Assembly: GCA_937949615.1 (NCBI GenBank)
Contig: CALEDQ010000008.1
Span: 827,556-891,555 of the forward strand
Direction of reading: 5' to 3'
Origin: an uncultured bacterium
GTDB lineage: Bacteria; Muiribacteriota; Ozemobacteria; Ozemobacterales; Ozemobacteraceae
Length of the DNA stretch: 64,000 nucleotides
Shown here: positions 1 through 64,000 of the stretch, in pieces
Numbering within the stretch: the stretch's first letter is position 1
How the letters are laid out: every line of letters starts with the position of its first letter
Position numbers and translations under genes: made by a program
Notes under the pieces: generated by a model
What the model saw: only the letters and a program-made list of their open reading frames with translations
What the model was told of the DNA's origin: nothing
Database searches by the model: none

Positions 1-463
1 CCTGCTGCAGACGGCTGGCGGTTTCGTGGTTTAACGGGTAAACTACCTTGAACAGAGCGGTTCTGGCGGGGGGGTTCTCAGGCATCAGCTTGCCAAGAAT
101 CACGATAAAAATGGCAAACAGACCGGCAGCACCGGTTGCAATGGTGTAATAACCGCTACCGCAGGTCATTCCGATCGCAATCGACATAAAAAGCCAGGCC
201 AGATCAACAGTACTTTTAACGGCAGTGCGAAAGCGAATCAGACTGAGAGCTCCGATAGCGCCGAAGGCGCGCGCCAGGCTGTTGCCGATAACGGCCATGA
301 TCAGGCTGACGACCGCACCGAGCAGAATCATCGTTCTTGCCATGGTTCGGTCGCTGGTCGGGTCTGCCGGGCTACAGGCCTTGACAATGCGGCTCAGTAT
401 CGCACAGAGAATGAATGCCAGGCCCATGCCCATGAAAACATCATAAGCATTGAGGTCGATCAT
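1..463 (-). CDS. Membrane protein, DUF4956-like (partial; C-terminus lies beyond the window edge)
   Basis: Reverse-strand translation from the ATG at 463 gives MIDLNAYDVFMGMGLAFILCAILSRIV...GALSLIRFRTAVKSTVDLAWLFMSIAIGM... This is a hydrophobic multi-TM protein. The LSLIRFRT block is reminiscent of the DUF4956 family. The gene runs off the window at position 1. The plus-strand ORF at 225-446 is antisense to it. Confidence 0.5.
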   Translation of the reverse strand, partial: MIDLNAYDVFMGMGLAFILCAILSRIVKACSPADPTSDRTMARTMILLGAVVSLIMAVIGNSLARAFGAIGALSLIRFRTAVKSTVDLAWLFMSIAIGMTCGSGYYTIATGAAGLFAIFIVILGKLMPENPPARTALFKVVYPLNHETASRLQQ

Positions 464-659
464 CTTCAAAAGCGGGGGAGAAAAGGAATTCTCATTCACC
501 GGCAGTCACCTCCCGGCAGTTTCATCTGCCTTCTGCGATTATTGAATTCTGAATAAACAAAGTAAAACCTGTTCGTCAACCCGGTCTGTCAGTCGGGTTG
601 CCATTATGATTACTCCATTACCCCGATCTAGTCAATATCAAACCACAATCATACATGCC

Positions 660-696
660 TGAAAAGCAAAACCGCAGCCCATGTCTGAGCTGCGGC
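660..696 (-). terminator. Rho-independent terminator candidate downstream of the fmdB-like gene
   Basis: Stem ccgcagc (672-678) pairs with gctgcgg (689-695) around a 10-nt loop. On the minus strand it is followed by a T-rich tract, the reverse complement of gaaaagcaaa at 661-670. It sits 23 nt past the stop of the 719-1090 gene. Confidence 0.5.
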
Positions 697-718
697 AGGG
701 TTATGTTCTAAGGAATAT

Positions 719-1090
719 TTAAGCGGCCTGAGCGACAGGGGTGGCAGGTGCAGCGGCCGGTTTGGAAGTAGAAGCAGGCTCTGATTTGGTGGCTGGAGCG
801 GCAGTCGCATCGCTTTTGGCGGGCTCAGCAGCCGGGGTGGCGGCTGTTTCAGTTTTGGCCGGGGCGGCTGTGCCGGTGCTGCCATCCTTCTTTTTGGCTT
901 CGATATAGCCTGAATCACGGTAATCAGTCGAATAAAAACCAGAGCCCTTGAAAATGATCGAACTGGCAGAAAGAAGTTTGGTTCCGGCAGCACCGCATTC
1001 GGGGCAGTGCTGTGGATCGGTGCACATCATTGAATGAAAGGCATCAAAAATCTTCTCACATTTTGTGCAGCGATAATTATAGGTTGGCAT
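719..1090 (-). CDS. FmdB-family zinc-ribbon protein with a long Ala/Pro/Thr-rich C-terminal tail
   Basis: The N-terminus MPTYNYRCTKCEKIFDAFHSMMCTDPQHCPECGAAG has the paired CxxC...CPxCG motif typical of FmdB/putative regulatory zinc ribbons. An AGGAGG Shine-Dalgarno sits 7 nt upstream of the ATG. The tail is low-complexity (TAAPAKTETAATPAAEPAKSDATAAPATKSEPAST...). Confidence 0.75.
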   Translation of the reverse strand: MPTYNYRCTKCEKIFDAFHSMMCTDPQHCPECGAAGTKLLSASSIIFKGSGFYSTDYRDSGYIEAKKKDGSTGTAAPAKTETAATPAAEPAKSDATAAPATKSEPASTSKPAAAPATPVAQAA

Positions 1091-1155
1091 TAACCTTTCC
1101 TCCTGTGATGATTAACAGCGGTTAGCACTCTTCAGTTTCGAGTGCTAATAATCTA

Positions 1156-2937
1156 TCATAAGCCCGCAGCTTGTTCAAGAAAATTATCAAATTCACAAAG
1201 CAGCCAGGCATAGTCGTCAACGAGACCATAGCATCTGCAGACCGCTTCATTGAGCCGGGAAAAAACTTCGCCATACTCTGGTGAAGCATGTGAAAGCTTC
1301 TGCAGCTTTCCGGCACAGTCGGCAACCAGAGCAAACAGCCTTTTGTTAAACGGCGGCAGAGGAACCTGCCTGACTTGTGTCACCGTTACATGAAAGCTGT
1401 GAAATCTGCCACTGAACCAGGCATTGACCGGCAAGCTGTTCAACAGACCAAGAAGAAACATTTCCGGGTAATCAGCCGATTCTGAAACAATAAATGAAAG
1501 CGAGTTCTTGGGGTAATAGCTCTCGGTGTCATAAGCCGCGACCAGGCGCGTCTTCAGTTTCTCATTGCGGATATTCTGATACAGAAGCTTGCTGCCGGCC
1601 CAGATTTTTTCGTCGCCGGCGTAGGCAAGATGCGGGCCAAAATCGATAAAAAAACCTTCCCAGTTGATTTTGAAAGGCGCCAGCTCACGCCCTTTGAGAA
1701 CCGGGCGATAATTATCTGCCAGTCGCGAATCACTTACAAACCTTGAGACCCGGTCGGTACGCTGCAACGATTCCTGAATACCGACGCCAATCTTCGCGAT
1801 GCTGCCAAGACAAATCCCTGAAGCCTGCATTTTTTCGAAAGCTGTTTTGAGATCTGAAGACACCAGCGACTGTCGCAGCCCGTTACCAGAGACAAAAGAG
1901 TCTGAGTGGGCCTTATAAGCTTCCGACCAGCCGCCACCTTCTGAATAACCAGAATTGACCATTACCAAATATGACGGTATCGATTCTTTACCTTTTTCAA
2001 CAAACGCCACCACCGGCAAGACACCGGGAGCTGCCGGGAAAAATCTTGCCGGCAGAAGGTTGATGGCGGTTACCCTGTTTTTTTCGAATAACAGCTGCCT
2101 GATCTTCCGGCATTGATGGTTTACCAGCCAGGTATGCGAAGTCAGCATGATCATCTGTCCGTCGTCTGATAAAACGTGCAAGCCGGCTTCAAGAAAGAAG
2201 GTGTAGAGATCTTTCTCGCCTTCGCCTGTCTCATAAAGCTCGTCCAGACGATTTTTATAATCTTCATTCAGATTGACGCGGTACGGCGGGTTGCCAATTA
2301 CCAGGTCAAATCTGGTTTCTGGAGGCTGCATGAGAAAATCACGCTGTTCGAGAACCGGCCAGCCACAGTTGGGAAAAGCGCACAACAGACGGGTCAGACA
2401 GATAAACAATGCCTGCTGATCGATATCGTAACCATGCAGATTTGCAAGAAAGTCGCCTGAATTCACGCCGGCAATTCTTCGGGCATAAACTCGGCCTTTC
2501 GGCCCTTCGACTCCTTCGGACTGACAGGATTGACTCAACACTTCGGCCACCGCCATCAGAAAACTGCCATCGCCGCAGGCAGGGTCGAGTATAAGAGCGT
2601 CTTTGCCCAAAGGGTGCGACAACCCGGCAAGACGCGCCGCAAGCGATTCGGGCGTATAAAACTGACCGGTGCTGCGCTTGCGTTTCTTTTCACGCCGCTC
2701 AAGATCAGGAACTTCGCCTTCACCCGCCTGTTTAAGAACAATTTCACAATCCATTAAGGAAGTGAAGGTTTCGGTCAGATGAACGGGGGCGCCCAATTCC
2801 CGCAGAGTATCTGCGGGATGCCCGGTCGGACGGACGGAAAAACAGTCGGCAATCTTCTCGTTGAACCAGGCGAACAGCGATTTGGGTTCAGATCGATCTG
2901 ATGGATTTTTCATTATAAAATCAACCGTTATAAACAT
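1156..2937 (-). CDS. Gamma-class N6-adenine DNA methyltransferase (Eco57I/TaqI-like), apparently orphan
   Basis: The protein carries motif X (TGQFYTPESLA), motif I (LDPACGDGSFL) and motif IV (IGNPPYRV), the hallmark order of gamma-class N6A methyltransferases. It has a ~250-aa C-terminal region consistent with a target-recognition domain. No restriction endonuclease gene is adjacent. An alternative start at M9 (coordinate 2913) is possible. Confidence 0.85.
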   Translation of the reverse strand: MFITVDFIMKNPSDRSEPKSLFAWFNEKIADCFSVRPTGHPADTLRELGAPVHLTETFTSLMDCEIVLKQAGEGEVPDLERREKKRKRSTGQFYTPESLAARLAGLSHPLGKDALILDPACGDGSFLMAVAEVLSQSCQSEGVEGPKGRVYARRIAGVNSGDFLANLHGYDIDQQALFICLTRLLCAFPNCGWPVLEQRDFLMQPPETRFDLVIGNPPYRVNLNEDYKNRLDELYETGEGEKDLYTFFLEAGLHVLSDDGQMIMLTSHTWLVNHQCRKIRQLLFEKNRVTAINLLPARFFPAAPGVLPVVAFVEKGKESIPSYLVMVNSGYSEGGGWSEAYKAHSDSFVSGNGLRQSLVSSDLKTAFEKMQASGICLGSIAKIGVGIQESLQRTDRVSRFVSDSRLADNYRPVLKGRELAPFKINWEGFFIDFGPHLAYAGDEKIWAGSKLLYQNIRNEKLKTRLVAAYDTESYYPKNSLSFIVSESADYPEMFLLGLLNSLPVNAWFSGRFHSFHVTVTQVRQVPLPPFNKRLFALVADCAGKLQKLSHASPEYGEVFSRLNEAVCRCYGLVDDYAWLLCEFDNFLEQAAGL

Positions 2938-2961
2938 CGGGGTTCAACATGTTGAACCCCG
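2938..2961. repeat. Perfect 24-bp palindrome CGGGGTTCAACATGTTGAACCCCG immediately 5' of the methyltransferase start codon
   Basis: Read directly from the sequence as ggttcaacatgttgaacccc flanked by cg..cg. It lies 37 nt downstream of the wzz-like stop and abuts the ATG at 2937 on the minus strand. It could be an operator, an RNA hairpin or a terminator. Confidence 0.9.
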
Positions 2962-2997
2962 ACAGAAATAAAACCAACAAATATTAACCAGTTTTAA

Positions 2998-4221
2998 TCA
3001 GCTCGCGGCAGCGGTCTTTGCTTCCTGCTCTTTGCGGCGGCGGATGAATTCGATCAGAAAAGCGGCGAAGACACCGAGCACACCAGCACTTAGACCAGCC
3101 AGAATAACCATGATCGAGCGGCGGGGTTTCGATTTGACTTCGGGAGCCCGCGCCCGGTCGACCACTTCGAACTGACTGCCTTCTTCTGCCTCAGCAATTT
3201 TAGCCATTTCATACTGCTCGGTCAGAACGCCGAAAATCTTCGTCTTGACGCTGAGATTGCGCTGCAAACGGGCAAATTCGAGGGCCAGTTCGGGCAGAAC
3301 GCCGATCTCCTTCTCGACCAGAGCGATTTCCTTGTCGAGAGCCGAAATTTTGGCTTCTTCGGCCACCTTCTGTGCTTCGACCTTAACCAGCTCAGGAACA
3401 CTGCCCGAAGATTTGAGCAGACTTTCCTGCATCTGCAGAGACACGCCGGCGGCGATCTTCTGAGATTCAAGACCTGCAAGCTTTTCGATTACTGCTGAAG
3501 CCTGCTTTTCAAGAGTAAACATTTTGTGTTTGTCCTGAAAAACCTTGAAGTCGTTTTCAGCGGCCGCCAGTTCTTTGCTGACGATTTCAAGCTGTCGTTC
3601 TATGAACAGGCGCTTTTCTTTCTGCGGGCCGCGGGTAAAGCCACTCAGATATTCAATATAGGCACTGGCGATTTCAGCCGACACTTCTGGCGACATTGTC
3701 TCAGCAGTAATCGTAATCAGGCCTTCCTTGTCTTTATCGACCGAAACAATCTTTGAGACAGTCTTGACCACATCATCATATTTGATTTTATCCGGGGTCG
3801 GCGGGTTATCACCAACGATCGCCGGGTTGGTAGCGATACCAAACCTGGCAATGATTCGATCGCTCATGGTGCGGCTTTTCAGATAAACCATCAGATATTC
3901 AGCCCCACCGCCGCCAAGTCCAGGTATCATGCCTGCAAACGGGAGACTGCTCAAAGCACTCAGTTTACCACTTGAGTGAACGAAAATAGTTGCACTGGCC
4001 TTGAAATGGTTTGGCAGCGTCAGGCTGTAGACAGCTGTAACGACAGCCACAATCAGAGGCATCAGAACAACCAGTTTCCAGTGCTTGAGCAGAACCCTGA
4101 ACAGCTCGAAAAGGTCAATTTCGTCTTCTTCGAGACCCATAAGAATCTCGCGTTTGAGAAGTTCTTCTTTAACCTCTTTCTTCAGCTGTTCAGGATTGAT
4201 GTCGTTGAATTTTTCTGTCAT
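2998..4221 (-). CDS. Polysaccharide chain-length determinant (Wzz/GumC-like, PCP family without kinase domain)
   Basis: The N-terminal Wzz signature is EIDLFELFRVLLKHWKLVVLMPLIVAVVTAVYSLTLPNHFKASATIFV, with TM1. It is followed by a long periplasmic coiled-coil region and a C-terminal TM2 (IMVILAGLSAGVLGVFAAFLIEF). The start codon sits 3 nt after the stop of the upstream gene, indicating translational coupling. Confidence 0.8.
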   Translation of the reverse strand: MTEKFNDINPEQLKKEVKEELLKREILMGLEEDEIDLFELFRVLLKHWKLVVLMPLIVAVVTAVYSLTLPNHFKASATIFVHSSGKLSALSSLPFAGMIPGLGGGGAEYLMVYLKSRTMSDRIIARFGIATNPAIVGDNPPTPDKIKYDDVVKTVSKIVSVDKDKEGLITITAETMSPEVSAEIASAYIEYLSGFTRGPQKEKRLFIERQLEIVSKELAAAENDFKVFQDKHKMFTLEKQASAVIEKLAGLESQKIAAGVSLQMQESLLKSSGSVPELVKVEAQKVAEEAKISALDKEIALVEKEIGVLPELALEFARLQRNLSVKTKIFGVLTEQYEMAKIAEAEEGSQFEVVDRARAPEVKSKPRRSIMVILAGLSAGVLGVFAAFLIEFIRRRKEQEAKTAAAS

Positions 4222-4224
4222 GGT

Positions 4225-5346
4225 TTATTCTTCGATGATTTCAACGTTGGCGCGCGGCAGAACGAATTTTTCACCAGAAGCGGTCTGAATCTCGACAACG
4301 CGCACTTTCGCTTCAGAAGGAATGATAACCGGTTTTTCGGGAAGTGAAACGACTTTGGCAACTTCGCCAAAATGCGGCTGTCTGATGATACGCACGTTGC
4401 TGCCAATAGTCATGCCGGTATTCGGAGCGTGCTTCTGTTCGTTGATGTCAGCAACTTCGATCGGAATGACAACTTCGGGCCTGATAACGCCGGCACGAAT
4501 CTGTGTGGCGCCGTTAATCGAGGCTTTGCGGCCTTCGGCGTTTTTCAGCAGATCGAAGGTTTTCTTCGCCATATTGATCTGGCCAAAACCTTCGGTGACG
4601 ACGAGGGTGATGCCCTTGTCTTCGGTGCCGGTGATGGCAACGCCAAGGTCGTAGCCGAGGAATTCCTTGAGGTCGTGCGCATCATAACCACCGACGATGA
4701 CGCCCTTGACGCCGACTTCGACGGCCCGGGTCAGCGCGGCAGCGGTTACCAGCGAGCCACCGACCACGATTTTCCCTTTGTGCTCGATCTTGATGCTGTC
4801 TTTGTCGAGAACGTCAGATGGTGATTTTGCCGCCATTACCAGATTGCCGATCACTTCGCCGCCGATACCGAAAATGCCCTGAATGAAAGAGGCAACGGTG
4901 TTGACCTTTACCCCTTCTTCGGCGTAGACATCGTCAACGATACCGTCAACGTAGGCATGCACTTCTACCGGAATCGGCGGCTCGCGCAGAATCGCCTGAC
5001 CGGTTACAGTCGACAGGCTTTCGATGGTGCCTTTGATCGGTGAGCGCACGTAGGTTTTGAAAAAGCCGAAGAAACCCTGGGTTTCGGCGAGAACATCGTC
5101 TTTTTCAATTGCGTCGCCTTCTTTTTTAACAAGAAAGTCGGTGATTTCGCGGGCTTCACAGCCCAGCAGATTGGCGACATTCAGCGGGTAAACGTTGCCG
5201 GGCAGGTCTGTCGATGCGACGACCGTTTCAGCAGTAACTTTATCACCTTTTTTTACGAGAACCTGGCCTTTGAGAGGCAGTTTGCGTTCTTTTTCGACCA
5301 GAGTTTTAGCTACAATCTTGAGACCTGGGGTATATGCACTAGCCAT
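4225..5346 (-). CDS. Hypothetical protein (373 aa) co-transcribed with the ASKHA ATPase
   Basis: Long ORF with an AAGGA Shine-Dalgarno, 18 nt after the stop of the 604-aa gene. The product is Gly/Val-rich and soluble-looking (GIFGIGGEVIGNLVMAAK...GVKGVIVGGYDAHDLKEFLGYDLGVAITGTEDKGITLVVTEGFGQ). I recognise no family with confidence. Confidence 0.6.
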   Translation of the reverse strand: MASAYTPGLKIVAKTLVEKERKLPLKGQVLVKKGDKVTAETVVASTDLPGNVYPLNVANLLGCEAREITDFLVKKEGDAIEKDDVLAETQGFFGFFKTYVRSPIKGTIESLSTVTGQAILREPPIPVEVHAYVDGIVDDVYAEEGVKVNTVASFIQGIFGIGGEVIGNLVMAAKSPSDVLDKDSIKIEHKGKIVVGGSLVTAAALTRAVEVGVKGVIVGGYDAHDLKEFLGYDLGVAITGTEDKGITLVVTEGFGQINMAKKTFDLLKNAEGRKASINGATQIRAGVIRPEVVIPIEVADINEQKHAPNTGMTIGSNVRIIRQPHFGEVAKVVSLPEKPVIIPSEAKVRVVEIQTASGEKFVLPRANVEIIEE

Positions 5347-5364
5347 TGTTCAGTGTCCTTTCGC

Positions 5365-7179
5365 TCAGAGACCGGGATAAAGATCCATGGCTTTATACCA
5401 GGACTTCACCAGCTTAACGCGTTCAGCATTGTCTTTTGGCAGGGTGAACGGGCGACCGCGTGTATCGAAAATAAGACCGACAACGCCGCCGTGCACTTCT
5501 GATTCCATTTCACGGCCATCGCCATTGCCCATGTCAAAGCCCCATTTCGGTTTAACGAACAGCTTCGCGGTTTCACCGACTGCGAGTGGCACGACGTTCA
5601 GTTCGCCACCCTTGAGGGTTTTGCTGATCTTTTCGCCGTTGGCTTTGGTAAGAGTAAAATCGAGCACCGGCTCATCACGTTTCACATTACCGGTCGGGGC
5701 AACGCAGGTGCCGAGATAAATCAGGCAGTCGCGTTCGAAAACGCTGAGAGCGGCTTCTTCGTGAACCTTGGCAAGAACGCCGAGCTGCGGCATCATAAAG
5801 ATCGAGTCGACGGTCAGCTGGGTAATACCTTCGGGCAGGAAAGAGTCGATCAGCATCATCGCGGTCTGCTGTCTTCTCGGGGCATGCGAAAGAACGCCGC
5901 CCGAACCGATCAGCATATTGAGATCCTTGAGATTAACAAGGCTTTCACCGGTCATTGACTGGTCAAAAACGTCGCCGATGGTGCGTTCCTGCTGAATACC
6001 CTTCAGACCGACAGCAAGCGAGCGGTGCTGGTCGAATGAAAGGCGCAGAGCTTCGCGGGCGCAGGCCTGTTCGACCATCAGTTCTTCGATAAGCGAAGGA
6101 ATCGTGGTCGGGCGGATCATCTTGTTTTTGACGCGGTTGCGCAGATCTCTTTCGTCCATTTCGAAAGGAACCCAGCGCATGATGTTTTCGAGTCCGGCTT
6201 CAGCAAATACGTTGCTGATAGAATAGCTCATGCCGTAGTTGGCAGAAACCGATTTGTTATAAATGCCGCTGAAAACGCTGAAAACGTCAGTAGTGGCACC
6301 ACCGATGTCGGCACCGACAACCGTCAGGCCTTTGCGCTTTGAGATCAGCTGCATGATATCGCCTACTGCGCCAGGAGTCGGCATGATGTCTTCATCTGTG
6401 AGTTCCATAAGGTGCGGGTAACCCGGCGCATGGCTCATGACGTGCTCAAGAAACAGATGCTGAATCTTCTGACGGGTCGGCATCAGGTTTTCTTTTTCGA
6501 GAGTCGGTCTGAGGTTATCGGCGATGTCGAGAGCAACACGGTCCTGCAGGCGTTCTTTGATCAGCGACTGCGCATCTTTGTTGCCAGAATAAAGAACCGG
6601 CAGCTCGTAACCGGCGCCAAGGCGGGCCTTCGGGCTGGCAGCCGCAATGATTTCGGCCAGCTCGACGACGTGCGAAGTGGTACCGCCGTCAACGCCGCCC
6701 GAGAGCAGAATCATATCGGGGCGCAGATGTCTGATGCGCTGAATTTTCTGGTAGGGAAGTCGGCCATCATTGGTGGCCAGAACGTCCATGACGATGGCGC
6801 CAGCGCCAAGAGCTGCGCGGGTTGCCGATTCGCCTGACATGGTTTTGACAACGCCGGTGACCATCATCTGCAGACCGCCGCCAGCAGAGCTGGTCGACAC
6901 ATAAAGATCAACGCCCTTACCGTTGGTGACAGGCTTGATGATCGCTTTGCCGTCATCGGTCAGAATCTGCCGGCCGGCAAGTTCCTGAACCTCAGAAACA
7001 GCGTTGAGAACGCCCTGTGTAACGTCTTCAACCGGAGCTTCAACGGTGGTTGGGGCTTCGCCGCGCACGATCAGGCGGAAAACGCCGTCGCGCTTTTCAA
7101 TCAGAATCGCTTTGGTAGTCGTGCTACCGCAGTCCGTAGCCAGGATGCTTTGAATATCACCTTTGCTCACGAGATTCAC
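5365..7179 (-). CDS. Actin-like ATPase of the ASKHA superfamily (GlmL/MutL- or ParM-like phosphate motifs), 604 aa
   Basis: The N-terminus carries a phosphate-1 motif ILATDCGSTTTKAILIE (DxGST..K). Later there is GADIGGATTDVFSVF (DIGGxTTD, the phosphate-2/adenosine motif of the FtsA/MreB/ParM/GlmL type). The start codon is GTG, preceded by AAGGAAG. Confidence 0.7.
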   Translation of the reverse strand: MNLVSKGDIQSILATDCGSTTTKAILIEKRDGVFRLIVRGEAPTTVEAPVEDVTQGVLNAVSEVQELAGRQILTDDGKAIIKPVTNGKGVDLYVSTSSAGGGLQMMVTGVVKTMSGESATRAALGAGAIVMDVLATNDGRLPYQKIQRIRHLRPDMILLSGGVDGGTTSHVVELAEIIAAASPKARLGAGYELPVLYSGNKDAQSLIKERLQDRVALDIADNLRPTLEKENLMPTRQKIQHLFLEHVMSHAPGYPHLMELTDEDIMPTPGAVGDIMQLISKRKGLTVVGADIGGATTDVFSVFSGIYNKSVSANYGMSYSISNVFAEAGLENIMRWVPFEMDERDLRNRVKNKMIRPTTIPSLIEELMVEQACAREALRLSFDQHRSLAVGLKGIQQERTIGDVFDQSMTGESLVNLKDLNMLIGSGGVLSHAPRRQQTAMMLIDSFLPEGITQLTVDSIFMMPQLGVLAKVHEEAALSVFERDCLIYLGTCVAPTGNVKRDEPVLDFTLTKANGEKISKTLKGGELNVVPLAVGETAKLFVKPKWGFDMGNGDGREMESEVHGGVVGLIFDTRGRPFTLPKDNAERVKLVKSWYKAMDLYPGL

Positions 7180-7504
7180 CTTCCTTAACTTCCTTTTTAG
7201 ACTTTTCCAGGTCTTCGATGCGCTCGATCAGGTTCTCGATGCGATTGCGATCGCCGATGAGAGCCTGCAGCTTTTCTGTCTTGACCGGGTCAAAAATCAG
7301 TTCGAGAATCGGCCCGAAAATGACCAGACTGCTGTAGCCAACAAACGACAGCGGTTTGACCATTTCGAGCGCCATAATTACCGGAACACTCATACGACGG
7401 CTGTGAACAGCTTCGGCCAGAACCCTGACGAATTCGTCGAGTTCTTCAGGCGAAAACTTCGACTGCTCGGGGTCTTTCGGAATCGTCCACATGCCCATCG
7501 TCAA
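7157..7504 (-). CDS. Hypothetical small protein (about 113-115 aa)
   Basis: ORF with an AGGAG Shine-Dalgarno. The start is either the TTG at 7504 or the ATG at 7498. It overlaps the start of the ATPase gene by 23 nt, consistent with an operon. The C-terminus is charged and helical (ENLIERIEDLEKSKKEVKEGE). Confidence 0.55.
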   Translation of the reverse strand: MTMGMWTIPKDPEQSKFSPEELDEFVRVLAEAVHSRRMSVPVIMALEMVKPLSFVGYSSLVIFGPILELIFDPVKTEKLQALIGDRNRIENLIERIEDLEKSKKEVKEGESREQR

Positions 7505-7517
7505 AACATCTCCTGAA

Positions 7518-8177
7518 TCAGACTATATTGAGCCAGTCATGCAGCAGAAACTGGAAACGGCCGATCAGCAGAGAGATACGACCCATGACGGTGGCGCCGA
7601 AAGCGGCACCGAAGCTCAGCATCAGATACCAGATACCGACTCTGGCGACGTTGCCGTAAATCGGGCCACGATGTTCGGTGCTGAAAAAGAAGTAAAACAG
7701 ACAGGCAACCGAACCAACCACCAGAACCAGATTTGAGAAGCTCTGGAAGAAGTCGCCGGCAACAACGATCGGTCTGATCGCTTTGGCAATCTGCGGCATA
7801 AGATACTGCTGAACCGAATAAACGATACCCAGACCGGTCGATACGCCCATAACAAAGGCAACCGTAAAACGGCTGACCCATGAGTATGTAGCCGAGAACC
7901 TGAAAAGCATCAACAGACCCATGAAGCCCGGAATCAGCAGCATGTATTCAGGAGTGGCGGTCGCGGCAGCGCCGGTGGCGAACTGAGCCGGCATGATCTT
8001 CGCAAGCAGGTTCGGTTTGAGAACCTGGTGGAAAGAAATCAGTGAGAAGTAATAACCCGCCGAAACCCCGACGAAGAGATGTTCGGCAAAGCGGTAGAAA
8101 GGGTTGTCACGATAGAGAAAACTGAAGCAGCAAAGGGTGATGACGGCCCCCACCCATACTGAAAGCGTTAATGTCAT
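7518..8177 (-). CDS. Polytopic membrane protein, unknown function
   Basis: Strongly hydrophobic 219-aa product with about 6 predicted TM segments. A GGAGG Shine-Dalgarno sits 7 nt upstream. Confidence 0.7.
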   Translation of the reverse strand: MTLTLSVWVGAVITLCCFSFLYRDNPFYRFAEHLFVGVSAGYYFSLISFHQVLKPNLLAKIMPAQFATGAAATATPEYMLLIPGFMGLLMLFRFSATYSWVSRFTVAFVMGVSTGLGIVYSVQQYLMPQIAKAIRPIVVAGDFFQSFSNLVLVVGSVACLFYFFFSTEHRGPIYGNVARVGIWYLMLSFGAAFGATVMGRISLLIGRFQFLLHDWLNIV

Positions 8178-8191
8178 GGTTAGGTTCCTCC

Positions 8192-9091
8192 TCAGGCTTT
8201 CTTCTTGGCTTTTCTCTGTTCGGCGATAAACGCGATGTTACCGGCGATGATGAAAAGCATGATGATCAGGTGAGCAATCGACTGCGGAGCCATGCCCTCG
8301 CGGCCCTTGCCGAAGTATTCGATGAGTTTTTCGTATTCAGCAGCACCGGGCAGACCTCCGGTCATGCCGACCAGTTGGCCAGTCTGCAGATAAGTCACGA
8401 ATCTCGGAATATTGACCGAGGTGCAGCCTGCTGCCATCGGGCGTTTGTGTTCGCCGGCAACGCTGATGAAAGACTCGATACCACCAGTACCGGCGGTAAA
8501 GCTGACGATGATACCGACATCGGTCATGGCGAATTTGCGACCGTCAGGATTCATGAAGATCGGCATTTCTTTGGTAGAATTGCCGTCACGGTCCTGCGGA
8601 TACGGGCCCATGAAATCGCTGCACAAGGCTTTAACGTGAATGATTGCACCCGGCTTGTAACCAAGGTTTACATAGTCAACACCCTTTTCAACGGACGGTT
8701 TGCAGCCGGCAGCCAGTTTCCCGGCGCTTTTCATATTTTCGTAAGTAGACTTATAGATATCGGCAGCAGTAGAAAGAGCTGCTTCAGCCATTTCCCCTCC
8801 AAGAGGCCAGTTCCCGCCGCACAAAGGTTTCAGGTTCTTTCTGAACATGTGCGTCAGAATAGCGATGGCAGAAGGCCCGAGTTCGGGTTCAGATGCCGGA
8901 TCGAAATCGAATGAGAGAAAGCAGCGGGTGCCTTCTGGCAGCTGATCTACAAATTTATAGAGACCTTCGACACTCTTGCCGGGAAAAACGGGAAAGTCCA
9001 TTTTGAAGATCATCGGCAGCATTACTGAGAAGGCTACACACAGGAATACCCAGCGGCGATCGAGGTTTTTCAGTTTGATAAACAGTTCCAT
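8192..9091 (-). CDS. Membrane-anchored protein with N- and C-terminal TM helices and a central extracytoplasmic domain
   Basis: The N-terminal TM is RRWVFLCVAFSVMLPMIF and the C-terminal TM is IAHLIIMLFIIAGNIAFIA followed by a KAKKKA tail. A GGAGA Shine-Dalgarno is present. The gene is tightly packed, 12 nt from the upstream gene. Confidence 0.7.
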   Translation of the reverse strand: MELFIKLKNLDRRWVFLCVAFSVMLPMIFKMDFPVFPGKSVEGLYKFVDQLPEGTRCFLSFDFDPASEPELGPSAIAILTHMFRKNLKPLCGGNWPLGGEMAEAALSTAADIYKSTYENMKSAGKLAAGCKPSVEKGVDYVNLGYKPGAIIHVKALCSDFMGPYPQDRDGNSTKEMPIFMNPDGRKFAMTDVGIIVSFTAGTGGIESFISVAGEHKRPMAAGCTSVNIPRFVTYLQTGQLVGMTGGLPGAAEYEKLIEYFGKGREGMAPQSIAHLIIMLFIIAGNIAFIAEQRKAKKKA

Positions 9092-9103
9092 GATTGTGTC
9101 TCC

Positions 9104-9976
9104 TTAGCTTTCGCCACCGAGGTGTGAACGTTCGACGCCGAAGATGATCTTCATCGAGGCAGAAATTACACCAAGCATGGCGCCAATCAGAATGGCGCTC
9201 TGAGCGGCTGAACTTGGGTAAGCCATGATCCATTCCTTGATCAGGGCGATATCAAGATACTGACCTATGAAAGGAATGTAAGCGAGGTATTTCGAGACCA
9301 GATTGCCGATCGGAACGTTACCAAGCATAACGACAAAGGCGGCGCCCATCAGCAAACCGGCTTCTTTCGATTTTACACGGAAAGCGCGGAACGAAGCCGA
9401 AGCGACGAAGAAAGCAAGCAGCGAGAACATGGTTGCCTGGCCGTTTTTGAAAACACCAACAAACAGAATCTGCTGCAGGCTGTTGACCAGGTTCATGAAG
9501 CTGCCCTTCAGGCGATCCGAGGGAGCTCTTTCAGGAGTAGAGGAGCCTTCAGGGGTCACGTCGACAAGCACGTTACCTTCGGCGTCCTTTTCCACTTTCG
9601 AAACGGTAACCAGCGTTGAAGACTGGCTGTTCTCAGAGAGCAAATAATATTTCTGCCCAACCTGAACTTCTTTTTCAAACATTGGCCAGCTGCCAGACAG
9701 GAAACCAAGGATCGCCATGGTGACAAAACCGATAACGAGAACCAGGCTGTAACCCCAGCCGTCGCCTTTGCGACTGATCTTGTGCAGGTTGATGCGCAGC
9801 AGGCTGAATGCGCCCAGGACCATAGTAAAAGACATGATAATCTGAATCCACTGAGGAAACACTTCTTCGAGTGACTTGATGGTTGGCAGTGCCGGGCCGC
9901 TGAAAAAAGCGATGATCATGATGATGCCCGTCACGAATGTGATGATGAGAGGAACAGTTCTTTTAATAAACAGCAT
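9104..9976 (-). CDS. Polytopic membrane protein, unknown function
   Basis: 290-aa hydrophobic protein with multiple TM segments. It lies 13 nt downstream of the 9990-11372 gene. Confidence 0.7.
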   Translation of the reverse strand: MLFIKRTVPLIITFVTGIIMIIAFFSGPALPTIKSLEEVFPQWIQIIMSFTMVLGAFSLLRINLHKISRKGDGWGYSLVLVIGFVTMAILGFLSGSWPMFEKEVQVGQKYYLLSENSQSSTLVTVSKVEKDAEGNVLVDVTPEGSSTPERAPSDRLKGSFMNLVNSLQQILFVGVFKNGQATMFSLLAFFVASASFRAFRVKSKEAGLLMGAAFVVMLGNVPIGNLVSKYLAYIPFIGQYLDIALIKEWIMAYPSSAAQSAILIGAMLGVISASMKIIFGVERSHLGGES

Positions 9977-9989
9977 GTTCAGGTCTACC

Positions 9990-11372
9990 TCACTTCAGGA
10001 GCCGCATAAAGTTTTCGGCAAGGCTGACGAAAACAGTACCGGATGCATATTCAGTTTTGGAAATGGTTACCAGCAGAGTGCCGATGATCATGAAAACGAT
10101 AATGATCAGCTTGATCATATCCTGGCCTTTGAGAGAACCGACTTCACGGGGGTTCTTCGACAGGTAGGCAGAGGCGGCAAACAGTTCTTCACCGATCAGG
10201 GTGTAGTCGCAGGCGGCGACGAAGAACGGAATCTGCGAAGGTTCGGCAGTACCGGCGATCTGAATCGCGCCAACGGCGTTACCGGTTTCGGCGAGAATCA
10301 GAGATTCGGCGTAGAAAGTGCCGAGATAGAAACATGCGGCCGGTTTTTCGCGCATCATGATACCACCGACGCCGGCGACATAACCGAACTGGTCGTCAGT
10401 GAGGTAGTTGATACGGTCAGGTCTGAAAGCATCGGGGCGACCCTTTTCAAGGTAAGCCTGTTTAACGACTTCCTGGGCAACCGACATAACGAAAGACCTG
10501 GTCATCGGCGCATAAAGAGGTGTGTCGTATTCGGCGGTTTTTTTGGCGACATGACCCATGATGGTTACACCGGCGATGGTCTGAATGTCATCCATGTCCA
10601 TGATGCCGGGGATATAAAGAACGCCGCGACCCATTTCGGTGGCACGGCCAACGGCATCTTCAAGAGCCGAAAGGCCGCTGATTCTTCTGATGAAGAGTTC
10701 TTTACCTCTCTGGGCATGGAAAGTGTAATAAGTCACGAATGCCATCAGAGTAATGATGATCACGAGAACATTGGCGCGGTTCATGTCGAAGTAATACATT
10801 TCTTCGGCAGCAGGCGCCGGAGCGGCAGCCGGTTCGGCAACTGCAACCGCGACCGTAGGCTCGGTAGCGCTGGCAGTTTCTGAAGTTTTGGCGGCTTCAG
10901 TTGCAGGCTCAGTCTGGGCGGCCGGAGCAGCCGGGGTTTCTACTGCAGCGGCAGGAACTGCCACCGGAGCAACCACGGATGATTCAGCGGGAGCTGCTGG
11001 AGCTGCCGGTTCGGCAACTGCCTGGGCAGGCTGAGTTTCCGGAGCTGCCGGGGGAGCCGGCGGTTCAACCGGCTGAGTCTGCGCAGGAGCGGCATCAACG
11101 GCTGGAGCCGCGGGTGCAGTTTCTGCTGCAGCCGGTTCGGCGACCTGGGCAACAGGCTGTGTCTCATCTACAGCCGGGGCAACTGCTGGCTGTTCTTTAA
11201 CAGAATCAGCAGTAATTTCAGTCATGCCGGTATCGTCAACAGCAGAAGACTGAACAGGTGCGGCTGCCGGAATTTCTTCCTGCTGGGCCACAACAACCAA
11301 AGCCGATACCATACACAGGAAAAGAACCAGAAATGGCAGCAGTTTCCTGGGTGGTCGCCAGACAACGCTCAT
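9990..11372 (-). CDS. Secreted/membrane protein with an Ala/Pro/Glu-rich low-complexity region and a conserved C-terminal domain
   Basis: Start reassigned to the ATG at 11372 (MSVVWRPPRKLLPFLVLFLCMVSALVVVAQQ, a signal-peptide-like N-terminus). This ATG has a GGAGG Shine-Dalgarno 9 nt upstream. Then comes a ~170-aa PAAAP/ETAPAAP repeat-like region. A ~270-aa C-terminal domain with at least 2 TM segments follows. Confidence 0.7.
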   Translation of the reverse strand: MSVVWRPPRKLLPFLVLFLCMVSALVVVAQQEEIPAAAPVQSSAVDDTGMTEITADSVKEQPAVAPAVDETQPVAQVAEPAAAETAPAAPAVDAAPAQTQPVEPPAPPAAPETQPAQAVAEPAAPAAPAESSVVAPVAVPAAAVETPAAPAAQTEPATEAAKTSETASATEPTVAVAVAEPAAAPAPAAEEMYYFDMNRANVLVIIITLMAFVTYYTFHAQRGKELFIRRISGLSALEDAVGRATEMGRGVLYIPGIMDMDDIQTIAGVTIMGHVAKKTAEYDTPLYAPMTRSFVMSVAQEVVKQAYLEKGRPDAFRPDRINYLTDDQFGYVAGVGGIMMREKPAACFYLGTFYAESLILAETGNAVGAIQIAGTAEPSQIPFFVAACDYTLIGEELFAASAYLSKNPREVGSLKGQDMIKLIIIVFMIIGTLLVTISKTEYASGTVFVSLAENFMRLLK

Positions 11373-11415
11373 GGAAAGACCTCCAAAACGACAGAATTGC
11401 ATTTACAAGCTAGTG

Positions 11416-11444
11416 ATTATAAACGACCCCTACCGGTAAGTCAA
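11416..11444 (-). promoter_or_regulatory. Near-consensus sigma-70 promoter (TTGACT-N17-TATAAT) driving the 11372->2998 operon
   Basis: On the minus strand, the -35 TTGACT is the reverse complement of 11439-11444. A 17-nt spacer follows, then the -10 TATAAT as the reverse complement of 11416-11421. The predicted transcription start is about 35 nt upstream of the ATG at 11372. Confidence 0.5.
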
Positions 11445-11614
11445 CGAAAGCGTGTACCCCTTTTTTTGTGATAATGAATACCGGCCAAATGAAAATTGTC
11501 GCAACCACCCGATTGTTGAACCTTGTCGAAGCAACGTGATTTTTATTGTTCTTTGCCACAGATCGGCGTTTATCTGTGTTCATCCGTGGCTATTTCATTT
11601 CCCCGTGGCAGTTA

Positions 11615-12634
11615 TCAGTGGTGCCAGCAGGCAACCCGGTGACCTTCACCAATCTGCAGCAGGGGTGGAGCTTCGCAGCATTTATCAGTTTGAAGCGGAC
11701 AGATACTTCTGTAACAGCAGCCTTCGGCGGAAAAAACCGGCGCAGCGTTTTGCATTCTGGACTTGAGCGGATTACCTTCGCGAAGAAACATCGCTGATTC
11801 CAGCAGGCGGCGCGTGTAAGGGTGGCGCGAACCATCAATCAGCTTATCGGCTGGCAGTTCTTCGACCAGGTGGCCATGATACAGCAAAATGATCCGGTCA
11901 GAAATCTGCCTGACAACAGCTACGTCGTGCGAAATAAAAAGCAGCGACAGCTGCCGGTCGGCACGCAGTTTCATCAACAGTTCAAGAATCTGCGCCTGCA
12001 CCGAAACATCGAGAGCAGACACGGCTTCGTCGGCAATTATCAGCTGCGGGCACAAAATCAAAGCCCGGCAGATGCCAATACGCTGCCGCTGACCACCGCT
12101 GAATTCAGATGGGTATCTTTCAAGGGCGCCCGGCTCAAGACCAACCTCATGCAGTGCCTGCTGCAACATTTTTTCCATGCCGCCCTCAGGCTTGATTCCA
12201 TGAATTTTAAGCGGTTCGGCAATAATCTGGCGCACCGTCATTCTCGGGTCAAGCGAACCGAACGGGTCCTGAAAAATCATCTGCATCTGGCGCAAAACCG
12301 CCATACGGTCAGCCCCGCTCGCGCCAATGACCTCGCGACCGGCAAGTTTTGCCTGGCCACTGTCGGCTTCATAAATACCCATCAGAACTCTGGCCAGAGT
12401 CGATTTTCCAGAACCGCTCTCACCGAGAATCCCGAGAGTTTCGCCTCTGGCAACCGAAAATCCCTGAATATCGAGCGCCACGACTCTTGACGCGGCTTCT
12501 CGACTGAAAAGACGCCTGAAGCGCTGGGCGAAGGTGTCTTCGACGACAAAACTTTTGCGCAGCTGACCAACCGAAAGAATCGGGTTGGTTACAGCCTGAC
12601 AATTTTCAGATTGGTGCAGCATCTTTTTCAACAA
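11615..12634 (-). CDS. Oligopeptide/dipeptide ABC transporter ATP-binding protein (OppF/DppF type)
   Basis: Walker A GESGSGKST, signature LSGGQRQR and Walker B IIADEAVSALD are present. The Cys-containing C-terminal extension typical of the Opp/Dpp ATPase subfamily is also present. Confidence 0.85.
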   Translation of the reverse strand: MLKKMLHQSENCQAVTNPILSVGQLRKSFVVEDTFAQRFRRLFSREAASRVVALDIQGFSVARGETLGILGESGSGKSTLARVLMGIYEADSGQAKLAGREVIGASGADRMAVLRQMQMIFQDPFGSLDPRMTVRQIIAEPLKIHGIKPEGGMEKMLQQALHEVGLEPGALERYPSEFSGGQRQRIGICRALILCPQLIIADEAVSALDVSVQAQILELLMKLRADRQLSLLFISHDVAVVRQISDRIILLYHGHLVEELPADKLIDGSRHPYTRRLLESAMFLREGNPLKSRMQNAAPVFSAEGCCYRSICPLQTDKCCEAPPLLQIGEGHRVACWHH

Positions 12635-12693
12635 TCATCAGAATTCTGCAAACATCATCGACAACTGCAGATGATTTTTTGAACTCTTTCGCA

Positions 12694-13734
12694 TCAGGCC
12701 TTTGCGACTGAGGATGAGCCAACTTCATTTTTCAGCGGGTAGAAACAGGCGACTTTTCGGCCATCAGGCAGCGATTCTGAGCCAGGCCGCTCCCTGCGGC
12801 ATTTTTCCTGCGCAAAGCGACAGCGGTCTGAATAAACACAACCAGATGGCTTACGGTCGGGAGCCGGCAGACTCCCCGGTATCGCAACCGGCAGCTTTCT
12901 TTCTGGTATCAGCCGCGGCAAAGCCGCAACCAGATCGGCAGTATAAGGGTGTGCCGGCGCCGCCAGAATCTGGCGCGTTTCGCCGTTCTCGACCAGACAG
13001 CCACAGTAAAAAACCGCAAGATGATCAGAAACAGCTCGAATGACACCCAGATCGTGACTGATAAAAATCATTGTGCGGCCCTCATTTTCTATCTGGGCGC
13101 GCAATTCAGCCAGCAGCTGCACCTGAAGTTCAGCATCGATAGCCGTGGTCGGCTCATCGGCAATAATCAGGTCAGGCTCCATGACCAGTGCCATGGCAAT
13201 CATCGCCCGCTGCCGCATACCACCACTCAACTGATGCGGGTAAGAATGCAGAAACCTGTCCGGATCAGAAAAACCGGCGCGCAGCAATGCCCGCCTGACC
13301 TTCTCATCGACCTGTTCCCGCGCGGCTTTCGCTTCGTGGGCATAAACCGTTTCGCTGATCTGATCATACAGCGTCATGAGCGGATTCATCGCGGTCATCG
13401 GCTCCTGAAATATGAACCCGATGCGCCGCCCCCTGAATTTCTGCCAGGTTGCCTCATCGGCACCGGTCAGCGTCTGCCCGGCAAACTCGATCTGCCCAGA
13501 ACGCGCCGAAACCACCGCCTCAGGAAAAAGGCCGGCAATGTTCATCGCCAGAACCGACTTCCCCGAGCCCGACTCGCCTGCTATCCCAAGACAGCGACCG
13601 GCCGGAACTTCGAGTGAAATGTTTTCGAGCACAGGCAGCAGGCGCCCGTCAGTGGCGCGAAGCCGCAGCGAAAAATCCTGTATTTTCAACACTTGGGGCC
13701 GCCCTGGGTCACAGCTGCGATTCAGCCGGACCAA
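12694..13734 (-). CDS. Oligopeptide/dipeptide ABC transporter ATP-binding protein (OppD/DppD type)
   Basis: Walker A GESGSGKS, signature LSGGMRQR and Walker B LIIADEPTTAID are present. The C-terminal oligopeptide-ABC domain carries the CxxC region. The precise start is uncertain because the ORF overlaps the SBP gene by 26 nt. Confidence 0.85.
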   Translation of the reverse strand: MVRLNRSCDPGRPQVLKIQDFSLRLRATDGRLLPVLENISLEVPAGRCLGIAGESGSGKSVLAMNIAGLFPEAVVSARSGQIEFAGQTLTGADEATWQKFRGRRIGFIFQEPMTAMNPLMTLYDQISETVYAHEAKAAREQVDEKVRRALLRAGFSDPDRFLHSYPHQLSGGMRQRAMIAMALVMEPDLIIADEPTTAIDAELQVQLLAELRAQIENEGRTMIFISHDLGVIRAVSDHLAVFYCGCLVENGETRQILAAPAHPYTADLVAALPRLIPERKLPVAIPGSLPAPDRKPSGCVYSDRCRFAQEKCRRERPGSESLPDGRKVACFYPLKNEVGSSSVAKA

Positions 13735-15406
13735 ATAGAAGTTTCCAGTTCAGAACGTCGTTCCAGATAGCACAGGCCGCAGTCGAAAGCCCGGCATCGG
13801 CGTGATAAAGACCAACATCCATGGGTCTGACCAGAAATGCCATCGGACGAGATTCTTCAAGATAAGCTGACAGGCTTGCAACCGCCTGATTTCTGTCGAC
13901 ACCGTCGAGCATCGAATCAAGCTCCTCAAGAGTTTTATCGACCTGTCCATCCTTGACTCCGGCATAATTCAAATTATCAAGCACCTTCGGCGACGAATGC
14001 AGGAGCGAAACCCAGTTTCCACCAGCAGGAAACTGATAGCTGAGCAACGCTGTGCTGAATTCACCCTGTCTGAGGCGTTTTGATACGAAATCAGACCAGG
14101 AAACAGCTTCAACCGAAGCTTTAATATGGGCACGCCCCAGATCTACAACGATCTGGTCTGCGATCACCCGGCGCGAAAGATTGTCATCGTTGATCAGAAT
14201 CTTTATTTCAAAGGGACTGCCGTTGAAATCACGCCAGTTGTCATTGTTTGAATCTTTAACACCGGCTGCATCGAGCATTTTTTCGCCGCTGGCGAAACGG
14301 TTAGAATATTCTTCCGGGGCTGCCGGCCCTGAAGCCAGAATATTGCTGTAAAGTGCGACACCATCACCCGGGAACTGGTTTAATATGCGATTCCGGTCAA
14401 CCAGCAGGTCAAGGGCGGTACGAACTTTCGCATCAGCAAGAGATGCGTCACGGGTGTTGAAAACCCAGACCATCGCAGCCTGATTCGGGTATTTTACAAA
14501 CTTTACCTGGTCGAGCTTCATGTTTTCGAGCTGCTCTGAAATCATTGAAGGTAGATTGATCCAGTCGTATTTTTTCTGCCTGAAATTAGAAACAAGCTGC
14601 TGAAAATCATAGCTGCTGTGAATCAGAACCGCCGGGCGCGATGCGGTCCGGTCATCGAGAAAATACGGATTGGCTTCAAGCAGAAGATAAGAGCTTTTTT
14701 CGCGGGCCTTGATCATATAAGGGCCGAGGCCAACCGGTTTATCTGCATACATTTCGAGCACCGAGGCCGCGCTGGCATTTTTGACTTCACCGGCAGCCGA
14801 TGCTGTTACAGATTGATCGGCAGATGCCGCCGGTTTATCTGAGTCGAGAATATGCTTAGGCAGCAGCCCGACGCAGAGCAGATCGAGATACTGGCGCGAA
14901 TTACCGGCAAATATCATGTGGCATCTCTGCCCCTGCCCGATCGAGGAAACAGCCAGAACTCCTTTTGCCAGTTCGACATAAGGGCTGTTGTTTTTGGGAT
15001 CAGCCATCATTCTGATGGTAAATTCGAGAGCGCGCGGGTCAAATTCGGTTCCGTCATGCCATTTCAGGCCGCGGCGCCAGACGGCATCGAGAACTACAGT
15101 GCCGTTTTCACCGGGAGTCAAATAATATTCAGAAAAAAGATAAGGCACGAAACTACCGTCGGCAAGCTTGCGCAGCGGTGCAGCATGAATGAAGTTACTG
15201 ACCATCTGCCCATGTTCTGATTCAAGATGTTCAATAGGATTAAGACCGAGCGGATCGCCGTAAATCCCGAGCCTGACAACCCTGCCACTCGAATCATCAA
15301 GCATGGCAGCGATTTCGCCAGGAAGTTCCTGAGTGCGCCGGCAGCCGGAAAAATTCACCAGCGCCGCAATCAAAACGAATATCAATAGAATGCGGTAATT
15401 TTTCAT
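13709..15406 (-). CDS. ABC transporter substrate-binding lipoprotein, family 5 (peptide/nickel/opine type)
   Basis: The N-terminal lipoprotein signal is MKNYRILLIFVLIAALVNFSGC. The 565-aa size and general composition fit SBP family 5. An AAGGAA Shine-Dalgarno is present. The two Opp-type ATPases follow directly. Confidence 0.8.
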   Translation of the reverse strand: MKNYRILLIFVLIAALVNFSGCRRTQELPGEIAAMLDDSSGRVVRLGIYGDPLGLNPIEHLESEHGQMVSNFIHAAPLRKLADGSFVPYLFSEYYLTPGENGTVVLDAVWRRGLKWHDGTEFDPRALEFTIRMMADPKNNSPYVELAKGVLAVSSIGQGQRCHMIFAGNSRQYLDLLCVGLLPKHILDSDKPAASADQSVTASAAGEVKNASAASVLEMYADKPVGLGPYMIKAREKSSYLLLEANPYFLDDRTASRPAVLIHSSYDFQQLVSNFRQKKYDWINLPSMISEQLENMKLDQVKFVKYPNQAAMVWVFNTRDASLADAKVRTALDLLVDRNRILNQFPGDGVALYSNILASGPAAPEEYSNRFASGEKMLDAAGVKDSNNDNWRDFNGSPFEIKILINDDNLSRRVIADQIVVDLGRAHIKASVEAVSWSDFVSKRLRQGEFSTALLSYQFPAGGNWVSLLHSSPKVLDNLNYAGVKDGQVDKTLEELDSMLDGVDRNQAVASLSAYLEESRPMAFLVRPMDVGLYHADAGLSTAACAIWNDVLNWKLLFGPAESQL

Positions 15407-15430
15407 AATTCTGTTTCCTTATTCAACATT

Positions 15431-15462
15431 CGGTAGGGTGCCCTCGCGAGTGCACCCTACCG
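15431..15462. repeat. 11-bp-stem inverted repeat in the opp leader region
   Basis: cggtagggtgc (15431-15441) pairs with gcaccctaccg (15452-15462). It lies 26 nt upstream of the SBP start codon and 55 nt past the stop of the 934-aa gene. No U-tract follows, so it is more likely a regulatory or stability hairpin than a canonical terminator. Confidence 0.4.
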
Positions 15463-15516
15463 TGCAGCCTACGCAGGACATTTCATTTATTTTGCACATT
15501 CAATTTTGTCAAAGGA

Positions 15517-18321
15517 TCAGTTCCCCTGTGGGGCCTGAAAAATCACGTTCCCTGAAGGAGTAACCGATGTTGCCTCACCGGTGCCTGCGCCTGTTTCACC
15601 GCCCGGAGCAGTAAGTGGCTGCTGCAAAGGCATCTGGGGAGCGGGAGTCGGCATTTCCGCAGGCTGGCGATTATTCTTTCTGATCATTTCTTCGGCCCAT
15701 TGCCTGGTTTCGGTAGCGGTAAGTGCTGAGCCAGCGATTCTCGAAAGCATCGGCACAGCTTCGCCAGCTTTACCATTCTGAAGCAGTGACCTGCTCATAT
15801 TTACCTCGGCTTCGGTAATTGAAGCAACAAGCGAAATGGCGTGGCTTCTGATTTCCGGGGGGGCGGCCGGTGAGGCGGCAGCAGTTTCTAGGTGCTGACG
15901 TGCCCGGCCAAGCTGCTGCGAACGCACCAGAATCACGCCCAGGTCGCGATGGAACACGGGGTTGTCAGGATTCAGGTCGAGAGCTTTCAGCATCGCTTCC
16001 TCGGCCCGCTGCTGCAGACCGATGTTCGAGGCAGAAATGCCGACGATGTTCAGCATCGTCGGGTCGCGGTCCTGAACGAGTGCTGAGACAGAAGCCGCGT
16101 AGTTGTAGGCTTCTTCCCATTTCTGAGTGCCGGCTTTAGCGACTGCTAGCGAAGCTTTCGCCTGCAGTTCGAAAGACGGAAAGGCGAGAGCTTTTGTCAG
16201 GTATTTTTCGGCCTGAGCCAGCAGTTCGGTCTTTCTTTCTTCTGGAATAGCGTATCTGGTAATATCGAGAGCGATCTTGCCGGCATACATGTAATAAATC
16301 GAACGCGCCTCACCGGCGGTGAGTTCGAGACCGTGTATCGCTTCCTGGTAGGCTTCGACAAGTTTGTTCATCAGGTGATAGTAGATGTGCATTTTGCGGA
16401 AAACCACCGAATGATAGGTCGATCTGGCGTTGAAATTGATATTCTGCATCGATCTGTCGGCGTAAACCATGGCCCGTTGCGGATCCTGTTCCTGGGCGTA
16501 AATTGCTGAAAGTTTCAGGTAGGGATCACCAGGAAGCGGGTCGAGGACGATAGCATCGGTTAAAAGAGCTTTAGCCCGGTTGACCGCTTCTGCCTGGGTA
16601 TATTTCATATACATGTCAGCTTCGCGCACCATCTCATCGGCCTTCCAGCAGCGCATCTCATGAACGGTGTTGGTTATGCCGCCAAGCAGCGCAACCCCGG
16701 CGAATGCCAGAGCAACAGTCTGATCGATATTGATTTTACGACGCACGAGCGGCGAATTGAAAAAGTCGGTTTCGGTAAGCACCGGCACCAGACCGAGAAA
16801 GAGAACAGCGTAAACCGCAGTTTCAATACGATGGAACGGGAAATCCGGAATGGCGGCGAGCATCTGCGACACCATCGCGGCACCGAGCCCGATCAGCAGA
16901 ATATGTTCGCCACGCATTTCCCCGTCGGGGCGGCTGAAGATTTCGCGACGCAGAGCCAGTTGAATGCTGGCAAAAAAGCGATAAACGACAAACAGAAACA
17001 GCAGCATACCCACGACGCCCATCTCGGAAATAAGCTGCAGCCAGTCATTGTGCGCCTGACGGAAAGTGACCGCGGTAAAAGTCTCTTTGTTGTCTTCAGA
17101 GAAGGTTTTGCCTTCCTGCAGCGGGAAAAAGTGCTTGAAAGCCCCGAAACCACGCCCGAAAAGCGTATCGAAAACCGAGCCATCGAAGGCCTTGATAGTG
17201 CCATACCAGACCCACATGCGCTCATAGGTGTTGCTGGCAAGGCGATCGAGGGTAAAGGTGTATTTGATTTTGTCGAGAATGCTCTCAGACTGAATCGTCT
17301 TGACCGACAACGCAAAAAGACCGGCGAAAATCAGAACCACTGCGGTCAGGAAAAAGGGTGCATTCTTGCGCATCAGCTTCTGCTTGCGGTCGTTGAGAAA
17401 AAGCATGATGGCCATGTAGACAATACCACAGGCAATACCGATGAGGGCCGCGCGGCAACGGGTGATGTAAAGGCCGTAAAGAAGCCAGCCATACAGCCCG
17501 AGCGATATGACCTTCATTACCGTGCTGCGATAGTAAAAGAAGAAGGCCAGAGGCAGAAAGGCCGTGAACATCGCGAATGTGCCGAGATAGTTGCGGTTTC
17601 CGAAGGTCGAAACGACCGAACCCATGTCGTAGTTCCGGTTGGCAAGTTGAGGAAACAAAGGCAGATAGTAGCCATTCGGGTCGACCTGACCGTTGAGCAC
17701 TTCCTCTTTTACGTATCGGATGAGGCTCTGGGCATCGAACTTAAAATAGAAATTGTAGGTTTCCATGATACCGATCGTCGAGGTGGCGATGCCGGTAAAA
17801 ATGACGGCCCAGAGAATAAGTTCGACCTGCCAGCGACTGCGAACCACATTTGCCACCAGCGGGAAAAGCAGGATTATGCTAAAAACCCCGCGCAAATCGC
17901 GAATCGCCGACGGCACGTTGTAATTCCACATCACCGACAGGGCTGCAAAGCCGAAGAACAGCGTCAGCGGAAAATCGATACTGGTGCGAGCCAGAGCCGG
18001 CGTTCGCCGGGTAAACAGGCGGGCGCAGTAGATGCCGGCAAGAATGGCGATCGCGATTTTCGAGAAGAACTCTTTCGGAGTCAGAAAGTTTTCGGTCGTG
18101 GCACGGCTGTAGAGAAACGGCATCACCAGAACAACGAGAAGAATGCCAATATAGACAATCCAGTCAGTAACCGAGAGTTCGGCACGGGTCTCATTGTTGT
18201 TCTTGCGGAACAACCGGTAAAAAAAGTCTTCAAAAGCCTGCAGCCCCGATGGCTGACTGCCGACTACGCCTTCAGGCTTGTCGCTGCCGGCTGCCAAAGT
18301 TCTGACCCGTTTTTTTGCCAT
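15517..18321 (-). CDS. O-antigen ligase/PglL-family (Wzy_C) polytopic membrane protein fused to C-terminal TPR repeats
   Basis: The N-terminal ~560 aa have at least 10 TM segments. They carry the conserved ligase motifs R..AALIG, FGRGFGAF and QAHNDWLQLISEMGVVG (the H-N-x-x-L catalytic-region signature). The C-terminal ~350 aa contain multiple TPR-like repeats. The tail is Pro-rich (PAEMPTPAPQMPLQQPLTAPGGETGAG). Confidence 0.8.
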   Translation of the reverse strand: MAKKRVRTLAAGSDKPEGVVGSQPSGLQAFEDFFYRLFRKNNNETRAELSVTDWIVYIGILLVVLVMPFLYSRATTENFLTPKEFFSKIAIAILAGIYCARLFTRRTPALARTSIDFPLTLFFGFAALSVMWNYNVPSAIRDLRGVFSIILLFPLVANVVRSRWQVELILWAVIFTGIATSTIGIMETYNFYFKFDAQSLIRYVKEEVLNGQVDPNGYYLPLFPQLANRNYDMGSVVSTFGNRNYLGTFAMFTAFLPLAFFFYYRSTVMKVISLGLYGWLLYGLYITRCRAALIGIACGIVYMAIMLFLNDRKQKLMRKNAPFFLTAVVLIFAGLFALSVKTIQSESILDKIKYTFTLDRLASNTYERMWVWYGTIKAFDGSVFDTLFGRGFGAFKHFFPLQEGKTFSEDNKETFTAVTFRQAHNDWLQLISEMGVVGMLLFLFVVYRFFASIQLALRREIFSRPDGEMRGEHILLIGLGAAMVSQMLAAIPDFPFHRIETAVYAVLFLGLVPVLTETDFFNSPLVRRKINIDQTVALAFAGVALLGGITNTVHEMRCWKADEMVREADMYMKYTQAEAVNRAKALLTDAIVLDPLPGDPYLKLSAIYAQEQDPQRAMVYADRSMQNINFNARSTYHSVVFRKMHIYYHLMNKLVEAYQEAIHGLELTAGEARSIYYMYAGKIALDITRYAIPEERKTELLAQAEKYLTKALAFPSFELQAKASLAVAKAGTQKWEEAYNYAASVSALVQDRDPTMLNIVGISASNIGLQQRAEEAMLKALDLNPDNPVFHRDLGVILVRSQQLGRARQHLETAAASPAAPPEIRSHAISLVASITEAEVNMSRSLLQNGKAGEAVPMLSRIAGSALTATETRQWAEEMIRKNNRQPAEMPTPAPQMPLQQPLTAPGGETGAGTGEATSVTPSGNVIFQAPQGN

Positions 18322-18323
18322 GA

Positions 18324-19082
18324 TTAATTAGCCTTGATAACAACCGGATCAGCCGGATATTCGCCGGTCGAGCCGTTGGCCTTGCGGTCAGAATAATCTT
18401 TTATGCGGCTGTTGCCTGGAGAGACTCTGACAGTTGAAGATCCCGGATAAAATGCGGTGTCGCTTGCGAGATTGTTGAATTCAAGAAGAATTTCAGCAGC
18501 AGAAGCGGGAAAACTTGCCGGGCTGGCAAAAATACTGACTGCCACGTCTGAAGAAAACAAAAGATCACCGGCAGAGGGCGAAGCATTATCGTAAACAAGA
18601 GCGGTGTCAGACGCCGGAATAAAGCGTGAGAATTCAAGACGGAGCAGATCTTTCTGGCTTATCATACGGTTATTGTCGATGTCGACCCAGGTAGCGCGCT
18701 GCAGCGTCAACGGCGGTTTGTAATCAACGACGATATCATCGCGCTCGACACTGTTATCCGGGCCATTTGACTTAACCTGGCCCTTCAGCCAGTCGACTTC
18801 GTAATCGCGACCCCATGGGTCACGGGGCAGGTCCTGCAGGTAATGCCCGAGCAGTACGCGCAGGTCGGTTCCCTGGAATGGCCGTTCGGCCATTGTGTCA
18901 TGCTTAACCAGAGCCTCTTTGATGATATCAAGTTCGTGTTTGGCCTTGGCAAGACGCGACTGCCTTACATAATCCTGATAATAAGGCAGGGCAACGCCAA
19001 TCAGTATGGCGATGATGGTAACGACGATCAACAGTTCAATCAAAGAAAATGCTCGTTTATTCATGGTTGAAAATACTACCAT
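18324..19082 (-). CDS. Extended GspG-like pseudopilin (prepilin-type N-terminal cleavage/methylation domain), 252 aa
   Basis: The class-III leader plus hydrophobic helix is MNKRAFSLIELLIVVTIIAILIGVALPYYQDY. GspG core motifs DPWG and GPDNS are present. The shared linker is YKPPLTLQRATWVDIDNN...LRLEFSRF, followed by a variable C-terminal ~90 aa. The gene ends 2 nt from the start of the 934-aa ligase gene. Confidence 0.8.
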   Translation of the reverse strand: MVVFSTMNKRAFSLIELLIVVTIIAILIGVALPYYQDYVRQSRLAKAKHELDIIKEALVKHDTMAERPFQGTDLRVLLGHYLQDLPRDPWGRDYEVDWLKGQVKSNGPDNSVERDDIVVDYKPPLTLQRATWVDIDNNRMISQKDLLRLEFSRFIPASDTALVYDNASPSAGDLLFSSDVAVSIFASPASFPASAAEILLEFNNLASDTAFYPGSSTVRVSPGNSRIKDYSDRKANGSTGEYPADPVVIKAN

Positions 19083-19172
19083 ACCCTTTTTCTCCCAACA
19101 ACTAAAAGCTTAATACGAACACAAGACAGAGCTGCTCAACATTAGATCCACAGAAAATTTTGCGCCGGCTCT

Positions 19173-21140
19173 TCATTTCTCAGTCTGGTTCAGATTGATG
19201 CGGTTGGCGGCGATACCCATACCAAGAAGGCCCCAGAAAACCGGGGCAATGCCGACAATGCTGTCATTGAAAATTGCAGCGACCAGATACGCCACTATCG
19301 CAGCCATTATTCCAAGGCCTGCGATTTCAGATAAACTTTCAAATCGGCATTTCCAGTATATTTTTGCCGACTCCCGCAGATAAACCGCAAACAGTGCCAG
19401 AATCGCAAACAGCGAAATCATACCGGAGTTGATGGCAATCTGAAGATAAAGATTATGCGGCTTTTCGATCATGGTAAAGATACCACTCGGCCAGACCCGC
19501 AGTTTTCCAAGATAATCGTGATTGGGGAAATGGAAAGCGAAAGTATCAGGGCCATAGCCGACCAGCAAAGTCTTTTTGAGCATGGGCAGCGTTCGCGACC
19601 AGATATACCCGCGATTGCTGGCCAGGCCCTGACAACCGGCAAAACCAAATGCTTCGACTTCCTGAACATCGACCGGTTTACCAAACTGATTGATCAGCTT
19701 GAAGCCCCTATCAGTGTTCACCACATAAAAACTGACGCCGCCACGCCCGATTTCGAAAACATTGTATTCAGGCCAGGCATAGATAAGAAAGCCACGCATC
19801 TTTTTTTCAGGAAAAATCAGCAGATACTCTTTTGAAGTGAAGAAACCACGGCCGGTTCCTGAGGCAGTTTCGCTTCCGGTTGTCGTTACAGCGACAGGTG
19901 TTACCGCCTGATTTCCGGGCAGCGACTGGAAAATGCTCGTCGAGCTGCTCGCCAGTGCGGTAAAAGAAGCGAGCGGCGATTTATTGTCAGTTCTCAGATG
20001 CGGGTTAGGTAAAAGACTGTAGTTAACCAACTCCCCTTTGTGATCGTAGAACTCGACCTGCTCATTGTTCAGTCTGACTTCAGTTTTCAGGTCGTCGAAA
20101 ACGAACGAGAATGAATCGGTGGCCAGCTTGAGATCCTGAAAATTGCCAAAAAGATTGTTTCTGACCTCTACGGGTCTGGCGATAGAAGTTTCAAGAAATC
20201 TAGGCACTTCTTTTTCTTTCCAGGTAAAGGCATCCATGGCGAACGGCATCAGGGAGAAGCACAATAGAAGCAGAGCCAGCCGCCGCTTGCGCGCCCAGAC
20301 TTCGCGCCAGACGAAAGGAAGCAAGATTAAAGCTGCAATTACAGCACCGAGAAAACCGGCCCTCGATTTGGAGCCGAGCAGATTGCAGAAAATCAGCAGA
20401 TTGATCGGTATCAGGGCAAATTTCAGGCGGTTGTTAACGAGCAAAGCCAGCGCGAAAGTCAGGGCGAAAAGCATGGCCATGTAGCTGCCGGTGAAGTTGC
20501 CGTTGCCAAAGGTCAGAAAAATCGAATGCATACTGCCTTTCAGCTGGCTGAGATTGATGCCGGGCTGCAGCTGCCGCACTTTTTCAGGCACGATAAGCCA
20601 GTCAGCCATTTCAGAATACAAAAAATTGGCACCCAGAAACTGGGCAACGCCGGCAATCGCAAGAATTGTGGCTGAGACCAGCAGCATGCCCAGCAGAATT
20701 TTAAGCTCCCGCCGCGTTTCGGTCAGGTTGATAAAGAGAAAAATGATGCTCATGTAGCTGAGATGCACGAGCATTCCCTCGTGTCGGTGCGGATCGCCGA
20801 AGAACGCAATCTGCCAGTGGTCGGCAAAAATCGTCGAGACAATGATGAAAAAGCTGTATACAGCAAGAGGCCGATGATACCAATTTGCGGTTGTTACACG
20901 GTTACATCGATACCACGCCAGCGCTGTCGCCGCCAGAATACAGGTCCATACCGATTTATAGAAAGAAAACAGATCGCCCTGAATCGAAGGCCCATAAGTC
21001 TCAGCAGCGGCGCCTTCAAAGGTCACCAGCCGCATATAAACTATCATAGGCAGCAACCCGATGATCGCACCCATCAGCAGTAGCGGCAATGCCGAAACCG
21101 GTCTTGTCGGAACAGACTTTTCTTCTAAAGATTCGCTCAC
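19173..21140 (-). CDS. O-antigen ligase/PglL-like membrane protein with a ~200-aa periplasmic insert (655 aa)
   Basis: Polytopic. It carries GNGNFTG, SRAGFLGAVIAAL and GYGPDTF....EKPHNLYLQIAINSGMIS (GxGxxxF...H-N-x-Y-L-Q). It is a paralog of the 21232-23271 product. The start codon is GTG. Confidence 0.75.
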   Translation of the reverse strand: MSESLEEKSVPTRPVSALPLLLMGAIIGLLPMIVYMRLVTFEGAAAETYGPSIQGDLFSFYKSVWTCILAATALAWYRCNRVTTANWYHRPLAVYSFFIIVSTIFADHWQIAFFGDPHRHEGMLVHLSYMSIIFLFINLTETRRELKILLGMLLVSATILAIAGVAQFLGANFLYSEMADWLIVPEKVRQLQPGINLSQLKGSMHSIFLTFGNGNFTGSYMAMLFALTFALALLVNNRLKFALIPINLLIFCNLLGSKSRAGFLGAVIAALILLPFVWREVWARKRRLALLLLCFSLMPFAMDAFTWKEKEVPRFLETSIARPVEVRNNLFGNFQDLKLATDSFSFVFDDLKTEVRLNNEQVEFYDHKGELVNYSLLPNPHLRTDNKSPLASFTALASSSTSIFQSLPGNQAVTPVAVTTTGSETASGTGRGFFTSKEYLLIFPEKKMRGFLIYAWPEYNVFEIGRGGVSFYVVNTDRGFKLINQFGKPVDVQEVEAFGFAGCQGLASNRGYIWSRTLPMLKKTLLVGYGPDTFAFHFPNHDYLGKLRVWPSGIFTMIEKPHNLYLQIAINSGMISLFAILALFAVYLRESAKIYWKCRFESLSEIAGLGIMAAIVAYLVAAIFNDSIVGIAPVFWGLLGMGIAANRINLNQTEK

Positions 21141-21231
21141 AAAATGCCTCGCAGAAACGGTTGTAAAATCAATAGCATTTAATCAGCTGCGAGGCAAGCT
21201 TTGAATAGCAGCAGTAATTCACAGTGCAGCT

Positions 21232-23271
21232 CTATTGCACAACCGGCGGAGTAAGAGGTTCAGCCTTGTTTCTGGTCAGGTTTTCCATAACCATACGGTT
21301 TGTGGCAAGCCCCAACCCGAGCAAACCCCAGAAAACCGGAGCGGTTCCCACCATACTGTCATTGAAAAAACCATTAACCAGATAACTGAAAATTGCCACA
21401 AAAATTGCAGCACCAGAAACACTAAGATAATCATTCAAATCGATTCTAAAATATAGATAGGCCGAATTGAATAAATACCTTACCCAGAAAATCAATATTG
21501 CTATCAGCGCAATAATCCCATTGTTAAAAGCAATCTGCAGATAAAGACTGTGGGGCTTTTCGATCAGAAGGTTCATCCCCTGAATCCAGTGTCTAAGCTT
21601 GCCAAGATGATCATAATTCGGGAAATGGGCAATGAAGGTATCCGGACCATAACCCAGCAAAACAGCGTGCTTCAGCAAAGGCAATGTTCGAGACCAGATA
21701 TAGCCACGGCCACTTCCAAAACCCTCCATTCCCTTGAATCCCCATGATTCAACTTCTCTTATTACAGCCGGCTTCCCTCTATGATTCAACAATTTAAAAC
21801 CATTTTCACCATAAGACAGAAAAAAAGTCACGCCGCCCCGACCGATTCTTAGAATATTTCTGTGCGGCCAGATATTGATAATAAAACCGCGCAATCTGTT
21901 TTCAAGAAATTCTACCAGCTGTGGATGACCAAGAAAAAGCTCTTCGGAAGATATCACAGGAGCAGAAAAAGTAGCATTACCTGTTTTATTGGCAGATTCT
22001 TTATACTCTTCATGCTCTTCACCAAGTAGAAGCTTGGTTTCGTCAAGCATCATAAAGACAGGTTTTCCCAAAGAACTGCCTGAAGCTGATTGAGCAGCAA
22101 GAGAAGCGCTTGAAGTGGCAGACCCACGTTTTAACAGTTTAAAAGCTACAGGCGCTCCAGTCGAATCAAAAAACTCAAGCTCTCCGGCATCAGATTTGAT
22201 CTTTAATTTTACCTGGTCAAATATTACTTCCGCAGAATTTCCATTTAAAATCAAGTCTTTAAAGACTCCATAGCTCCCCAGCGAATAAATCAGAGGCCTG
22301 CCAAAAGAAGAAGAAAAAAATCGTGTCTGTCCATTTCGCAAAGAATGTGCATCCATAACGAATGGAATCAAAGAGAAACAGGCGATTATGATTAAAAGCG
22401 ATCCAATCTGATTTTTAAGTCTTTTCCGAAAAAGAAGAATACAAAAAACACCACCGAGCATACCCGCCAAAATCGCTGATCTGGCGACACAACCGAGCAT
22501 GACGATGTAAAGGACAAGGCAGAGTGCTGCAACACAAAACTTTTTCCAGCCTCGCAAGTTAAGAAAAAACGAAAACGCAAGCGGGAACAGCATCGATACA
22601 TAAATACCCGTATAATTACTGTTGCCAAAAGTGGCAAAAATCGTTTCTGTCGATTTTTGAATTTTTTCAAGTGCGTAAGCCGGCATTATTTCTTTAATAC
22701 GGCCTGGAATCAGTATCGACGTCCCAAGCTCTGAGAAAAAATAATCAAACCCAAAAAATTGCGAGGTTCCAACAATTGCAATTATTAAAGCCGATGCCAG
22801 CAAAGATTTCATTAAGAAATTAGATGTGGAAACATTTCGAACAATGTTAAGAAAAAGAAGCAGAATGGCCATGTAACACAAATTGACAATAAGCCCCTCG
22901 TGGCGCTCCGGGTCTCCCCACAAGGCCAGGCGCCAATGAACAGCAAACACCGTAGACAGTATCGCTGCGGTGGAATAAACAACCAGCAGGCGCGAGTAGA
23001 CGAAATTACCGCCTCGATGAAAAAGAAACCATAAAACAGAAGCTCCTGAAAGGAGAATTATCCAAACCATCTTGTACCAGGTAAAAAAATCAGTATTGAA
23101 ATCTTTGGCAAATATTTCCCTGGAAATCCCCTCGTAAGGAACAATACGAAGATATACAATCAACGGAACAAGGCTGATTATAGCAGCTAAAAGAGCCTTA
23201 ATTAAAAAAGTAGGCTCAGCTTCTCCCTGCGAAGAATCATCGCGCAAATTGGCATTTTCAAAATTTTGCAT
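21232..23271 (-). CDS. O-antigen ligase/PglL-like membrane protein with a periplasmic insert (679 aa)
   Basis: HWRLALWGDPERHEGLIVNL, GNSNYTG and GYGPDTFIAHF...EKPHSLYLQIAFNNGIIAL match the paralog at 19173-21140 and the ligase motif. The start lies 10 nt after the stop of the upstream pseudopilin gene. Confidence 0.75.
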   Translation of the reverse strand: MQNFENANLRDDSSQGEAEPTFLIKALLAAIISLVPLIVYLRIVPYEGISREIFAKDFNTDFFTWYKMVWIILLSGASVLWFLFHRGGNFVYSRLLVVYSTAAILSTVFAVHWRLALWGDPERHEGLIVNLCYMAILLLFLNIVRNVSTSNFLMKSLLASALIIAIVGTSQFFGFDYFFSELGTSILIPGRIKEIMPAYALEKIQKSTETIFATFGNSNYTGIYVSMLFPLAFSFFLNLRGWKKFCVAALCLVLYIVMLGCVARSAILAGMLGGVFCILLFRKRLKNQIGSLLIIIACFSLIPFVMDAHSLRNGQTRFFSSSFGRPLIYSLGSYGVFKDLILNGNSAEVIFDQVKLKIKSDAGELEFFDSTGAPVAFKLLKRGSATSSASLAAQSASGSSLGKPVFMMLDETKLLLGEEHEEYKESANKTGNATFSAPVISSEELFLGHPQLVEFLENRLRGFIINIWPHRNILRIGRGGVTFFLSYGENGFKLLNHRGKPAVIREVESWGFKGMEGFGSGRGYIWSRTLPLLKHAVLLGYGPDTFIAHFPNYDHLGKLRHWIQGMNLLIEKPHSLYLQIAFNNGIIALIAILIFWVRYLFNSAYLYFRIDLNDYLSVSGAAIFVAIFSYLVNGFFNDSMVGTAPVFWGLLGLGLATNRMVMENLTRNKAEPLTPPVVQ

Positions 23272-23281
23272 ATGATAAGAC

Positions 23282-23995
23282 TCAGAGAGGCTTTATGAGA
23301 ACCGGCGAATCATTTTTGCATGGTTTGCCATCGCCATCCACTATTTTACAGTCGCTTTTCACAGAAAGAGTGTCAACACCAACTAAGAATGGCGATGACG
23401 GCCCAAAGTCCAGTGTAACCTTGACCATCATATCATGTTCTCCATATTCGATTGATTGATAAGGATTACCCGGCGCGCCATTCGAATAAACGAAGTCATC
23501 GTCTGCAATCGGTGCGAGAACCGGCCCATCGACTGCCAGTCTACGAAGAGGCCGGGTAAACTTGACCTTTAATTTATCGCCAGTATCTACGATCTGAGAC
23601 TTATTTGAGTCTTCCCAGAAAACACGGGAAATCGCAAGAGGGGGGCGAAAATAAAGAGCTATTTCATCGCCGGTTCCGGCCAGCCTGTCAGGCCCGGTTG
23701 AATAACAGGTAGATGACGCCGGCGAAACCATATATGAAACACCCCATGGGTCTGCCATGCCTTTATTCAAATAAGATCCAATAAGCCGATGTAAACCATT
23801 CTCGGTATAAGACGTCTCCTGGTCAGATTCAAAACGCATCAAAGCATTTCTAATTTCTGTTAAGTCCTGCTTTGCTTTTGTCAGGCGGGCCTCTTCGACA
23901 TAATGCTGCACGAATGGAAGTACCGCTCCCACAAGAATGGCGATAATCGTGATTATAATAAGGAGTTCCAGCAGGGTGAAAGCATTTTTTTTCAT
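23282..23995 (-). CDS. Extended GspG-like pseudopilin, 237 aa
   Basis: MKKNAFTLLELLIIITIIAILVGAVLPFVQHYVEEARLTKAKQDL, then DPWG and TGPDRLAG. The shared linker is FRPPLAISRVFWEDSNKSQIVDTGDKLKVKFTRPL, followed by a variable tip. An A8 homopolymer sits in codons 2-4. Confidence 0.8.
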   Translation of the reverse strand: MKKNAFTLLELLIIITIIAILVGAVLPFVQHYVEEARLTKAKQDLTEIRNALMRFESDQETSYTENGLHRLIGSYLNKGMADPWGVSYMVSPASSTCYSTGPDRLAGTGDEIALYFRPPLAISRVFWEDSNKSQIVDTGDKLKVKFTRPLRRLAVDGPVLAPIADDDFVYSNGAPGNPYQSIEYGEHDMMVKVTLDFGPSSPFLVGVDTLSVKSDCKIVDGDGKPCKNDSPVLIKPL

Positions 23996-24003
23996 TGGTT
24001 CCG

Positions 24004-24040
24004 CCTAAAAAAATAAGCCCTCTGGCAAAGCCAGAGGGCA
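24004..24040 (-). terminator. Rho-independent terminator between two pseudopilin genes
   Basis: Stem gccctctggc (24017-24026) pairs with gccagagggc (24030-24039) around an aaa loop. On the minus strand it is followed by TTATTTTTTTT. It begins 8 nt past the TGA stop of the 24047-24784 gene. Confidence 0.65.
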
Positions 24041-24046
24041 ATTCCA

Positions 24047-24784
24047 TCACTTAAGAGGCTTGATCGAATATTCGTTTGCGTTACATTCGTTCGGAGTAGG
24101 AGTAACCTGATCGCGCAAACTGCCGTTTCTAACATAGTAAAGAGCATCGCGACCAGAGACGAAAGAAGTTGAAGGAATACCACCAAAGGTGAGAACTGCT
24201 TCACGTGCTCCAGTACCCATAGCACATGTAATTGTCACGCCGCCCATCATAGCTGCGATAGTGCCAGTTGTTCCATTGATATTAACGCCCCAGTCAGCAT
24301 TGTCCATACCGCCAACATCAGTGGTAGAAACCGGTCTTGAGAATCTTACGCGCAGAGAGTCGTTGGTTGTAACAGAAGCTGAGTTGTCGGCATCAACAAA
24401 GAACACCTTGGTAACGGCAAGAGGAGCTCTGAAATCAACATTGATGTCATCACCCTGACCATCATTGTCAACTCTGTTAGCGCCCCATGAGCGAATCTGA
24501 CAGTCATTGTTAATTACCTGATAAGGAACGCCCCATGGGTCTGTAATAGCCTTGCCAAGATAAGCACCGACGAGAGGAGTGATTGTGGCATCAGTGTATT
24601 CAGTGCCACGATCGAGTTCGTAGCGGGTAAGAGCGTTCTTGATTTCGTTCATATCGGCTTTTGCAGTTGCGATACGAGCGTCTTCGACATAATCCTGCAC
24701 ATAGGGGATCGCGGCGCCGGCGAGGATTGCGATGATCGTGATGACGATCAACAGTTCAATGAGAGTAAAACCTTTTCTAAGCAT
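24047..24784 (-). CDS. Extended GspG-like pseudopilin, 245 aa
   Basis: Start moved to the second ATG (MLRKGFTLIELLIVITIIAIL), which has an AGGAGG Shine-Dalgarno 8 nt upstream. DPWG is present, and the linker is FRAPLAVTKVFFVDADNSASVTTNDSLRVRFSRPV. The C-terminal tip is variable. Confidence 0.8.
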   Translation of the reverse strand: MLRKGFTLIELLIVITIIAILAGAAIPYVQDYVEDARIATAKADMNEIKNALTRYELDRGTEYTDATITPLVGAYLGKAITDPWGVPYQVINNDCQIRSWGANRVDNDGQGDDINVDFRAPLAVTKVFFVDADNSASVTTNDSLRVRFSRPVSTTDVGGMDNADWGVNINGTTGTIAAMMGGVTITCAMGTGAREAVLTFGGIPSTSFVSGRDALYYVRNGSLRDQVTPTPNECNANEYSIKPLK

Positions 24785-25004
24785 GTACATGCCCTCCTGT
24801 AAATTATGATCTTATCAGATCTGAATCACCCAACAGACTTTTGCAGTGGGTTTTGCCGCCCACCTACGGCGTCTTCACCAGTCATTCAGTTTTGGCAGCT
24901 GCAGCGACACAACACACCTCACTGCCCGGCACCTCCTGGTCTTCGAGATTCCGTTTTTCTGAAATCATTCAGATACTTCGTAAAACCAACCTGTCTAAGT
25001 TGTA

Positions 25005-25021
25005 AGCAAAAGCTGTACCAA
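25005..25021 (-). promoter_or_regulatory. Sigma-54-type promoter candidate (TGGTAC-N5-TTGCT) upstream of the 24047-24784 gene
   Basis: The minus strand reads TTGGTACAGCTTTTGCT. The GG (-24) and GC (-12) elements are separated by exactly 10 nt as in the TGGCAC-N5-TTGCW consensus. It lies 8 nt after the upstream gene stop and ~220 nt upstream of the ATG. Confidence 0.4.
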
Positions 25022-25028
25022 CTTTAAA

Positions 25029-25775
25029 TCACTGCGGCAGAATTGTTACATTCTGACTGCTGAGACAGTAGTTTTTGTCTGGAGACTGGTCGAAGATCGT
25101 GTTATGACCGTCTGTTACCACAACATAGTCGCCACCAAGAGTGAAAGCATTGTTTGCAGCCACTTTATACACCAGAACCTTGCTTGAACCAACCAGAGTC
25201 GGACCGTATGTTGGCGAAACGCCAACCAGACCAGGCTGCAAAACCGTGACTCCATTGAGATAAAGGTTAAGACCAATGCTGGTAATCCCAACTCCACTTC
25301 CAAGCTTTCGGCTGAAAGCAAGGTGCAGCTCATCACTAACATTCTGGGTATCTACTGCTCCAGACTGGTTTTTGTCTACCCATTTGGCACTCACAAGAGC
25401 AAGCGGCGGCTGATAAGGCACGCTGATATTGTCATATTTGTCTTCATCAGCATCAGTATCAATACCAGAACGGTCGGGCCCGAGGGAAAAGACAGTCCCT
25501 CTCTCAGGAGAAACAACATAGGCAGAACCCCATGGGTCAATCGGGGATTTATTCAGGTAACGACCTGTAAGATCGCCGACGTCTTCCTTGGTGTATTCAC
25601 CTTCTCTGGTCTCATAAACTGCCAGAGCGCGGGCAACTTCTTCAAGGTCGGTCTTGGCCTTGGCAATACGTGATTCTTCAACGTAGTTCTGAACATACGG
25701 CAGTGCAGCCCCGGCCAGTACCGCGAGAATGGTTATGACAACCAGAAGCTCTATCAAAGTAAAACCTTTTTTCAT
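25029..25775 (-). CDS. Extended GspG-like pseudopilin, 248 aa (tandem paralog)
   Basis: MKKGFTLIELLVVITILAVLAGAALPYVQNYVEESRIAKAKTDLEE, then DPWG and LGPDRSG. The linker is YQPPLALVSAKWVDKNQSGAVDTQNVSDELHLAFSRKL. A GAAGGA Shine-Dalgarno is present. The N-terminal ~150 aa are near-identical to the 25800 paralog. Confidence 0.85.
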   Translation of the reverse strand: MKKGFTLIELLVVITILAVLAGAALPYVQNYVEESRIAKAKTDLEEVARALAVYETREGEYTKEDVGDLTGRYLNKSPIDPWGSAYVVSPERGTVFSLGPDRSGIDTDADEDKYDNISVPYQPPLALVSAKWVDKNQSGAVDTQNVSDELHLAFSRKLGSGVGITSIGLNLYLNGVTVLQPGLVGVSPTYGPTLVGSSKVLVYKVAANNAFTLGGDYVVVTDGHNTIFDQSPDKNYCLSSQNVTILPQ

Positions 25776-25799
25776 TTTAATCCTTCTTTCAAATTCAGT

Positions 25800-26546
25800 T
25801 TATTGTGGCAGAATGTAAACTTTCTGACTGCTCAAACAATAATTTTTCGGAGCTGCAACGTCAAAAATCTCGCCATGACTGTCGGTCACGATCAAATAAT
25901 CCTGGCCAACGGTAAAAACAGGGTTAGCGGCCACTTTGTATACAAGCACTTTGCTTGCACCGACAACTGTCGGCCCATAGGGGGTCACACCAACCACCAT
26001 CGGGCTCACGCCCGAGGACAATTTGGTAGCAGAGTTCAAGTAGATATGATCACCAAAATTTGTTATGGTAACAGCGCCCAGTTTGCGACTGAAGGTAAGA
26101 TGGAGCTCGTCGCTGACGTTCTGCGTGTCAACCGCACCCGACTGGTTTTTATCGACCCATTTGGCACTTACCAGGGCAAGCGGCGGCTGGTAAGGAACAT
26201 TGATATTATCGTAATTATTGGAATCACTGCCATCCAGGCGGTCAGGGCCTTTGGAATAAACAATGCCGTTGCTCGAGGAAACAATGTATTCTGAACCCCA
26301 CGGATCGATGGGCGATTTGTTCAGGTAACGACCAGTAAGATCTGAAACGGTAGTCTTGGTGTATTCGCCTTCACGAGTCTCGTAGATGGCGAGAGCACGG
26401 GCAATCTCTTCGAGGTCAGTTTTGGCCTTGGCAAGACGCGACTCGGCAACGTAGTTCTGCACGTAAGGCAGAGCAGCGCCGGCGAGAATTGCCAGAATGG
26501 TAATGACCACCAGCAGTTCAATAAGTGTGAAACCTCTTCTCAACAT
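25800..26546 (-). CDS. Extended GspG-like pseudopilin, 248 aa (tandem paralog)
   Basis: MLRRGFTLIELLVVITILAILAGAALPYVQNYVAESRLAKAKTDLEE, then DPWG and KGPDRLDG. The linker is identical to the 25029 paralog over YQPPLALVSAKWVDKNQSGAVDTQNVSDELHL. An AAGGAG Shine-Dalgarno is present. Confidence 0.85.
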   Translation of the reverse strand: MLRRGFTLIELLVVITILAILAGAALPYVQNYVAESRLAKAKTDLEEIARALAIYETREGEYTKTTVSDLTGRYLNKSPIDPWGSEYIVSSSNGIVYSKGPDRLDGSDSNNYDNINVPYQPPLALVSAKWVDKNQSGAVDTQNVSDELHLTFSRKLGAVTITNFGDHIYLNSATKLSSGVSPMVVGVTPYGPTVVGASKVLVYKVAANPVFTVGQDYLIVTDSHGEIFDVAAPKNYCLSSQKVYILPQ

Positions 26547-26573
26547 AAAAATGAAATCTCCTTTAGAGAATTG

Positions 26574-27311
26574 TTACCTGGATGACGTTATCGTCACGTT
26601 TTGACTGGTAATGCAATAATTGGCTGTACCCGGCGCCCGGTCACGAATGCCGGAGCCGTCATAAACCCACAGAGAGTCGCTGCCAGGGCCAAAAACGTTT
26701 TCGAGGCCATTATCAACGGCGACCGTCATGACATTACCAGATGAATCAAGCTTCAGAGAGCTCCAGTCCATGGCGGTGGTTATGCTGGGCGCGGTCCAGC
26801 GGAAATACTTGTGCGCCTCATCAGGCGAAACCAACGCCGGGCTGGTGGCCACAATCTTTCTTGAAAACATCAGCTGCAGATAATCACTGACATTCTGGGT
26901 ATCTACCGCCCCGGAATTATTGGCATCGACCCACTTTACAGAGACAAGAGCCAGCGGCGGCTGATAGCTCACGGTGATATCGTCGAGATTATTGTCAATA
27001 CGGTCCGGACCACTCGAAAAGACAACGCCGGCGCCGGTTGCGACCACATAAGACTTACCCCACGGGTCGATAGGCGATGAATTAAGGTAGCGGCCGGTCA
27101 ACAGCCGCAAAGTCGAGTCATTGTAAGTACCCTCTCTGGTTTCATAAACCGCCAGGGCTCTCTTGATCTCTTCAAGATCAGATTTTGCTTTCGCAATGCG
27201 GCTCTCAGCCACATAATTCTGCACATAGGGAAGCGCTGCTCCCACCAGAATGGCGAGAATCGTAATTACCACCAGCAGTTCGATCAGCGTAAAACCAGAT
27301 CTTTTAAGCAA
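26574..27311 (-). CDS. Extended GspG-like pseudopilin, 245 aa (tandem paralog; TTG start)
   Basis: The TTG start is preceded by GGAGGG at 4-nt spacing. The product is LKRSGFTLIELLVVITILAILVGAALPYVQNYVAESRIAKAKSDLEE with DPWG and SGPDRIDN. The linker is YQPPLALVSVKWVDANNSGAVDTQNVSDYLQLMFSRK. The C-terminal tip is divergent. Confidence 0.8.
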   Translation of the reverse strand: MLKRSGFTLIELLVVITILAILVGAALPYVQNYVAESRIAKAKSDLEEIKRALAVYETREGTYNDSTLRLLTGRYLNSSPIDPWGKSYVVATGAGVVFSSGPDRIDNNLDDITVSYQPPLALVSVKWVDANNSGAVDTQNVSDYLQLMFSRKIVATSPALVSPDEAHKYFRWTAPSITTAMDWSSLKLDSSGNVMTVAVDNGLENVFGPGSDSLWVYDGSGIRDRAPGTANYCITSQNVTITSSR

Positions 27312-27440
27312 TTTTCCCTCCAGAACTCGTACCTGATCTTAAAAAGTAACCCAGTAACACAGCTTAGTCAACTTTTACCGAATCTTTTCAAATTATAAAT
27401 AAATATTTCTTTATCTTTTATAAGAATTTTATTCTCAACC

Positions 27441-27456
27441 CGCAAGCAATGTACCT
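27441..27456 (-). promoter_or_regulatory. Sigma-54-type promoter candidate (aGGTAC-N5-TTGCg) upstream of the tandem pseudopilin genes
   Basis: The minus strand reads AGGTACATTGCTTGCG, with GG/GC spacing as in the consensus. It lies ~130 nt upstream of the TTG start at 27311 and shares the GGTACA core with the 25005-25021 candidate. Confidence 0.4.
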
Positions 27457-27687
27457 TTTTTTCAATTCACAAAGACTCGCAGACATCACCCTAAAAAGAC
27501 TAGAAGAAGAACCTGACCACACAACACATTACATCAATTCAGACAATCCGATTTAAAACAAAACACACACATGTGATTTTTTCACACCTTCAAGCCGAGG
27601 AATTTCGCACATTCAACCGTGAGGCAACCCAGCCTCACAAAGGAATTTTTCCCCGGAATAATACAGAATTTTTTATCATTACAAATT

Positions 27688-28446
27688 TCATTTTTTACGT
27701 TTTTCAATCACCAGGTTATCAACCCGGCCAAGGCGCTGGGGTTTGGGCGAATAGTCAACAATAGATTCAATATATTCACGTGGGAACAACCTGGTTTGCC
27801 CCGGAACCAAAGTCGGCGCAATCGGTGGCGCAAAATCGATTCTTGCCTTGAAATAGTTGTCACCAGGCCTTACAACTGCTGAACCCAGGGCCTTTTTCGG
27901 CAAATCGGTTTCAAAATCGATACCCAGCGGATCTTTCAACTGTGCCGGCCGCGAAAAAGTCAGCTCGATATAATCACTGATATCAACCAGATTGTTCAGA
28001 TTAACATCGACATACTCAGCCCTGGTAACAAAAAAGTTCTGTGGCAGGTAATAAACGGCGATATCATCACTCTCTGAAGCGACATTAGTCGTCTGAGGTC
28101 TTCCATCAGGGCCGCAGGAAAAAACTACACCCTGCTTTACGTCATGCAGGTAATATACTCCCCAGGGGTCACGCGGTGGTTCCTTTTCAAGATATGTTCC
28201 GATAAAGGTTCCGAGAGCCTGCGGCGAAAAAACCTCTGTCTCAAACTGTCTTGATTCCTTGATGTTATAGAGACGCACCGCCTTAACCAGCTCATCGATA
28301 TCGGCGCGGGCGCGGGTAATTCGGGTGCTGGCAATATGGCGACGGTATTCCTCAAGTGCGAAAATCAGCAGGGCAGAAATGATCAGCAGGGTTACCAGCA
28401 ACTCTATCAGAGCGAAACCCTTGGCAAACCTGCGGTTCATTGGCAC
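27688..28446 (-). CDS. Extended GspG-like pseudopilin, 252 aa
   Basis: MPMNRRFAKGFALIELLVTLLIISALLIFALEEYRRH, then PRDPWG and CGPDGRPQ. The linker is YYLPQNFFVTRAEYVDVNLNNLVDISDYIELTFSRPA. The C-terminal tip is variable. Confidence 0.8.
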   Translation of the reverse strand: MPMNRRFAKGFALIELLVTLLIISALLIFALEEYRRHIASTRITRARADIDELVKAVRLYNIKESRQFETEVFSPQALGTFIGTYLEKEPPRDPWGVYYLHDVKQGVVFSCGPDGRPQTTNVASESDDIAVYYLPQNFFVTRAEYVDVNLNNLVDISDYIELTFSRPAQLKDPLGIDFETDLPKKALGSAVVRPGDNYFKARIDFAPPIAPTLVPGQTRLFPREYIESIVDYSPKPQRLGRVDNLVIEKRKK

Positions 28447-28582
28447 AACCTGCTTTCTTTTATTTACGAAACTCGATCAGATTTCTATACCCCTTCGGGG
28501 CATGAACGCCGGAATAACAACTGCTTCAATCCTTCGCAACCTTCGTCCCTACTACAAGCTCAGGGACTGAAGGAGTCGGGAA

Positions 28583-30466
28583 TCAGTCAAGACCAACGGT
28601 TACAGAATCCTGCGATGGAACTTCTTCGTCGAGATAATCGACGTTGACCAGTCTCGGAGTGACCAGCATGATCATTTCAGAATTGTTGGTCTTGTTGTTA
28701 TTATGAGTCAAAAGTGTCTTCAGCAGAGGAACTTTATTGAGAAGCGACGGCGAGTTTTTCTGCTCAGAGCCCTGATGATTGATAAGACCGCCAAGCACTA
28801 CCGTTTCGCCGTTCTTGATGCGGACATAGGTCTGGGTATTTCTTTCTGAGCGATGGATCTGACCGTCTTCGTTGATATTGAGAACTGAGTCAACGGTGGT
28901 GTTGAGCTCCATGCTGATTTCGTTGTCACGAGTGATCTCGGGAGTAACTTCGAGTCTGATACCAACTTGAACGTCGCGGTATTCTTTATACACCTGGGGA
29001 GTATATCCCAGGTAACTGTTACTGGCGTTTTCATATCTGAAATACGGCACCGGAATCACTTCGCCGATATTGATCGAGGCTTTTTTACCATGCACAGCCC
29101 TGATCTTCGGGCTGGCAAGCACCTTCGCCTTGCTTTCCTGTTCAAGGAAATCGAGAGTGGCAGGCAGAGCGTAATTGCTGGGCAGACGACCGATATCGCC
29201 GACGTTGATCTTGTAGCCATCGAGCTTGATACCAAGCTGACGCAGGCTGGTGCGGTTGATTTCGACCAGTTTAACTTCGATAACCGCCTGTTTAACTTTC
29301 TCATCGACGCTTTCGATGATTTTTTCAATCAGGTTGAGGTTTTCGACCGTGTCATATACAGAGAGAGTATTGATTCTTTCGTTCAGCGAGAAGTTACCGG
29401 TGTCGATCTTTTCAGCGAGCGACTTGCTGCTGCTGATCATTTTAACGACTTCTTCAGGCTTGGCATTGATCAGTTTGAACGTGCGATACTGCTTCTTGCC
29501 AAATTCACTGGCGCTGTCCTTGGCCAGAATGACGAAGGTATTGTCGTTGTGAGGCTTCTTCACCAGTCCGTTGGTTTCGATCAGCAGATCGAGAAGCTCA
29601 TCGAGATTGAGGTTTTCGACATAAAAATTAACCTGTTTGTCTTCAACGCTTTCATGAATGATGAGGTTGATGTTCATCATTTTCGACAGAGTCTGCAGCG
29701 CGTCCTTAAGACTCAGATCGCGGAAAAGGAGCTCACGTGCCATTCTGCTGCTGTCAGTGCCGAGCGAAATAACCGTCAGATCGCGCCCCTTGAGGGTATA
29801 CTGAAAGTTTCTCTGCAGAAGCAGGTTTTTGAGGATTTCGCGCAAAGTCACATCCTGTGCATTAACGCTGAATTTCCCCTTAACGCCTGAATCGGCAAAA
29901 ATTCTCAGGTTGAATTTGACCGCCAGGGCGTTAAGAATAGTCATAAGATCTTCCTGATCGAAGCTCAAACTGACTCTCGCATCGAGCACGCTTGCTGAAC
30001 TTCCTGAAAAAGCGGCCATTTCAGCGGCGTTTCCGGCAGCAACCTTTGCAAGCGGTGAAGTTTCTAGAACCAGGTTTCGGTCGACCCTCCTTGGACTGAC
30101 CTTAAGTGGTTCATTAAAGACGATAATCGCCCTGACAACGTCGGGGCGTGTGCTTACCTGACTGATACGCATAAATTTCACCAGCGAATGTGGAGCGGGG
30201 ATAATAGTGCTGGCAGCGGCGAATTCCCAGTCATAAAAATCGGCGCGGACAACTTCCGGAGCTTCCATGGTTACGTTGAATTCCTTTACTTCATGTGCAG
30301 GAAACAGCACCATGCCATTGGCCCCATATCCGGCAATTTTCAGCTCGGTCAGCTTTTCAGCTGCTCCTGCCGGCATACTTATAATAACCGCCAGCAGAAA
30401 AACCAGAGCCAGCCGCACATTACAGCACGTGTGCCGCAGGTCTCTGCAGTTTTTTAGAAACTTCAT
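28583..30466 (-). CDS. Secretin (PilQ/GspD family) with N-terminal AMIN/STN-like domains
   Basis: Start set at the ATG with an AAGGAG Shine-Dalgarno (MKFLKNCRDL..., signal peptide). The central region has N0/N1-like domains. The C-terminal secretin domain includes ETVVLGGLINHQ...KVPLLKTLL...MIMLVTPRLV. Confidence 0.85.
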   Translation of the reverse strand: MKFLKNCRDLRHTCCNVRLALVFLLAVIISMPAGAAEKLTELKIAGYGANGMVLFPAHEVKEFNVTMEAPEVVRADFYDWEFAAASTIIPAPHSLVKFMRISQVSTRPDVVRAIIVFNEPLKVSPRRVDRNLVLETSPLAKVAAGNAAEMAAFSGSSASVLDARVSLSFDQEDLMTILNALAVKFNLRIFADSGVKGKFSVNAQDVTLREILKNLLLQRNFQYTLKGRDLTVISLGTDSSRMARELLFRDLSLKDALQTLSKMMNINLIIHESVEDKQVNFYVENLNLDELLDLLIETNGLVKKPHNDNTFVILAKDSASEFGKKQYRTFKLINAKPEEVVKMISSSKSLAEKIDTGNFSLNERINTLSVYDTVENLNLIEKIIESVDEKVKQAVIEVKLVEINRTSLRQLGIKLDGYKINVGDIGRLPSNYALPATLDFLEQESKAKVLASPKIRAVHGKKASINIGEVIPVPYFRYENASNSYLGYTPQVYKEYRDVQVGIRLEVTPEITRDNEISMELNTTVDSVLNINEDGQIHRSERNTQTYVRIKNGETVVLGGLINHQGSEQKNSPSLLNKVPLLKTLLTHNNNKTNNSEMIMLVTPRLVNVDYLDEEVPSQDSVTVGLD

Positions 30467-30567
30467 AAGCCGCTCCTTAATCAAATGATCAATTGCAAAA
30501 AAATTAATATCCCCGTTACATCATTCGACATCTGCAAAACAAAACTTTATAGCAAATTAAAAATTTG

Positions 30568-30603
30568 AAAAAAAAAGAGCGGCCCGCAAGCCGCTCTTTT
30601 TTT
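30568..30603. terminator. Bidirectional rho-independent terminator between gspF and the secretin gene
   Basis: Stem gagcggc (30577-30583) pairs with gccgctc (30590-30596) around loop ccgcaa. An A9 tract lies 5' and a T9 tract 3', so it terminates gspF on the minus strand. Confidence 0.7.
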
Positions 30604-30616
30604 ACGGAAGCTGAAT

Positions 30617-31777
30617 TTACATGGCCGGCTGAGTTGCGCCTGTTGAACCGCCCGAAACGACACGGGCCATACGAAAAATCGGCAGATACATCGCCAGTAC
30701 GATAACACCGACAATAGCACCAATAACAACAATGAAAGCCGGCTCAACCAGTGCCGTGATCTGATCGATCAAGAAATTGATTTCGTCTTCGTAAAATTCA
30801 GCAACCTTCTCCAACATTTCATCGAGATTACCAGATTCTTCACCGACCTCGATCATCTGAGTCGACAGCTCAGGCATGATCTCGACCTTGGCCAGAGCCC
30901 TCGATATCGGAATACCACCCTCAACTTCTTTAACAACGTCGTCGAGAGATTCCTGGATAATCATATTTTCAACGGCTTCATTACTGATCTTCATCGCAGA
31001 AATAATATTGATGCCCGACTCGAAAAGCGTCGCCAGGTTTCTGGCATAAAGAGCAATGATGTATTTCTGCAACAGACCTCCGAAAACAGGCAACTTCAGC
31101 TTGACCCAGTCGAAAAAGTGACGCCCGGAACGGGTCTGATCGATCTGAAAAAGAATGATAAAAAAAGCCAGGCCGGCAGCAAAAAGCAGCAGAAGATTGT
31201 TTCCGATAAAACCTGAAAAATTGATCACCTGCTGGGTCAGCCAGGGCAGTTCTTGATTGAACTGGGTAAACAGATTGGCAAACTGCGGAATGACGAACAG
31301 CATCAGGAACATGACGACCAGAGCTGCCACCGCAGAAATGATCAACGGATAGGTCATCGCCCCGATAACGCGGCGACGAATAGATATCTGCCGTTCCATA
31401 AGCTTGGTCAGGCGGTCGAGGACCATGACCAGTCGACCAGACTCTTCGCCAACCTTTATCAGATTCGAATAGAGCATGCCGAAAATATCATCGTGCTTTT
31501 TAAAACACATATGCAGAGGCATGCCGCCTTCTACTTCGGTCTTGGAATCCCAAATGATTTTTCTGAAGCGCCAGGTCTTCATCTGACGCGAAAGGGTGCC
31601 CAGTGACCGCAAAACCGAAATACCGGCACGGGAAAGGGTAGTGAAATATTTAGTGAACAACAGGCGCTCACTCAGCCCGATATTACCGTAAAACGGGTTC
31701 AGATATGACAGAACCGGCCGGTTCTCTTCTCCTGGACCCTCTTGCCTGACATCTTCATTAGTGTTTAAATCTACCAT
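30617..31777 (-). CDS. gspF: Type II secretion / type IV pilus platform protein GspF/PilC family
   Basis: 386 aa with the typical duplicated GspF cytoplasmic domains (LLFTKYFTTLSRAGISVLRSLGTLS ... LYARNLATLFESGINIISAMKI) and three TM segments. Confidence 0.85.
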   Translation of the reverse strand: MVDLNTNEDVRQEGPGEENRPVLSYLNPFYGNIGLSERLLFTKYFTTLSRAGISVLRSLGTLSRQMKTWRFRKIIWDSKTEVEGGMPLHMCFKKHDDIFGMLYSNLIKVGEESGRLVMVLDRLTKLMERQISIRRRVIGAMTYPLIISAVAALVVMFLMLFVIPQFANLFTQFNQELPWLTQQVINFSGFIGNNLLLLFAAGLAFFIILFQIDQTRSGRHFFDWVKLKLPVFGGLLQKYIIALYARNLATLFESGINIISAMKISNEAVENMIIQESLDDVVKEVEGGIPISRALAKVEIMPELSTQMIEVGEESGNLDEMLEKVAEFYEDEINFLIDQITALVEPAFIVVIGAIVGVIVLAMYLPIFRMARVVSGGSTGATQPAM

Positions 31778-31810
31778 CTTTGCCGCTCCATGATTATTTT
31801 CTGATTTATT

Positions 31811-32233
31811 TTACCACGGCATCTCAGTACCATTTAATTTTATTCTGACATCGCGAATCTGTTTTCCGGCAGGAACAAGTTCCTGATCTGCCCAGAGATA
31901 AACCCGTTCATAAAAGCTAACCGTATCAAGACTTGAATTGTATTCAAGACGCAGCTTTGCATCTCCGGCAAGAGGTGTGATGAGAACCGATTCGACAGAT
32001 TGCTGCAGATACGGCCCCTCAAGCAATTTCAGACTGGTCGGGTATGCCATGTTATCTTTAAAATATCGGGAAATTGCATCGCGAACAATCTTCAGATTGG
32101 TTCTCGCAGTGTTTTCCCGGGCTTCCGGCAGAATGTCGGCATAATAGTTATAGCCGACCCCGGCGAGGACGGCTATTATTGCAACCACGATCAGCATTTC
32201 CATGAGGGTGAAGCCCCCACGCTGTCTATTCAT
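31811..32233 (-). CDS. gspG: Type II secretion major pseudopilin GspG (canonical size, 140 aa)
   Basis: MNRQRGGFTLMEMLIVVAIIAVLAGVGYNYYADILPEARENTARTNLKIVRDAISRY. The prepilin leader has G at -1 and E at +5. Its start overlaps the stop of the upstream Wza-like gene by 8 nt. Confidence 0.85.
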   Translation of the reverse strand: MNRQRGGFTLMEMLIVVAIIAVLAGVGYNYYADILPEARENTARTNLKIVRDAISRYFKDNMAYPTSLKLLEGPYLQQSVESVLITPLAGDAKLRLEYNSSLDTVSFYERVYLWADQELVPAGKQIRDVRIKLNGTEMPW

Positions 32234-33086
32234 CTCTAACCATCATCACTGTCTGTTCGGCCGGGCCCTTGAAGTCAACTACCTGACGGTGCTGACGATA
32301 GCCCTTGCGCTTCAGAGTAATTTCTCCAAATTCTTTTTTGATCAGGCTGATCTTGAAAGACCCCTGTCGGTTGGTTGAAACCTTCGCATCGTCGAGCAGA
32401 ACTTCAACATTCGGAAGCGGCTGGCGGGTAAAGGCATCTACAACAGTGATTGTAACAGAGTCTGCGAGTTTGATTGGCTTCAGGTAGATTTTCGACGGGT
32501 TCCCGGCCTTGAGCATCTCTTCTAACTGACCAGCAGCAGTTGAGAAACCATCAGCAATGATGACCACATAACCGGAACTCTCGTCAAGCAGAATCTGACC
32601 AAGACGGTTCGACTGATAGATCTTGTTACCGAGCATCATGGCGACATCTGCAATACCGTTTCTGGAACCAGCATCGACGATTTCAACAAGAACCTGTCGG
32701 TCTGCAGCCGGAGCTGAAGCGGCGTTGTCGGCACCTGCCGGAGAAACCGGTGCAGTGTCACTCTTGGCGACTGCTTTTGCCGAACCTTTGCCTTTAAGAG
32801 TTACCTGAACCAGAGGGTCTTTTAGATAGCCATCTTCAAGCATCTGCGAGATCAGACGGGCTGCGTCGGTAGTTTTCATACCAGTGACACCAACAGAACC
32901 GATCAAGGGCATAATGATGCTTCCGTCTCTGCCTACCTGTCTCTCTACCGACAGTTCTGGTTCACCTTTGACCCAGATACTGATGGTATCACCGGCCCCA
33001 AGCAAAGCGGGCGCGGCCGCATTAACCAGGCCAGACGCGCTTACCAGGCCGATGAAAATAAAGATTAACCACTTAATTTTGTTCAT
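32226..33086 (-). CDS. Periplasmic polysaccharide export protein (Wza/OPX-like Poly_export domain) with a C-terminal carboxypeptidase-regulatory-like beta domain
   Basis: A signal peptide precedes a Poly_export signature GDTISIWVKGEPELSVERQVGRDGSIIMPLIGSVGVTGMKTTDAARLISQMLEDGYLKDPLVQV. An Ala-rich linker follows. The C-terminal VEVLLDDAKVSTNRQGSFKISL...GYRQHRQVV resembles a CarboxypepD_reg-like domain. There is no C-terminal amphipathic helix. Confidence 0.7.
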   Translation of the reverse strand: MNKIKWLIFIFIGLVSASGLVNAAAPALLGAGDTISIWVKGEPELSVERQVGRDGSIIMPLIGSVGVTGMKTTDAARLISQMLEDGYLKDPLVQVTLKGKGSAKAVAKSDTAPVSPAGADNAASAPAADRQVLVEIVDAGSRNGIADVAMMLGNKIYQSNRLGQILLDESSGYVVIIADGFSTAAGQLEEMLKAGNPSKIYLKPIKLADSVTITVVDAFTRQPLPNVEVLLDDAKVSTNRQGSFKISLIKKEFGEITLKRKGYRQHRQVVDFKGPAEQTVMMVRDE

Positions 33087-33330
33087 ATTTGTCCATTAAG
33101 TTAGATTAGGCTGCAAACTATATCGGACAACGATTATCATTTACTTAGTAGAAAAATAACATATTTTATCTGCAATACAAAATTTTTTAGCGGATAAGAT
33201 GGTAAACACAAGCCTTTTTCTTTCCGGCAAATTTCGCTTATGCAATCGCCAGACCTGCCAAAACCCTCATTTAGAAATAATCAGTTGCCAAAAAAAGCCA
33301 TAGAAAGCCGGAAGCAACTAATTTAACGGC

Positions 33331-34785
33331 TCAGTGCTGTTTGCGGGCTGATGAGCTCGGAATATTCAATTCGATGCGATACTTGGCAACTGTGCGGCGG
33401 GCAAGAAAAATACCGTCTTTTTTCAGCAAATCTACGATATGACTGTCAGAAAGAGGTTTTTTGGGGTTCTCTGCCTTTACCAGGTCGTCAATGCGTTTCT
33501 TGACAGCCATCGTTGACACGTCTTCACCGCTCTGAGTCCGAGCCGCGCCTGAAAAGAAAAACTTCAGTTCGAAAAGACCGCGCGGCGTCTGCACATATTT
33601 GCCGCTGGTGGCGCGGCTGACCGTCGACTCATGCACGCCGGCCATGCCGGCGACATCCTGAAGGGTCAGGGGCTTGAGATGCAGAATACCAAAGTCGAGA
33701 AAGTCGCGCTGTACTTCACAGATGGCACGGGTAACGCTGAGAATTGTCTCTTTGCGTTTATCGACATATTTAAGAAAAGACCTGGCGGCTTCGAGTTTGT
33801 TGCGAATGAACTCGTAGGTCTCTTTCTCAGTTTTATCGCGGTGTTTCATCGCATCTTTGTAAAGGTTGTTGATACGCAGCCGCGGCAGATCACGTTCATT
33901 CATGGTGACAACATACTCATCGTCGACTTTTTCAACAAAAACTTCGGGCGAAACATAGATTTCGTCGCCAGTTGAAGGAAAACTTGCGCCAGGCTTCGGG
34001 TTAAAGCCTTTGATGATCTCGACCGCGGCCTGCACATCTTCAAGCTCGAAACCAGTGGCCTTAATGATATTGTTGATGCGATTCTGGGCGAGATCTTCAA
34101 GATGACTGGAAATAATTGCAGTCACGGCGTCATCACCATATCCCTCTTCGTGGGCCTGAATGAGCAGACATTCACGCAAATCGAAGGCCCCTACCCCGGC
34201 CGGATCCATGGTTTGAATCGCCTTGCGAATTCTCTCAACCACGGCAGTATCAACCTTCAACAGCTCAGAAATCTGCTCGCTGGTGTGCCTGAGATAGCCA
34301 TTGCGGTCGATCAGACCGATCAGATATTCACCGATCTTCTGTTCGGTCGGATTGAGGTTGACCTCACGCAGCTGAGTAGTCAGATGTTCGCGCAGATTGC
34401 TTTTTTTCGAGACGAAATTTTCGAATGATGTTTCTTCGTCGCGATTGTAGCTGCCTGAAGAAATTTTGAACTCTGAATGTTCGTTATCTTCAATATATCT
34501 CTGCCAGTCGACACCAAAATCATCACGACCGGCTTCTTTGAATTCGCGTGACGGCGGCCCGGCTTCCGGAAGCTTCTCGCCAAGTTTTTCGAGCGGCAGT
34601 TCGTTCTGCTTGGCCGACTTCTCATCAAGTTCAACGACCGGATTGGTTTCAAGCACCTCGAGAATCTGATTTTTCAGCTCAACGCTGTTAAGCTGCAGAA
34701 TCTTGATCGCAAGCTGCATCTCCGGGGTCATTTTCAGGGTCTGGGTGAGCTTCTGAGACAACCCGAGTCTGAGTGAATTATCCAT
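33331..34785 (-). CDS. rpoN: RNA polymerase sigma-54 factor
   Basis: N-terminal region I is MDNSLRLGLSQKLTQTLKMTPEMQLAIKILQL. A C-terminal HTH and RpoN box are present (ARRTVAKYRIELNIPSSSARK). Length is 484 aa. Confidence 0.9.
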   Translation of the reverse strand: MDNSLRLGLSQKLTQTLKMTPEMQLAIKILQLNSVELKNQILEVLETNPVVELDEKSAKQNELPLEKLGEKLPEAGPPSREFKEAGRDDFGVDWQRYIEDNEHSEFKISSGSYNRDEETSFENFVSKKSNLREHLTTQLREVNLNPTEQKIGEYLIGLIDRNGYLRHTSEQISELLKVDTAVVERIRKAIQTMDPAGVGAFDLRECLLIQAHEEGYGDDAVTAIISSHLEDLAQNRINNIIKATGFELEDVQAAVEIIKGFNPKPGASFPSTGDEIYVSPEVFVEKVDDEYVVTMNERDLPRLRINNLYKDAMKHRDKTEKETYEFIRNKLEAARSFLKYVDKRKETILSVTRAICEVQRDFLDFGILHLKPLTLQDVAGMAGVHESTVSRATSGKYVQTPRGLFELKFFFSGAARTQSGEDVSTMAVKKRIDDLVKAENPKKPLSDSHIVDLLKKDGIFLARRTVAKYRIELNIPSSSARKQH

Positions 34786-34875
34786 TTTATGACAAACCTT
34801 ACTGAAACTTTGATGAGAGAAATCTATCTCAAGGCCATTATACCGTATCAGACCAATTACAACAACCGCAGAGTT

Positions 34876-37326
34876 TTAAGCGCGGGAGGGGGAATTTTTG
34901 CCGGTCTGGCGCGGGTCGAGAGGATCATTATCGGCTTCGGGTTTGAAAACGACGACAGTGACACCAAGATCCCCTTCGCCGTAGCGACCAGAGCGAAATT
35001 TCTTTTTCCAGGGACTGCTTTTGAGATAATCGGTGATCGCCTTCTGCAGAGCTCCGGTGCCCTTGCCGTGAATAATGAACACTCGACCCAGGTCTGTCTC
35101 ACTGACGATCTTGAGATAGGTTTCGACTTCGTCGACAGCCTCTTCTACCCGCATGCCGCGCACATCGATTTCGCTTTTTATCAGGGGGCGAATCGCAAAT
35201 ACATTGCCGCCAGCCTTTTCTTTTTCAGTCGAGGACTTCTGCGAACCGGCCGCCAGTTCTGAAGCATGCACAACCATCATTTTTCCGTCGAAATCGACTT
35301 CGACACGCTTGCGGCCAGCCTGCCGGATTACGGTGCCCTGGCGCAGATTGAGTTTCCAGACTACATTCATGCCAGGCTTGAGCTCGTCAATTTTCAGCGA
35401 CGGCTTATCTGAAACCGGTGCAATACGGTCTTCTACCGGCTTATTCACTTCAGCCAGGCTCTTTCTGGTTTCTGAATGCGCCTGACGTGCCTCATCAAGA
35501 GCTTTCAGCATTTCTGGCGACTCATTTTTCGTAGCAATCTGCCGCAACCGATTGATCAGAGTTTCGATGTCACGCAATCTGGCGCGCAATTCGACGGTAA
35601 ATTCTTCGGTGAGTTTGTCGCGTTTTGTTTTGCGGAATTCCTGCAGCTGCTGGGTGGTTTTTTCGATTTCCTGCTCGCGGGCGCGCAGAGTCGACAGCTT
35701 CTGAACATAAGTTCTTCGCAGAGCCTCGGCGCGGTTGCGTTCGCGTTCGATGGCTTCTATAAGCCCTTTTTCATCGCGGCGCTCACCGGCATTAGACTGC
35801 ACCAGTTCAGCAAGAACCGATTCTGGCAGCCCGAATACTCTTGCCATCGCGAGAGCGTTACTCTTGCCGGGAATACCGATCTGAAAGCGAAACGTCGGCT
35901 TGAAGGTCTCGTAATCGAATTCCATGGCGGCATTGATGAAACCCTCGGTGGTAAACGCAACATGTTTTAGAGAATCATAATGAGAAGTCACGACACAGAA
36001 GGCGCCACGCGAACTCAGTTCTTTGAGAAAGCCTGAAGCCAGCGCCCCACCCTCGACCGGGTCAGTACCGACACAGATTTCGTCGATCAGAATAAGAGAA
36101 TGTGCGCCACCGATATCGATCATCTCTTTCAGGCGTTTGAGATGCGCGGTAAAAGTCGAAAGATGATCTTCGATGCTCTGACTCTCACCAATGTCGGAAA
36201 GCACCTGATGAAAAACCGGTATTCTGGCGTCACGGGCCGCGAGAACATAGTTGCCGGTCTGCATCAATAGAGCATTGATCCCTACTGTTTTCAAAGCAAC
36301 CGTTTTACCGCCGCCGTTCGGGCCGGTAATGATTATACAGCGCTGAGCAGAATTCATCTTTATGTCGAGAGGCACGCAGTTAGGATGGATCAGGGGATGA
36401 CGAGCCTGATTCAACAACAGATCCGACTTGTCAGAGACTTCGGGACGACTGGCCTCATATCTGATCGAGAACTCGCTGCGGGCCCGCACCATATCGAGCC
36501 AGGTGAGGGTTTCAAACTGTTCGGTCATCGCCCCGAGCGACTGATAAAGCAGTGAAGTCAGGCTGTTGAAAATCTTTCGAATTTCTTCGCGTTCAGAAAG
36601 CCGCAGCTGCGCCAGACGGTTGTTGACCGGCAAAAACTGCAGGGGCTCGATAAATACCGTCTGCCCGGTAGCAGACTGATCATGCACGATACCCTGAATA
36701 CGGCTCTGAGCCGAAGCGAGAACCGGCACGACATAGCGATCGTTGCGCAGCGTAAAATAACGGTCCTGAACGTCTTCGGCATGATGCGCCAGAAATGCCG
36801 CCAGCTGTTTCTCGATGTTGCCGACTGTCTGCGTATATTCACGGCGTATCGAGGCAAGAGCCGGTGAAGCGTCATTACGCACCTGTCCCCGGTCATCGAG
36901 ACAGTCGTCAATTCTCTGAAAAAGCCCGGAAAGCAGCGGCATGCCGCGAATCCGCTCAGCAATACGCCCCTGGGTTTTAAGCGTAATGCTGGCAGCGTGG
37001 CTGTCAAAAGCCTTTCTCAGCCCGGCAGCCGTTTCGATATTGGCTTTGACTTTGAGAAAATCTTCTGAACCGAGAACGGTCGAACCGGCCTGCAGAATCT
37101 CGATAATTTCACGAATATCGCGAAGACCGCCCGGATTGATTTTTACACCGGAATGTGAATATTCGAGGTATTCGTCAATTTCGGCCAGCCAGCCACTGAT
37201 CTGATTGGCATCAGTAGAAGGGTGCAACGTCAGAATTTTTTCTTTGGCAGCACGCGAACCGGCGAACGAAGCGATGATCGCCAGTATTTTGTTGAATTCT
37301 AAATTGTCTAATGATTTCTGTTCCAC
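34876..37326 (-). CDS. mutS2: Endonuclease MutS2 (MutS domain plus C-terminal Smr domain)
   Basis: Walker A IITGPNGGGKTVALKT is present. There is a long coiled-coil, and the C-terminal Smr domain includes IDVRGMRVEEAVDEVETYL...IHGKGTGALQ. Confidence 0.9.
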   Translation of the reverse strand: MEQKSLDNLEFNKILAIIASFAGSRAAKEKILTLHPSTDANQISGWLAEIDEYLEYSHSGVKINPGGLRDIREIIEILQAGSTVLGSEDFLKVKANIETAAGLRKAFDSHAASITLKTQGRIAERIRGMPLLSGLFQRIDDCLDDRGQVRNDASPALASIRREYTQTVGNIEKQLAAFLAHHAEDVQDRYFTLRNDRYVVPVLASAQSRIQGIVHDQSATGQTVFIEPLQFLPVNNRLAQLRLSEREEIRKIFNSLTSLLYQSLGAMTEQFETLTWLDMVRARSEFSIRYEASRPEVSDKSDLLLNQARHPLIHPNCVPLDIKMNSAQRCIIITGPNGGGKTVALKTVGINALLMQTGNYVLAARDARIPVFHQVLSDIGESQSIEDHLSTFTAHLKRLKEMIDIGGAHSLILIDEICVGTDPVEGGALASGFLKELSSRGAFCVVTSHYDSLKHVAFTTEGFINAAMEFDYETFKPTFRFQIGIPGKSNALAMARVFGLPESVLAELVQSNAGERRDEKGLIEAIERERNRAEALRRTYVQKLSTLRAREQEIEKTTQQLQEFRKTKRDKLTEEFTVELRARLRDIETLINRLRQIATKNESPEMLKALDEARQAHSETRKSLAEVNKPVEDRIAPVSDKPSLKIDELKPGMNVVWKLNLRQGTVIRQAGRKRVEVDFDGKMMVVHASELAAGSQKSSTEKEKAGGNVFAIRPLIKSEIDVRGMRVEEAVDEVETYLKIVSETDLGRVFIIHGKGTGALQKAITDYLKSSPWKKKFRSGRYGEGDLGVTVVVFKPEADNDPLDPRQTGKNSPSRA

Positions 37327-37470
37327 GGATGAACTCTGTAATAGTTATGGCGGAAATAAATACAGCCACGGATAAACACGGATGAACACGAATGAGAGGC
37401 TAGCGGATTATCTGCAATAATACGCGGTAATATGCGGGGGTTCAGCATGCCGAACCCCCGACGTTATTTT

Positions 37471-39303
37471 TTATTCTACTGTTACTGATTTAGCGAGGTT
37501 GCGGGGCTGATCGACATCAAGGCCGCGCAGATCGGCGACGTAGTAGGCGAACAGCTGCAGCGGCACGACATTGATGATCGGTGAGAAAATGTCGGAAACC
37601 TTTGGCACTTCGATGACGTGATCGGTCAGAGCTCGAATTTCGTGATCGCCTTCGGTGGCGATGGCAAGCAGGCGACCGGAGCGCGCCTGAACTTCCTTGA
37701 GGTTCGAAATCGTTTTGTCATAGAGTTCAGATTCGGTGACAATAGCCATTACCGGCATTTCGTGATCGATCAGAGCGATGGGTCCATGCTTCATCTCGCC
37801 GGCAGCATAGCCTTCGGCATGAATATAGCTCAGTTCTTTAAGTTTCAAAGCCCCTTCAAGTGCGGTCGGGTAATTCAGACCGCGGCCGAGAAACAGAAAA
37901 CTGCGGGCGTCGAGATATTTCGATGCCAGATCGCGGATCTGTTCATGCTTGTCGAGAACTCTTTCTATCTGCTGGGGCAGAACTTTGAGCTCACGGATCT
38001 TTTCCTGCACATAAGCCGGGTCGAGGACAGAACGAATCTTGCCCAGCATCAGCGCCAGAAGAGTCAGAGCGGTCAGCATGGCGATATAGGCTTTGGTTGA
38101 GGCAACGCCGATTTCCGGGCCGGCATGAATATAGACCAGACCATCGACTTCGCGGGTCAATGAAGATTCTTTCGCATTAACGATACCAAGAACCTTGGCT
38201 CCGCGTTTGCGGGCTTCTTTAACGGCAGCGAGGGTGTCGGCAGTTTCGCCCGACTGACTGATGGCTATTACCAGGGTATTCGAATCGACAAGTGGCGAGC
38301 GATACCGAAATTCACTGGCGAGATCACACTCAACCGGTATTTTTACCAGACTCTCGATAAGATATTTACCAACACAGGCCGAGTAATAAGCGGTACCGCA
38401 GGCAACCATGACGATGCGCTGGGCACGATAAATGTCTGGGCCGGTAAGCTTTAGTTCTTCGAGGTAAATCTTGCCTTCTTCTTCAGAAGTGCGACCGCCG
38501 ATAGTGTTGCGAATAACCTGCGGCTGCTCGTAAATTTCTTTCAGCATGAAGTGCGAGAAACCGCCTTTTTCTGCCGCAACAGGGTTCCAGTCGATCTGAA
38601 CCGGGTTTTTGACAACTGACTCGCCGCCAAGAGCGAAGAATTCGATGCCTGAGCGGCTGACTACGGCACCTTCAAAATTATCCAGATAGACAACTTTGCG
38701 TGTGTATTGCAGAATTGCAGTTACATCTGAGGCAACGAAGTTTTCATCCTTGCCCAGTCCGACGATCAGCGGGCTTTCTTTGCGCATGCAAACAATCTGC
38801 TCGGGGTGATCACGGTGAATTACGGCAATGGCATAAGCCCCTTCCACCGATTTGACCGCATCGAGAACTGCCTGCTTCAGATCGCCTTTATAGTTGGCTT
38901 CAATCAGGTGAGCAAGCACTTCAGAATCGGTTTCTGAAGAAAAATGGTGACCTGAGTCAGTGAGGCTTTTGCGCAGCTTCATGAAATTCTCGATGATGCC
39001 GTTATGGGCCACCATCAGAGTACTCTGACAATCGCCATGTGGATGGGCATTGAAGGCAGAAGGCCGGCCATGCGTTGCCCAGCGGGTATGCCCGATACCA
39101 ATCGTCGAGGCCGAGGCAAATTCATCGACCAGCATTTTTCTGATATTGCGCAGTTTACCAATATCTTTGCGCACATGGATTTTCTTGTCATCGACAACGG
39201 CGATGCCGGCTGAATCATAGCCACGGTATTCTAGACGGGTCAACCCGTCGAAAATCACTTCATTCGCGGGTTTGCTGCCAATATATCCGATAATTCCGCA
39301 CAT
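37471..39303 (-). CDS. glmS: Glutamine--fructose-6-phosphate aminotransferase
   Basis: Start set at MCGIIGYIG (the Cys nucleophile directly follows Met). An AAAGGAA Shine-Dalgarno is present. Two SIS domains and the C-terminal ...VDQPRNLAKSVTVE are typical of GlmS. Confidence 0.9.
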   Translation of the reverse strand: MCGIIGYIGSKPANEVIFDGLTRLEYRGYDSAGIAVVDDKKIHVRKDIGKLRNIRKMLVDEFASASTIGIGHTRWATHGRPSAFNAHPHGDCQSTLMVAHNGIIENFMKLRKSLTDSGHHFSSETDSEVLAHLIEANYKGDLKQAVLDAVKSVEGAYAIAVIHRDHPEQIVCMRKESPLIVGLGKDENFVASDVTAILQYTRKVVYLDNFEGAVVSRSGIEFFALGGESVVKNPVQIDWNPVAAEKGGFSHFMLKEIYEQPQVIRNTIGGRTSEEEGKIYLEELKLTGPDIYRAQRIVMVACGTAYYSACVGKYLIESLVKIPVECDLASEFRYRSPLVDSNTLVIAISQSGETADTLAAVKEARKRGAKVLGIVNAKESSLTREVDGLVYIHAGPEIGVASTKAYIAMLTALTLLALMLGKIRSVLDPAYVQEKIRELKVLPQQIERVLDKHEQIRDLASKYLDARSFLFLGRGLNYPTALEGALKLKELSYIHAEGYAAGEMKHGPIALIDHEMPVMAIVTESELYDKTISNLKEVQARSGRLLAIATEGDHEIRALTDHVIEVPKVSDIFSPIINVVPLQLFAYYVADLRGLDVDQPRNLAKSVTVE

Positions 39304-39331
39304 AACAGAAGAATTTCCTTTCGAAATTGTT

Positions 39332-40954
39332 TCAGAATTTAACTTTTCCGGGGCGCAGATTCTGGCCTTCAGGAGCCTTAGCTCCACCACTCTCGCCTTT
39401 CAGCTTTTCAGAAAGACGGGCGATACCTTCCTCGGCCTGCTGGGCATAAGCGGTTTCCTTGAACTGTTCAGCGATCTCACGATAGGCAACCATTGCGTCT
39501 TCTTCCTGCCCAGAAGTTTCAAGAAACTGTGCATATTCAAAAGAAGCGCGGGGCTGACCGGCCGACAGCTGCAGGTATTCGCTGAAATACTCTTTTGCCT
39601 TCTCTTTTTCACCATTGCGCAAAGCAGCAGAAGCACGCAAATATGGCACCTGCGGGTGGCGCATCTTTTTTTCGACTGCCTGCAGATGCTCTTCGGCATC
39701 ACCAACCGCGCCACTCATTATCAGGCCTTCGGCAAGAACCAGTCTGGCATCAATATTATCAGGGAATTCACGCATAATCGCAGCAGCTTCTTCGAGGCCG
39801 CGCGCGACATTGAAGCCGCGCACCAACGCCAGGGCTCGCAGTGACCGGTATTTAAGACTACCAGGAACGGCCAGCATCGCTTTTCCAGCTTCTTCGGCCG
39901 CTTCATCGAAAAGTTTATTCTCTATGAGAATAAGAGCTTTGATATAGTTGGCTTCTGGGTTACCGCCGCCAGCTGCGATAACTTTGTTAACCATCTCAGA
40001 GGCTTCTTCGATTTTTCCCTGGTAGAGTTTGATCTGAGCGAGACCGATTCTGGCGTCAGAAACTTCGGCATCTTTTTTAAGAATTTTATCGAAGACTTCC
40101 TCGGCTTCCTTGAAGCGCCCCTGTTTAACGATGGCATCGGCGAGGTTGAGCATGGCAAAGACGTCTTCTTTGATTTCGATGGCTTTGCGAAACTGCTCTT
40201 CAGCCTTTTTGTAATCGTCCATGGCCCGATAGCAGTCTCCCATGAGAAATCGGCTCTGAAAGCTTTTGCTGTCAGCGGCCAGAGCTTTTTCAAAGTCTTT
40301 GATCGCCTCAGCATACTTGCCAGTGTTGAATTTTACCAGGCCGAGGTGATGCAATGCCTTTGCATTTGCGGGCTCTTTCGCAAGAATCTCATTGAGAAGA
40401 GTTGTTGCGGAAGCATAAAGTTCTTCATCAATTTTTTCGATGGCAAGATCGAGCGGCGTTTTTTCCTTTGGCGGAGCGATTTCGCGCGTATGGGTACTGA
40501 CCACAGGCTCGCGCATCGTATCGAGAGACTGATAACCGCCAAGAACGACTTCTTTCGGAACAGAGCGCACGGTTGCCTGCTGCTGTTTCTGCTGCTGAAC
40601 CTTGGCAATCTCGCCTTCGAGCTGCTTTACCAGATCAGAATACTGCTTTTCGGCAGGTTTGGCGGCAGCGAGACGGCGGGCGTGACTGAGAGCAAGTTCG
40701 CGGTTTCCCGACATGGCGAGGCTATAGACAAGATAGAACCTTGCCTGTTCGTGCTCCGGCGCCATATCGACGACCTGCCCGAGGTAATCGGCTGCCCCGC
40801 TGTAATCTTTGGCGGCATACAGACGCAGACCTTGGTCAAGCAGAGCCGGAACCAGGTCCTGGGCTGTGCCGATGCCAAAACCTGACAAAATAAACATGGC
40901 AATAATCACAAAGAGTCGAGCCCGGCCATTTGAGCTGTTTTTTGCGGGTTTCAT
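39332..40954 (-). CDS. Secreted TPR-repeat protein
   Basis: A signal peptide (RARLFVIIAMFILSGFGIGTA) is followed by more than 10 TPR-like repeats (AxxxLGxxxxxxGxYxEAxxxFxKAL pattern). Confidence 0.75.
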   Translation of the reverse strand: MKPAKNSSNGRARLFVIIAMFILSGFGIGTAQDLVPALLDQGLRLYAAKDYSGAADYLGQVVDMAPEHEQARFYLVYSLAMSGNRELALSHARRLAAAKPAEKQYSDLVKQLEGEIAKVQQQKQQQATVRSVPKEVVLGGYQSLDTMREPVVSTHTREIAPPKEKTPLDLAIEKIDEELYASATTLLNEILAKEPANAKALHHLGLVKFNTGKYAEAIKDFEKALAADSKSFQSRFLMGDCYRAMDDYKKAEEQFRKAIEIKEDVFAMLNLADAIVKQGRFKEAEEVFDKILKKDAEVSDARIGLAQIKLYQGKIEEASEMVNKVIAAGGGNPEANYIKALILIENKLFDEAAEEAGKAMLAVPGSLKYRSLRALALVRGFNVARGLEEAAAIMREFPDNIDARLVLAEGLIMSGAVGDAEEHLQAVEKKMRHPQVPYLRASAALRNGEKEKAKEYFSEYLQLSAGQPRASFEYAQFLETSGQEEDAMVAYREIAEQFKETAYAQQAEEGIARLSEKLKGESGGAKAPEGQNLRPGKVKF

Positions 40955-40986
40955 AAATTCTCCATCTGGTTCAACAGACTTTTAGG

Positions 40987-41340
40987 TCAGGCCGCCAGTA
41001 TCGACATGGCTTCGGTTTCGCTGCCAACCTGCTGTGCCATGAAAAATAGACCTGACATTTCGAGGACGACGGAATGATGTTTATCGAGGCCCCAGACAGC
41101 TATCTGCCCGGCAAAATCGTCGACGACCATACCGCTGATATCGAGAAGAGCGGCAACACCAGGGCTGCTTATCAGCTCGATCGTTGAAAAGTCGAGAGCA
41201 AACCGGCTGAGGCCGGTATCCAGGCATTTCTGCACATGCGCTTTCAAAGTGGTTCCACCGGTATCTTCAAGATAGCCCTTCAGCCGCATAATTTCGATCT
41301 GGCCACGGGTTTCTGAATTAAACGAGAATTGTTGATACAT
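40987..41340 (-). CDS. STAS-domain protein (anti-sigma-factor antagonist family)
   Basis: Start set at MYQQFSF with a GGGAGG Shine-Dalgarno 5 nt upstream. The product is ~117 aa. A STAS-like core is present (LDFSTIELISSPGVAALLDI). Confidence 0.65.
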   Translation of the reverse strand: MYQQFSFNSETRGQIEIMRLKGYLEDTGGTTLKAHVQKCLDTGLSRFALDFSTIELISSPGVAALLDISGMVVDDFAGQIAVWGLDKHHSVVLEMSGLFFMAQQVGSETEAMSILAA

Positions 41341-41923
41341 CCGAACCTCCCATAGGTTATAGAGTCTCAATACTATACTGAACAAGCTCTACAAAGCAAC
41401 CCCATAAAGAAACGCGGACATGGCAAACCGCGGGAATCTCCAGATAAAATCATGCAGGATGCCCTGCTGCGCAGGAATGACGGGCAGGCGGGCTAAAATA
41501 AAAAATGTGCCGTTTTAAGCGACACATTGAAAGGGAGTTAGGGATTTGGTTGTCCATTCACTTCAGGTCAACTCAAGTTAAAGTTGAACCTTACATGAAC
41601 TTCAAAATTCATATCGACGTATAAAGTTAAAGTATTTAGCTTTTTTTTAACTTTTTTATTTTTTCTTGCTTTTAATGATTTCAAAAGTCATCGAACATGA
41701 CAAAAATCTTTCCTAGCCAATCTTATAAGATGTTTCATAAATGGAACACCATCGGCAACAGGCCAAAACGTGGCAACAAAGTTATAGAACCACGATTTTT
41801 TCAGGGATCTTAGGCAAAAGTTATTTTTTAAAATTTACGGGCTCAATGTCGGCAGTTTTTGTGACGATAGGGAAATTACCGGTTAGTAAACATAATAAAA
41901 GAAAGATTTCGGAGGTAAACTCA

Positions 41924-42145
41924 ATGAAGAAAGAAAGCCTCATGACAATTCCAGAGTTGATGGACTTTCTGCAGGTCAAGCGCAATACTATCTACACTCT
42001 GAGAAATCTGGGTTTGCCAACAGTCAAGATCGGCAGATCAGTGCGTTTTCGTGCTGACAGCGTCATCAGATGGCTGAGTGACCTTGAAAAGACCAGCAAT
42101 TCACCGGTAAGCGGCCTGATTCACGACAACGCTCATCTGCTTTAA
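41924..42145 (+). CDS. Small helix-turn-helix DNA-binding protein (AlpA/excisionase-like, MerR-type HTH_17)
   Basis: A GGAGG Shine-Dalgarno sits 7 nt upstream of the ATG at 41924. The product is MKKESLMTIPELMDFLQVKRNTIYTLRNLGLPTVKIGRSVRFRADSVIRWL. The longer ORF from 41741 lacks a Shine-Dalgarno and is AT-rich. Confidence 0.6.
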   Translation: MKKESLMTIPELMDFLQVKRNTIYTLRNLGLPTVKIGRSVRFRADSVIRWLSDLEKTSNSPVSGLIHDNAHLL

Positions 42146-42319
42146 ACGACGATCATGAACGACTCGGCACGGGAAATTTTTTATCTGCTCAGTTTTTCGG
42201 TCGGCACTGGATTCATGCTGAGCAAAACGCTGTTCGCACTTTACAAGGAGTGGCAGAATGACAAAAGCCTCGAAAAGAGCCGCAATCGGCGCTTGAGGCC
42301 ATAACAGAAATTTCATGAC

Positions 42320-42362
42320 AAAAAGGGCTGCGGGATTAACCCCGCAGCCCTTTGTTTTTTTC
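42320..42362. terminator. Bidirectional rho-independent terminator between the HTH gene and slt
   Basis: Stem agggctgcggg (42324-42334) pairs with cccgcagccct (42340-42350) around loop attaa. T7 lies downstream on the plus strand and an A-tract gives a U-run on the minus strand. Confidence 0.65.
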
Positions 42363-42375
42363 GGCTTTGTCTCTA

Positions 42376-44427
42376 TTACAAAGTTTTATAAAGACGGGTG
42401 TAATTCCAGTGACTGCCCATAACCTTCTTATAATAGTCGCGGGTTTCGGGCAACGGAACACGGTCGAGACGTTCGAGCACCGGAAGACCGGCAAATGGTC
42501 CGGCTTCGACCTTTCTCTGAATATTACCCTGACCGCCGTTATAGGACGCAGAAGCAAGATAGAGATCACCGTTGAAAAGATCGGCAAGATAGCGCAGATA
42601 CCAGGAACCGTAGCGAATGTTAAGGTCGGCATCCCAGAGTCTGTCCTTTTTAAAACCTTTCTCACCGAGTTTGCCGGCAATCCATTTACCGGTATTGGGC
42701 AGAATCTGCATCAGACTCATGGCATTGCTGCGCGACAGGGTGTCAGGCTTGAAATGACTTTCTTCGCGCATGATTGAGAGAATCCAGAACGGATCAATCC
42801 CGAATTTACGGGCATTCTCGCGCACCTGTTTTTCATAAACCACTGGATAAAGTGCTTGCCAGCCCCATTCTGGCATTTCGACCAGTGACCGGTCAGCATC
42901 GAGAATCTGGCGTGCCAGGCGTTCTCCGTAGGCTACAATCTGGTTATAATCACCGTTTTCTCTGGCAATATCGATTATCGCCTTATACAAGGCAAGGTTT
43001 GCCGGATTTTTGTCAGTCAGACGTATTGCTTCAGCTCTTGCCTGACCTGCAAACGGACTTTTCCAGAGTTTTTTCAGGGCGGCAACTCTTGTCTGCAGAG
43101 CAGGCGACAGTTTGCCGGTTTTGCCGTTCTGAAGAATCAGATTTTCTTTCATCGACTGAGGCGAAACCCAGCCAACAAAGAATGAATTCGGGTATTTTTT
43201 CTTCAGAAGCTTGATGATAGCCTGACCTTCCTGCGTCTGAGGTCCAACCGCCATGGCAGAATAACCAAGCGCGTCGTCAGCGCGGTGATGCCCGGGGAAA
43301 CTGCGGCTGAGCAGCATAAAGAAAGGCACCGCGCGTGATTTCTGGCCGGCGTCGTAGCATTCGAGGCCCATTTCATAAATATGAACCGGCAGAAGCGGCC
43401 CGGCCATCGGCTGCGTTGCCAGTCTGCCCATGATTTCGAGAGCTTCGGCATCGCGGCCGATTCTGAAAGCCGAACGCATCAGGCGATATTCGGCGGCAAT
43501 AAGATTGGCAGGGAATCTTTTGAACTTGAGAACTTCTCGATAATCGGCGGCGGCAGAAGAGTGGTTTTCGGCAAAATGGTGCGCATCACCACGCAGCTGA
43601 TAAGCCAGCGTCATGGTTTCTGCACTCGCCTTCCGGCCGGAGATAACGGCATTGAAAATTTCCATTGCCTGCGGCAACTTATTCTGCTGTCTCAGATTGT
43701 CGGCTCTGAAAATCTCCGCAGCCTGCTGACCAAACCTGCCGAACAGAGCGGCGTAATTATGAGGTTTCTTGAAAAACTCGCCAATCAAGCCTTCATAAGA
43801 GGCAGAGAGAAGAATTTCAACCCATTCTTCATCGATAAACTGGTATTGTTCCGGATTCTGCAGAATTTTTTTCAGCAGGTCATGACATGCCGGTGCCTGG
43901 CGATAAAAAGTACTGTCAGAACGAAACTGCCGAACTGCATTCAAAGCAAACCGGCTCTTGCGGGCCCCGCTAAGAAACGGCAGTTCAGAAAGCTTAACCA
44001 TAGCAGTACCGCGCTGCCATGGAGTTGCCAGCTCAGATGCTTTTTTTTCAAGCCTGACTGCTGAATTTTCATCGGCAGCAGTTTCAAGCTGCAGCATGAA
44101 GCGAGGCATCTGGCTCTGAAAAGCCGATTCGCCATCAGGAAACTGGCTGACGATACGCTCATATAATGCCAGGGCTTCTGCCTTCCGACCAAGATTTTTC
44201 AGAGCTTCGGCTTCGAGAAACAGTCTGAGGTCATTGAGCTCTGCCGAGGCTTTCAAACCCTGCAGACGAGCGAGCAGATCAGCATGTTTCCCGCCCTCAA
44301 AAAGTCTGGCGACCTCGGCAAGATTTTTGTCAAAAGACTGACAGAAAGCTGATGCCGAAATAAATAAGAGAAGGATCAAAAACAGCAAAGTTTGCGCAAA
44401 CTTTAACTTGAACTTTAAGATTGTCAT
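42376..44427 (-). CDS. Soluble lytic murein transglycosylase (Slt70-like; superhelical N-domain plus SLT catalytic domain)
   Basis: Start set at MTILKFKL (signal peptide) with an AAGGAG Shine-Dalgarno. The C-terminal SLT motif is EESHFKPDTLSRSNAMSLMQILPNTG. The N-terminal region is TPR/superhelical-like. Confidence 0.8.
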   Translation of the reverse strand: MTILKFKLKFAQTLLFLILLLFISASAFCQSFDKNLAEVARLFEGGKHADLLARLQGLKASAELNDLRLFLEAEALKNLGRKAEALALYERIVSQFPDGESAFQSQMPRFMLQLETAADENSAVRLEKKASELATPWQRGTAMVKLSELPFLSGARKSRFALNAVRQFRSDSTFYRQAPACHDLLKKILQNPEQYQFIDEEWVEILLSASYEGLIGEFFKKPHNYAALFGRFGQQAAEIFRADNLRQQNKLPQAMEIFNAVISGRKASAETMTLAYQLRGDAHHFAENHSSAAADYREVLKFKRFPANLIAAEYRLMRSAFRIGRDAEALEIMGRLATQPMAGPLLPVHIYEMGLECYDAGQKSRAVPFFMLLSRSFPGHHRADDALGYSAMAVGPQTQEGQAIIKLLKKKYPNSFFVGWVSPQSMKENLILQNGKTGKLSPALQTRVAALKKLWKSPFAGQARAEAIRLTDKNPANLALYKAIIDIARENGDYNQIVAYGERLARQILDADRSLVEMPEWGWQALYPVVYEKQVRENARKFGIDPFWILSIMREESHFKPDTLSRSNAMSLMQILPNTGKWIAGKLGEKGFKKDRLWDADLNIRYGSWYLRYLADLFNGDLYLASASYNGGQGNIQRKVEAGPFAGLPVLERLDRVPLPETRDYYKKVMGSHWNYTRLYKTL

Positions 44428-44544
44428 CTGATTCTCCTTGTGTGTTCTTTGTACCAAAAAGTTTGTGCGGTTTTCAAGTGGCGTAAACAGGACATTTCGC
44501 CCGGTCAGCAACCTGCCGGAGTCCGCATGCGGTACTGATTGTCG

Positions 44545-44573
44545 TTGCAATTCCAAAAAATTTCCTGTATAAA
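44545..44573 (+). promoter_or_regulatory. Sigma-70 promoter candidate TTGCAA-N17-TATAAA for the EF-G-like gene
   Basis: The -35 is at 44545-44550 and the -10 at 44568-44573, with a 17-nt spacer. It lies about 55 nt upstream of the ATG at 44630. Confidence 0.5.
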
Positions 44574-44629
44574 TATGAGATTAAATTTTGTTAACCACTG
44601 TTTTAAACAGTATTTTTTAGGAGAAATGC

Positions 44630-46714
44630 ATGAAACTGTATACTACCGAAAAGATTCGTAACATTGGTCTCGTGGGCCATGGCGGCACCGGCAAAACTTC
44701 TCTGGCAGAAGCAATGCTGTTTCACACCGGCGCCAACACCCGCATCGGCAAAGTCGATGATGATACCTCGGTTATGAACTATGACCCCGAAGAAACCAAG
44801 CGCAAAGCCACCGTCGGCACTTCGCTTGCCGCCCTTGAATACAAGGATCACAAAATCAACCTGCTCGACGCACCCGGTTTTGATGATTTTCTCGGTGAAG
44901 TATACAAGATTTCCGGCGCCATCGACATGGCGATCGTGACCGTTAACGCCCAGTCAGGCGTTGAAGTCGGCACCGAAAAGAACTGGGCAATTCTTGAAGA
45001 AGCAAAGACCCCGAGAATCGTTTTCCTCAGCAAACTCGACAAAGAAAACATCAACCTCGACAAGACCATGACCCAGCTGAAGTCTCTCGACAGCAAGATC
45101 ACCCCGGTCATCGTTCCCTGGGGCACTTTCGACAAACTCAAAGGCGTTATCGACCTCATCGACATGAAAGCCTACGCATACAACGACGACAAGGGCAAAG
45201 CCATCGAAGTAAAAGACATTCCCGCCGATATGATGGATTATGCCAAGGGTCTGCGTGAACCTATGGTTGAATCGATCGTCGAATGCGACGAAGCTCTGAT
45301 GGAAAAATTCTTCGACGGTCAGGAAATCAGCCCGGCCGAACTGCGCGCCGCTCTGCGCAAAGGTCTGGCCAAGAACGAAATCAAGCCCCTGGTCAGCGGC
45401 ATGGCTCTCAAGAGCATCGGCACCGAAAACTTGCTCGACTTCATAGTCACCTGCACTCCGTCACCGGCAGAATGCCGCGTTCTCCCGGCTGTTAAAGCCG
45501 GCACTACCGAAGAAGTCGTCTTCACCAACGACCCGAACGGCCCGGTCTGCGGTTTCATCTTCAAGAAAATCAACGAACAGGCAGGCGATATGATCTTCAT
45601 GCGCGCCATCAGCGGCACCTTCCTGCCTGGCACTGAATATTACAACCCGACCACTGAAAACTTCGAAAGATTCAGCGCCTTTGCCACTCTGCGCGGCAAA
45701 ACCAAGATCGACATCGAAAAAGTCGTCGCCGGTGACATCGTCGCCCTGGTTAAACCGAAAAACTCGACCCACGGCCACACTCTGTGTGAAAAAGCCAACC
45801 AGGTACTGGTAAAAGTGCCGGCTCTGCCGCAGGCCAAGCTGACCTATGCAGTTAACCCCCGCACCAAACAGGATCAGGAAAAGATGGGCGTTGGCCTCAA
45901 CACCCTCTGCGCCGACGACGGCGTTCTCACCTATAAATTCGACCCCGAACTCGGTCAGGGTCTGCTCTCTGGCCTCGGTGACACTCATATCGACGTAACC
46001 GTCAGCCGCCTGAAATCACGCTGGGGCGTTGACGTAGACATCTCCAAACCGAAAATTCCTTACAGAGAAACAATCAAAGGTAAATCAAGAGTCCAGGGCA
46101 AGCACAAGAAACAGTCCGGTGGTCGCGGTCAGTATGGTGACGTCTGGATTCGCTTCGAACCGCTTCCCGGTGGCGATTTTGAATTCGTCGACGAAATCGT
46201 CGGCGGTGCCGTTCCGGGCAACTTTGTTCCGGCCGTAGAAAAAGGTCTGCAGGAAGCCCGCCGCCGTGGCGCCCTCGCCGGATTCCACACCATCGGTTTC
46301 AAAGCCACCATCGACTTCGGCTCATATCATGACGTCGACTCTTCAGAAATGGCATTCAAACTTGCCGCAACCATAGCCTTCAAAAAAGGTATCGTTGAAG
46401 CCAAGCCGGTTCTGCTTGAGCCAATCTATGAAGTAGCCGTCACCGTTCCTGATGAATTCATGGGCTCGATCATCGGTGACCTGAACTCAAGACGCGGCCG
46501 CATTCTTGGCATGGAACCCCTTGGCGGTCAGCAGGTCGTCAAAGCCAGAGTTCCGTTGGCAGAAATGTATAAATATGCCACCGACCTCAAGTCGATGACC
46601 CAGTCGCGCGCCGACTTCACCATGACTTTCAGCTCATACGAAGAAGTTCCGGCCAACGTTACTGAACAGATCATCAAAGAATATAAGACCGCCGACGAAG
46701 AAACAGAAGCCTGA
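44630..46714 (+). CDS. Elongation factor G paralog with a degenerate GTPase active site
   Basis: All five EF-G domains are recognisable, and the domain IV/V motifs LNSRRGRILGME...VPLAEMYKYATDLKSMTQSRADFTM are conserved. G1 is GHGGTGKTS. G3 is DAPGFDDF in place of DTPGHVDF, so Phe replaces the catalytic His. G4 is SKLD in place of NKxD. An AGGAG Shine-Dalgarno is present. Confidence 0.85.
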   Translation: MKLYTTEKIRNIGLVGHGGTGKTSLAEAMLFHTGANTRIGKVDDDTSVMNYDPEETKRKATVGTSLAALEYKDHKINLLDAPGFDDFLGEVYKISGAIDMAIVTVNAQSGVEVGTEKNWAILEEAKTPRIVFLSKLDKENINLDKTMTQLKSLDSKITPVIVPWGTFDKLKGVIDLIDMKAYAYNDDKGKAIEVKDIPADMMDYAKGLREPMVESIVECDEALMEKFFDGQEISPAELRAALRKGLAKNEIKPLVSGMALKSIGTENLLDFIVTCTPSPAECRVLPAVKAGTTEEVVFTNDPNGPVCGFIFKKINEQAGDMIFMRAISGTFLPGTEYYNPTTENFERFSAFATLRGKTKIDIEKVVAGDIVALVKPKNSTHGHTLCEKANQVLVKVPALPQAKLTYAVNPRTKQDQEKMGVGLNTLCADDGVLTYKFDPELGQGLLSGLGDTHIDVTVSRLKSRWGVDVDISKPKIPYRETIKGKSRVQGKHKKQSGGRGQYGDVWIRFEPLPGGDFEFVDEIVGGAVPGNFVPAVEKGLQEARRRGALAGFHTIGFKATIDFGSYHDVDSSEMAFKLAATIAFKKGIVEAKPVLLEPIYEVAVTVPDEFMGSIIGDLNSRRGRILGMEPLGGQQVVKARVPLAEMYKYATDLKSMTQSRADFTMTFSSYEEVPANVTEQIIKEYKTADEETEA

Positions 46715-46720
46715 CGATAA

Positions 46721-46757
46721 CAACGGGTGCGGGCATTTCTGGCCGCACCCGTTTTAT
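46721..46757 (+). terminator. Terminator-like hairpin after the EF-G-like gene
   Basis: A 10-bp stem acgggtgcgg (46723-46732) pairs with ccgcacccgt (46743-46752), followed by TTTTA. The U-tract is short. Confidence 0.45.
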
Positions 46758-46780
46758 AACCTGAAAAAACAGGAAACAGC

Positions 46781-47545
46781 ATGCAGGATCAAAGACAGGA
46801 AAATCAGAACCGCAGTTGCCGACTGGCATTACAGTTTCATATCGACAACGACGAGATTAACGCTCTTTGCACTAGATTCAGAACAGCTGTTACTGAAGGG
46901 CGTGACAAGGGGTATTCGTGCGGCATGATTGCGGTAACGCTTACCCGCATTATCAAAGAAGCGATCGACCTCAAATTCGAAAAGAAGCCAGTCAGCGCCG
47001 AACATCTTGTGCTGGCCCACGACAGCCATGAACCGGAATTCAACAAATTAAAAGCAAGCCTGGTGCGCGGCATGTTTTTAACCTGTATCGAACACCCGCA
47101 GGGTTTTCCCGGACTGTTCGACATTCTTGCCGGCATCGCTGCAGCCGGTATGGGTTACGGGTCATTTTTACTCCCGGAAACCAATCAAAGAATCAAACTT
47201 GAAGAAATTCACAGCTTGTGCCCTGACCAGACCTGGGTCAGAGAAACGACTATCGAAGTCATGCTGCACCTTCTGGTTCCCGAAAAAATAGCGGGCTTTG
47301 CCAGTGCCAGAATAGGTCTCTTCAGCATGCTGGTGGGCAGTTCTCTTCTGCCATTTTACGCAGTAGCGGCCAGTCATACCACTAATATGCCACCTGATCG
47401 GGAAAAAGTTATCGCCATGGTCTGCGGTCGATTCAGCCCAGATTCTGAGAGACTAAAAAAATTTCTTGGGCAAAATCTTTTCCTGGTTTTCTTCGAAGAA
47501 TTATTCACCCATGAGTCGACAGTTTTTTCAATTTTCAACCTCTGA
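46781..47545 (+). CDS. Hypothetical protein (254 aa)
   Basis: ORF with an AGGAA Shine-Dalgarno, on the same strand as the EF-G-like gene and just downstream of it. I recognise no family motifs. Confidence 0.55.
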   Translation: MQDQRQENQNRSCRLALQFHIDNDEINALCTRFRTAVTEGRDKGYSCGMIAVTLTRIIKEAIDLKFEKKPVSAEHLVLAHDSHEPEFNKLKASLVRGMFLTCIEHPQGFPGLFDILAGIAAAGMGYGSFLLPETNQRIKLEEIHSLCPDQTWVRETTIEVMLHLLVPEKIAGFASARIGLFSMLVGSSLLPFYAVAASHTTNMPPDREKVIAMVCGRFSPDSERLKKFLGQNLFLVFFEELFTHESTVFSIFNL

Positions 47546-47717
47546 TACTCTCAGTCAGTCCTTTTTAAGCTGTTAATGAGATACCGACACCGTTTTAAGA
47601 ACGGCCCTACCTTCGACAGAGTCACAGACCATTGTATGTTTTTAGGTCTTTGAGACTGTCGAAGCGATTTTGAGCAGTTCAGCGGGCAAATTTTGCCAGA
47701 ATATTTGCTTTGGGTCA

Positions 47718-47747
47718 TTGACATCGCTGTGTATTCCGGTTGATAAT
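47718..47747 (+). promoter_or_regulatory. Sigma-70 promoter candidate TTGACA-N18-GATAAT for the giant lipoprotein gene
   Basis: A perfect -35 lies at 47718-47723 and a -10-like GATAAT at 47742-47747. The ATG is at 47787. Confidence 0.5.
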
Positions 47748-47786
47748 GTGTGCATTCAAGTATTACTTCTGGGGGATTGAATCACT

Positions 47787-50700
47787 ATGGCCGGAAAAAG
47801 CCGCAGTCTTAATTTTGTTCTGCTTGTTTGTGCATTGATCGGTGCAGCTCTATTTTATGGCTGCGGCGGAGGCGGCGGGAATTCGTCCGATCCGCTCCCC
47901 GTTCCAATAATGCAGATTTCCGGCAATATCAAATCGTCGGCCGAACTTGCAAATATTGCCTACGAAGGAAATCTGCTGCCGGACGCTCGTGCACAGTTTG
48001 CTGCCCCCGGAGTCACTGTGCATCTTGAATCCGATGCGACAAAAAGCACAACGACAGACAGCAATGGCAACTACGTTCTGTCAGGGATTCCAGTCGGAAC
48101 CCATCGAGTTGTTGCAAGAATCAGAACCTTGAGCGGCAAAACCTACAAGGTAATTTCGAGTCCGGTAACCGTTTCAGAAAGAGCTGCCGAAGTTGTGGCC
48201 CCCCAGCTTGAACTTCGCCAGGCAACTGTGGCTCTCTCAGGCATATTGAGGAAGGCAGATGGATCGGCTTTTCCCTTTGCACGTATGACGCTGTGGGGCG
48301 AACCATTCACGACTGACGCAAACGGAATTTTTTCAACACCACCTATGCCTGAAGGCACCGTTGAAAACATCGTCATCACCAATTCCGGCTTTCAGGAAGT
48401 AAAAATCAACTCAAGCTTTGTCGAAAACGCGCCTTTCATCGAGCAGGTAGTTGTAAGCAGCGCCGCAACCAACCGGGCACCTACTGCAACCCTGACTGCG
48501 ACGAAATATTCGGTGGACAGATTGTATGAAGTAAACCTCACCGGGGTTGCCTTAGACCCGGACAACAACATCGCTACCTATACGTGGTCAGCCAACAGTG
48601 GCTATTTCACTTCAAATATCGCGAGCGACACACAGCGCATGTGGGTTGCGCCAAATTCAGACACTATCGCCACCCTGACATTCACTGCGATTGACACTGC
48701 CGGTCTGAGAGGTTCTGCCAGCATTCAGGTCAAGGTTGGCAGGGGCATAGTCGTTCCGAACAACACTCCTGTAATCAGTAATATCACTGTTTCACCGGCC
48801 GATCTTTCAGGCAATCGAAATTACACCCTCTCTGCCACAGCCACTGATGCTGATGGCGACACACTCGCCTATTCCTGGAATGCCAGCGCAAGCAATGGCA
48901 ACATTGGCAAACTTACCTCTTTGAACTCTTCGTCGATTGCCTGGGTTACCCCTGATGTCACAGCAACGACAAGCGTCACAATAACACTCACTGTCAATGA
49001 TCTCAAAGAAAACGGCCTTAAATCTAGATCGCAGGTATTCACTGTTTCGCCGACCCGCATAAATCAGGCGCCGACAAATCTGGCGATAGATATCGCCGAC
49101 CTCAACAATGTTGCCACAACAACTTTTTATGCCTACCGCGATTATATCCTCAAAGGATCAGCAACTGATCCTGAAGGCGAGACAACCACCTGGCAGTGGT
49201 CGGTCAACAAAGGCACTGTATATACCCCCACAGCTACAAGCACCAGATGGCTGACGCCATCGACGCCGCAGACTGCTGAAATAACGCTGACCGTAACCGA
49301 TATCAAGGGCTCATCTTCAATTCTCAAGAAAACAGTGAACATTCTTGATTCAGGCCTGCAGAGACCTGATGTAAGCATTGTCGCTTCACCCTCGGGCAAA
49401 ATCATCAAAGTTGCTCAGAATATTTCATTTGAAGGTCTGGCAACCACCTCAGCCGGCGCCGATATAACTTCAGACCGCTTCACCTGGAGTGAAACCGATG
49501 GGGTCATCTCACCCGTTACAATTAATACCGGCAGCAAAACCATCAGCCGATCTTATGCCAAACCTGCTACTTACACCATTATTCTCGAAGCTCTCGATTA
49601 TGTCGGTGTGCCCGGCACCTACGAATATTCATTCAGAGTTAACGCCACCCCGACCTCAACTATTTCTCAGCCGGCAAATAACGCCAGCTACGACCAGTAT
49701 GCCGCGGTAACTTTCACCGCCAATGCCTCTGACACTGAAGATGGGGTTATAACAACCGACAGTCAGTTTGTCTGGACCTTTCCGGCACCCACAGGTGTAA
49801 AAACCGGTAGAACCTTTTCTCTGACCGATCTGGCGACCGGAACCCATAACATCTCGCTTTCAGTAGCCGATGCGCTCGGCGATTTTTCGGCCACCTCGAC
49901 GGTCAAAATCACCATCAACGAGAACCGGCCGCCTGTTGCGACCATCACCGCTCCGGCCAACAACTCAACTGTTCTTATCAATACGCCACTCACCTTTACA
50001 GCAACCGCTTCTGACCCGGAAGACACAACCATTCCGGCCGGCAACTTTTTCTGGACCTTCCCCGACCCGATAAATGCCACCACCGGAACTTCGATCACCG
50101 TCAGCAATCTGCTCGTCAGCACCCAGACAATCAAGCTTCAGGTCATGGACAGCCGCGGGCGTTATTCTGCCACCAGAACCGTTGATGTATATGTTAACCG
50201 CCCGCCGGTCATCTCTATGATATCGATAGATTCAATAGCAAACGCTTCGGGCGCTGCCGTGCTGCTTGGTTCTCCAGCAAGATTTGGCGTCAGCGTCGAC
50301 GATGAAGAAGGGCTTCTTAATCAGATCGCCTGGTACAGCGGAACAACGCTTCTTGGCCTTGGTCAGTATATCGAAGTCAGCACCCTCACCGCCGGCCTGC
50401 ACCCGATTGAAGTCAGAGCAACCGATAGACGCGGCGCCATTACAGCCTCACAGACCGGGGTTTTTATCAACGAACGCCCGGTCATGACGATCATAAACCC
50501 GGCAAATACAATTTCTGTTGGCCTGAGCCAGCCGATTCTATTCGAAGGCTCTGGAACAGACACTGTCGGCACTGTTGGTCTCGGCTCTTTCAGATGGTAT
50601 GACTACAGCTACAAACTAGGAGCAACCAATACATTCAATGCCGGTCTCGGAAACAATACCTTCACCTTTGATGGCTATACAAAGGCTACTGAGTTTGGCA

Positions 50701-52271
50701 CCCACACGATAACGCTCGAAGGAGCTGACCAGTATAATGCACTGGGCTTTGCTTACCGCGAAATATTCGTTAACAGCAAACCAACGGTGGCAATGACAAG
50801 TCCGGCTTCAGGCACTCGAATTGATACCGACAACGATGCCATCTTTACTGCAATGGTTTATGAGGACGACTCGGAAGACAGTCTGACCGTTCGCTGGTAT
50901 GCCGATACTTATCCGTCGACTGTTCTTAAGACAGAGGTAGCAACCTCGTCGGCAACCGGCAAAGCATTCAGCTACAACACCGCTGCCCTGGCATCAGGAT
51001 CTCATACAATTTTCTGTGAAGTCACCGACATGTATGGTCTGCAGGCAGTCGCCTCGACAGGCGTTTTCATCAACCGCCTGCCATATGCTCAAAGCGGAAA
51101 GATTCAGATTTCGACAACCCAGTATGCGACAGCTCCTGCCAATATACCGGTTTTCATATCTGCCAATCCAAGCATGAGCATCTCATTCTCTGTCGATGAC
51201 TTTGACTACGAACTCAACGGCACCGTTAATGCGTATAAACCGGAAAATATCAAATGGGAATCAGACCGCGGACTTTTCGGCCCGGACAGCAAGGGCTCAA
51301 GCATTTCTCAGTCTTTCCCGATCGGCTACAATGAAGTCACAGCCAGAATTTACGATACCTTCTACCCACAGTTTGAGCATCAGGCCAGCACTTCTTACAA
51401 AATCGCATTCTATGTATGGCAGAGCAAAGATCTGTTAGTTGATGCCGGTGCAGTAGATATTCACGGAAATGGCGACACCCTGTTTATCTCAAGCAATCAG
51501 GGTCCGGCAATTCGCGAATTCAAATATACCGGTGGCGCCGAACCCAATCCGTATATTCTGGAAGACACAGACAGACTGCGTGATCTCAATGCAACTGCAA
51601 CTTTGAATACTGTCTACTGCAGTTCTTACTCACAGGATTCAAAAGTAGTCGTTCTTGGAACTGACGGCAGTGATATTCTCTACAAATTTGAAGACATAAC
51701 CAATCCGGTCTCTCATACTTTTGCAGGACTCGCCGGCGCAAGAAGCCTTGCCTGCAATACCCAGTATGCGACAATCGCATACTTTACCCGCGGCACAGAA
51801 CTGGTTCCCTTCAATCCTTCGACATGGCAGGTTGATGGAACCGCTGTCAGCGCCGTTGACGGAGTTAATTTCGGCACTCTTGGCCGGGTGAGATATTCAT
51901 ATCTGACGACCGACTACACCAGCCGTGTTTTTGTTGCTGATACAACCAACAACAGAGTGGTCAGGTTCATGACCGATTCTCTGAGTGAACCAAGAACTGT
52001 ATCTGCTTCTTCTCCGATCGACATCGCTGCGACCAGGAAGCGCCTGCTGACTCTCAGCAACACCGACAGCAAGGTCACCCTGCATGCTGTCGATAATGCC
52101 AGCAGCTCGGTCATGATGAGTTTCGGCACGGCCGGTACCGGTGTCGGGCAGTTCAACAATCCTGTTTCTATCTATTTCTACGAAAAAGACCTTCTGGTTC
52201 TTGAATTAGGAAATGCTGGAAACAAGCGCCTGCAGCTAATCCGCAGCGGTCATGACGACTGGTTGAAATAA
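47787..52271 (+). CDS. Giant repeat-rich surface lipoprotein (1494 aa) with tandem Ig/PKD-like domains and C-terminal NHL-type beta-propeller repeats
   Basis: The signal peptide plus lipobox-like sequence ALFYGCGGGGGNSS is followed by about 10 tandem ~90-aa units. These units share [ST]A.A.D.[ED]. motifs, for example TATASDPEDTTIPAGNFFWTFPDPINATTG and TANASDTEDGVITTDSQFVWTFPAPTGVKTG. The C-terminal ~350 aa carry NHL-like repeats (RVFVADTTNNRVVRF, QLIRSG). Confidence 0.8.
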   Translation: MAGKSRSLNFVLLVCALIGAALFYGCGGGGGNSSDPLPVPIMQISGNIKSSAELANIAYEGNLLPDARAQFAAPGVTVHLESDATKSTTTDSNGNYVLSGIPVGTHRVVARIRTLSGKTYKVISSPVTVSERAAEVVAPQLELRQATVALSGILRKADGSAFPFARMTLWGEPFTTDANGIFSTPPMPEGTVENIVITNSGFQEVKINSSFVENAPFIEQVVVSSAATNRAPTATLTATKYSVDRLYEVNLTGVALDPDNNIATYTWSANSGYFTSNIASDTQRMWVAPNSDTIATLTFTAIDTAGLRGSASIQVKVGRGIVVPNNTPVISNITVSPADLSGNRNYTLSATATDADGDTLAYSWNASASNGNIGKLTSLNSSSIAWVTPDVTATTSVTITLTVNDLKENGLKSRSQVFTVSPTRINQAPTNLAIDIADLNNVATTTFYAYRDYILKGSATDPEGETTTWQWSVNKGTVYTPTATSTRWLTPSTPQTAEITLTVTDIKGSSSILKKTVNILDSGLQRPDVSIVASPSGKIIKVAQNISFEGLATTSAGADITSDRFTWSETDGVISPVTINTGSKTISRSYAKPATYTIILEALDYVGVPGTYEYSFRVNATPTSTISQPANNASYDQYAAVTFTANASDTEDGVITTDSQFVWTFPAPTGVKTGRTFSLTDLATGTHNISLSVADALGDFSATSTVKITINENRPPVATITAPANNSTVLINTPLTFTATASDPEDTTIPAGNFFWTFPDPINATTGTSITVSNLLVSTQTIKLQVMDSRGRYSATRTVDVYVNRPPVISMISIDSIANASGAAVLLGSPARFGVSVDDEEGLLNQIAWYSGTTLLGLGQYIEVSTLTAGLHPIEVRATDRRGAITASQTGVFINERPVMTIINPANTISVGLSQPILFEGSGTDTVGTVGLGSFRWYDYSYKLGATNTFNAGLGNNTFTFDGYTKATEFGTHTITLEGADQYNALGFAYREIFVNSKPTVAMTSPASGTRIDTDNDAIFTAMVYEDDSEDSLTVRWYADTYPSTVLKTEVATSSATGKAFSYNTAALASGSHTIFCEVTDMYGLQAVASTGVFINRLPYAQSGKIQISTTQYATAPANIPVFISANPSMSISFSVDDFDYELNGTVNAYKPENIKWESDRGLFGPDSKGSSISQSFPIGYNEVTARIYDTFYPQFEHQASTSYKIAFYVWQSKDLLVDAGAVDIHGNGDTLFISSNQGPAIREFKYTGGAEPNPYILEDTDRLRDLNATATLNTVYCSSYSQDSKVVVLGTDGSDILYKFEDITNPVSHTFAGLAGARSLACNTQYATIAYFTRGTELVPFNPSTWQVDGTAVSAVDGVNFGTLGRVRYSYLTTDYTSRVFVADTTNNRVVRFMTDSLSEPRTVSASSPIDIAATRKRLLTLSNTDSKVTLHAVDNASSSVMMSFGTAGTGVGQFNNPVSIYFYEKDLLVLELGNAGNKRLQLIRSGHDDWLK

Positions 52272-52287
52272 GCTGAATTTTAACGAA

Positions 52288-52320
52288 GCTGCCGGGGATA
52301 AAACCCCGGCAGTTTTTTTA
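52288..52320 (+). terminator. Rho-independent terminator after the giant lipoprotein gene
   Basis: Stem gctgccgggg (52288-52297) pairs with ccccggcagc-like 52304-52312, followed by T7. Confidence 0.7.
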
Positions 52321-52334
52321 TGCGCCGAAAATTA

Positions 52335-52370
52335 AAGCGCCAGAGGCTTGAACAGGCCTCTGGCGCTTTA
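52335..52370 (-). terminator. Terminator-like hairpin downstream of trmFO (convergent)
   Basis: A 14-bp stem aaagcgccagaggc pairs with gcctctggcgcttt. On the minus strand it is followed by AATTTTCGG, a short U-tract. Confidence 0.45.
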
Positions 52371-52390
52371 ATTGCGGACCAGAAAAAGAG

Positions 52391-53725
52391 TTAGAGCTGG
52401 TCGAAGAATTCTCTGAACTGGCGGCGCGCCTGGCGAATTATCTGTTCCTTGCGAACGTCGCCTTTGGCGCCTTCTTCACCGCTGAAAATACCGAAGTTGG
52501 CATTCATCGGATGAAAATCCTTATGCCCCTGGAAAGTGATGTAGTTGACCAGACCGCCGAGCATGGTGGCAGGTGGGGCAACGACCGGTTCTTTGCCGCT
52601 GATGATGCGAACGGCGTTGATGCCGGCAAGCAGACCGGTAGCTGCCGATTCGGTATAGCCTTCGACACCGCAGAGCTGGCCGGCGAAGAAAATGCGCGGG
52701 TCGCTGCGCAACTGCAAGGTCGGTGTAAGCAGTTCGGGCGAGTTGATGTATGAGTTGCGGTGCATCTGGCCCAATCTGACGAATTCAGCCTTCTCAAGCC
52801 CTGGAATCATACTGAAAACACGCTTCTGCTCGGCATGTTTCAGATTGGTCTGAAAACCGACCATATTGTAGAGGCTGGCGAGCAGGTTATCCTGGCGCAG
52901 CTGCACAACTGCATAAGGGCGCTTGCCGGTCTTCGGGTCGGTAAAACCAACCGGTTTCAGAGGCCCGAAGCGCAATGAATCGACACCTGATTCGGCAATT
53001 ATTTCGACCGGCTGGCAGGCATTAAAAAACTGTTTGCGCGCATTCTTTTCAAGGTCTGAAAGATCGATGCGCTCAGCTTCGAGCAACGCTTTGACGAACT
53101 CAAGATACTGTTCTTTGTTCATCGGGCAATTGAGATAATCGCCTTTGCCGGGCTCGCCATAGCGATTACCCTTGAAAGCGATTTCGCGGTCGATGCTGTC
53201 GGCAGCCACCAGAGGCGCAACGGCATCAAAAAATTCGAGTTTCTTTTTGCCAAGACGTTTTTGCAGGCTTTCGAGAAGAGCCGGCGAAGTCAGAGGCCCG
53301 GTAGCAACTATAACCAGGCCATCTTCTGGCAATTCGACCGCCTCTTCATTAACGAACTCAATAAGAGAATGGGTGCGCAGATAGCGGGTGATTTCGCGGG
53401 CGAAGGCACCTCGGTCGACGGCCAGAGCATTGCCGGCCGGCACCCGGTATTTGTAGGCGACTTCCATGAAATAGCTGCCCAGAAGGCGCATTTCTTCTTT
53501 AAGAAGCCCGGAAGCTCGATCTGGCAAATTGCTGCCAACTGAATTGCTGCATACCAGTTCAGCGAATTGATCGGTCGTATGGGCACCGGTGCTGACTTTC
53601 GGGCGCATTTCGATGAGACGCACTGGAATCTGGCGTCTGATAAGCTGAAAAACGGCCTCGGTGCCAGCGAGACCTGCACCAATAACAGTTACGGCGATTT
53701 CTTTATTCTTCCTGCTGCTCGTCAT
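52391..53725 (-). CDS. trmFO: Methylenetetrahydrofolate--tRNA-(uracil-5-)-methyltransferase TrmFO (Gid)
   Basis: An N-terminal FAD-binding GxGxxG (VIGAGLAGTEAVFQL) is present. The 444-aa size and overall pattern match TrmFO/Gid. Confidence 0.8.
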   Translation of the reverse strand: MTSSRKNKEIAVTVIGAGLAGTEAVFQLIRRQIPVRLIEMRPKVSTGAHTTDQFAELVCSNSVGSNLPDRASGLLKEEMRLLGSYFMEVAYKYRVPAGNALAVDRGAFAREITRYLRTHSLIEFVNEEAVELPEDGLVIVATGPLTSPALLESLQKRLGKKKLEFFDAVAPLVAADSIDREIAFKGNRYGEPGKGDYLNCPMNKEQYLEFVKALLEAERIDLSDLEKNARKQFFNACQPVEIIAESGVDSLRFGPLKPVGFTDPKTGKRPYAVVQLRQDNLLASLYNMVGFQTNLKHAEQKRVFSMIPGLEKAEFVRLGQMHRNSYINSPELLTPTLQLRSDPRIFFAGQLCGVEGYTESAATGLLAGINAVRIISGKEPVVAPPATMLGGLVNYITFQGHKDFHPMNANFGIFSGEEGAKGDVRKEQIIRQARRQFREFFDQL

Positions 53726-56045
53726 TATCTGTGCTGCCTTCCGGGATCGATTTAAACTTACAACCCTTACCTGAACACTTTATGTAATTACCAAGTTTTT
53801 TCGTCGCATGCCACACCAGCGGCGAACCACATTCCGGGCAGAGCTCACCGGTCGGTTTCGACCAGGTGGTCAAAGTACAGGTCGGGTAATTTGAACAACC
53901 ATAGAACAGTCGGCCACGTTTTGACTTCTTCTCAAGCATTTTACCATTACAGCCTTCGGCCGGACATGCCACACCAATTTCTTTCACTACCGGCCGGGTA
54001 TTTTTGCAGGCCGGATAATTGGTGCAGGCAATAAAACGCCCGAACTTACCATTACGGATATGCATATCAGAACCACACTTGTCGCATTTTTCTTCGACCA
54101 GCTCAAGTTCGCCGGGCTGCGGGGTGCCGACGCTTTCGAGAAGGGCTGTCATCTGCATCGGCGGCTGCGGAATGCCGTCGGCAAAAAGGAGCAGCTCTTC
54201 GGGAATATTGATCGTCGATTTACATTCAGGGTAACCAGAGCAGGCCAGAAACTTGCCGCTGCGGCCCATGCGTACAAGCATTGTCTGACCACATTTTTCG
54301 CATTTTATATCTGATTCGATCTGAACTTTTTCGACCTTTTCTTCAGCTGACTTGAGATCGCGCATGAAAGGCTCGTAAAATTCGCTTAAAACCTGCACCC
54401 AGTCGATTTCACCTTCTTCGATGCGATCGAGATGACTTTCCATGGTGGCGGTAAAGCCAGGATTGATGATGTCAGAGAAGCATTTTTCAAGAATGTGATT
54501 GACGAGAAAAGCGGCATCGGAAGGCTGAAATCTGCCATCGACCTTGCGCACGTATTTGCGCTGCTGAATGGTATCGACAATCGTGGCATAGGTTGATGGC
54601 CGGCCAATTCCTTCTTTTTCGAGGGTTTTGATGATCGAAGACTCGCTGTAGCGTGGCGGCGGGGAGGTAAAATTCTGCTCACCGGCGGCGCTGACAAGAG
54701 AAAGCTTTTCGCCCTTTTCGAGCGGCGGCAACTTCTGCTTGCCCTCTTCAGAAACTTCTGGCTCGGCATCTTCATCGCGACTGACGTTGTAAAGAGAGGT
54801 GAAGCCATCGAAAACCATGGTGGTGCCGGAAGCCTGCAGAATTGCCCCGTCGACATCGACCTCGACAGTAACGACGTTATAACGGGCATCGGCCATCTGA
54901 GAGGCAACGTAACGCCGCCAGACCAGCGTGTAGAGCTTTAATTGTTCTGGTTTGAGAAAGGCTGCCATCTGATCAGGAGTGCGATGTACCGAAGTCGGTC
55001 TGATGGCTTCGTGAGCATCCTGGGCGCCTTTTTTCATGCGGTAAGTGCGGGCGTGTGGCAGGCGGTATTCGCTGCTGAAATTCTCTTTAAGGTAGCCGTC
55101 AAGCTCAGTGAGGCCTTCGGGCGCAATACGCACCGAGTCGGTTCTCATATAGGTTATCAGACCGACCTGGCCCTCACTGCCAATTTCTACACCTTCATAA
55201 AGCTTCTGCGCTACCGACATGGTGCGGCGCGGTGTGAAACCGAACTTCTGTGCGGCTTCAGCCTGCATGGTACTTGTGATAAATGGCGGCGGCGGCGCCT
55301 GTCGGCGTTCGCGACTGTTGACCGAAGTGACCTGCAGCTCAGCCGATTTTATTTTTGCCAGAATCGCATCGGCGGTGGCTTTATCAGGAACAACCGTCTT
55401 TTTGCCAGAATATTTAACCAGCTTGAGCTGAAATTTACGTTGTTTTTCGCCTTTGACATCGGCGCTGAGAACCCAGTATTCCTCAGGTTTGAAAGCGAGA
55501 ATTTCTTTCTCGCGCTGACAGATCAGAGCGACAGCAACTGACTGAACGCGACCGGCCGACAGACCAAGACAGATTTTCTGCCACAGCAGTGGTGAAAGAC
55601 GATAACCTACGAGACGATCGAGAATACGCCGCGACTGCTGCGCATTTACCAGAGCAAAATCAATATTGCGCGGTTGCTCAAGCGATTTGAGAACGTCTTC
55701 CCTGGTAATCGAGTTGAAAGTGATGCGGCACTCAGACATCGGATCGATGTTGAGAACATTGGCAAGGTGCCAGCTGATCGCTTCGCCTTCGCGGTCAGGG
55801 TCAGGGGCGAGATAAATACGGTCGACGGTGCGGGCAACCTTCTGCAGTCGCAGAATAACTTCTTTGCGGTCTTTTACCACATGAAAATCAGGAACGAAAC
55901 CATTTTCAGTGCTGACCCCGAATCTTGACGGCGGCAGATCGATGACATGCCCCTTGCTGGCTTCGACAATAAAATCCTTGCCGAGAAACTTTGACAGTGT
56001 TTTGATCTTACCAGGTGATTCGACGATAATCAGATTTTTGGTCAT
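53703..56045 (-). CDS. topA: DNA topoisomerase I with C-terminal zinc-ribbon repeats
   Basis: Start set at MTKNLIIVESPGKIKTL (TOPRIM) with a GGAGG Shine-Dalgarno. Three C-terminal C4 zinc ribbons are present (CEKCGQTM...CSGYPEC; CDKCGSDM...CTNYPAC; CPAEGCNGK...CSNYPTC). The gene overlaps trmFO by 23 nt. Confidence 0.9.
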   Translation of the reverse strand: MTKNLIIVESPGKIKTLSKFLGKDFIVEASKGHVIDLPPSRFGVSTENGFVPDFHVVKDRKEVILRLQKVARTVDRIYLAPDPDREGEAISWHLANVLNIDPMSECRITFNSITREDVLKSLEQPRNIDFALVNAQQSRRILDRLVGYRLSPLLWQKICLGLSAGRVQSVAVALICQREKEILAFKPEEYWVLSADVKGEKQRKFQLKLVKYSGKKTVVPDKATADAILAKIKSAELQVTSVNSRERRQAPPPPFITSTMQAEAAQKFGFTPRRTMSVAQKLYEGVEIGSEGQVGLITYMRTDSVRIAPEGLTELDGYLKENFSSEYRLPHARTYRMKKGAQDAHEAIRPTSVHRTPDQMAAFLKPEQLKLYTLVWRRYVASQMADARYNVVTVEVDVDGAILQASGTTMVFDGFTSLYNVSRDEDAEPEVSEEGKQKLPPLEKGEKLSLVSAAGEQNFTSPPPRYSESSIIKTLEKEGIGRPSTYATIVDTIQQRKYVRKVDGRFQPSDAAFLVNHILEKCFSDIINPGFTATMESHLDRIEEGEIDWVQVLSEFYEPFMRDLKSAEEKVEKVQIESDIKCEKCGQTMLVRMGRSGKFLACSGYPECKSTINIPEELLLFADGIPQPPMQMTALLESVGTPQPGELELVEEKCDKCGSDMHIRNGKFGRFIACTNYPACKNTRPVVKEIGVACPAEGCNGKMLEKKSKRGRLFYGCSNYPTCTLTTWSKPTGELCPECGSPLVWHATKKLGNYIKCSGKGCKFKSIPEGSTDNDEQQEE

Positions 56046-56076
56046 TGTTCCTCCCGGGCCATTGCTGGCACGGTCT

Positions 56077-56571
56077 TCAGTGCAGTATGGCAGAATGCGG
56101 TGCCGGCGCGGTTTCCTGCCCTTCCATTTCGGAAGCGGGCTTGTGCATGATGACAATCAGCTCGAGCCGTGAGGCCGAGACCTGTCGCATATCGGTTTTC
56201 CAGATATATTCGAGGACCTTCTCGAAATGCAGCGGAGTGATAACGCCATCTTCAACGAGTTTCAACAGAAGCTGCTGCGCTTCAGGCAGCAGGCGTGCAG
56301 CTTCGCAGGCGTGCAGATGCCTGACTCCACTCGGGCGCCCGTCAGAACTGTGTTTGCGGTCGCCGACCCTGACGATCGGGTCAACCTTCTGGGTAATCAT
56401 GGCAACCAGATTCATGGCCGTGTCGATATCGCTGATTTTGAAACCCTTTTCGAGCAGCTTGCTGACCATCGGATCACGGCCGGTTTCGTCGACACCGCTG
56501 GTCTCAATTCGCTTGATGACAATACTCATGATCTTCATGATATTGGTCAACGGGCTTTTAATATTGTTCAT
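56077..56571 (-). CDS. smg: Smg-like protein (DUF494)
   Basis: A 164-aa acidic protein lies between dprA and topA. This is the conserved dprA(smf)-smg-topA synteny known from proteobacteria. Sequence similarity to Smg is weak but compatible. Confidence 0.5.
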   Translation of the reverse strand: MNNIKSPLTNIMKIMSIVIKRIETSGVDETGRDPMVSKLLEKGFKISDIDTAMNLVAMITQKVDPIVRVGDRKHSSDGRPSGVRHLHACEAARLLPEAQQLLLKLVEDGVITPLHFEKVLEYIWKTDMRQVSASRLELIVIMHKPASEMEGQETAPAPHSAILH

Positions 56572-56574
56572 AGC

Positions 56575-57714
56575 CTACCTTTTTTCATTCACTTTTTTTC
56601 TTGCCTGATAATTGCTTCCGGTTAGTTTAATCACATAATCTCTCATTTCGAGCTGCAAAAGTAAAGAAAACAATCTTTCGCGCTGCCAGCCATTTTCGAG
56701 CAACCGATCGAGAGAAACGGGCTCTGATGCCAGTTGCGAGAGCAATTTTTGCTCTTCATCCGTAAGATCATCTTCATGATTTTTTTCTGGCGCAACCGTT
56801 TTTTCGGGTAACAGAGCAGAATAATATCTGATGATTTCATCGGGGTCGGTCACGAGAATGCCGCCATCCTGCAGCAGACTCAAGGTTCCTTCAGATGTGC
56901 TCGATTTGATACTGCCGGGAATTGCGAAAATCTCGCGATTCTGCTCACCGGCCAGTCTGGCAGTTATCAGCGAACCACTGCGCGCACTGGCTTCGACAAC
57001 CAGGGTCGCCACACACATGCCGGAAATAATGCGGTTGCGAACCGGAAAAAACCAGGGCCTGGCAATGGTGCCGGGTGCGTATTCAGAAATTACCGCACCC
57101 TTTTTGAGTATTGCATCGCGAATTTTAAGATTCCCCCGCGGATAGACAACGTCAGGCCCGTTCGCAAGAACTGCGACCGTATGCCCGTCGGCTTCAAGGG
57201 CGCCACGATGCGCATAGGTATCGATACCCAGCGCCAGGCCGCTGACCACGACGAAGCCTGCTTTCGCCAGCCGGCAACCGAAATCACGGGCAATATCGTA
57301 ACCCATCTGAGTGCCGTTGCGGGCGCCAACTATGGCAATTGCCGGCGCATTGCCGAAATCAAGCCGGCCTCTGACAAACAAAGCGACCGGTGAATCAGGT
57401 ATTTCGCGCAGCAGCGCCGGGTATTCTTCATCATTGAAGGTAACGAGCCTGACATCTTTGCGGTCAAGAACTTCAGGCGGGCAGACGGGTTCGATGCGGG
57501 CTGCCTCGGCAACAAAGCGCTCGGCGCGTCTCATATCCCAGCCTTTTATCGCCAGCAGATCGCTTTTAGTGGCGCGAAAAGCCCGCTGCGGAGTTTCGAA
57601 TTCCTTGATCAGCCCGGCAGCAAGAGTAGCGCCGAGCCAGTTCATGGCCGCCAGCTTAAGCCAGGGCAGTCTGCGGTCGGCAGAAAAGACATCAGCCATA
57701 GAACATGCTCTCAC
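56575..57714 (-). CDS. dprA: DNA processing protein DprA (Smf)
   Basis: The Rossmann-like DprA core is VVSGLALGIDTYAHRGALEA...VIAVLANG...GSLITARLAGEQNREIFAIPGSI. A C-terminal winged-helix extension is present. Length is 379 aa. Confidence 0.85.
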   Translation of the reverse strand: MRACSMADVFSADRRLPWLKLAAMNWLGATLAAGLIKEFETPQRAFRATKSDLLAIKGWDMRRAERFVAEAARIEPVCPPEVLDRKDVRLVTFNDEEYPALLREIPDSPVALFVRGRLDFGNAPAIAIVGARNGTQMGYDIARDFGCRLAKAGFVVVSGLALGIDTYAHRGALEADGHTVAVLANGPDVVYPRGNLKIRDAILKKGAVISEYAPGTIARPWFFPVRNRIISGMCVATLVVEASARSGSLITARLAGEQNREIFAIPGSIKSSTSEGTLSLLQDGGILVTDPDEIIRYYSALLPEKTVAPEKNHEDDLTDEEQKLLSQLASEPVSLDRLLENGWQRERLFSLLLQLEMRDYVIKLTGSNYQARKKVNEKR

Positions 57715-60013
57715 GCGGCTGCTTGATCTGCTTCATAGCCTTTTTACACCAGAACACCATCGTTTCATCCTGTGTTTCTGTTGAAACCTGGGTCAGGCGG
57801 GCCATGACCTCCATCCCTGCGGCAACCAGAGCCTCACAGGCCATCGTTTTTATGGCGCTCTGCTCATGCCTGAAAAGGCCGATGAACAGATCAGGGTTAT
57901 CAAGAGCCATTTCACCAAGTGTTCGTTTTATGGTTCTGCCCTCACGTTCATCGCGCACCTTGCCTGAATGCGCCATCAACGAAAGAGCGTCGGCTTCGCT
58001 GTCGAGAGCACCAATTGCCTTGATCGCCGCCAGCCTGACTTTAAGAGAATTGTCGCTAAGCGCTTCATTGAGCATGGTCCTCGCCTTGAGGCCCGGAAAA
58101 CTGCCCAGAGCCTCGGCAGCACAAGCACGCGCCGATTCGTCAGTGTCTTCCATCAGCATGACGATATGATCGACACCGCGGTCATCTTTCATCTCAGCGA
58201 GTGCCAGAGCTGCGTTGCGTCGCAATTCAAGGTCTTCGCCCTCGATGCAGCGAATCAGTTCCTTGAAAACTTTATCGCCGAGCTTTTCGAAAGCGGTTAC
58301 CACATTGCGGTGCACGTCGGTGTTGCGGTCAGAAAAACTTCTGATCAGCGGAATAATCGAGCGGGGATCGCCGGTCTGCCCAAGCGAGATGGCCGCGTAG
58401 GTGCGCACCCATTCGCTGTCGTCACGTAAAGCGATGATCAGTGGCTCAACCAGGTCGGATGAATTGATCAGGCCGGCAGCCTGACAGGCATAGAGGCGCA
58501 ATTCGGCATCGCCTTTGCGCATCGCCTCGATCAGCCTCGGCAGGTAACGCGGGCCGATTTCTCTGATAATCTGACCGATCCAGTGGCGAATATCTTCATT
58601 ATCGCTCGAAATATGGCGCAGCAGGTCTTCAAGCGGCGGGTTATCGAGACGGCAGATACTTTCGGCAGCCGCCTTGCGCACGCTCCAGACTTCGTCCGAG
58701 AGAGCATGCACAAGAGATCTGGCTACCGACGAATCGAATGAGCTGCCAAGTGCCCGGGCGGCAAAGAACCTGATTTCGCGGTTCGGATCTTTTAACGCTC
58801 GTATCAGGAATGGAACGCCCGGCTCACCGATACTTTCGAGAATGCGGGTAACCCAGTAGCGCACATCATCGTTGGGACTTTTCAGGGCCTCAGCGATTTT
58901 ATCAACGCCGCGCTCGCCGATTTCGGTAAGCGCATAAGCGCTGCTGCGCCTGACGTTCCAGTCTTCGTGCGACAAGCCGTTGACCAGCACCGGTACGGCG
59001 CGAGGATTACCAATTTCCCCCAGCGCTGAAGCCGCAAAGGCCAGAATCTCAGGGTTTTTCAGTTTAAACAGTCGCATCAACGGTTCTACGACACGGGCGC
59101 CGATTTTGACGATCGACTTGCGAATCAGATAACGATGGTTTTCATCCATTTTGATGATTTCGTCGAAAAGGCGCTGCAGACTGGCATTCCCAGCCTTGAC
59201 CAGCGCTCTGAGACAGCCGTCACGAATTTCTTCGTTCGGGCCGCGCAGATATTCAAGCATCATGTCAACGGCATTATCACCGATTTCGGCAAGGGCCATA
59301 GTGGCGCTTTTGCGAATTGTCCAGTCGGGGTCGGCAAGCGATTCAATAAGTACCCTGATAACTCTTTTATCACCAGATTCGCCAAGGGCGGCCGCAATAA
59401 CATAGCGCGTCTGTTTATCACCGTTGCGCAAAGCCTCGAGCAGAAATCGCTGGGCTTTGGGCCCGAGTTTGCCGAGGGTTTTGATCGCCCAGAAGCGGAT
59501 ATCTTCATCTTCGGTAAGTTTAAGAACCTGCTGCAGCGGTGCAATTACCGCTTCACCATACTTTACCAGGGCGTCAGAAGCTGCTTTGCGCACGCGCCAG
59601 CGCTCGTCGCCCAGTGCTTTCAGCAGCATGGTGACACCCTGTGGAATCCTGGCGCTGCCAAGAGCGTTGCAGGCGAAGTATCTGATTTCGTCGTTGGTGC
59701 TCTTCATGGCCCGCAGAATGGCAGGCAGGCCCTTGGGGCCTATTTCGCCAAGAATCTGCAACGACCAGTGCTGCACATCCTGATTATAGGAGTTTATTGC
59801 CCCAGAAAGCACAGGAACAGCAGCGTCACCAAAATCTTTCACGATATCGGCGGCAGCTTTGCGCACTACCCAGAATTCATCAGCAAAGCACGAAACAAGA
59901 AACTGCAGAGCGTTCTCGTCTCTTACGGCGGCGATTTTGCGCAGAAGCTCCAGACGTTTCTGCCTGGTAGCGCTGGCAAAAAGTTCAACATAATACTGGC
60001 TGCTGTTTTCCAT
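57692..60013 (-). CDS. HEAT/PBS-lyase-type repeat protein (773 aa)
   Basis: More than 15 tandem ~31-aa repeats fit the pattern D.d..VR..AA.ALG.IGd..A...L...L.D. Examples are DEDIRFWAIKTLGKLGP, DWNVRRSSAYALTEIGE and DDVRYWVTRILESIGE. Confidence 0.8.
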   Translation of the reverse strand: MENSSQYYVELFASATRQKRLELLRKIAAVRDENALQFLVSCFADEFWVVRKAAADIVKDFGDAAVPVLSGAINSYNQDVQHWSLQILGEIGPKGLPAILRAMKSTNDEIRYFACNALGSARIPQGVTMLLKALGDERWRVRKAASDALVKYGEAVIAPLQQVLKLTEDEDIRFWAIKTLGKLGPKAQRFLLEALRNGDKQTRYVIAAALGESGDKRVIRVLIESLADPDWTIRKSATMALAEIGDNAVDMMLEYLRGPNEEIRDGCLRALVKAGNASLQRLFDEIIKMDENHRYLIRKSIVKIGARVVEPLMRLFKLKNPEILAFAASALGEIGNPRAVPVLVNGLSHEDWNVRRSSAYALTEIGERGVDKIAEALKSPNDDVRYWVTRILESIGEPGVPFLIRALKDPNREIRFFAARALGSSFDSSVARSLVHALSDEVWSVRKAAAESICRLDNPPLEDLLRHISSDNEDIRHWIGQIIREIGPRYLPRLIEAMRKGDAELRLYACQAAGLINSSDLVEPLIIALRDDSEWVRTYAAISLGQTGDPRSIIPLIRSFSDRNTDVHRNVVTAFEKLGDKVFKELIRCIEGEDLELRRNAALALAEMKDDRGVDHIVMLMEDTDESARACAAEALGSFPGLKARTMLNEALSDNSLKVRLAAIKAIGALDSEADALSLMAHSGKVRDEREGRTIKRTLGEMALDNPDLFIGLFRHEQSAIKTMACEALVAAGMEVMARLTQVSTETQDETMVFWCKKAMKQIKQPRESMFYG

Positions 60014-60036
60014 TTAAGATCCTTTGCTGCTGAGAA

Positions 60037-61293
60037 TCATCGGGGAGCTGAGTCAGAGGCATTTTTCGGCGGTTCTGGCTGGTCTGGCTGGTCTGGCTGG
60101 TCTTCAAGTTCGCTGACCTGAACCTGCAGGGTTTCGGGCACAATTTTCAGAACGGTGATATTACCGGGCAGACCAGCCGGCGCTGTCAGGTTTACCGGGT
60201 AAGAACCCGGCTTCATATTTTCTACATCCAGTGTCATCTGCAATTTGGCGTTGCTGATTTTGTCGAGGTCTTTCAGATACCCCTCGACTTCAATCGAGTA
60301 AGAAGACACAGAAACCGAAGCATGCTGGTGAGAGCCTTTCTTCAATTCAAAGGGAAGCCCCTGATAAACACGGGTTACCTTGCTGTCTACAAGTGTAAGA
60401 TGCAAAAGCACCGGTGCTGAAGAGATGAGTTTGACATTTTCGCCCGGGAATTCGAGCTTAACCGGAACTGCCCCTGACTCTTCAATTTTTGCGAGGTCTA
60501 CCGGCTTAAACGACAGGTCTTTCATCGGGTTTATCAGTCGTGCCGGGCCGCTGATCTGGACGCTTTCAGGCACGAGTTTGAAACCGTCAAGTTTTTTGCC
60601 TTCTGGTGATTTGTTGATAAAAACTGGTTTTGCCAATGGCAGAGTCTTTGTCGGATAGCCTTGCTTAACCGTCACGTCGACATTGATTTTGCCAGGAGTG
60701 ACGATTATTTCTTCATCCGTGATGCCAGACTCAAGAATTACCTTTATTTCGCGCTGTTCGCTGATCGAATTCTTTACCTGCTCAAGATTTATATCGACCT
60801 GACAGGCGGTAACCCTTTTTATGAGGGAATCAGGGCCTTCGATCGTCACCTGTGCAGGCGTCAGAAGAGGTTCATCAAAAAGAAAGCCATCAGCCGGCTG
60901 CCCAAGAATTTCGGCACGCACGTCGATTCTTTTGCGGATGATAGGCACCGCATCGACCTGAATCTGAGCCGGCGAAAGTGACACGACCGACAGCCCCGGC
61001 GCCGTGGTAACCCTGACCGGCAACTGGGCACGCCCGGGTCTAAGGTTATAAAGATCGACAGTAACCTGCAGTTTGTTGTTGGTTGCGAGAATAAAATCGC
61101 GGCGGGTGCCTTCGACCTGAACGTTGACGCTTGGCTTGACCGGGGTCACCTTAACGCTTTCGGGCACGTTGCGGTATTCTACCTCGGCCTCGATAGTTCT
61201 GCGAATCTGCGGTGGAATAACAAGGTTGACATAGATCCAGGCAAAGACGCCCAGAAGAATCGAAAGGGTTTTGAGCCAGATACGGTCAGTCAT
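60037..61293 (-). CDS. cdaR: YbbR-domain protein CdaR (regulator of diadenylate cyclase)
   Basis: An N-terminal TM anchor (LKTLSILLGVFAWIYVNLV) is followed by four YbbR-like repeats. The gene sits immediately downstream of cdaA, and its start overlaps the cdaA stop by 4 nt. Confidence 0.75.
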   Translation of the reverse strand: MTDRIWLKTLSILLGVFAWIYVNLVIPPQIRRTIEAEVEYRNVPESVKVTPVKPSVNVQVEGTRRDFILATNNKLQVTVDLYNLRPGRAQLPVRVTTAPGLSVVSLSPAQIQVDAVPIIRKRIDVRAEILGQPADGFLFDEPLLTPAQVTIEGPDSLIKRVTACQVDINLEQVKNSISEQREIKVILESGITDEEIIVTPGKINVDVTVKQGYPTKTLPLAKPVFINKSPEGKKLDGFKLVPESVQISGPARLINPMKDLSFKPVDLAKIEESGAVPVKLEFPGENVKLISSAPVLLHLTLVDSKVTRVYQGLPFELKKGSHQHASVSVSSYSIEVEGYLKDLDKISNAKLQMTLDVENMKPGSYPVNLTAPAGLPGNITVLKIVPETLQVQVSELEDQPDQPDQPEPPKNASDSAPR

Positions 61294-62105
61294 TTTTTAC
61301 CGAACAGCCCCCTTGCCCGGTTAACTCTGGTGAAAGCAGCCGTCACCAGTTTCTTGATACGATCCATGGTCAGGGCACGTGTCAGTTTGCCACCCTTGGC
61401 CTTTGAAATCTGACCGGTCTCTTCGCTGACCACAAGAACCAGCGCATCGGTAATTTCGGAAACACCGATCGCAGCGCGGTGCCTCGATCCAAGTTCCTTG
61501 GCCACCTCGTTGTGGTTGCTGGCCGAAGGCAAAAAACAGGCTGCCGCCTCGATCATCTGCCCCTTGATAATTACGGCACCGTCATGCAACGGCGTAAATG
61601 GCATGAAAATCGTATTCAACAGCTCGGCACTGATTTTACTGCGCATCATTACACCGTTTTCCATGAAATCTTTCAAACCGATTTCCTGCTCAAAAACAAT
61701 CAGAGCGCCGATGCGTTTCTTAGAGAAATTCTCGATTGCCTTGCACACCTCTTCAGCCAGCTCTTCTGCCGAATCTTCAGAGGTAACCTGTTCACCCAGA
61801 AAACGCCCCTTGCCGATATCTTCGAGAGCGCGCCGCAATTCAGGCTGAAAAATTACGACAAGTGCCAGAAAGCCTGTTGGCAGCGCATTCGACAGCGCCC
61901 AGCTGACCGTATTGAAATCGAGATCTTTGGTGACTACCAGCAGCACCAGAATTATGCCAAGGCCCTTGAGCAGGTTGTAGGCCCGCGTGCCTTCAATAAA
62001 AAGAAGAGCACGGTAAATGCCATAACTGACCAGCATGATATCGAAAAAATCAACGAGCGAGATATCACGCGCGATGGCGATAATGAGATCGAGAATCTGC
62101 TGCAA
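61290..62105 (-). CDS. cdaA: Diadenylate cyclase CdaA (3 N-terminal TM helices plus DAC domain)
   Basis: DAC motifs are present: LHDGAVIIKG (DGA), GSRHRAAIGVSE (RHR) and TDALVLVVSEETGQIS. Confidence 0.9.
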   Translation of the reverse strand: MQQILDLIIAIARDISLVDFFDIMLVSYGIYRALLFIEGTRAYNLLKGLGIILVLLVVTKDLDFNTVSWALSNALPTGFLALVVIFQPELRRALEDIGKGRFLGEQVTSEDSAEELAEEVCKAIENFSKKRIGALIVFEQEIGLKDFMENGVMMRSKISAELLNTIFMPFTPLHDGAVIIKGQMIEAAACFLPSASNHNEVAKELGSRHRAAIGVSEITDALVLVVSEETGQISKAKGGKLTRALTMDRIKKLVTAAFTRVNRARGLFGKK

Positions 62106-62109
62106 AATT

Positions 62110-62991
62110 TTACTCCAGGCCGGTAGTAAGCCTAATCATCAATTCCTTCGCTTTTGCCGATGGGCGGCACAGCGGCGGGCGGGTAAAATCTTCAATAATG
62201 CCGGCATTGGCAAGCGCAGCCTTGGCAGGCAAAGGGTTCGCTTCAATGAACAGGCCGCGATGCAGATCGAGCAGGCGATAATGAATCGCCCGTGCTTCGG
62301 CCCAGTTCCCGGCCAGAGCCGCATCGTTGAACTTTTTCATCATTGCCGGCGCCACATTGGCAGTTACCGAAATGGTGCCGATACCGCCGCAGGCCATAAT
62401 CGGAAGATTCAGAGCATCGTCACCCGAGAAAACACCGAATCCGGCAGGAACCCGGCGAATGATTTCCATTATCTGATCGAGATTGCCTGAAGCTTCTTTG
62501 ACCGCGACGATGTTCTTTTCAGCTGCAAGATCGACGACCGTATCGGGGAGCAGGTTACAGCCGGTACGCCCCGGAACGTTGTAAAGAACCACCGGCAGCG
62601 GCGTCGCCGCAGCAACGGCCTTATAATGAATTTTAAGGCCTTCCTGCGGCGGTTTGTTGTAATAAGGGGTAACGACAAGCACAGCATCAGCGCCAAGATC
62701 GACTGCTTTTGCGGTCAGCTCGACAACTGCGGCAGTATTGTTGCCGCCGGTACCGAACATGATCGGAACCTTGCCGGCGGTAATCTGCCTGACTTCAGCC
62801 ATCAGAGCCTTCTTCTCATCAAAAGTGAGAGTTACCGATTCCCCGGTGGTGCCGCAGATTAGAATGCCGTCAGTAGCAGCCGACATCTGCATCTTCACCA
62901 GCTTTTCAAAAGCCTTGAAGTCAATTTTGCCATCTTCTGTGAAAGGGGTAATCAGTGCTACCCATGAACCTCTAAGAAAATTCGTGCGCAT
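62110..62991 (-). CDS. dapA: 4-hydroxy-tetrahydrodipicolinate synthase
   Basis: Start set at MRTNFLRGSWVALITPF (ATG at 62991). GTTGESVTLTFDEKKAL and the Schiff-base lysine region IVAVKEASGNL are present. Length is 293 aa. Confidence 0.9.
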   Translation of the reverse strand: MRTNFLRGSWVALITPFTEDGKIDFKAFEKLVKMQMSAATDGILICGTTGESVTLTFDEKKALMAEVRQITAGKVPIMFGTGGNNTAAVVELTAKAVDLGADAVLVVTPYYNKPPQEGLKIHYKAVAAATPLPVVLYNVPGRTGCNLLPDTVVDLAAEKNIVAVKEASGNLDQIMEIIRRVPAGFGVFSGDDALNLPIMACGGIGTISVTANVAPAMMKKFNDAALAGNWAEARAIHYRLLDLHRGLFIEANPLPAKAALANAGIIEDFTRPPLCRPSAKAKELMIRLTTGLE

Positions 62992-63120
62992 TATTTGCCC
63001 CCGGGCGTTGTTTTTCCCTGTTATATTAACACCATTGGCAGCAAATTTCACGACAAAAAGAAGGGAAATTTTTGCAATATTGCGCATCGTAAAAATTGAC
63101 TTTGCCGATATTCAGGTTGT

Positions 63121-63825
63121 ATGTTAAAGCAGCTCATGCAAAACAGCAGCGAAAAATTGCCACAGACCCTGCGGCCACTGGTGTTGTTCTGTCTTCCTGA
63201 ACAACGCCCGATGACTGCTGATCTTGCCGTTCTCGATCTGCCACCGCTTTTTTCTCTGCCCGACTACGCCGTTTCGTGGTCAGCACAACAGAATGGCTGG
63301 TTGAGAACCCTGGCGCGCGATCATCGTGTCTTCTGCCAGCCGGACTGCGAAAACCTGACTCTGCGGCTTAACAGCTACGATCTGCTGATCGCCAGCCCCC
63401 TGAGTCTGAATACACTCGCCAAATTCGCACTCGGCCTGCGCGATTCGTTTCCGGCAGAGATTCTCTGGCAGTTTTCCGCGCTCGGCAAGCCGATTTTGCT
63501 TGACGAAAGCTGTCTGCCCGATGAAAAGACCGCGATGAACCCGCATCTGATTAAAATTTACCGCCGCCACTGGCAGGCGATTACCGGCGGCACCGTCAGC
63601 GGCTTCAACCACGACAATCTGTCTGAAATCGCTACCCGCATGATCAGAGCCAGAGCCGCGGCAGCCAGACAGGTCGTTCCCGGCAGCCGCGTCTTTATCA
63701 CCCGCGACGACGTTATCGCCGCTGCTGCCTCGCTCGAACCGATGCGCCTGCCATACAACGCCATCATCACTGATGCGGCCCGCGAAGAAGCCGAAGCTCG
63801 CGGTGTTGTCATCATTCAAGCCTGA
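63121..63825 (+). CDS. Hypothetical protein (234 aa)
   Basis: The plus-strand ORF has protein-like composition. The overlapping minus-strand ORF at 63280-63927 translates to Gly/Ala/Asp-rich low complexity. I recognise no family. Confidence 0.5.
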   Translation: MLKQLMQNSSEKLPQTLRPLVLFCLPEQRPMTADLAVLDLPPLFSLPDYAVSWSAQQNGWLRTLARDHRVFCQPDCENLTLRLNSYDLLIASPLSLNTLAKFALGLRDSFPAEILWQFSALGKPILLDESCLPDEKTAMNPHLIKIYRRHWQAITGGTVSGFNHDNLSEIATRMIRARAAAARQVVPGSRVFITRDDVIAAAASLEPMRLPYNAIITDAAREEAEARGVVIIQA

Positions 63826-63940
63826 CGCAAGCAACTCCTGCCCTTTCCCAAAACATATAAACAAAACCGCAAATTCTGTACATTGCTCTATGGATGTCGC
63901 TGTGGTATAATGGCCCACACTTCCCAAACTTGGAGGGTAT

Positions 63941-64000
63941 AATGTCAGGTCATAATAAGTGGGCCAAGGTCAAACACGTTAAGGCCAAAGTAGACGCGAT
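63941..64000 (+). CDS. YebC/PmpR-family transcriptional regulator (5' fragment; continues past window end)
   Basis: MSGHNKWAKVKHVKAKVDA matches the highly conserved YebC N-terminus (M.GHSKWA.IKH.KA..DA). A GGAGGG Shine-Dalgarno sits 9 nt upstream. Confidence 0.65.

Follow-up and report, generated by a model that had tools for sequence, protein, structure and literature searches.

Wzy_C membrane proteins encoded in a type IV filament operon of an uncultured bacterium: possible protein O-oligosaccharyltransferases acting on pilins

O-linking oligosaccharyltransferases (O-OTases) are key for bacterial protein glycosylation and for bioconjugate vaccines. To our knowledge, only four families of O-OTases have been characterised, PglL, PglS, TfpO and TfpM, all of them from Proteobacteria. 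Previous work showed that WaaL ligases, Wzy polymerases and O-OTases are inseparable by sequence alone, and that adjacency to a pilin gene is a recognised genomic signature of O-OTases, seen for 21 of 31 PglL homologues (PMC3643930) and also for TfpO and TfpM (PMC9829042). The residues that matter in the known enzymes are R215, R288 and H338 in Escherichia coli WaaL and R224, R298 and H349 in PglL (PMC3643930), the His belonging to a KPH/AHN motif and being required in WaaL and in O-OTases (PMC3643930, PMC9829042). In S-layer glycosylation clusters, the Wzy_C proteins WsaB, WsfB and Clostridioides difficile Orf19 are protein ligases (PMC2943079, PMC6254364), and genetic evidence shows that SlpA glycosylation in C. 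difficile Ox247 depends on Orf19 (PMC6254364). Two O-OTases, WsfB and PglL, are reported to have TPR motifs at their C-termini (PMC2943079).

We analysed a 64,000-nt stretch of DNA from an uncultured bacterium (here called the window), for which an original prediction had proposed three paralogous O-antigen-ligase/PglL-like membrane proteins beside pseudopilin genes. All three open reading frames, here A, B and C, were present on the minus strand where they had been placed (Table 1), and each exceeded the Pfam gathering cut-off of 31.7 bits for Wzy_C (PF04932), with 47.6 bits for C, 43.4 for A and 35.2 for B, in keeping with the predicted WaaL/PglL superfamily. The transmembrane fold is WaaL-like. 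When profiles were searched against solved structures, the only matches were WaaL (E 0.48) and CD9, the latter spurious. A and B can be aligned over their entire lengths, with 38% identity (E 3e-158), and share the motifs GDPxRHEG, TFGNxNxTG, RGYIWSR, GYGPDTF and EKPHxLYLQIA. The claim of three paralogues holds for this pair but not for C, which was matched to A and B by BLASTP with E values of only 5e-4 to 1e-3. Profile-profile comparison of the two families aligned residues 61–277 of A with residues 87–308 of C (probability 97%, E 4e-11); by these sequence comparisons, C is a remote superfamily relative that belongs to a separate family. C did not reach the equivalog cut-off of the IctB family (TIGR00947), with 36.9 bits against 366.4.

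The predicted catalytic residues are R260, R510 (and R516) and H562 in A, R264, R522 and H574 in B, and R290, R368 and H424 in C, and the Arg-Arg-His arrangement of the WaaL-fold superfamily was found in A and C, whose residues correspond to those of E. coli WaaL and of PglL named above. Among 103 distinct A/B-family members, R510, H562, K560 and D626 (A numbering) were invariant and R260 was conserved in 88 of 102 sequences; R290, R368 and H424 were invariant across 28 C-family members. The conservation of the motif His and its upstream Arg, which the original prediction had made a condition, was thus borne out in proper alignments. Because the catalytic Arg and His are strictly conserved over large evolutionary distances, all three proteins are predicted to retain enzymatic activity.

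A and B differ from C in a large insert. In A it spans about 197 residues, from a transmembrane helix ending near residue 308 to the LASNRGYIW helix, where C has about 20 residues, and in both A and B it breaks the Pfam match to Wzy_C in two. Hydropathy and the positive-inside rule placed KRR 284–286 of A in the cytoplasm; the insert is therefore predicted to lie in the periplasm, as do the catalytic Arg and His, in agreement with what had been claimed for two of the proteins. In an AlphaFold2 model (pLDDT 83), A has β strands at residues 334–378 and 439–483, with a disordered loop rich in Ser, Thr and Ala (381–432) between them. The insert, for which a fold search had been proposed, matches no solved fold. 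Internal duplication within the A insert was only weakly supported by its sequence (hhalign E 1e-3, probability 21%), and the repeat nature of the insert is deduced from relatives that match the module two to six times. The insert is restricted to the A/B family.

C has instead, beyond its Wzy_C core, four more transmembrane helices, a predicted periplasmic C-terminal domain containing TPRs, and a Pro-rich tail. The prediction that C carries about 350 residues of TPR is plausible given its TPR-rich homologues (81, all from Riflebacteria, with many TPR matches in them), but Pfam sees TPR directly only at residues 764–822. A 1259-aa protein, P0066, in which N_methyl, Wzy_C and TPR matches are joined, was considered as a prepilin-enzyme fusion and rejected: the junction is Arg-rich nonsense and the pilin C-terminus is missing, and the protein most probably arose as an artefact, by a frameshift or by read-through across a 2-nt intergenic gap. 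The TPR region of C also weakly resembles PilW/PilF (TIGR02521, E 2.7e-8, 33.6 bits against a cut-off of 154), as would be the case if the three proteins served the filament machine mainly in a structural or assembly capacity, with TPRs like those of PilF/PilW, ectodomains as scaffolds, and glycan transfer lost or secondary. That neither an ATPase nor a prepilin peptidase was found in the window makes the machine unusual and is in line with such a role. We nevertheless regard an assembly role as very improbable, given the strict conservation of the catalytic residues and the lack of nearby pilus genes in most Bacillota loci of the A/B family, described below.

Table 1. Features of the filament operon and its Wzy_C proteins (window coordinates)
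Feature	Coordinates	Strand	Remarks
Enzyme C, 934 aa, Wzy_C core of canonical spacing	15517..18321	-	Pfam Wzy_C and TPR
TPR of C seen directly by Pfam, residues 764–822	15856..16032	-	TPR_17 E 1.7e-5, TPR_19 E 3e-4
Prepilin, 252 aa	18324..19082	-	N_methyl E 4.4e-7; stop 2 nt 5' of C start
Enzyme A, 655 aa, WaaL-fold (Wzy_C) membrane protein with insert	19173..21140	-	
Insert of A, residues 309–505	19626..20216	-	two β modules, disordered loop between; predicted periplasmic
Enzyme B, 679 aa, WaaL-fold (Wzy_C) membrane protein with insert	21232..23271	-	Pfam Wzy_C in two stretches
Insert of B, about residues 313–517	21721..22335	-	β-rich, low-complexity linker; aligned to A insert
Prepilin, 237 aa	23282..23995	-	N_methyl, T2SSG; end 10 nt 5' of B start
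Terminator-like hairpin	24017..24039	-	10-bp stem, 8 GC pairs, then T run
Prepilin, 247 aa, candidate major subunit	24047..24790	-	strong terminator-like hairpin after it
Three tandem paralogous prepilins	25029..27311	-	25029-25775, 25800-26546, 26574-27311
First prepilin of array, 252 aa	27688..28446	-	
PilQ/GspD-like secretin	28583..30484	-	Pfam Secretin E 1.8e-35; TIGR02515 183.6 bits, below cut-off
PilC/GspF-like platform protein	30617..31777	-	T2SSF E 4.6e-57
Small prepilin, 140 aa	31811..32233	-	N_methyl E 2.4e-8
Wza-like Poly_export protein with CarboxypepD_reg domain	32226..33086	-	same position in related locus L005

The window comes from Candidatus Riflebacteria, a candidate phylum, and the region forms the distal part of one of its type IV filament operons (T4P/T2SS-like). 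A prepilin had been said to adjoin each enzyme; prepilin genes do border the enzyme genes, but in the order of six prepilins, then B and A, a further prepilin, and C, and not as three pairs. With seven to eight prepilins for three enzymes, the notion of one enzyme per pseudopilin is not supported. In all loci that carry C, the prepilin between A and C is represented by an orthologue that ends in ANG(S/T)xGE..IKA(N/D). A sigma-54 promoter scan placed one site upstream of the candidate major pilin gene, but its 7 matches are no significant excess over the 5.8 expected. Neither LPS core genes nor a glycosyltransferase or initiating transferase were found among the window ORFs scanned. The earlier description of the region as something other than a standard LPS locus fits the pilin cluster, but polysaccharide genes are not absent: the window holds the Wza-like gene and a Wzz/GNVR-type gene at 2998-4221, 11 kb from the enzymes.

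The arrangement is conserved in Riflebacteria. The order is six GspG-like prepilins of about 245 aa, one to three insert-bearing enzymes, a prepilin, and the TPR enzyme; the enzymes directly follow the prepilin array in every Riflebacteria-type locus recovered, and the synteny held though A homologues drop to 39% identity. A pilin-adjacent, co-oriented, non-LPS setting, as is used to recognise PglL-type enzymes, was thus found in the window and in all of these loci. The number of insert-bearing copies varies, with one in locus L006 and three in L004, despite similar prepilin arrays, which again argues against a pairing of individual enzymes with individual pilins. Among about 45 Riflebacteria pilins from the window and nine related loci, none ends in Ser or Thr. 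In L004 and in a further locus, L008, genes for a Wzx-like flippase and for sugar modification come straight after the enzyme genes, as expected if a glycan donor is supplied to an O-OTase. No relevant publications emerged from a literature search on pili in Riflebacteria.

The insert-bearing family proved to be common rather than rare as had been supposed: its confirmed loci number at least 543, most of them from Bacillota, alongside 779 protein clusters, and members also occur in Izemoplasmataceae. Cultured carriers include Clostridium magnum DSM 2767, C. tepidiprofundi DSM 19306, Desulfosporosinus spp. and Sedimentibacter acidaminivorans. In Bacillota the gene immediately upstream often encodes a 900–1000-aa SLH/Big_5 surface protein (at least seven loci), and a neighbour census showed enrichment of RmlA/RmlD, PglF-like dehydratases, GT2 and CWB2. 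The Bacillota relatives of A and B thus lie in clusters of S-layer-protein and nucleotide-sugar/glycosyltransferase genes, where the window has pilins instead; the likeness to S-layer glycosylation clusters counts for a protein-ligase function. Counted against that function are the facts that an obvious S-layer-type neighbour lies within two genes in only about a third to a half of the Bacillota loci, and that a pilin gene within 10 kb is absent in most of them. A true prepilin gene was found directly upstream of the family member in a Syntrophomonadaceae MAG (L056), and a prepilin pattern match upstream in locus L030 was discarded as a false positive, a GDP-mannose dehydratase fragment. Homology searching with the Clostridium protein P0023 for a characterised member, for instance Orf19 or WsaB, listed only generic "O-antigen ligase family protein" names.

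This distribution bears on whether the three proteins might be classical WaaL enzymes that transfer O-antigen to lipid A-core and lie in a pilin operon by coincidence. WaaL is the best structural match, "O-antigen ligase family" is the label of these proteins in the source databases, and Riflebacteria are diderm, the window encoding a secretin and a Wza-like protein. Monoderm Bacillota and Izemoplasmataceae, however, have no lipid A-core, and the A/B family is abundant in the former and present even in the latter. Nor is a set of three ligases per pilin operon, with phylum-wide synteny, the pattern of WaaL, and the scanned window ORFs showed no LPS core genes. A classical WaaL role is, in our judgement, scarcely credible.

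More serious is the possibility that A and B, and C perhaps as well, act as repeat-unit polymerases of the Wzy type, or as polysaccharide-acceptor ligases, of a Wzx/Wzy-dependent surface polysaccharide pathway, which either merely share the pilus operon or make a polysaccharide coupled to the filament. Wzy_C covers polymerases too. A, B and C gave no Pfam match to PglL_A (PF15864) or Wzy_C_2 even at E 10, and B, though neither A nor C, matched the repeat-unit polymerase model TIGR04370 (E 2.3e-5); both results were counted against an O-OTase function, although the 23.6 bits obtained for B are far under the cut-off of 40. Also counted against it were the conserved Wza-like gene together with the more distant Wzz-type gene, the lack of a glycosyltransferase or initiating transferase among the window ORFs scanned, and the presence of two to three near-tandem paralogues plus C, one of which could polymerise while another transfers. 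The flippase genes of L004 and L008 would serve a polymerase as well. In Clostridium sp. JN-1 (L001) the family member adjoins a Wzz gene, but the same cluster has a separate Wzy_C protein of canonical size (429 aa), and the polymerase role is therefore left to that other gene. The invariant His of the WaaL/PglL KPH/AHN motif (PMC3643930, PMC9829042) likewise speaks against polymerases, and the tight, ancient linkage to pilin genes, with the S-layer-type linkage in Bacillota, is unexpected for them. We consider polymerase function unlikely; were it true, A and B would be an ordinary surface-polysaccharide module that happens to share a pilus operon.

We lean towards A, B and C being protein O-oligosaccharyltransferases that act on pilins at internal sites. 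Oligosaccharyltransferase activity, as originally predicted, is the best-supported function given the conserved synteny and the S-layer context in Bacillota, and we hold it to be modestly probable. The donor would be a glycan linked to undecaprenyl pyrophosphate and flipped by Wzx; at the periplasmic face the enzymes would transfer it en bloc onto Ser/Thr (or Tyr) residues of the co-encoded prepilins before or during filament assembly, with the chemistry done by the Arg-Arg-His site (R260/R510/H562 in A; R290/R368/H424 in C). Since no pilin has Ser or Thr at its C-terminus, acceptor sites would lie within the chain, as for PglL and PglS. The β-repeat ectodomain of A and B, which lies just before the catalytic loop, may recognise or position the acceptor, and the periplasmic TPR domain of C may play the same role.

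More tentatively, and with rather more doubt than confidence, we suggest that A and B belong to a class of O-OTases of their own, so far uncharacterised and present in several phyla, whose family-restricted ectodomain of two to at least six tandem β-repeat modules would recognise or position folded subunits of surface polymers: S-layer proteins in Bacillota and, in Riflebacteria, pilins, where A and B together with C would decorate a multi-pilin filament. If true, a widespread ectodomain-bearing family that serves pilins in one phylum and S-layers in another would enlarge the known repertoire of O-OTases, would indicate where the structural basis of acceptor recognition, long missing, is to be sought, and would allow glycosylated pili and S-layers of uncultured lineages to be flagged from their genomes.

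Among described enzymes, WaaL (Cupriavidus metallidurans, PDB 7tpg/7tpj) differs from those described here in its size of about 400 aa, in having neither insert nor TPR, and in its acceptor, lipid A-core, which is absent from most organisms with the A/B family. TfpO (PilO) and TfpM resemble the present enzymes in having Wzy_C and an essential His and in being encoded immediately downstream of, and co-oriented with, a pilin gene (PMC9829042), but they are only 420–470 aa long (PMC9829042, Table 2), against 655, 679 and 934 aa here, and the residue glycosylated is a C-terminal Ser/Thr, which the Riflebacteria pilins lack. The S-layer O-OTases WsaB of G. stearothermophilus NRS 2004/3a, WsfB of P. 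alvei and Orf19 of C. difficile Ox247, compared by description and gene context, are Wzy_C proteins in clusters beside S-layer and rhamnose/nucleotide-sugar genes, as are the Bacillota relatives of A and B. Neisseria PglL and Acinetobacter PglS have in common with A, B and C the Wzy_C domain, the Arg-Arg-His site and frequent pilin adjacency, and they act at internal acceptor sites (PMC3643930, PMC9829042); they too are larger than WaaL, with extra periplasmic sequence (550–620 aa). A, B and C differ from them in giving no PglL_A match and in coming from another phylum, and the extra domain of A and B is a β-repeat insert before the catalytic loop rather than a C-terminal extension. Here, moreover, three enzymes share one operon with seven to eight long (about 245 aa) GspG-like pilins.

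The three ORFs of the original prediction were present in the window, all on the minus strand, and their products, the membrane enzymes A, B and C (655, 679 and 934 aa), each exceeded the Pfam Wzy_C cut-off. The original observation holds, and its interpretation is upheld in part. The three had been taken for paralogues. This is true of A and B, which have the motifs first quoted in common and are paralogous over their full length (38% identity, E 3e-158), but C is only remotely related to them (BLASTP E about 1e-3 against A/B). Profile-profile comparison of the A/B and C families gave a probability of 97% and an E of 4e-11 across the N-terminal six helices. By alignment and profile comparison, A R260, R510 and H562 are equivalent to C R290, R368 and H424, the histidine also corresponding to the AHN-motif histidine in Cupriavidus WaaL. 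Both sets match residues needed for function in E. coli WaaL (R215/R288/H338) and Neisseria PglL (R224/R298/H349) (PMC3643930; His also PMC9829042). The spacing in C is canonical, at 79 and 56 residues; in A the insertion of ~197 residues (309-505) widens the first spacing to 250. Lack of conservation at the motif residues, which would have counted against the original prediction, was refuted: R510, G511, G528, G530, K560, H562 and D626 were invariant in 103 distinct A/B-family members. An antisense 555-aa ORF wholly inside gene C (16660-18327, plus strand) was rejected as a shadow ORF; C is strongly conserved across 81 homologues. The database protein P0066, an apparent fusion of the prepilin to the TPR-bearing enzyme (C), has an Arg-rich nonsense linker and probably results from a frameshift or an error in gene calling.

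The insert of A follows the final TM helix ahead of the catalytic loop and precedes the LASNRGYIW helix; it is modelled as two beta-strand modules (334-378, 439-483) flanking a disordered Ser/Thr/Ala-rich loop (381-432). By hydropathy and the positive-inside rule, KRR 284-286 is cytoplasmic, and the insert is therefore predicted to be periplasmic, as first proposed, on the same side as the catalytic residues. The same topology count predicts a periplasmic C-terminal domain (555-934) in C. The two halves of A's insert showed weak mutual similarity. Searching 1.84 billion proteins with an insert profile matched only 79 cluster representatives, nearly all Wzy_C proteins of 570-690 aa matched at the equivalent position. 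The module was matched twice in Bacillota members and four to six times in a few long ones (844-984 aa: P0140, 844 aa; P0143, 910 aa; P0155, 984 aa). The insert is thus a family-restricted, variable-copy and previously undescribed beta-repeat ectodomain.

Features of the pilin/enzyme locus, in transcription order
Feature	Position	Strand	Remark
Wza-like Poly_export protein + CarboxypepD_reg domain, short	32226-33086	-	first in transcription order
140-aa prepilin	31811-32233	-	
PilC/GspF-like platform protein	30617-31777	-	
PilQ/GspD-like secretin	28583-30484	-	
Array, six ~245-aa prepilins	27688-28446, 26574-27311, 25800-26546, 25029-25775, 24047-24790, 23282-23995	-	
Enzyme B	21232-23271	-	
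Enzyme A	19173-21140	-	
Seventh long prepilin	18324-19082	-	between A and C
Enzyme C	15517-18321	-	last of locus

Each of the six array prepilins carries an N_methyl motif, a GspG-like head scoring below the equivalog cut-off and a common C-terminal beta domain of ~130 aa. Among the scanned ORFs of the 64-kb window there was neither a PilB/GspE-type ATPase nor a prepilin peptidase, despite the platform protein, secretin and eight prepilins. Three closely related paralogues stand in tandem at 25029-27311, which suggests recent duplication; the equivalent positions are likewise duplicated in the related loci L005, L007, L008 and L009. Distal intergenic gaps are 10, 91, 90 and 2 nt, and a strong terminator-like hairpin (24039-24017, minus strand) separates pilin 24047-24790 from the distal unit. 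This pilin may be the major subunit, under separate expression. The 238-nt intergenic stretch preceding its gene contains a sigma-54-like -24/-12 element (TGGTAC-N5-TTGC, 25006-25020, minus strand), and rpoN lies at 33331-34785; such motifs number 7 in the window against 5.8 expected, not above chance. GC is 0.43-0.47 at 20000-24000 (A, B and the adjacent pilin) and 0.50-0.55 in the flanks. An unrelated peptide ABC transporter follows C; its position and that of a DUF6754 membrane protein (9990-11402, minus strand) are kept in L003 (928-2115; ~60% identity).

The best genomic match was a Candidatus Riflebacteria MAG (86% identity), and all 81 C homologues were from Riflebacteria or Ozemobacteraceae. 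In every Riflebacteria-type locus recovered (L002-L009, L034, L035) the enzymes lie downstream of an orthologous long-prepilin array. The complete order, six prepilins, one to three insert-bearing enzymes, a prepilin and the TPR enzyme (C), was seen in the window, L003, L006, L007 and L009; in L004 and L008, genes for a Wzx-like flippase and for sugar modification come right behind the enzymes. The data do not support the suggested pairing of each enzyme with its own pilin, given 7-8 pilins against three enzymes in the window and one to three insert-bearing copies among loci with similar arrays. Contigs that carry the Riflebacteria-type operon under the names 'Candidatus Methylomirabilis sp.' or 'Desulfovirgula sp.' (L034/L002, DYKG01000013.1; L035, DYEX01000131.1; L015) may reflect mis-binning or lateral transfer.

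The A/B family is far more widespread than that of C and overwhelmingly found in Bacillota, with at least 543 confirmed loci in a one-genome-per-species collection and hosts including Clostridium, Desulfosporosinus, Sedimentibacter, Tissierellales, Peptococcaceae and Izemoplasmataceae. Starting from a Clostridium member, a search recovered 779 protein clusters; the names of members found were all generic ('O-antigen ligase family'). Izemoplasmataceae/Izimaplasma, the label of two MAGs with the insert-bearing family (L080, L083), is a wall-less group, and the acceptor there would therefore not be a classical S-layer on peptidoglycan. Bacillota loci mostly lack a prepilin within 10 kb (exceptions L056, possibly L079), and a 900-1000-aa SLH/Big_5 surface protein is often encoded immediately upstream of the family member. 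Among the Pfam matches of 115 neighbours in 29 of these loci, NTP_transferase, RmlD, epimerases, PglF-like dehydratases, GT2, SLH, Big_5 and CWB2 predominated. Eleven of the 115 matched Pfam OEP, a TolC-like outer membrane efflux protein (e.g., L001 6473-8761), which is unexpected in monoderm hosts.

The Riflebacteria and Bacillota contexts have in common that a gene just upstream encodes a surface protein of an abundant, polymerising kind. This, with most hosts lacking lipid A-core, favours protein O-oligosaccharyltransferase (O-OTase) function over that of WaaL. A and B (and perhaps C) might instead be polymerases, a reading kept alive by the presence of a Wza-like and a Wzz-like gene in the window. 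Arguments against a purely polymerising role, though not decisive ones, are the retained catalytic histidine, a sub-threshold TIGR04370 match, and the separate, canonical-size second Wzy_C gene in L001, a Clostridium sp. JN-1 locus whose cluster begins with the family member and also encodes Wzz and glycosyltransferases. Judged by genomic setting and conserved chemistry, A, B and C are best described as putative pilin-linked Wzy_C transferases. The Wza-like gene and the small prepilin gene overlap, with the former ahead of the T2SSF gene; a second Riflebacteria contig, L005 (199-1059), repeats this order. A polysaccharide-export-type protein within a pilus operon is unusual. The Wzz/GNVR co-polymerase gene (2998-4221, minus strand) is ~11 kb downstream of the enzymes and adjoins a gene for a 373-aa protein with no Pfam matches beyond weak, below-cut-off ones to Biotin_lipoyl and RnfC_N.

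None of the three enzymes matched the Pfam PglL_A model, and they and their pilins differ from TfpO/TfpM in size and in the C-terminal Ser/Thr acceptor, placing A, B and C outside the characterised O-OTase families. The Bacillota A/B-family loci share the architecture of S-layer glycosylation clusters, in which Wzy_C proteins such as WsaB and WsfB are protein ligases (PMC2943079); in C. difficile, glycosylation of SlpA at Thr-38 depends genetically on Orf19 (PMC6254364). In sum, the pilin-linked Wzy_C enzymes A and B belong, unexpectedly, to a family that is also encoded at S-layer loci of Gram-positive bacteria.

Follow-up and report, generated by a model that had tools for sequence, protein, structure and literature searches.

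A Poly_export protein without the channel-forming parts of OPX proteins as a possible periplasmic adaptor of a Riflebacteria secretin

Why does a Poly_export protein stand at the head of a pilus-type operon that already encodes a secretin? The gene that raises this question lies on the minus strand of the 64-kb stretch of DNA analyzed here (the window; Table 1), and a preliminary description had reported a clear Poly_export signature in a product of only 286 aa. Both points hold: The gene is a single ORF of 286 aa, and Poly_export (PF02563) is matched at residues 24 to 97 of its product (E = 2.1e-19; 69.9 bits, with a Pfam gathering score of 28). The same description offered two explanations, one in which the secretin serves as the conduit for a glycan or glycoprotein and one in which the protein is a periplasmic adaptor. 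We find that the adaptor is the best fit to synteny, gene overlap, and a natural gene fusion, none of which shows passage of a glycan. We give an even chance to the proposal that the protein is an OPX-derived periplasmic adaptor acting at the N0 base of the secretin. The protein and its homologs are called the PolyExp family below.

Table 1. Features of the 64-kb window that bear on the PolyExp gene.
Feature	Position	Strand	Remarks
rpoN	33331..34785		directly upstream of the PolyExp gene
PolyExp gene; secreted protein of 286 aa, Poly_export + two transthyretin-like domains	32226..33086	-
Signal peptide, residues 1-23, MNKIKWLIFIFIGLVSASGLVNA/AAP	33018..33086	-	no lipobox Cys; cleavage predicted from sequence only
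D1, Poly_export / Wza-D1 fold, residues 24-99	32790..33017	-
Disordered Ala/Pro/Ser-rich linker, residues 100-128	32703..32789	-	length and sequence vary among homologs
D2, 7-stranded beta-sandwich, residues 129-207	32466..32702	-	homologous to D3
D3, CarboxypepD_reg / transthyretin-like beta-sandwich, residues 208-286	32229..32465	-	reaches the protein end
Stop/start overlap of 8 nt with the next gene (small pilin), ATGAATAG	32226..32233	-
140-aa prepilin-type (pseudo)pilin, N_methyl	31811..32233	-	leader MNRQRG/GFTLME
GspF/PilC-type inner-membrane platform protein	30617..31777	-
Secretin, STN/N0 x2 + Secretin_N + Secretin	28583..30484	-
Secretin residues 163-324, two N0 domains	29513..29998	-	46% identity with the C-terminal half of P0181
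Six tandem GspG-like pseudopilins, 237-252 aa	23282..28446	-	with C-terminal extensions
Two paralogous Wzy_C membrane proteins, 679 and 655 aa	19173..23271	-	O-antigen-ligase/polymerase/O-OTase superfamily
252-aa prepilin-type protein	18324..19082	-
Wzy_C + TPR protein, 934 aa	15517..18321	-	in the sister lineage, the ortholog follows the fusion gene directly
PCP, Wzz + GNVR, two TM helices	2998..4221	-	candidate inner-membrane partner for D1

Domain make-up of the PolyExp protein

The N-terminus of the protein reads as a Sec/SPI signal with a predicted cut between VNA and AAP, and its hydrophobic helix spans residues 3 to 22 in the AF2 model. This model (mean pLDDT 84; pTM 0.43) contains three well-folded domains. 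The first, D1, is alpha/beta (residues 30 to 99), and its nearest NCBIfam matches are EpsE/pepcterm_export. No loop of the family is better conserved than the alpha1-beta5 loop of D1, EDGYLKDP, in which D85, G86, and P91 are invariant. After a linker with pLDDT below 50 across residues 103 to 127 come D2 (residues 132 to 202) and D3 (residues 210 to 282), both 7-stranded and all-beta, with transthyretin-like folds as their best matches. The two align as homologs (hhalign 84%, E = 7.5e-6). When the full protein is scanned, CarbopepD_reg_2 and CarboxypepD_reg match residues 210 to 280 just under gathering (E ~ 1e-5), and isolated D3 matches CarbopepD_reg_2 with E = 5.5e-7. Isolated D2 has no Pfam match, even at E <= 10, and carries an invariant motif specific to the PolyExp family (YQSNRLGQ...ADG), which includes Y157, Q158, N160, A178, and D179. 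Beta-strands continue up to the last residues of the protein (...MMVRDE). The earlier statement that it ends in a carboxypeptidase-regulatory-like beta domain and not in the Wza helix was right about the ending, but it counted one sandwich where there are two.

A hidden SLBB domain in the middle region can be ruled out. Full-length PolyExp has zero Pfam matches to Wza_C, GfcC, or SLBB, and neither SLBB nor SLBB_2 is matched by isolated D2 or D3 at E <= 10. Aligned by hhalign with an SLBB alignment built from neighboring OPX proteins, D2 and D3 reach a probability of only 0.2 to 0.3%, and their fold is an all-beta sandwich. The HMM domain scan proposed in the preliminary description thus returned Poly_export, a sub-threshold CarboxypepD_reg, and no SLBB.

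These results can be read against the definition of OPX proteins, which requires Poly_export and, after it, one or more SLBB domains (Saidi et al., PMC9603273). Wza_C is added in class 1 and GfcC in class 2, whereas class-3 proteins carry neither module and are partnered by an 18-stranded beta-barrel porin (PMC9603273, PMC9601211). Class 3, without an outer-membrane-spanning domain, is the commonest OPX class, with ~30% SPI signals (PMC9603273). PolyExp has the N-terminal Poly_export domain (PF02563), and no SLBB (beta-grasp) domain follows it. Where class 1 has the Wza_C helix, it has a beta-strand end, within a C-terminus that is conserved in 60 homologs. There is no Pfam match to GfcC (PF06251), the mark of class 2 (KpsD), and the porin pairing of class 3 is absent within the window and from the flanks of relatives. 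The SPII anchor carried by about half of class 3 is also absent, with a lipobox in 0 of 60 homologs and no Cys of any kind in the window protein. Because Poly_export is the only one of these features that it has, the protein is, judged by its domains, a derivative of OPX proteins and not a member. The premise of an OPX protein that lacks only its helix was too generous, as the protein also has no SLBB, is not a lipoprotein, and has no GfcD/EpsX-like beta-barrel to go with it in the window.

With Escherichia coli Wza (class 1; PDB 2J58), PolyExp shares a homologous D1 (Poly_export/PES) domain, whereas two SLBB domains, the Wza_C helix of the octameric outer-membrane pore, and the N-terminal lipid are found only in Wza. 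Compared with the Myxococcus xanthus class-3/D1D2 proteins WzaB, WzaX/EpsY, and WzaS (PDB 9n9a), it lacks the SLBB (D2), the lipid anchor, the C-terminal Phe-Phe, and an adjacent 18-stranded beta-barrel; it has instead two transthyretin-like sandwiches and a pilin/GspF/secretin operon. WzaB depends on lipidation to oligomerize; it binds its porin through the C-terminal Phe-Phe and its PCP through two arginines of the D1 alpha1-beta5 loop, Arg106-Arg107 (PMC12819527). By profile alignment, this RR motif falls on [KR]89-[DE]90 in PolyExp.

A small family at a conserved place in a secretin operon

Among 5.8 billion proteins searched, we found about 130 homologs, which are 278 to 330 aa long except for one 196-aa fragment, share 39 to 93% identity, and in nearly all cases cover at least 89% of the query. 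All named hits belong to Candidatus Riflebacteria/Ozemobacteraceae. In an alignment of 60 sequences, each of the three domains contributes to the 26 invariant columns, and the C-terminus is conserved (...MVRNE/MVRDE). When 1.84 billion representatives were searched exhaustively with a profile, only ~15 full-length clusters at 50% identity were returned; weaker matches were to the Poly_export part alone or to the sandwich part alone. By these data, the family is small, restricted to one uncultured phylum, and under selection.

This conservation also disposes of the possibility that the gene is a decayed normal Wza, truncated or frameshifted into a pseudogene; only its short length and absent helix would speak for this. 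All 60 aligned homologs share the length and the conserved C-terminus, invariant residues are present in each of the three domains, and the AF2 model, at pLDDT 84, has three well-folded domains. Moreover, the stop codon overlaps the next conserved gene, so there is no space for a helix in any frame. Both scenarios that the preliminary description had named as able to overturn it, a truncated pseudogene and a helix encoded after a frameshift, are thereby excluded, and we regard a degraded Wza as practically impossible.

The overlap with the next gene is real, and it is 8 nt long as previously described: The stop codon, TAG, occupies positions 32226-32228 within ATGAATAG, and the ATG of the next ORF is at 32233. 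That ORF, earlier named gspG, is indeed prepilin-type, but it scores 39 bits on the GspG equivalog model, for which the cut-off is 88.85, so 'gspG' is a loose label. A gspF gene and a secretin gene follow, in agreement with the description of the locus as a pseudopilus operon with its own secretin; the best NCBIfam match of this secretin is PilQ, under cut-off. N_methyl/T2SSG matches in eight ORFs, a T2SSF match of 191.8 bits, and a Secretin match of 122.4 bits identify the cluster as a type IV filament system. Of the proteins of the 64-kb window that were scanned, none is a GspE/PilB ATPase or a prepilin peptidase; both are presumably encoded elsewhere in the genome. Nor does the window hold genes for GspC/L/M or PilM/N/O/P, or for a glycosyltransferase, a Wzx flippase, or an initiating transferase. 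The GfcD/EpsX-like partner beta-barrel suggested earlier as worth a search is not encoded among the proteins scanned in the window, and no 18-stranded PgaA/AlgE-like porin was found there or among the called genes in the flanks of relatives. The PCP of the window has pepcterm_ChnLen as its nearest NCBIfam match, and its gene lies 28 kb from the PolyExp gene. In the 244-nt spacer between rpoN and the PolyExp gene, we found no convincing sigma-54 or sigma-70 promoter.

Scanning one genome per GTDB species, with gene order read by tblastn, gave 34 loci. Both Ca. Ozemobacter sibiricus (47% identity) and Ca. Rifleibacterium amylolyticum (58% identity) have the order rpoN - PolyExp - pilin - gspF - secretin - pilins. 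The longer order glmS - mutS2 - rpoN - PolyExp - (small pilin) - gspF - secretin is kept, within the reach of the contigs, down to 35% identity. Linkage was counted over 37 loci, 30 of which have a contig extending past the PolyExp gene. A gspF or small pilin gene is its neighbor in 28 of these 30, a secretin gene follows in every locus that reaches far enough (24 of 24), and rpoN precedes in all loci reaching upstream. In 12 loci, one of them the window, the PolyExp stop and the pilin start overlap by 8 nt; the overlap is 4 nt in five loci, and four others have a gap of 0 to 11 nt. Four loci without the small pilin gene still keep PolyExp-gspF-secretin. In two gut MAGs, the PolyExp gene stands alone, beside murD/ftsW or Band_7 genes. 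Rates of evolution in PolyExp showed no excess covariation with those of the secretin, GspF, or housekeeping genes in a crude, low-power comparison of pairwise distances among 15 taxa, in which the pairs are not independent; with so coarse a method, this result is uninformative and does not count against an adaptor.

Natural fusion of Poly_export to secretin N0 domains

Among Poly_export matches outside the PolyExp family is a 410-aa protein, P0181, with Poly_export and FecR_C/STN domains. Over its first 98 residues, it shares 39% identity with the signal peptide and D1 of the window protein (E = 6e-18), and its residues 247 to 407 are 46% identical to residues 163 to 324 of the window secretin, which comprise both N0 domains (E = 1e-33). 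The sandwich in the middle is D3-like (hhalign 96%, E = 4e-9) and not D2-like (42%). P0264 (68%), P0265 (49%), and P0266 (43%) have the same full architecture. The four clusters are 403 to 423 aa long, with 43 to 68% mutual identity, and all end directly after the second N0, without a secretin pore. A profile search for further fusion-type proteins returned the same four clusters only. The fusion is not an assembly chimera, as it is found on contigs from several independent samples (at least six samples in all).

The fusion gene always lies between rpoN (65 to 68% identical to that of the window) and an ortholog of the Wzy_C+TPR gene (46 to 60%), after which come SBP_bac_5 and ABC genes. Orthologs of the window PCP (49%) and of its 373-aa neighbor (75%) are encoded at a distance of ~8 kb. 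The fusion loci themselves encode no pilin, GspF, or secretin pore, an observation that runs against an adaptor. Together with the two gut MAGs, these loci indicate that PolyExp function is not strictly tied to a co-expressed complete machine.

In the AF2 model of P0181, D1, the sandwich, and the second N0 are confident. Foldseek confirms the N0 fold, with matches to the N0 domains of PilQ (4ar0) and LspD (7pmp). We had considered this model as a proxy for a PolyExp-N0 complex, but with a pTM of 0.34 and disordered linkers it is uninformative on the interface. The low pTM values of the window protein and the fusion (0.43 and 0.34), together with the disordered linkers, mean that no fixed interface is predicted.

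The fusion bears as well on another reading, in which PolyExp is an ordinary OPX protein of the short, class-3-like kind. It would serve an unrelated polysaccharide pathway together with an unlinked beta-barrel porin and PCP, and its place at the operon head would be inherited regional synteny with no bearing on function. Class 3 is the commonest class and has ~30% SPI signals (PMC9603273), a PCP gene lies within the same 64 kb, and the gene persists outside the operon in the two gut MAGs. However, the Poly_export+SLBB architecture and the lipobox are missing, the C-terminus is MVRDE where WzaB has FF, with no aromatic porin-binding motif, and no beta-barrel porin gene lies in the window or in relatives' flanks. 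The 4- to 8-nt overlap with the pilin gene and the fusion to secretin N0 domains are, furthermore, hard to square with chance synteny. We therefore consider an ordinary OPX protein unlikely.

A proposed adaptor at the secretin base or a possible exit route for a glycan

The conserved operon position, the translational overlap, and the covalent N0 fusion argue that PolyExp works with the base of the secretin, and they strongly support a functional link between the protein and the secretin machine. In T2SS and T4P, the periplasmic proteins GspC, PilP, and GspB (OutB), which are encoded with the secretin, bind N0 and couple it to the inner membrane. None of them is encoded in the PolyExp operon, so their role is vacant there. 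PolyExp is co-operonic with the secretin in 28 of 30 informative loci and fused to N0-N0 in four lineages. These secretin ties, in an operon without a coupler of the GspC/PilP/GspB type, favor an adaptor.

We propose that PolyExp originated as a short OPX protein of the PEP-CTERM/EpsE type and lost the channel-forming and glycan-lumen parts of its ancestor, namely the SLBB, the Wza_C helix, and the lipid anchor. Its new role would then be that of a dedicated accessory subunit in a type IV filament machine specific to Riflebacteria and consisting of pilins, GspF/PilC, and the secretin. The mature protein would be secreted, non-lipidated, and periplasmic, with three beads: D1, a flexible linker, and the two transthyretin-like sandwiches. 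We infer that the protein docks by its C-terminal sandwich end, either directly on the N0 domains, at the secretin's periplasmic base, or next to them, with D1 pointing to a partner in the inner membrane. In real OPX systems, D1 is the part that is turned toward the inner membrane and to which the co-polymerase binds. The chain order of the fusion, D1 - sandwich - N0 - N0, matches such a stack, with D1 toward the inner membrane and the sandwich abutting N0. Arranged in this way, PolyExp could supply the coupling of secretin to inner membrane that GspC, PilP, or GspB provides in classical systems; the contact with N0, the orientation, and a PCP as the partner of D1 are all putative.

The sandwiches themselves differ from those of the known couplers. 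GspC, PilP, and GspB are marked by an HR (homology region) beta-sandwich, which PolyExp does not have. D2 and D3 are not HR domains, and HR is the known N0-binding fold, which is an observation against an adaptor. Tad pili offer a parallel in RcpC/CpaB, a periplasmic protein with multiple beta-domains whose gene lies directly upstream of that for the secretin and which is thought to form a ring beneath it. RcpC/CpaB differs from PolyExp in having SAF/beta-clip domains and no Poly_export and in belonging to another pilus class.

The remaining alternative keeps the glycan. In such a hybrid exporter, a ring of D1 domains would act as an OPX-like funnel, and the secretin would replace the Wza barrel or porin as the exit. 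The glycan would be built or transferred by the Wzy_C proteins and sized by the PCP, leaving the cell as free polymer or on glycosylated pseudopilins, and the pseudopilus may work as a piston. D1 is, after all, a bona fide Poly_export domain; its nearest matches (EpsE/pepcterm_export) and that of the window PCP (pepcterm_ChnLen) belong to the same type of system, and three Wzy_C proteins are encoded in the operon. The fusion lineage keeps D1, a sandwich, the N0 domains, Wzy_C+TPR, and the PCP while the pilus genes are lost. In addition, the loop by which WzaB binds its PCP (PMC12819527) corresponds to the most conserved loop of the PolyExp family, and there is a precedent in the requirement for PilQ/GspD secretins in the secretion of exopolymer slime (PMC12475490).

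Other observations weigh against a hybrid exporter. The SLBB, which lines the lumen and cross-links the polymer in Wza, is absent from PolyExp, and the twin-arginine motif of WzaB is only half kept, as [KR]89-[DE]90. The PCP gene, 28 kb off, belongs to a separate gene group, and no pore is encoded at the locus of the fusion lineage. The window also lacks genes for a glycosyltransferase, a Wzx flippase, and an initiating transferase, which fits Wzy_C proteins that act as pilin O-oligosaccharyltransferases borrowing their precursors. On balance, we regard a hybrid exporter as less likely than an adaptor, and we hold only tentatively to its fuller form, in which D1 would dock on the co-polymerase, the sandwiches would sit on the N0 ring of the secretin, and a Wzy_C/PCP-assembled glycan or heavily glycosylated pseudopilins would leave through the secretin.

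Under either reading, the PolyExp family breaks both rules of the OPX census, which are that Poly_export comes with SLBB and that members without the helix are paired with porins. It represents the reuse of a Poly_export docking domain in a pilus or secretion machine, including its covalent fusion to secretin N0 domains. In open-access literature, searched for pili and secretins of Riflebacteria and for Wza-like proteins with secretins, we found no description of the PolyExp family or of a link between Poly_export and secretins. If PolyExp is only an adaptor, it would be a new, non-HR solution to the role of GspC/PilP in a poorly known phylum. If a hybrid pathway exists, it would be a fourth architecture of OPX-type export and give a molecular handle on secretin-dependent exopolymer secretion.

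For exopolymer slime secretion, which needs PilQ/GspD secretins, no periplasmic coupling factor is known (PMC12475490). PolyExp is a concrete candidate for such coupling between a secretin and an exopolymer, being conserved, OPX-derived, and encoded together with Wzy_C enzymes in a secretin operon. Both slime secretion and the Hps pseudopilin locus of cyanobacteria resemble the PolyExp operon in that secretins and pseudopilins are tied to polysaccharide export (PMC12475490). They differ in that no Poly_export protein has been reported in these systems, and the accessory protein of cyanobacterial PilQ is a pentapeptide-repeat protein (PMC12475490).

Poly_export proteins in and beyond the operon

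In a sister lineage within the Riflebacteria, the Poly_export (D1) domain occurs in a conserved fusion protein of 403 to 423 amino acids, in which it is joined to a D3-like sandwich and two secretin-type N-terminal (N0) domains without a pore. The flanks of the fusion gene are constant at all four loci (L038, L041, L042 and L044), with rpoN on one side and a gene encoding Wzy_C and TPR domains on the other. Pilins, GspF and the secretin pore are all absent at the locus in this lineage.

The 286-amino acid protein of the window, PolyExp, also has relatives outside the pilus operon. It is solitary in two gut or rumen Riflebacteria MAGs (L018:2052-3017 and L022:6984-7913), where its neighbors are Band_7 genes or a divergently oriented murD-ftsW pair, and neither gspF nor a secretin gene lies within 8 kb. 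Two protein clusters vary the architecture: P0129 (423 amino acids) has an additional sandwich domain inserted between D1 and D2, while P0142 (284 amino acids) has D2-D3, lacks D1 and has an unrelated N-terminus.

Five PolyExp loci (L008, L013, L028, L029 and L037) are labeled Erysipelotrichia, Methylomirabilis or Avigastranaerophilus. They are probably mis-binned contigs or mislabeled MAGs, because they show the Riflebacteria-type order glmS-mutS2-rpoN-PolyExp-gspF at 62 to 89% identity. The gap between gspF and the secretin gene is 1 to 1.4 kb in some relatives (L001:12642-13676 and L011:10494-11913), compared with 130 nt in the window; the added length may contain one more small gene or extend the secretin at its N-terminus.

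Pseudopilins and Wzy_C proteins

Each of the six tandem pseudopilins carries a C-terminal extension of ~130 amino acids, and R. amylolyticum (L002) has seven such pseudopilins consecutively. A sigma-54 −24/−12 match with one mismatch (TGGTAC-N5-TTGCT; 25005-25020, minus strand) falls in the intergenic gap that precedes the pilin gene at 24047..24790. Match counts across the whole window are not above chance; the position of this site alone speaks for it and is suggestive.

All three Wzy_C proteins are encoded within the pilus operon, the 934-amino acid one having TPRs at its C-terminus. Genes for a glycosyltransferase, a flippase or an initiating transferase are missing from their surroundings. 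They may act as pilin O-oligosaccharyltransferases.

Features of the window and fusion-gene loci of relatives
Feature	Position	Strand
D1-sandwich-N0-N0 fusion gene	L038:1917-3149; L041:3014-4285; L042:1535-2746; L044:1221-2450	
Six tandem paralogous GspG-like pseudopilins, 237-252 aa	23282-28446	-
Seventh prepilin-type protein, 252 aa, further down operon	18324-19082	-
Three Wzy_C-superfamily membrane proteins, 679, 655, 934 aa	15517-23271	-
Gene group including PCP (Wzz+GNVR)	2998-11402	-
1494-aa protein: CarboxypepD_reg, several PKD, Big_7 domain	47787-52271	+
Eco57I/TaqI_C-type N6-adenine DNA methyltransferase, at window edge	1156-2937	-

Other genes of the window

Besides the co-polymerase-type protein (PCP), its gene group encodes a cytoplasmic protein of 373 amino acids, part of which resembles a barrel-sandwich hybrid, together with a GlmL/MutL-type (PF13941) protein and a DUF6754 protein, and includes three ORFs with no Pfam match. 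The genes for PCP and the 373-amino acid protein are adjacent in L038 too. The large 1494-amino acid protein is probably secreted or located at the cell surface, and the methyltransferase is a type IIG-like restriction-modification protein.

Follow-up and report, generated by a model that had tools for sequence, protein, structure and literature searches.

A putative EFG II-type elongation factor G with Phe in place of the catalytic His in Riflebacteria

The protein encoded at positions 44630..46714 (+) of the window, the 64-kb stretch of DNA analysed here, is labelled 'elongation factor G' in the source annotations and carries altered residues in its GTPase centre, which raises the question of whether it is a translocase of the usual kind or a factor of another sort. 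The host is an uncultured Candidatus Riflebacteria bacterium (Rifleibacterium / Ozemobacteraceae). The gene is an unbroken open reading frame with an ATG start, coding for 694 aa plus stop, which we assign as a putative EFG II / EF-G2-type elongation factor G CDS from Pfam, NCBIfam, phmmer and an AF2 model. The Pfam domains GTP_EFTU (residues 7-278), EF-G_D2, EFG_III, EFG_IV and EFG_C each exceed their gathering score and, with the AF2 model, give the five-domain EF-G architecture including the G' insertion. Residues 4-683 align to T. thermophilus EF-G (phmmer against PDB, E=1.5e-167). TM values between the AF2 model (pLDDT 91.9) and EF-G structures are 0.81-0.92; E. coli EF-G on the ribosome gives 0.92 and B. 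theta EF-G2, also ribosome-bound, gives 0.88. The fold search cannot separate EFG I from EFG II: its score is governed by overall conformation, which places canonical EF-Gs in their ribosome-bound form at the top.

The GTPase centre departs from that of Thermus EF-G at G1, G3 and G4 (phmmer alignment against PDB). The P-loop, G16-H-G-G-T-G-K-T23 (44675..44698, +), has the EFG II-type Gly16, and Gly replaces both the canonical Ile of the hydrophobic gate and the monovalent cation-binding Asp, AHIDAGKTT becoming GHGGTGKTS. In G3 / switch II, D80-A-P-G-F84-D-D-F87 (44867..44890, +), DTPGHVDF becomes DAPGFDDF, and Phe84 (codon 44879-44881) stands where the catalytic His would be. G4, S134-K-L-D137 (45029..45040, +), is an NKxD motif with Asn replaced by Ser and with Lys and Asp kept (NKMD to SKLD), and in switch I RGITI reads 'RKATV', with the Thr kept as T61. 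In the alignment blocks 'inlldapgFddf' lies over 'iniidtpgHvdf', 'flSKLD' over 'faNKMD' and 'GHGGTGKTS' over 'AHIDAGKTT', with zero gaps from P-loop to G4; because no gap separates the two, no indel has displaced the His, a possibility that the earlier note had raised against its own reading and that is ruled out. Twenty-one independent contigs, drawn from several samples, encode an identical protein, and the substitutions are genuine, not sequencing noise. The five Pfam domains, the near full-length alignment and the gap-free G-domain alignment, in which F84 sits over the His, thus bear out the description in the earlier note of a full-length EF-G homologue with typical domains, degenerate G1, G3 and G4 motifs, and Phe in place of the catalytic His.

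Profile and residue comparisons indicate that the protein is a member of the EFG II / EF-G2 subfamily ('EFGII' in Atkinson 2015, PMC4342817), a long-described kind and no new type of system. Of the NCBIfam models the best match is to NF009381 (PRK12740.1-5, 'elongation factor G' subfamily), whose cutoff of 583 bits is exceeded with 842.8 bits over profile positions 1-690 of 692. Two scores point the other way: the EF-G equivalog TIGR00484 is also passed, by only 2 bits (661.5 vs 659.4), and at full length the protein scores higher against canonical Thermus EF-G (562 bits) than against Thermus EF-G-2 (466 bits). With the G domain alone, T. thermophilus EF-G-2 (1WDT) is the best match in the PDB (E=1e-34) and B. 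theta EF-G2 (7UVP/8DMF) the second, both outranking all canonical EF-Gs.

The diagnostic residues of EFG II, at type I and type II positions, are listed in Table 1 of Margus 2011 (PMC3150367). We found the type I residues G16, L25, G356 and K375, in columns where the five canonical representatives (including Dictyoglomus and Gluconobacter) have A, T (3/5, with L and V in the other two), A and G; among the remaining near representatives, Gly occupies the 16 column in 115/145 and Leu the 25 column in 118/145. Two of the three domain II positions Thr291, Gly333 and Lys/Arg352 (1WDT numbering) match, as G356 and K375, and K313 differs both from the Thr of EFG II and from the Ile of EFG I. The type II positions (D216, V250, L264, K471, K472, E513 and G603; Margus 2011, PMC3150367) were mapped by hand from ungapped and gapped blocks of the phmmer alignment onto Tth EF-G numbering, and six of seven states match (D220, L268, K493, K494, E537 and G627), with L254 instead of Val. 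Departures from the EFG II markers are therefore two, K313 (not Thr) and L254 (not Val), and they count against the assignment. In EFG II the RGITI consensus of G2 is relaxed, and its Mg-coordinating position still carries Ser (76%) or Thr (Margus 2011, PMC3150367); RKATV with T61 conforms to this pattern.

In a purely distance-based (NJ) tree of 151 sequences, built with no bootstrap, the five canonical representatives form a monophyletic group, and the window protein branches within sequences that lack the His, with Phe in 5/6, 6/8 and 14/29 members of the surrounding subclades. At the 'His' position the 150 nearest 50%-identity cluster representatives have Y in 68 cases, F in 35, D in 10 and H in 8, and the best 120 protein homologues listed are all EFG II. 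Tyr or Phe at this position is the rule in EFG II, a family-typical feature not peculiar to this gene.

With the EFG II subfamily the window protein shares the five domains plus G', Gly16/Leu25 in the P-loop, the change of the P-loop Asp to Gly, the relaxed G2 keeping Ser/Thr, Gly356 and Lys375 in domain II, Lys-Lys ahead of domain IV loop 1, and a divergent G domain combined with well conserved domains IV and V. It differs in that its branch evolves slowly and has kept a high score against canonical EF-G, in its Lys (not Thr) at marker 291 (316) and Leu (not Val) at 250 (258), and in the S/TKLD form of G4 found in its clade, whereas most members keep NKxD. T. thermophilus EF-G-2 (1WDT, 2DY1) follows the same GHxGxGKTxL, DAPG[Y/F]xDF and [T/S]KLD patterns (as GHAGSGKTTL, DAPGYGDF and TKLD) and also lacks the catalytic His, but it has Tyr instead of Phe, is 665 aa long with deletions, and accounts for the 466 bits given above. 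The B. thetaiotaomicron EF-G2 (BT2167; 7UVP, 8DMF) has likewise lost the His (Ser; DCPGSDDF) and altered G4 (NQLD); however, it has 718 aa and its regulation by Cur/BT4338 is Bacteroides-specific, and the window protein lies outside the Bacteroides clade, with 565.8 against a cutoff of 1000 for NF058620 (EFG2_Bacteroid). M. smegmatis EF-G2 (9K0Z, 9K10) shows His>Tyr98, NKMD>TKLD and a remodelled P-loop, but is far more divergent, with no G2 or G5 residue kept and a shorter C-terminal helix, and its model NF009377 (PRK12740.1-1, EF-G-like protein EF-G2) is not passed (522.9 vs 890). Canonical EF-G (EFG I; fusA; TIGR00484) has the same fold, domain order and domain IV tip motifs, at 37-41% identity, whereas the window protein has GHGGTGKT, RKATV, DAPGF and SKLD in place of AHIDAGKT, RGITI, DTPGH and NKMD, together with the EFG II diagnostic states, and its gene stands outside the str-operon context (rpsL-rpsG-fusA-tuf) that is typical, though not universal, of the canonical gene.

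We compared the window protein with 88 Riflebacteria orthologues at 62-99% identity (n=89). Position 84 is F in 78, V in 8, I in 2 and T in 1, and never His; position 134 is S in 75 and T in 14; and the T61 column, at the Mg-coordinating position of G2, is T in 86 and S in 3. G21, K22, D80, P82, G83, K135 and D137 are invariant or nearly so in the 89 sequences (D80, P82 and G83 strictly), as are the domain IV loops KQSGGRGQYG and SYHDVDSS. The gene is under purifying selection in Riflebacteria, and a pseudogene is all but excluded, because the reading frame is intact and the GTP-binding and domain IV residues are invariant in this set.

Upstream of the gene, a putative sigma-70-type promoter (44545..44573, +) consists of TTGCAA (-35), a 17-nt spacer and TATAAA (-10), with TG directly before the -10. 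In an alignment of intergenic regions from four Riflebacteria lineages TTGCA and TCCTGTATAAATA are conserved as two blocks with 17 nt between them, and TTGC and TCCTGTATA..TA are invariant. A sigma-70 promoter scan upstream of 44630 reported none, the TTGCAA/TATAAA site being below its criteria. Given the conserved blocks, the promoter of its own that the earlier note had given the gene, and had called strong, is plausible as a promoter of whatever strength. A sigma-54 promoter was considered, with rpoN in the window and TTGCA resembling a -12 element, and rejected: by eye, GG at -24 with the right spacing is present only at locus L009 and absent in the window, L007 and L008, and the sigma-70-like TTGCA-17-TATAAA is preferred. 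The small leader hairpin claimed alongside the promoter, the palindrome ACTGTTTTAAACAGT (44597..44611, +), is probably non-functional: it folds with z=0.78, as well as 155/200 shuffles, is not conserved in L007-L009 in the intergenic alignment, and has no Rfam family, the sole match in the upstream region at permissive thresholds being the eukaryotic CAESAR at a chance-level E=0.6. An upstream riboswitch, leader or attenuator was rejected on the same Rfam, fold and conservation results. The Shine-Dalgarno AGGAGA (44619..44624, +) lies 5 nt 5' of the ATG, and GAGGAGA is invariant in the Riflebacteria intergenic alignment (A1). On the 3' side of the stop codon, an intrinsic-terminator-like hairpin (46717..46757, +) ends in U-rich UUUUAU and has a minimum free energy of -25.6 kcal/mol (z=-5.65, 0/200 shuffles folding as well). 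The terminator scan did not report it, in our reading since its apical region exceeds simple-loop criteria. The gene is monocistronic and has both a promoter-like block that is conserved and a strong terminator.

Judged from its residues, the protein should keep all that is needed for GTP binding and for EF-G-like docking on the ribosome with domain IV in the A site, and the SRL-activated catalytic machinery appears to be missing (His>Phe, P-loop Ile and Asp both Gly). The explanation that we consider likely, taken as a whole, is that this EFG II factor binds GTP but hydrolyses it poorly, and serves under energy limitation as an alternative translocase or as a factor that holds the ribosome. 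It would bind GTP, engage the ribosome, and then support slow translocation or hold the ribosome, ribosome-stimulated GTP hydrolysis being slight or absent, as an energy-sparing or stress-time alternative to canonical EF-G. The data show the sequence features, the family membership, the purifying selection and the anatomy of the transcription unit; from analogy we infer GTP binding without hydrolysis, this physiological role, and that a canonical fusA lies elsewhere in the same genome. EFG II is always accompanied by another EF-G in the genome, usually EFG I (Margus 2011, PMC3150367).

The ribosome-binding, hydrolysis-poor role suggested in the earlier note fits the precedents of M. smegmatis and B. 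theta EF-G2, but the suggestion had overlooked the EFG II identity, and with it that the loss of the His is family-typical. As cited in PMC10294740 and in a 2026 mycobacterial preprint, B. theta EF-G2 (Han et al. 2023, EMBO J) 'enables GTP-independent translation', which is slow; the factor is non-essential and is induced by starvation, with carbon limitation as the inducer. M. smegmatis EF-G2, which acts under stress, lacks GTPase activity that depends on the ribosome, and H88Y nearly abolishes the GTPase of EF-G1. For T. thermophilus EF-G-2, intrinsic and ribosome-dependent GTPase and translocation are reported despite Tyr for His, so the absence of the His does not prove the absence of hydrolysis. 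The analogy with EF-G2 fixes no single mechanism, because the characterised proteins differ in role: a slow translocase in Bacteroides, a ribosome trap in mycobacteria, and a near-normal factor in Thermus.

A stress-time ribosome-sequestering factor, binding post-translocation ribosomes and slowing translation like M. smegmatis EF-G2, is an unlikely alternative, although the two proteins share the subfamily, the lost His, S/TKLD and a remodelled P-loop, and the mycobacterial protein is described as a trap for post-translocated ribosomes under stress. In M. smegmatis EF-G2 the C-terminal helix is shortened and the loops of domain IV are displaced, whereas the C-terminus of the window protein aligns to the canonical EF-G end and its domain IV loops are canonical and invariant. 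Its full-length similarity to M. smegmatis EF-G2 (9K0Z, 405 bits in 2 stretches) is also below that to canonical EF-G. The sequestering role overlaps the hydrolysis-poor alternative factor that we favour, and is not exclusive of it.

It is very unlikely that the protein is the only or main translocase of the organism, doing normal EF-G work by non-canonical catalysis. The full five domains, the invariant domain IV tip, the high-confidence EF-G fold and the TIGR00484 cutoff passed by 2 bits would suit such a role, as would the lack of a second EF-G nearby: 44630..46714 is the only gene in the 64-kb window detected by tblastn with the EF-Gs of Dictyoglomus and Gluconobacter, none of the 31 window proteins scanned, which cover most of the plausible coding ORFs, gives a second GTP_EFTU/EF-G match in Pfam, and tblastn finds no other EF-G in the flanks of nine related loci. 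Against it stand the EFG II signature residues and clustering away from canonical EF-G, a would-be catalytic position that varies as F/V/I/T within the phylum, and orthologue identity down to about 62% within one phylum, which is more divergence than is usual for a sole essential EF-G. The gene context speaks against it too, with no str-operon context in any of four lineages: the gene is divergent from slt in all four, rpsG or tuf is never adjacent, and distant orthologue loci likewise lack the str operon. The neighbours are slt, a hypothetical protein, a PKD protein, trmFO, topA and dprA. The divergently transcribed slt (42376..44430, -) codes for a Slt-family lytic transglycosylase (Pfam SLT) with a TPR region, and the arrangement recurs at loci of orthologues with 78%, 73% and 70% identity; slt is a conserved neighbour for which we propose no functional partnership. 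In the literature on Riflebacteria we found nothing on EF-G. That Riflebacteria lack canonical fusA altogether, with this His-less, Phe-bearing EF-G as the only translocase of the phylum, is highly improbable; if true, routine translocation would run without His-catalysed, SRL-activated GTP hydrolysis. In a milder version, which we rank as more likely, the genome does have a canonical EF-G, and members of the Phe/Val/Ile clade would be natural, obligatorily hydrolysis-dead, 'H92A-like' EF-Gs working by GTP binding alone, which would extend the Bacteroides result rather than overturn it.

A tetracycline ribosomal-protection protein or a dedicated recycling EF-G (spdEFG2 / mtEF-G2 type) is scarcely credible: there is distant similarity to Tet(M/O/Q) and mitochondrial RRF2, but tet_protect NF012153 gives 264.8 bits against a cutoff of 775, mitochondrial EF-G2 retains the catalytic His and the conserved G motifs, and M. 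smegmatis EF-G2, of the same subfamily, cannot recycle ribosomes. A decaying pseudogene copy of fusA, which the degenerate canonical GTPase motifs might suggest, is effectively refuted by the conservation data, with the 694-codon frame intact, the identical protein on 21 contigs, the nucleotide-binding and domain IV residues invariant (n=89) and the regulatory signals conserved.

The main value of the finding lies in annotation, where the label 'elongation factor G' risks confusion with the housekeeping translocase of an uncultured phylum; such a mistake is possible because the protein is annotated in this way and passes TIGR00484 by only 2 bits. The EF-G2 family gains a phylum-wide, strongly conserved Phe/Val/Ile branch. 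As its position-84 side chains are aliphatic or aromatic and have no hydroxyl, the substitution pattern argues that this residue has no catalytic role, at least in that branch. This makes the branch a natural and clean system in which to test translocation by GTP binding alone, or the holding of ribosomes when energy is limited, which bears on the debate over the purpose of GTP hydrolysis by EF-G (PMC12775393).

The EF-G2 gene is an uninterrupted frame of 694 codons (44630-46714, + strand), with a ribosome-binding site, AGGAGA, 5 nt upstream of its ATG, and an identical protein occurs on 21 independent contigs drawn from assemblies in Logan, ENA and NCBI. The Pfam domains GTP_EFTU, EF-G_D2, EFG_III, EFG_IV and EFG_C all exceed their gathering scores. 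In a phmmer search against the PDB, residues 4-683 align to T. thermophilus EF-G (E=1.5e-167), with zero gaps from the P-loop to G4. An alignment artefact therefore cannot explain the motif substitutions, and a His shifted by an indel is ruled out: G1 is GHGGTGKTS (canonical AHIDAGKTT), G2 is RKATV with the Thr kept (RGITI), G3 is DAPGFDDF (DTPGHVDF) and G4 is SKLD (NKMD). The His-less GTPase centre described in the earlier note is thus real, and its interpretation was broadly right, although the known subfamily to which the protein belongs went unrecognised.

Several independent sequence tests agree in assigning the protein to EFG II (EF-G2), the subfamily of Margus, Remm and Tenson (2011, PMC3150367). 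Its top NCBIfam model is NF009381 (PRK12740.1-5; 842.8 bits vs a cutoff of 583), the cutoff of the canonical EF-G model TIGR00484 is exceeded by only 2 bits, and the scores fall below the cutoffs of the Bacteroides EF-G2, NF009377 EF-G2 and tetracycline-protection models. When the G domain alone was searched against the PDB, the best match was T. thermophilus EF-G-2 (1WDT, E=1e-34; motifs GHAGSGKTTL, DAPGYGDF and TKLD), followed by B. thetaiotaomicron EF-G2 (7UVP/8DMF; GSSGSGKTTL, DCPGSDDF and NQLD), both outranking every canonical EF-G. At the type I positions of Margus et al. the window protein carries G16, L25, G356 and K375, where five canonical representatives have A, T (in three; the remaining two have L and V), A and G; the deviating positions are T61, the minority Thr state, and K313, which fits neither subfamily. 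Of the seven type II positions, six match EFG II in a hand mapping of the phmmer alignment. EFGII is widespread, with a divergent G domain in which Gly replaces the monovalent-cation-binding P-loop Asp (Atkinson 2015, PMC4342817); the equivalent residue here is G19.

HMMER was run exhaustively against 1.84 billion cluster representatives to collect the 150 nearest, only 5 of which have the canonical motif set. Tyr (68) and Phe (35) are the commonest residues at the His position, ahead of D (10), H (8), L (7), N (5), S (5) and A (4), and the G4 Asn is replaced by S or T in 28. The canonical five are monophyletic in a neighbour-joining tree, where the window protein lies deep among His-less sequences and the surrounding subclade is dominated by Phe (5/6, 6/8 and 14/29). 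Together with the family placement, these counts show that His loss characterises a large and old subfamily, in which Phe is the second most common replacement. Three near EFG II-like representatives have His at G3 (P0126, DCPGHTDF; P0211, DTSGHPDF; P0238, DTPGHPNY) together with non-canonical P-loops, which suggests His retention or reversion inside EFG II. What is new here is a Phe-type EF-G2 in Riflebacteria, the subfamily itself being already known.

Among the matches listed, the closest database proteins (98-99% identity) carry the names Candidatus Rifleibacterium sp. or Candidatus Ozemobacteraceae bacterium, and orthologues down to ~62% identity are assigned to Riflebacteria or Rifleibacteriota. 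In an alignment of the window protein with 88 full-length orthologues (n=89), the nucleotide-binding residues G21, K22, D80, P82, G83, K135 and D137 are invariant, the T61 position is Thr in 86 and Ser in 3, and the two loops at the tip of domain IV, KQSGGRGQYG and SYHDVDSS, hardly vary. The catalytic-His-equivalent position is F in 78, V in 8, I in 2, T in 1 and His in none, and G4 begins with S in 75 and with T in 14. Purifying selection thus acts strongly on GTP binding and A-site insertion, and any hydrophobic side chain is tolerated at the "catalytic" position.

The gene diverges from that of an Slt-family lytic transglycosylase (42376-44430, − strand). This slt/EF-G2 pair recurs in related loci L007, L008 and L009, whose EF-G2 proteins are 78%, 73% and 70% identical, so that the pairing and an intergenic region of ~180-200 nt are kept across Riflebacteria lineages. 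Aligning the four intergenic regions revealed invariant blocks TTGC(A) and TCCTGTATA..TA, which in the window form a promoter-like TTGCAA-17 nt-TATAAA (44545-44573, + strand), and an invariant Shine-Dalgarno GAGGAGA. This conservation lends good support to a dedicated promoter; the "strong" of the earlier proposal is unproven, as the site does not qualify under the stricter criteria of a sigma-70 scan. The TTGCA block also looks like the −12 element of a sigma-54 promoter; inspection by eye showed that a −24 GG at the right spacing is not conserved in these regions. The window also encodes RpoN (sigma-54) and a MutS2/Smr protein, upstream of glmS (33331-37326, − strand). The proposed small leader hairpin did not hold up: the palindrome at 44597-44611 folds much like shuffled sequences (z=0.78), is unconserved and matches no Rfam family. 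The stop codon is followed directly by a strong hairpin ending in a U-rich run (46717-46757, −25.6 kcal/mol, z=−5.65), and the gene therefore looks monocistronic.

On the 3' side follow a 254-aa protein, a 1494-aa PKD-repeat protein, trmFO, topA and dprA, an order shared by L007 and different in L008 and L009. The 254-aa gene (46781-47545, + strand), directly after the terminator, has no Pfam match; L007 has a 251-aa gene at the same place, and a gene of this size is absent after EF-G2 in L008 and L009. Between a TPR protein and slt (40987-42145) sit a small STAS-domain, anti-sigma-factor-antagonist-like protein (40987-41385, − strand) and an HTH_17 (excisionase/MerR-like) ORF (around 41741-42145, + strand), both seen again in L001-L008; L008 has toxin-antitoxin genes (HepT/NTP_transf_2, PemK) inserted in this stretch.

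Elsewhere in the window, six tandem paralogous genes (23282-28446, − strand; 237-252 aa) each encode a protein with a prepilin methylation motif (N_methyl) at its N-terminus and a T2SS protein G-like domain. This unusually large pseudopilin array lies where the GC content of the window is lowest (0.43-0.47) and adjoins a secretin (28583-30484) and a T2SS F-type platform protein (30617-31777). Three large membrane proteins encoded in a row (15517-23271, − strand; 934, 655 and 679 aa) each have a Wzy_C/O-antigen ligase domain, with a Wzz chain-length determinant (2998-4221) and a Poly_export protein (32226-33086) upstream. The − strand also encodes, at 1156-2937 and 5365-7179, an Eco57I/N6_Mtase/TaqI_C type DNA methyltransferase and a 604-aa protein of Pfam "MutL" PF13941, a family we take to be unrelated to mismatch-repair MutL.

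Since the P-loop Gly-Lys-Thr, DxxG and G4 Lys and Asp are intact and invariant, and the switch I Thr is also intact, guanine-nucleotide binding is expected; T. thermophilus EF-G-2, of the same G1/G3/G4 type, is reported to have been crystallised with GTP (Connell 2007). Canonical EF-G uses three elements for sarcin-ricin loop-activated hydrolysis that this protein lacks: Phe84 stands in place of the catalytic His, G18 and A60 in place of the hydrophobic-gate Ile of the P-loop and of switch I, and G19 in place of the P-loop Asp. In M. smegmatis, H88Y nearly abolishes the GTPase of EF-G1, and EF-G2 (Tyr98, TKLD) has no ribosome-dependent GTPase. Domains II-V are close to canonical EF-G, and the AF2 model (pLDDT 91.9) resembles ribosome-bound EF-G (TM 0.92) and ribosome-bound B. 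theta EF-G2 (TM 0.88). The protein would thus bind GTP, dock on the ribosome as EF-G does, and either translocate slowly or hold the ribosome, consuming GTP below the normal rate. As its C-terminus and the tip of domain IV are canonical, we lean towards a slow translocase over a pure trap. A caveat is T. thermophilus EF-G-2, which lacks the His yet is reported to hydrolyse GTP and translocate. An EF-G2-type, hydrolysis-poor alternative factor is the probable identity of the window protein.

A second EF-G is absent from the window and nine related loci, and the protein-search matches listed (best only) are all EFG II. The gene is never in str-operon context in the loci of the four lineages compared, the window having no tuf or ribosomal protein genes nearby, and the catalytic-His-equivalent position varies within the phylum; context and variability favour a paralog beside another EF-G, and make it very improbable that this is the genome's only one.

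For such a hydrolysis-poor factor B. theta EF-G2 is a precedent: it is reported to be non-essential and strongly induced by carbon limitation, and it "enables GTP-independent translation". A factor with low GTP use would be useful under energy limitation.
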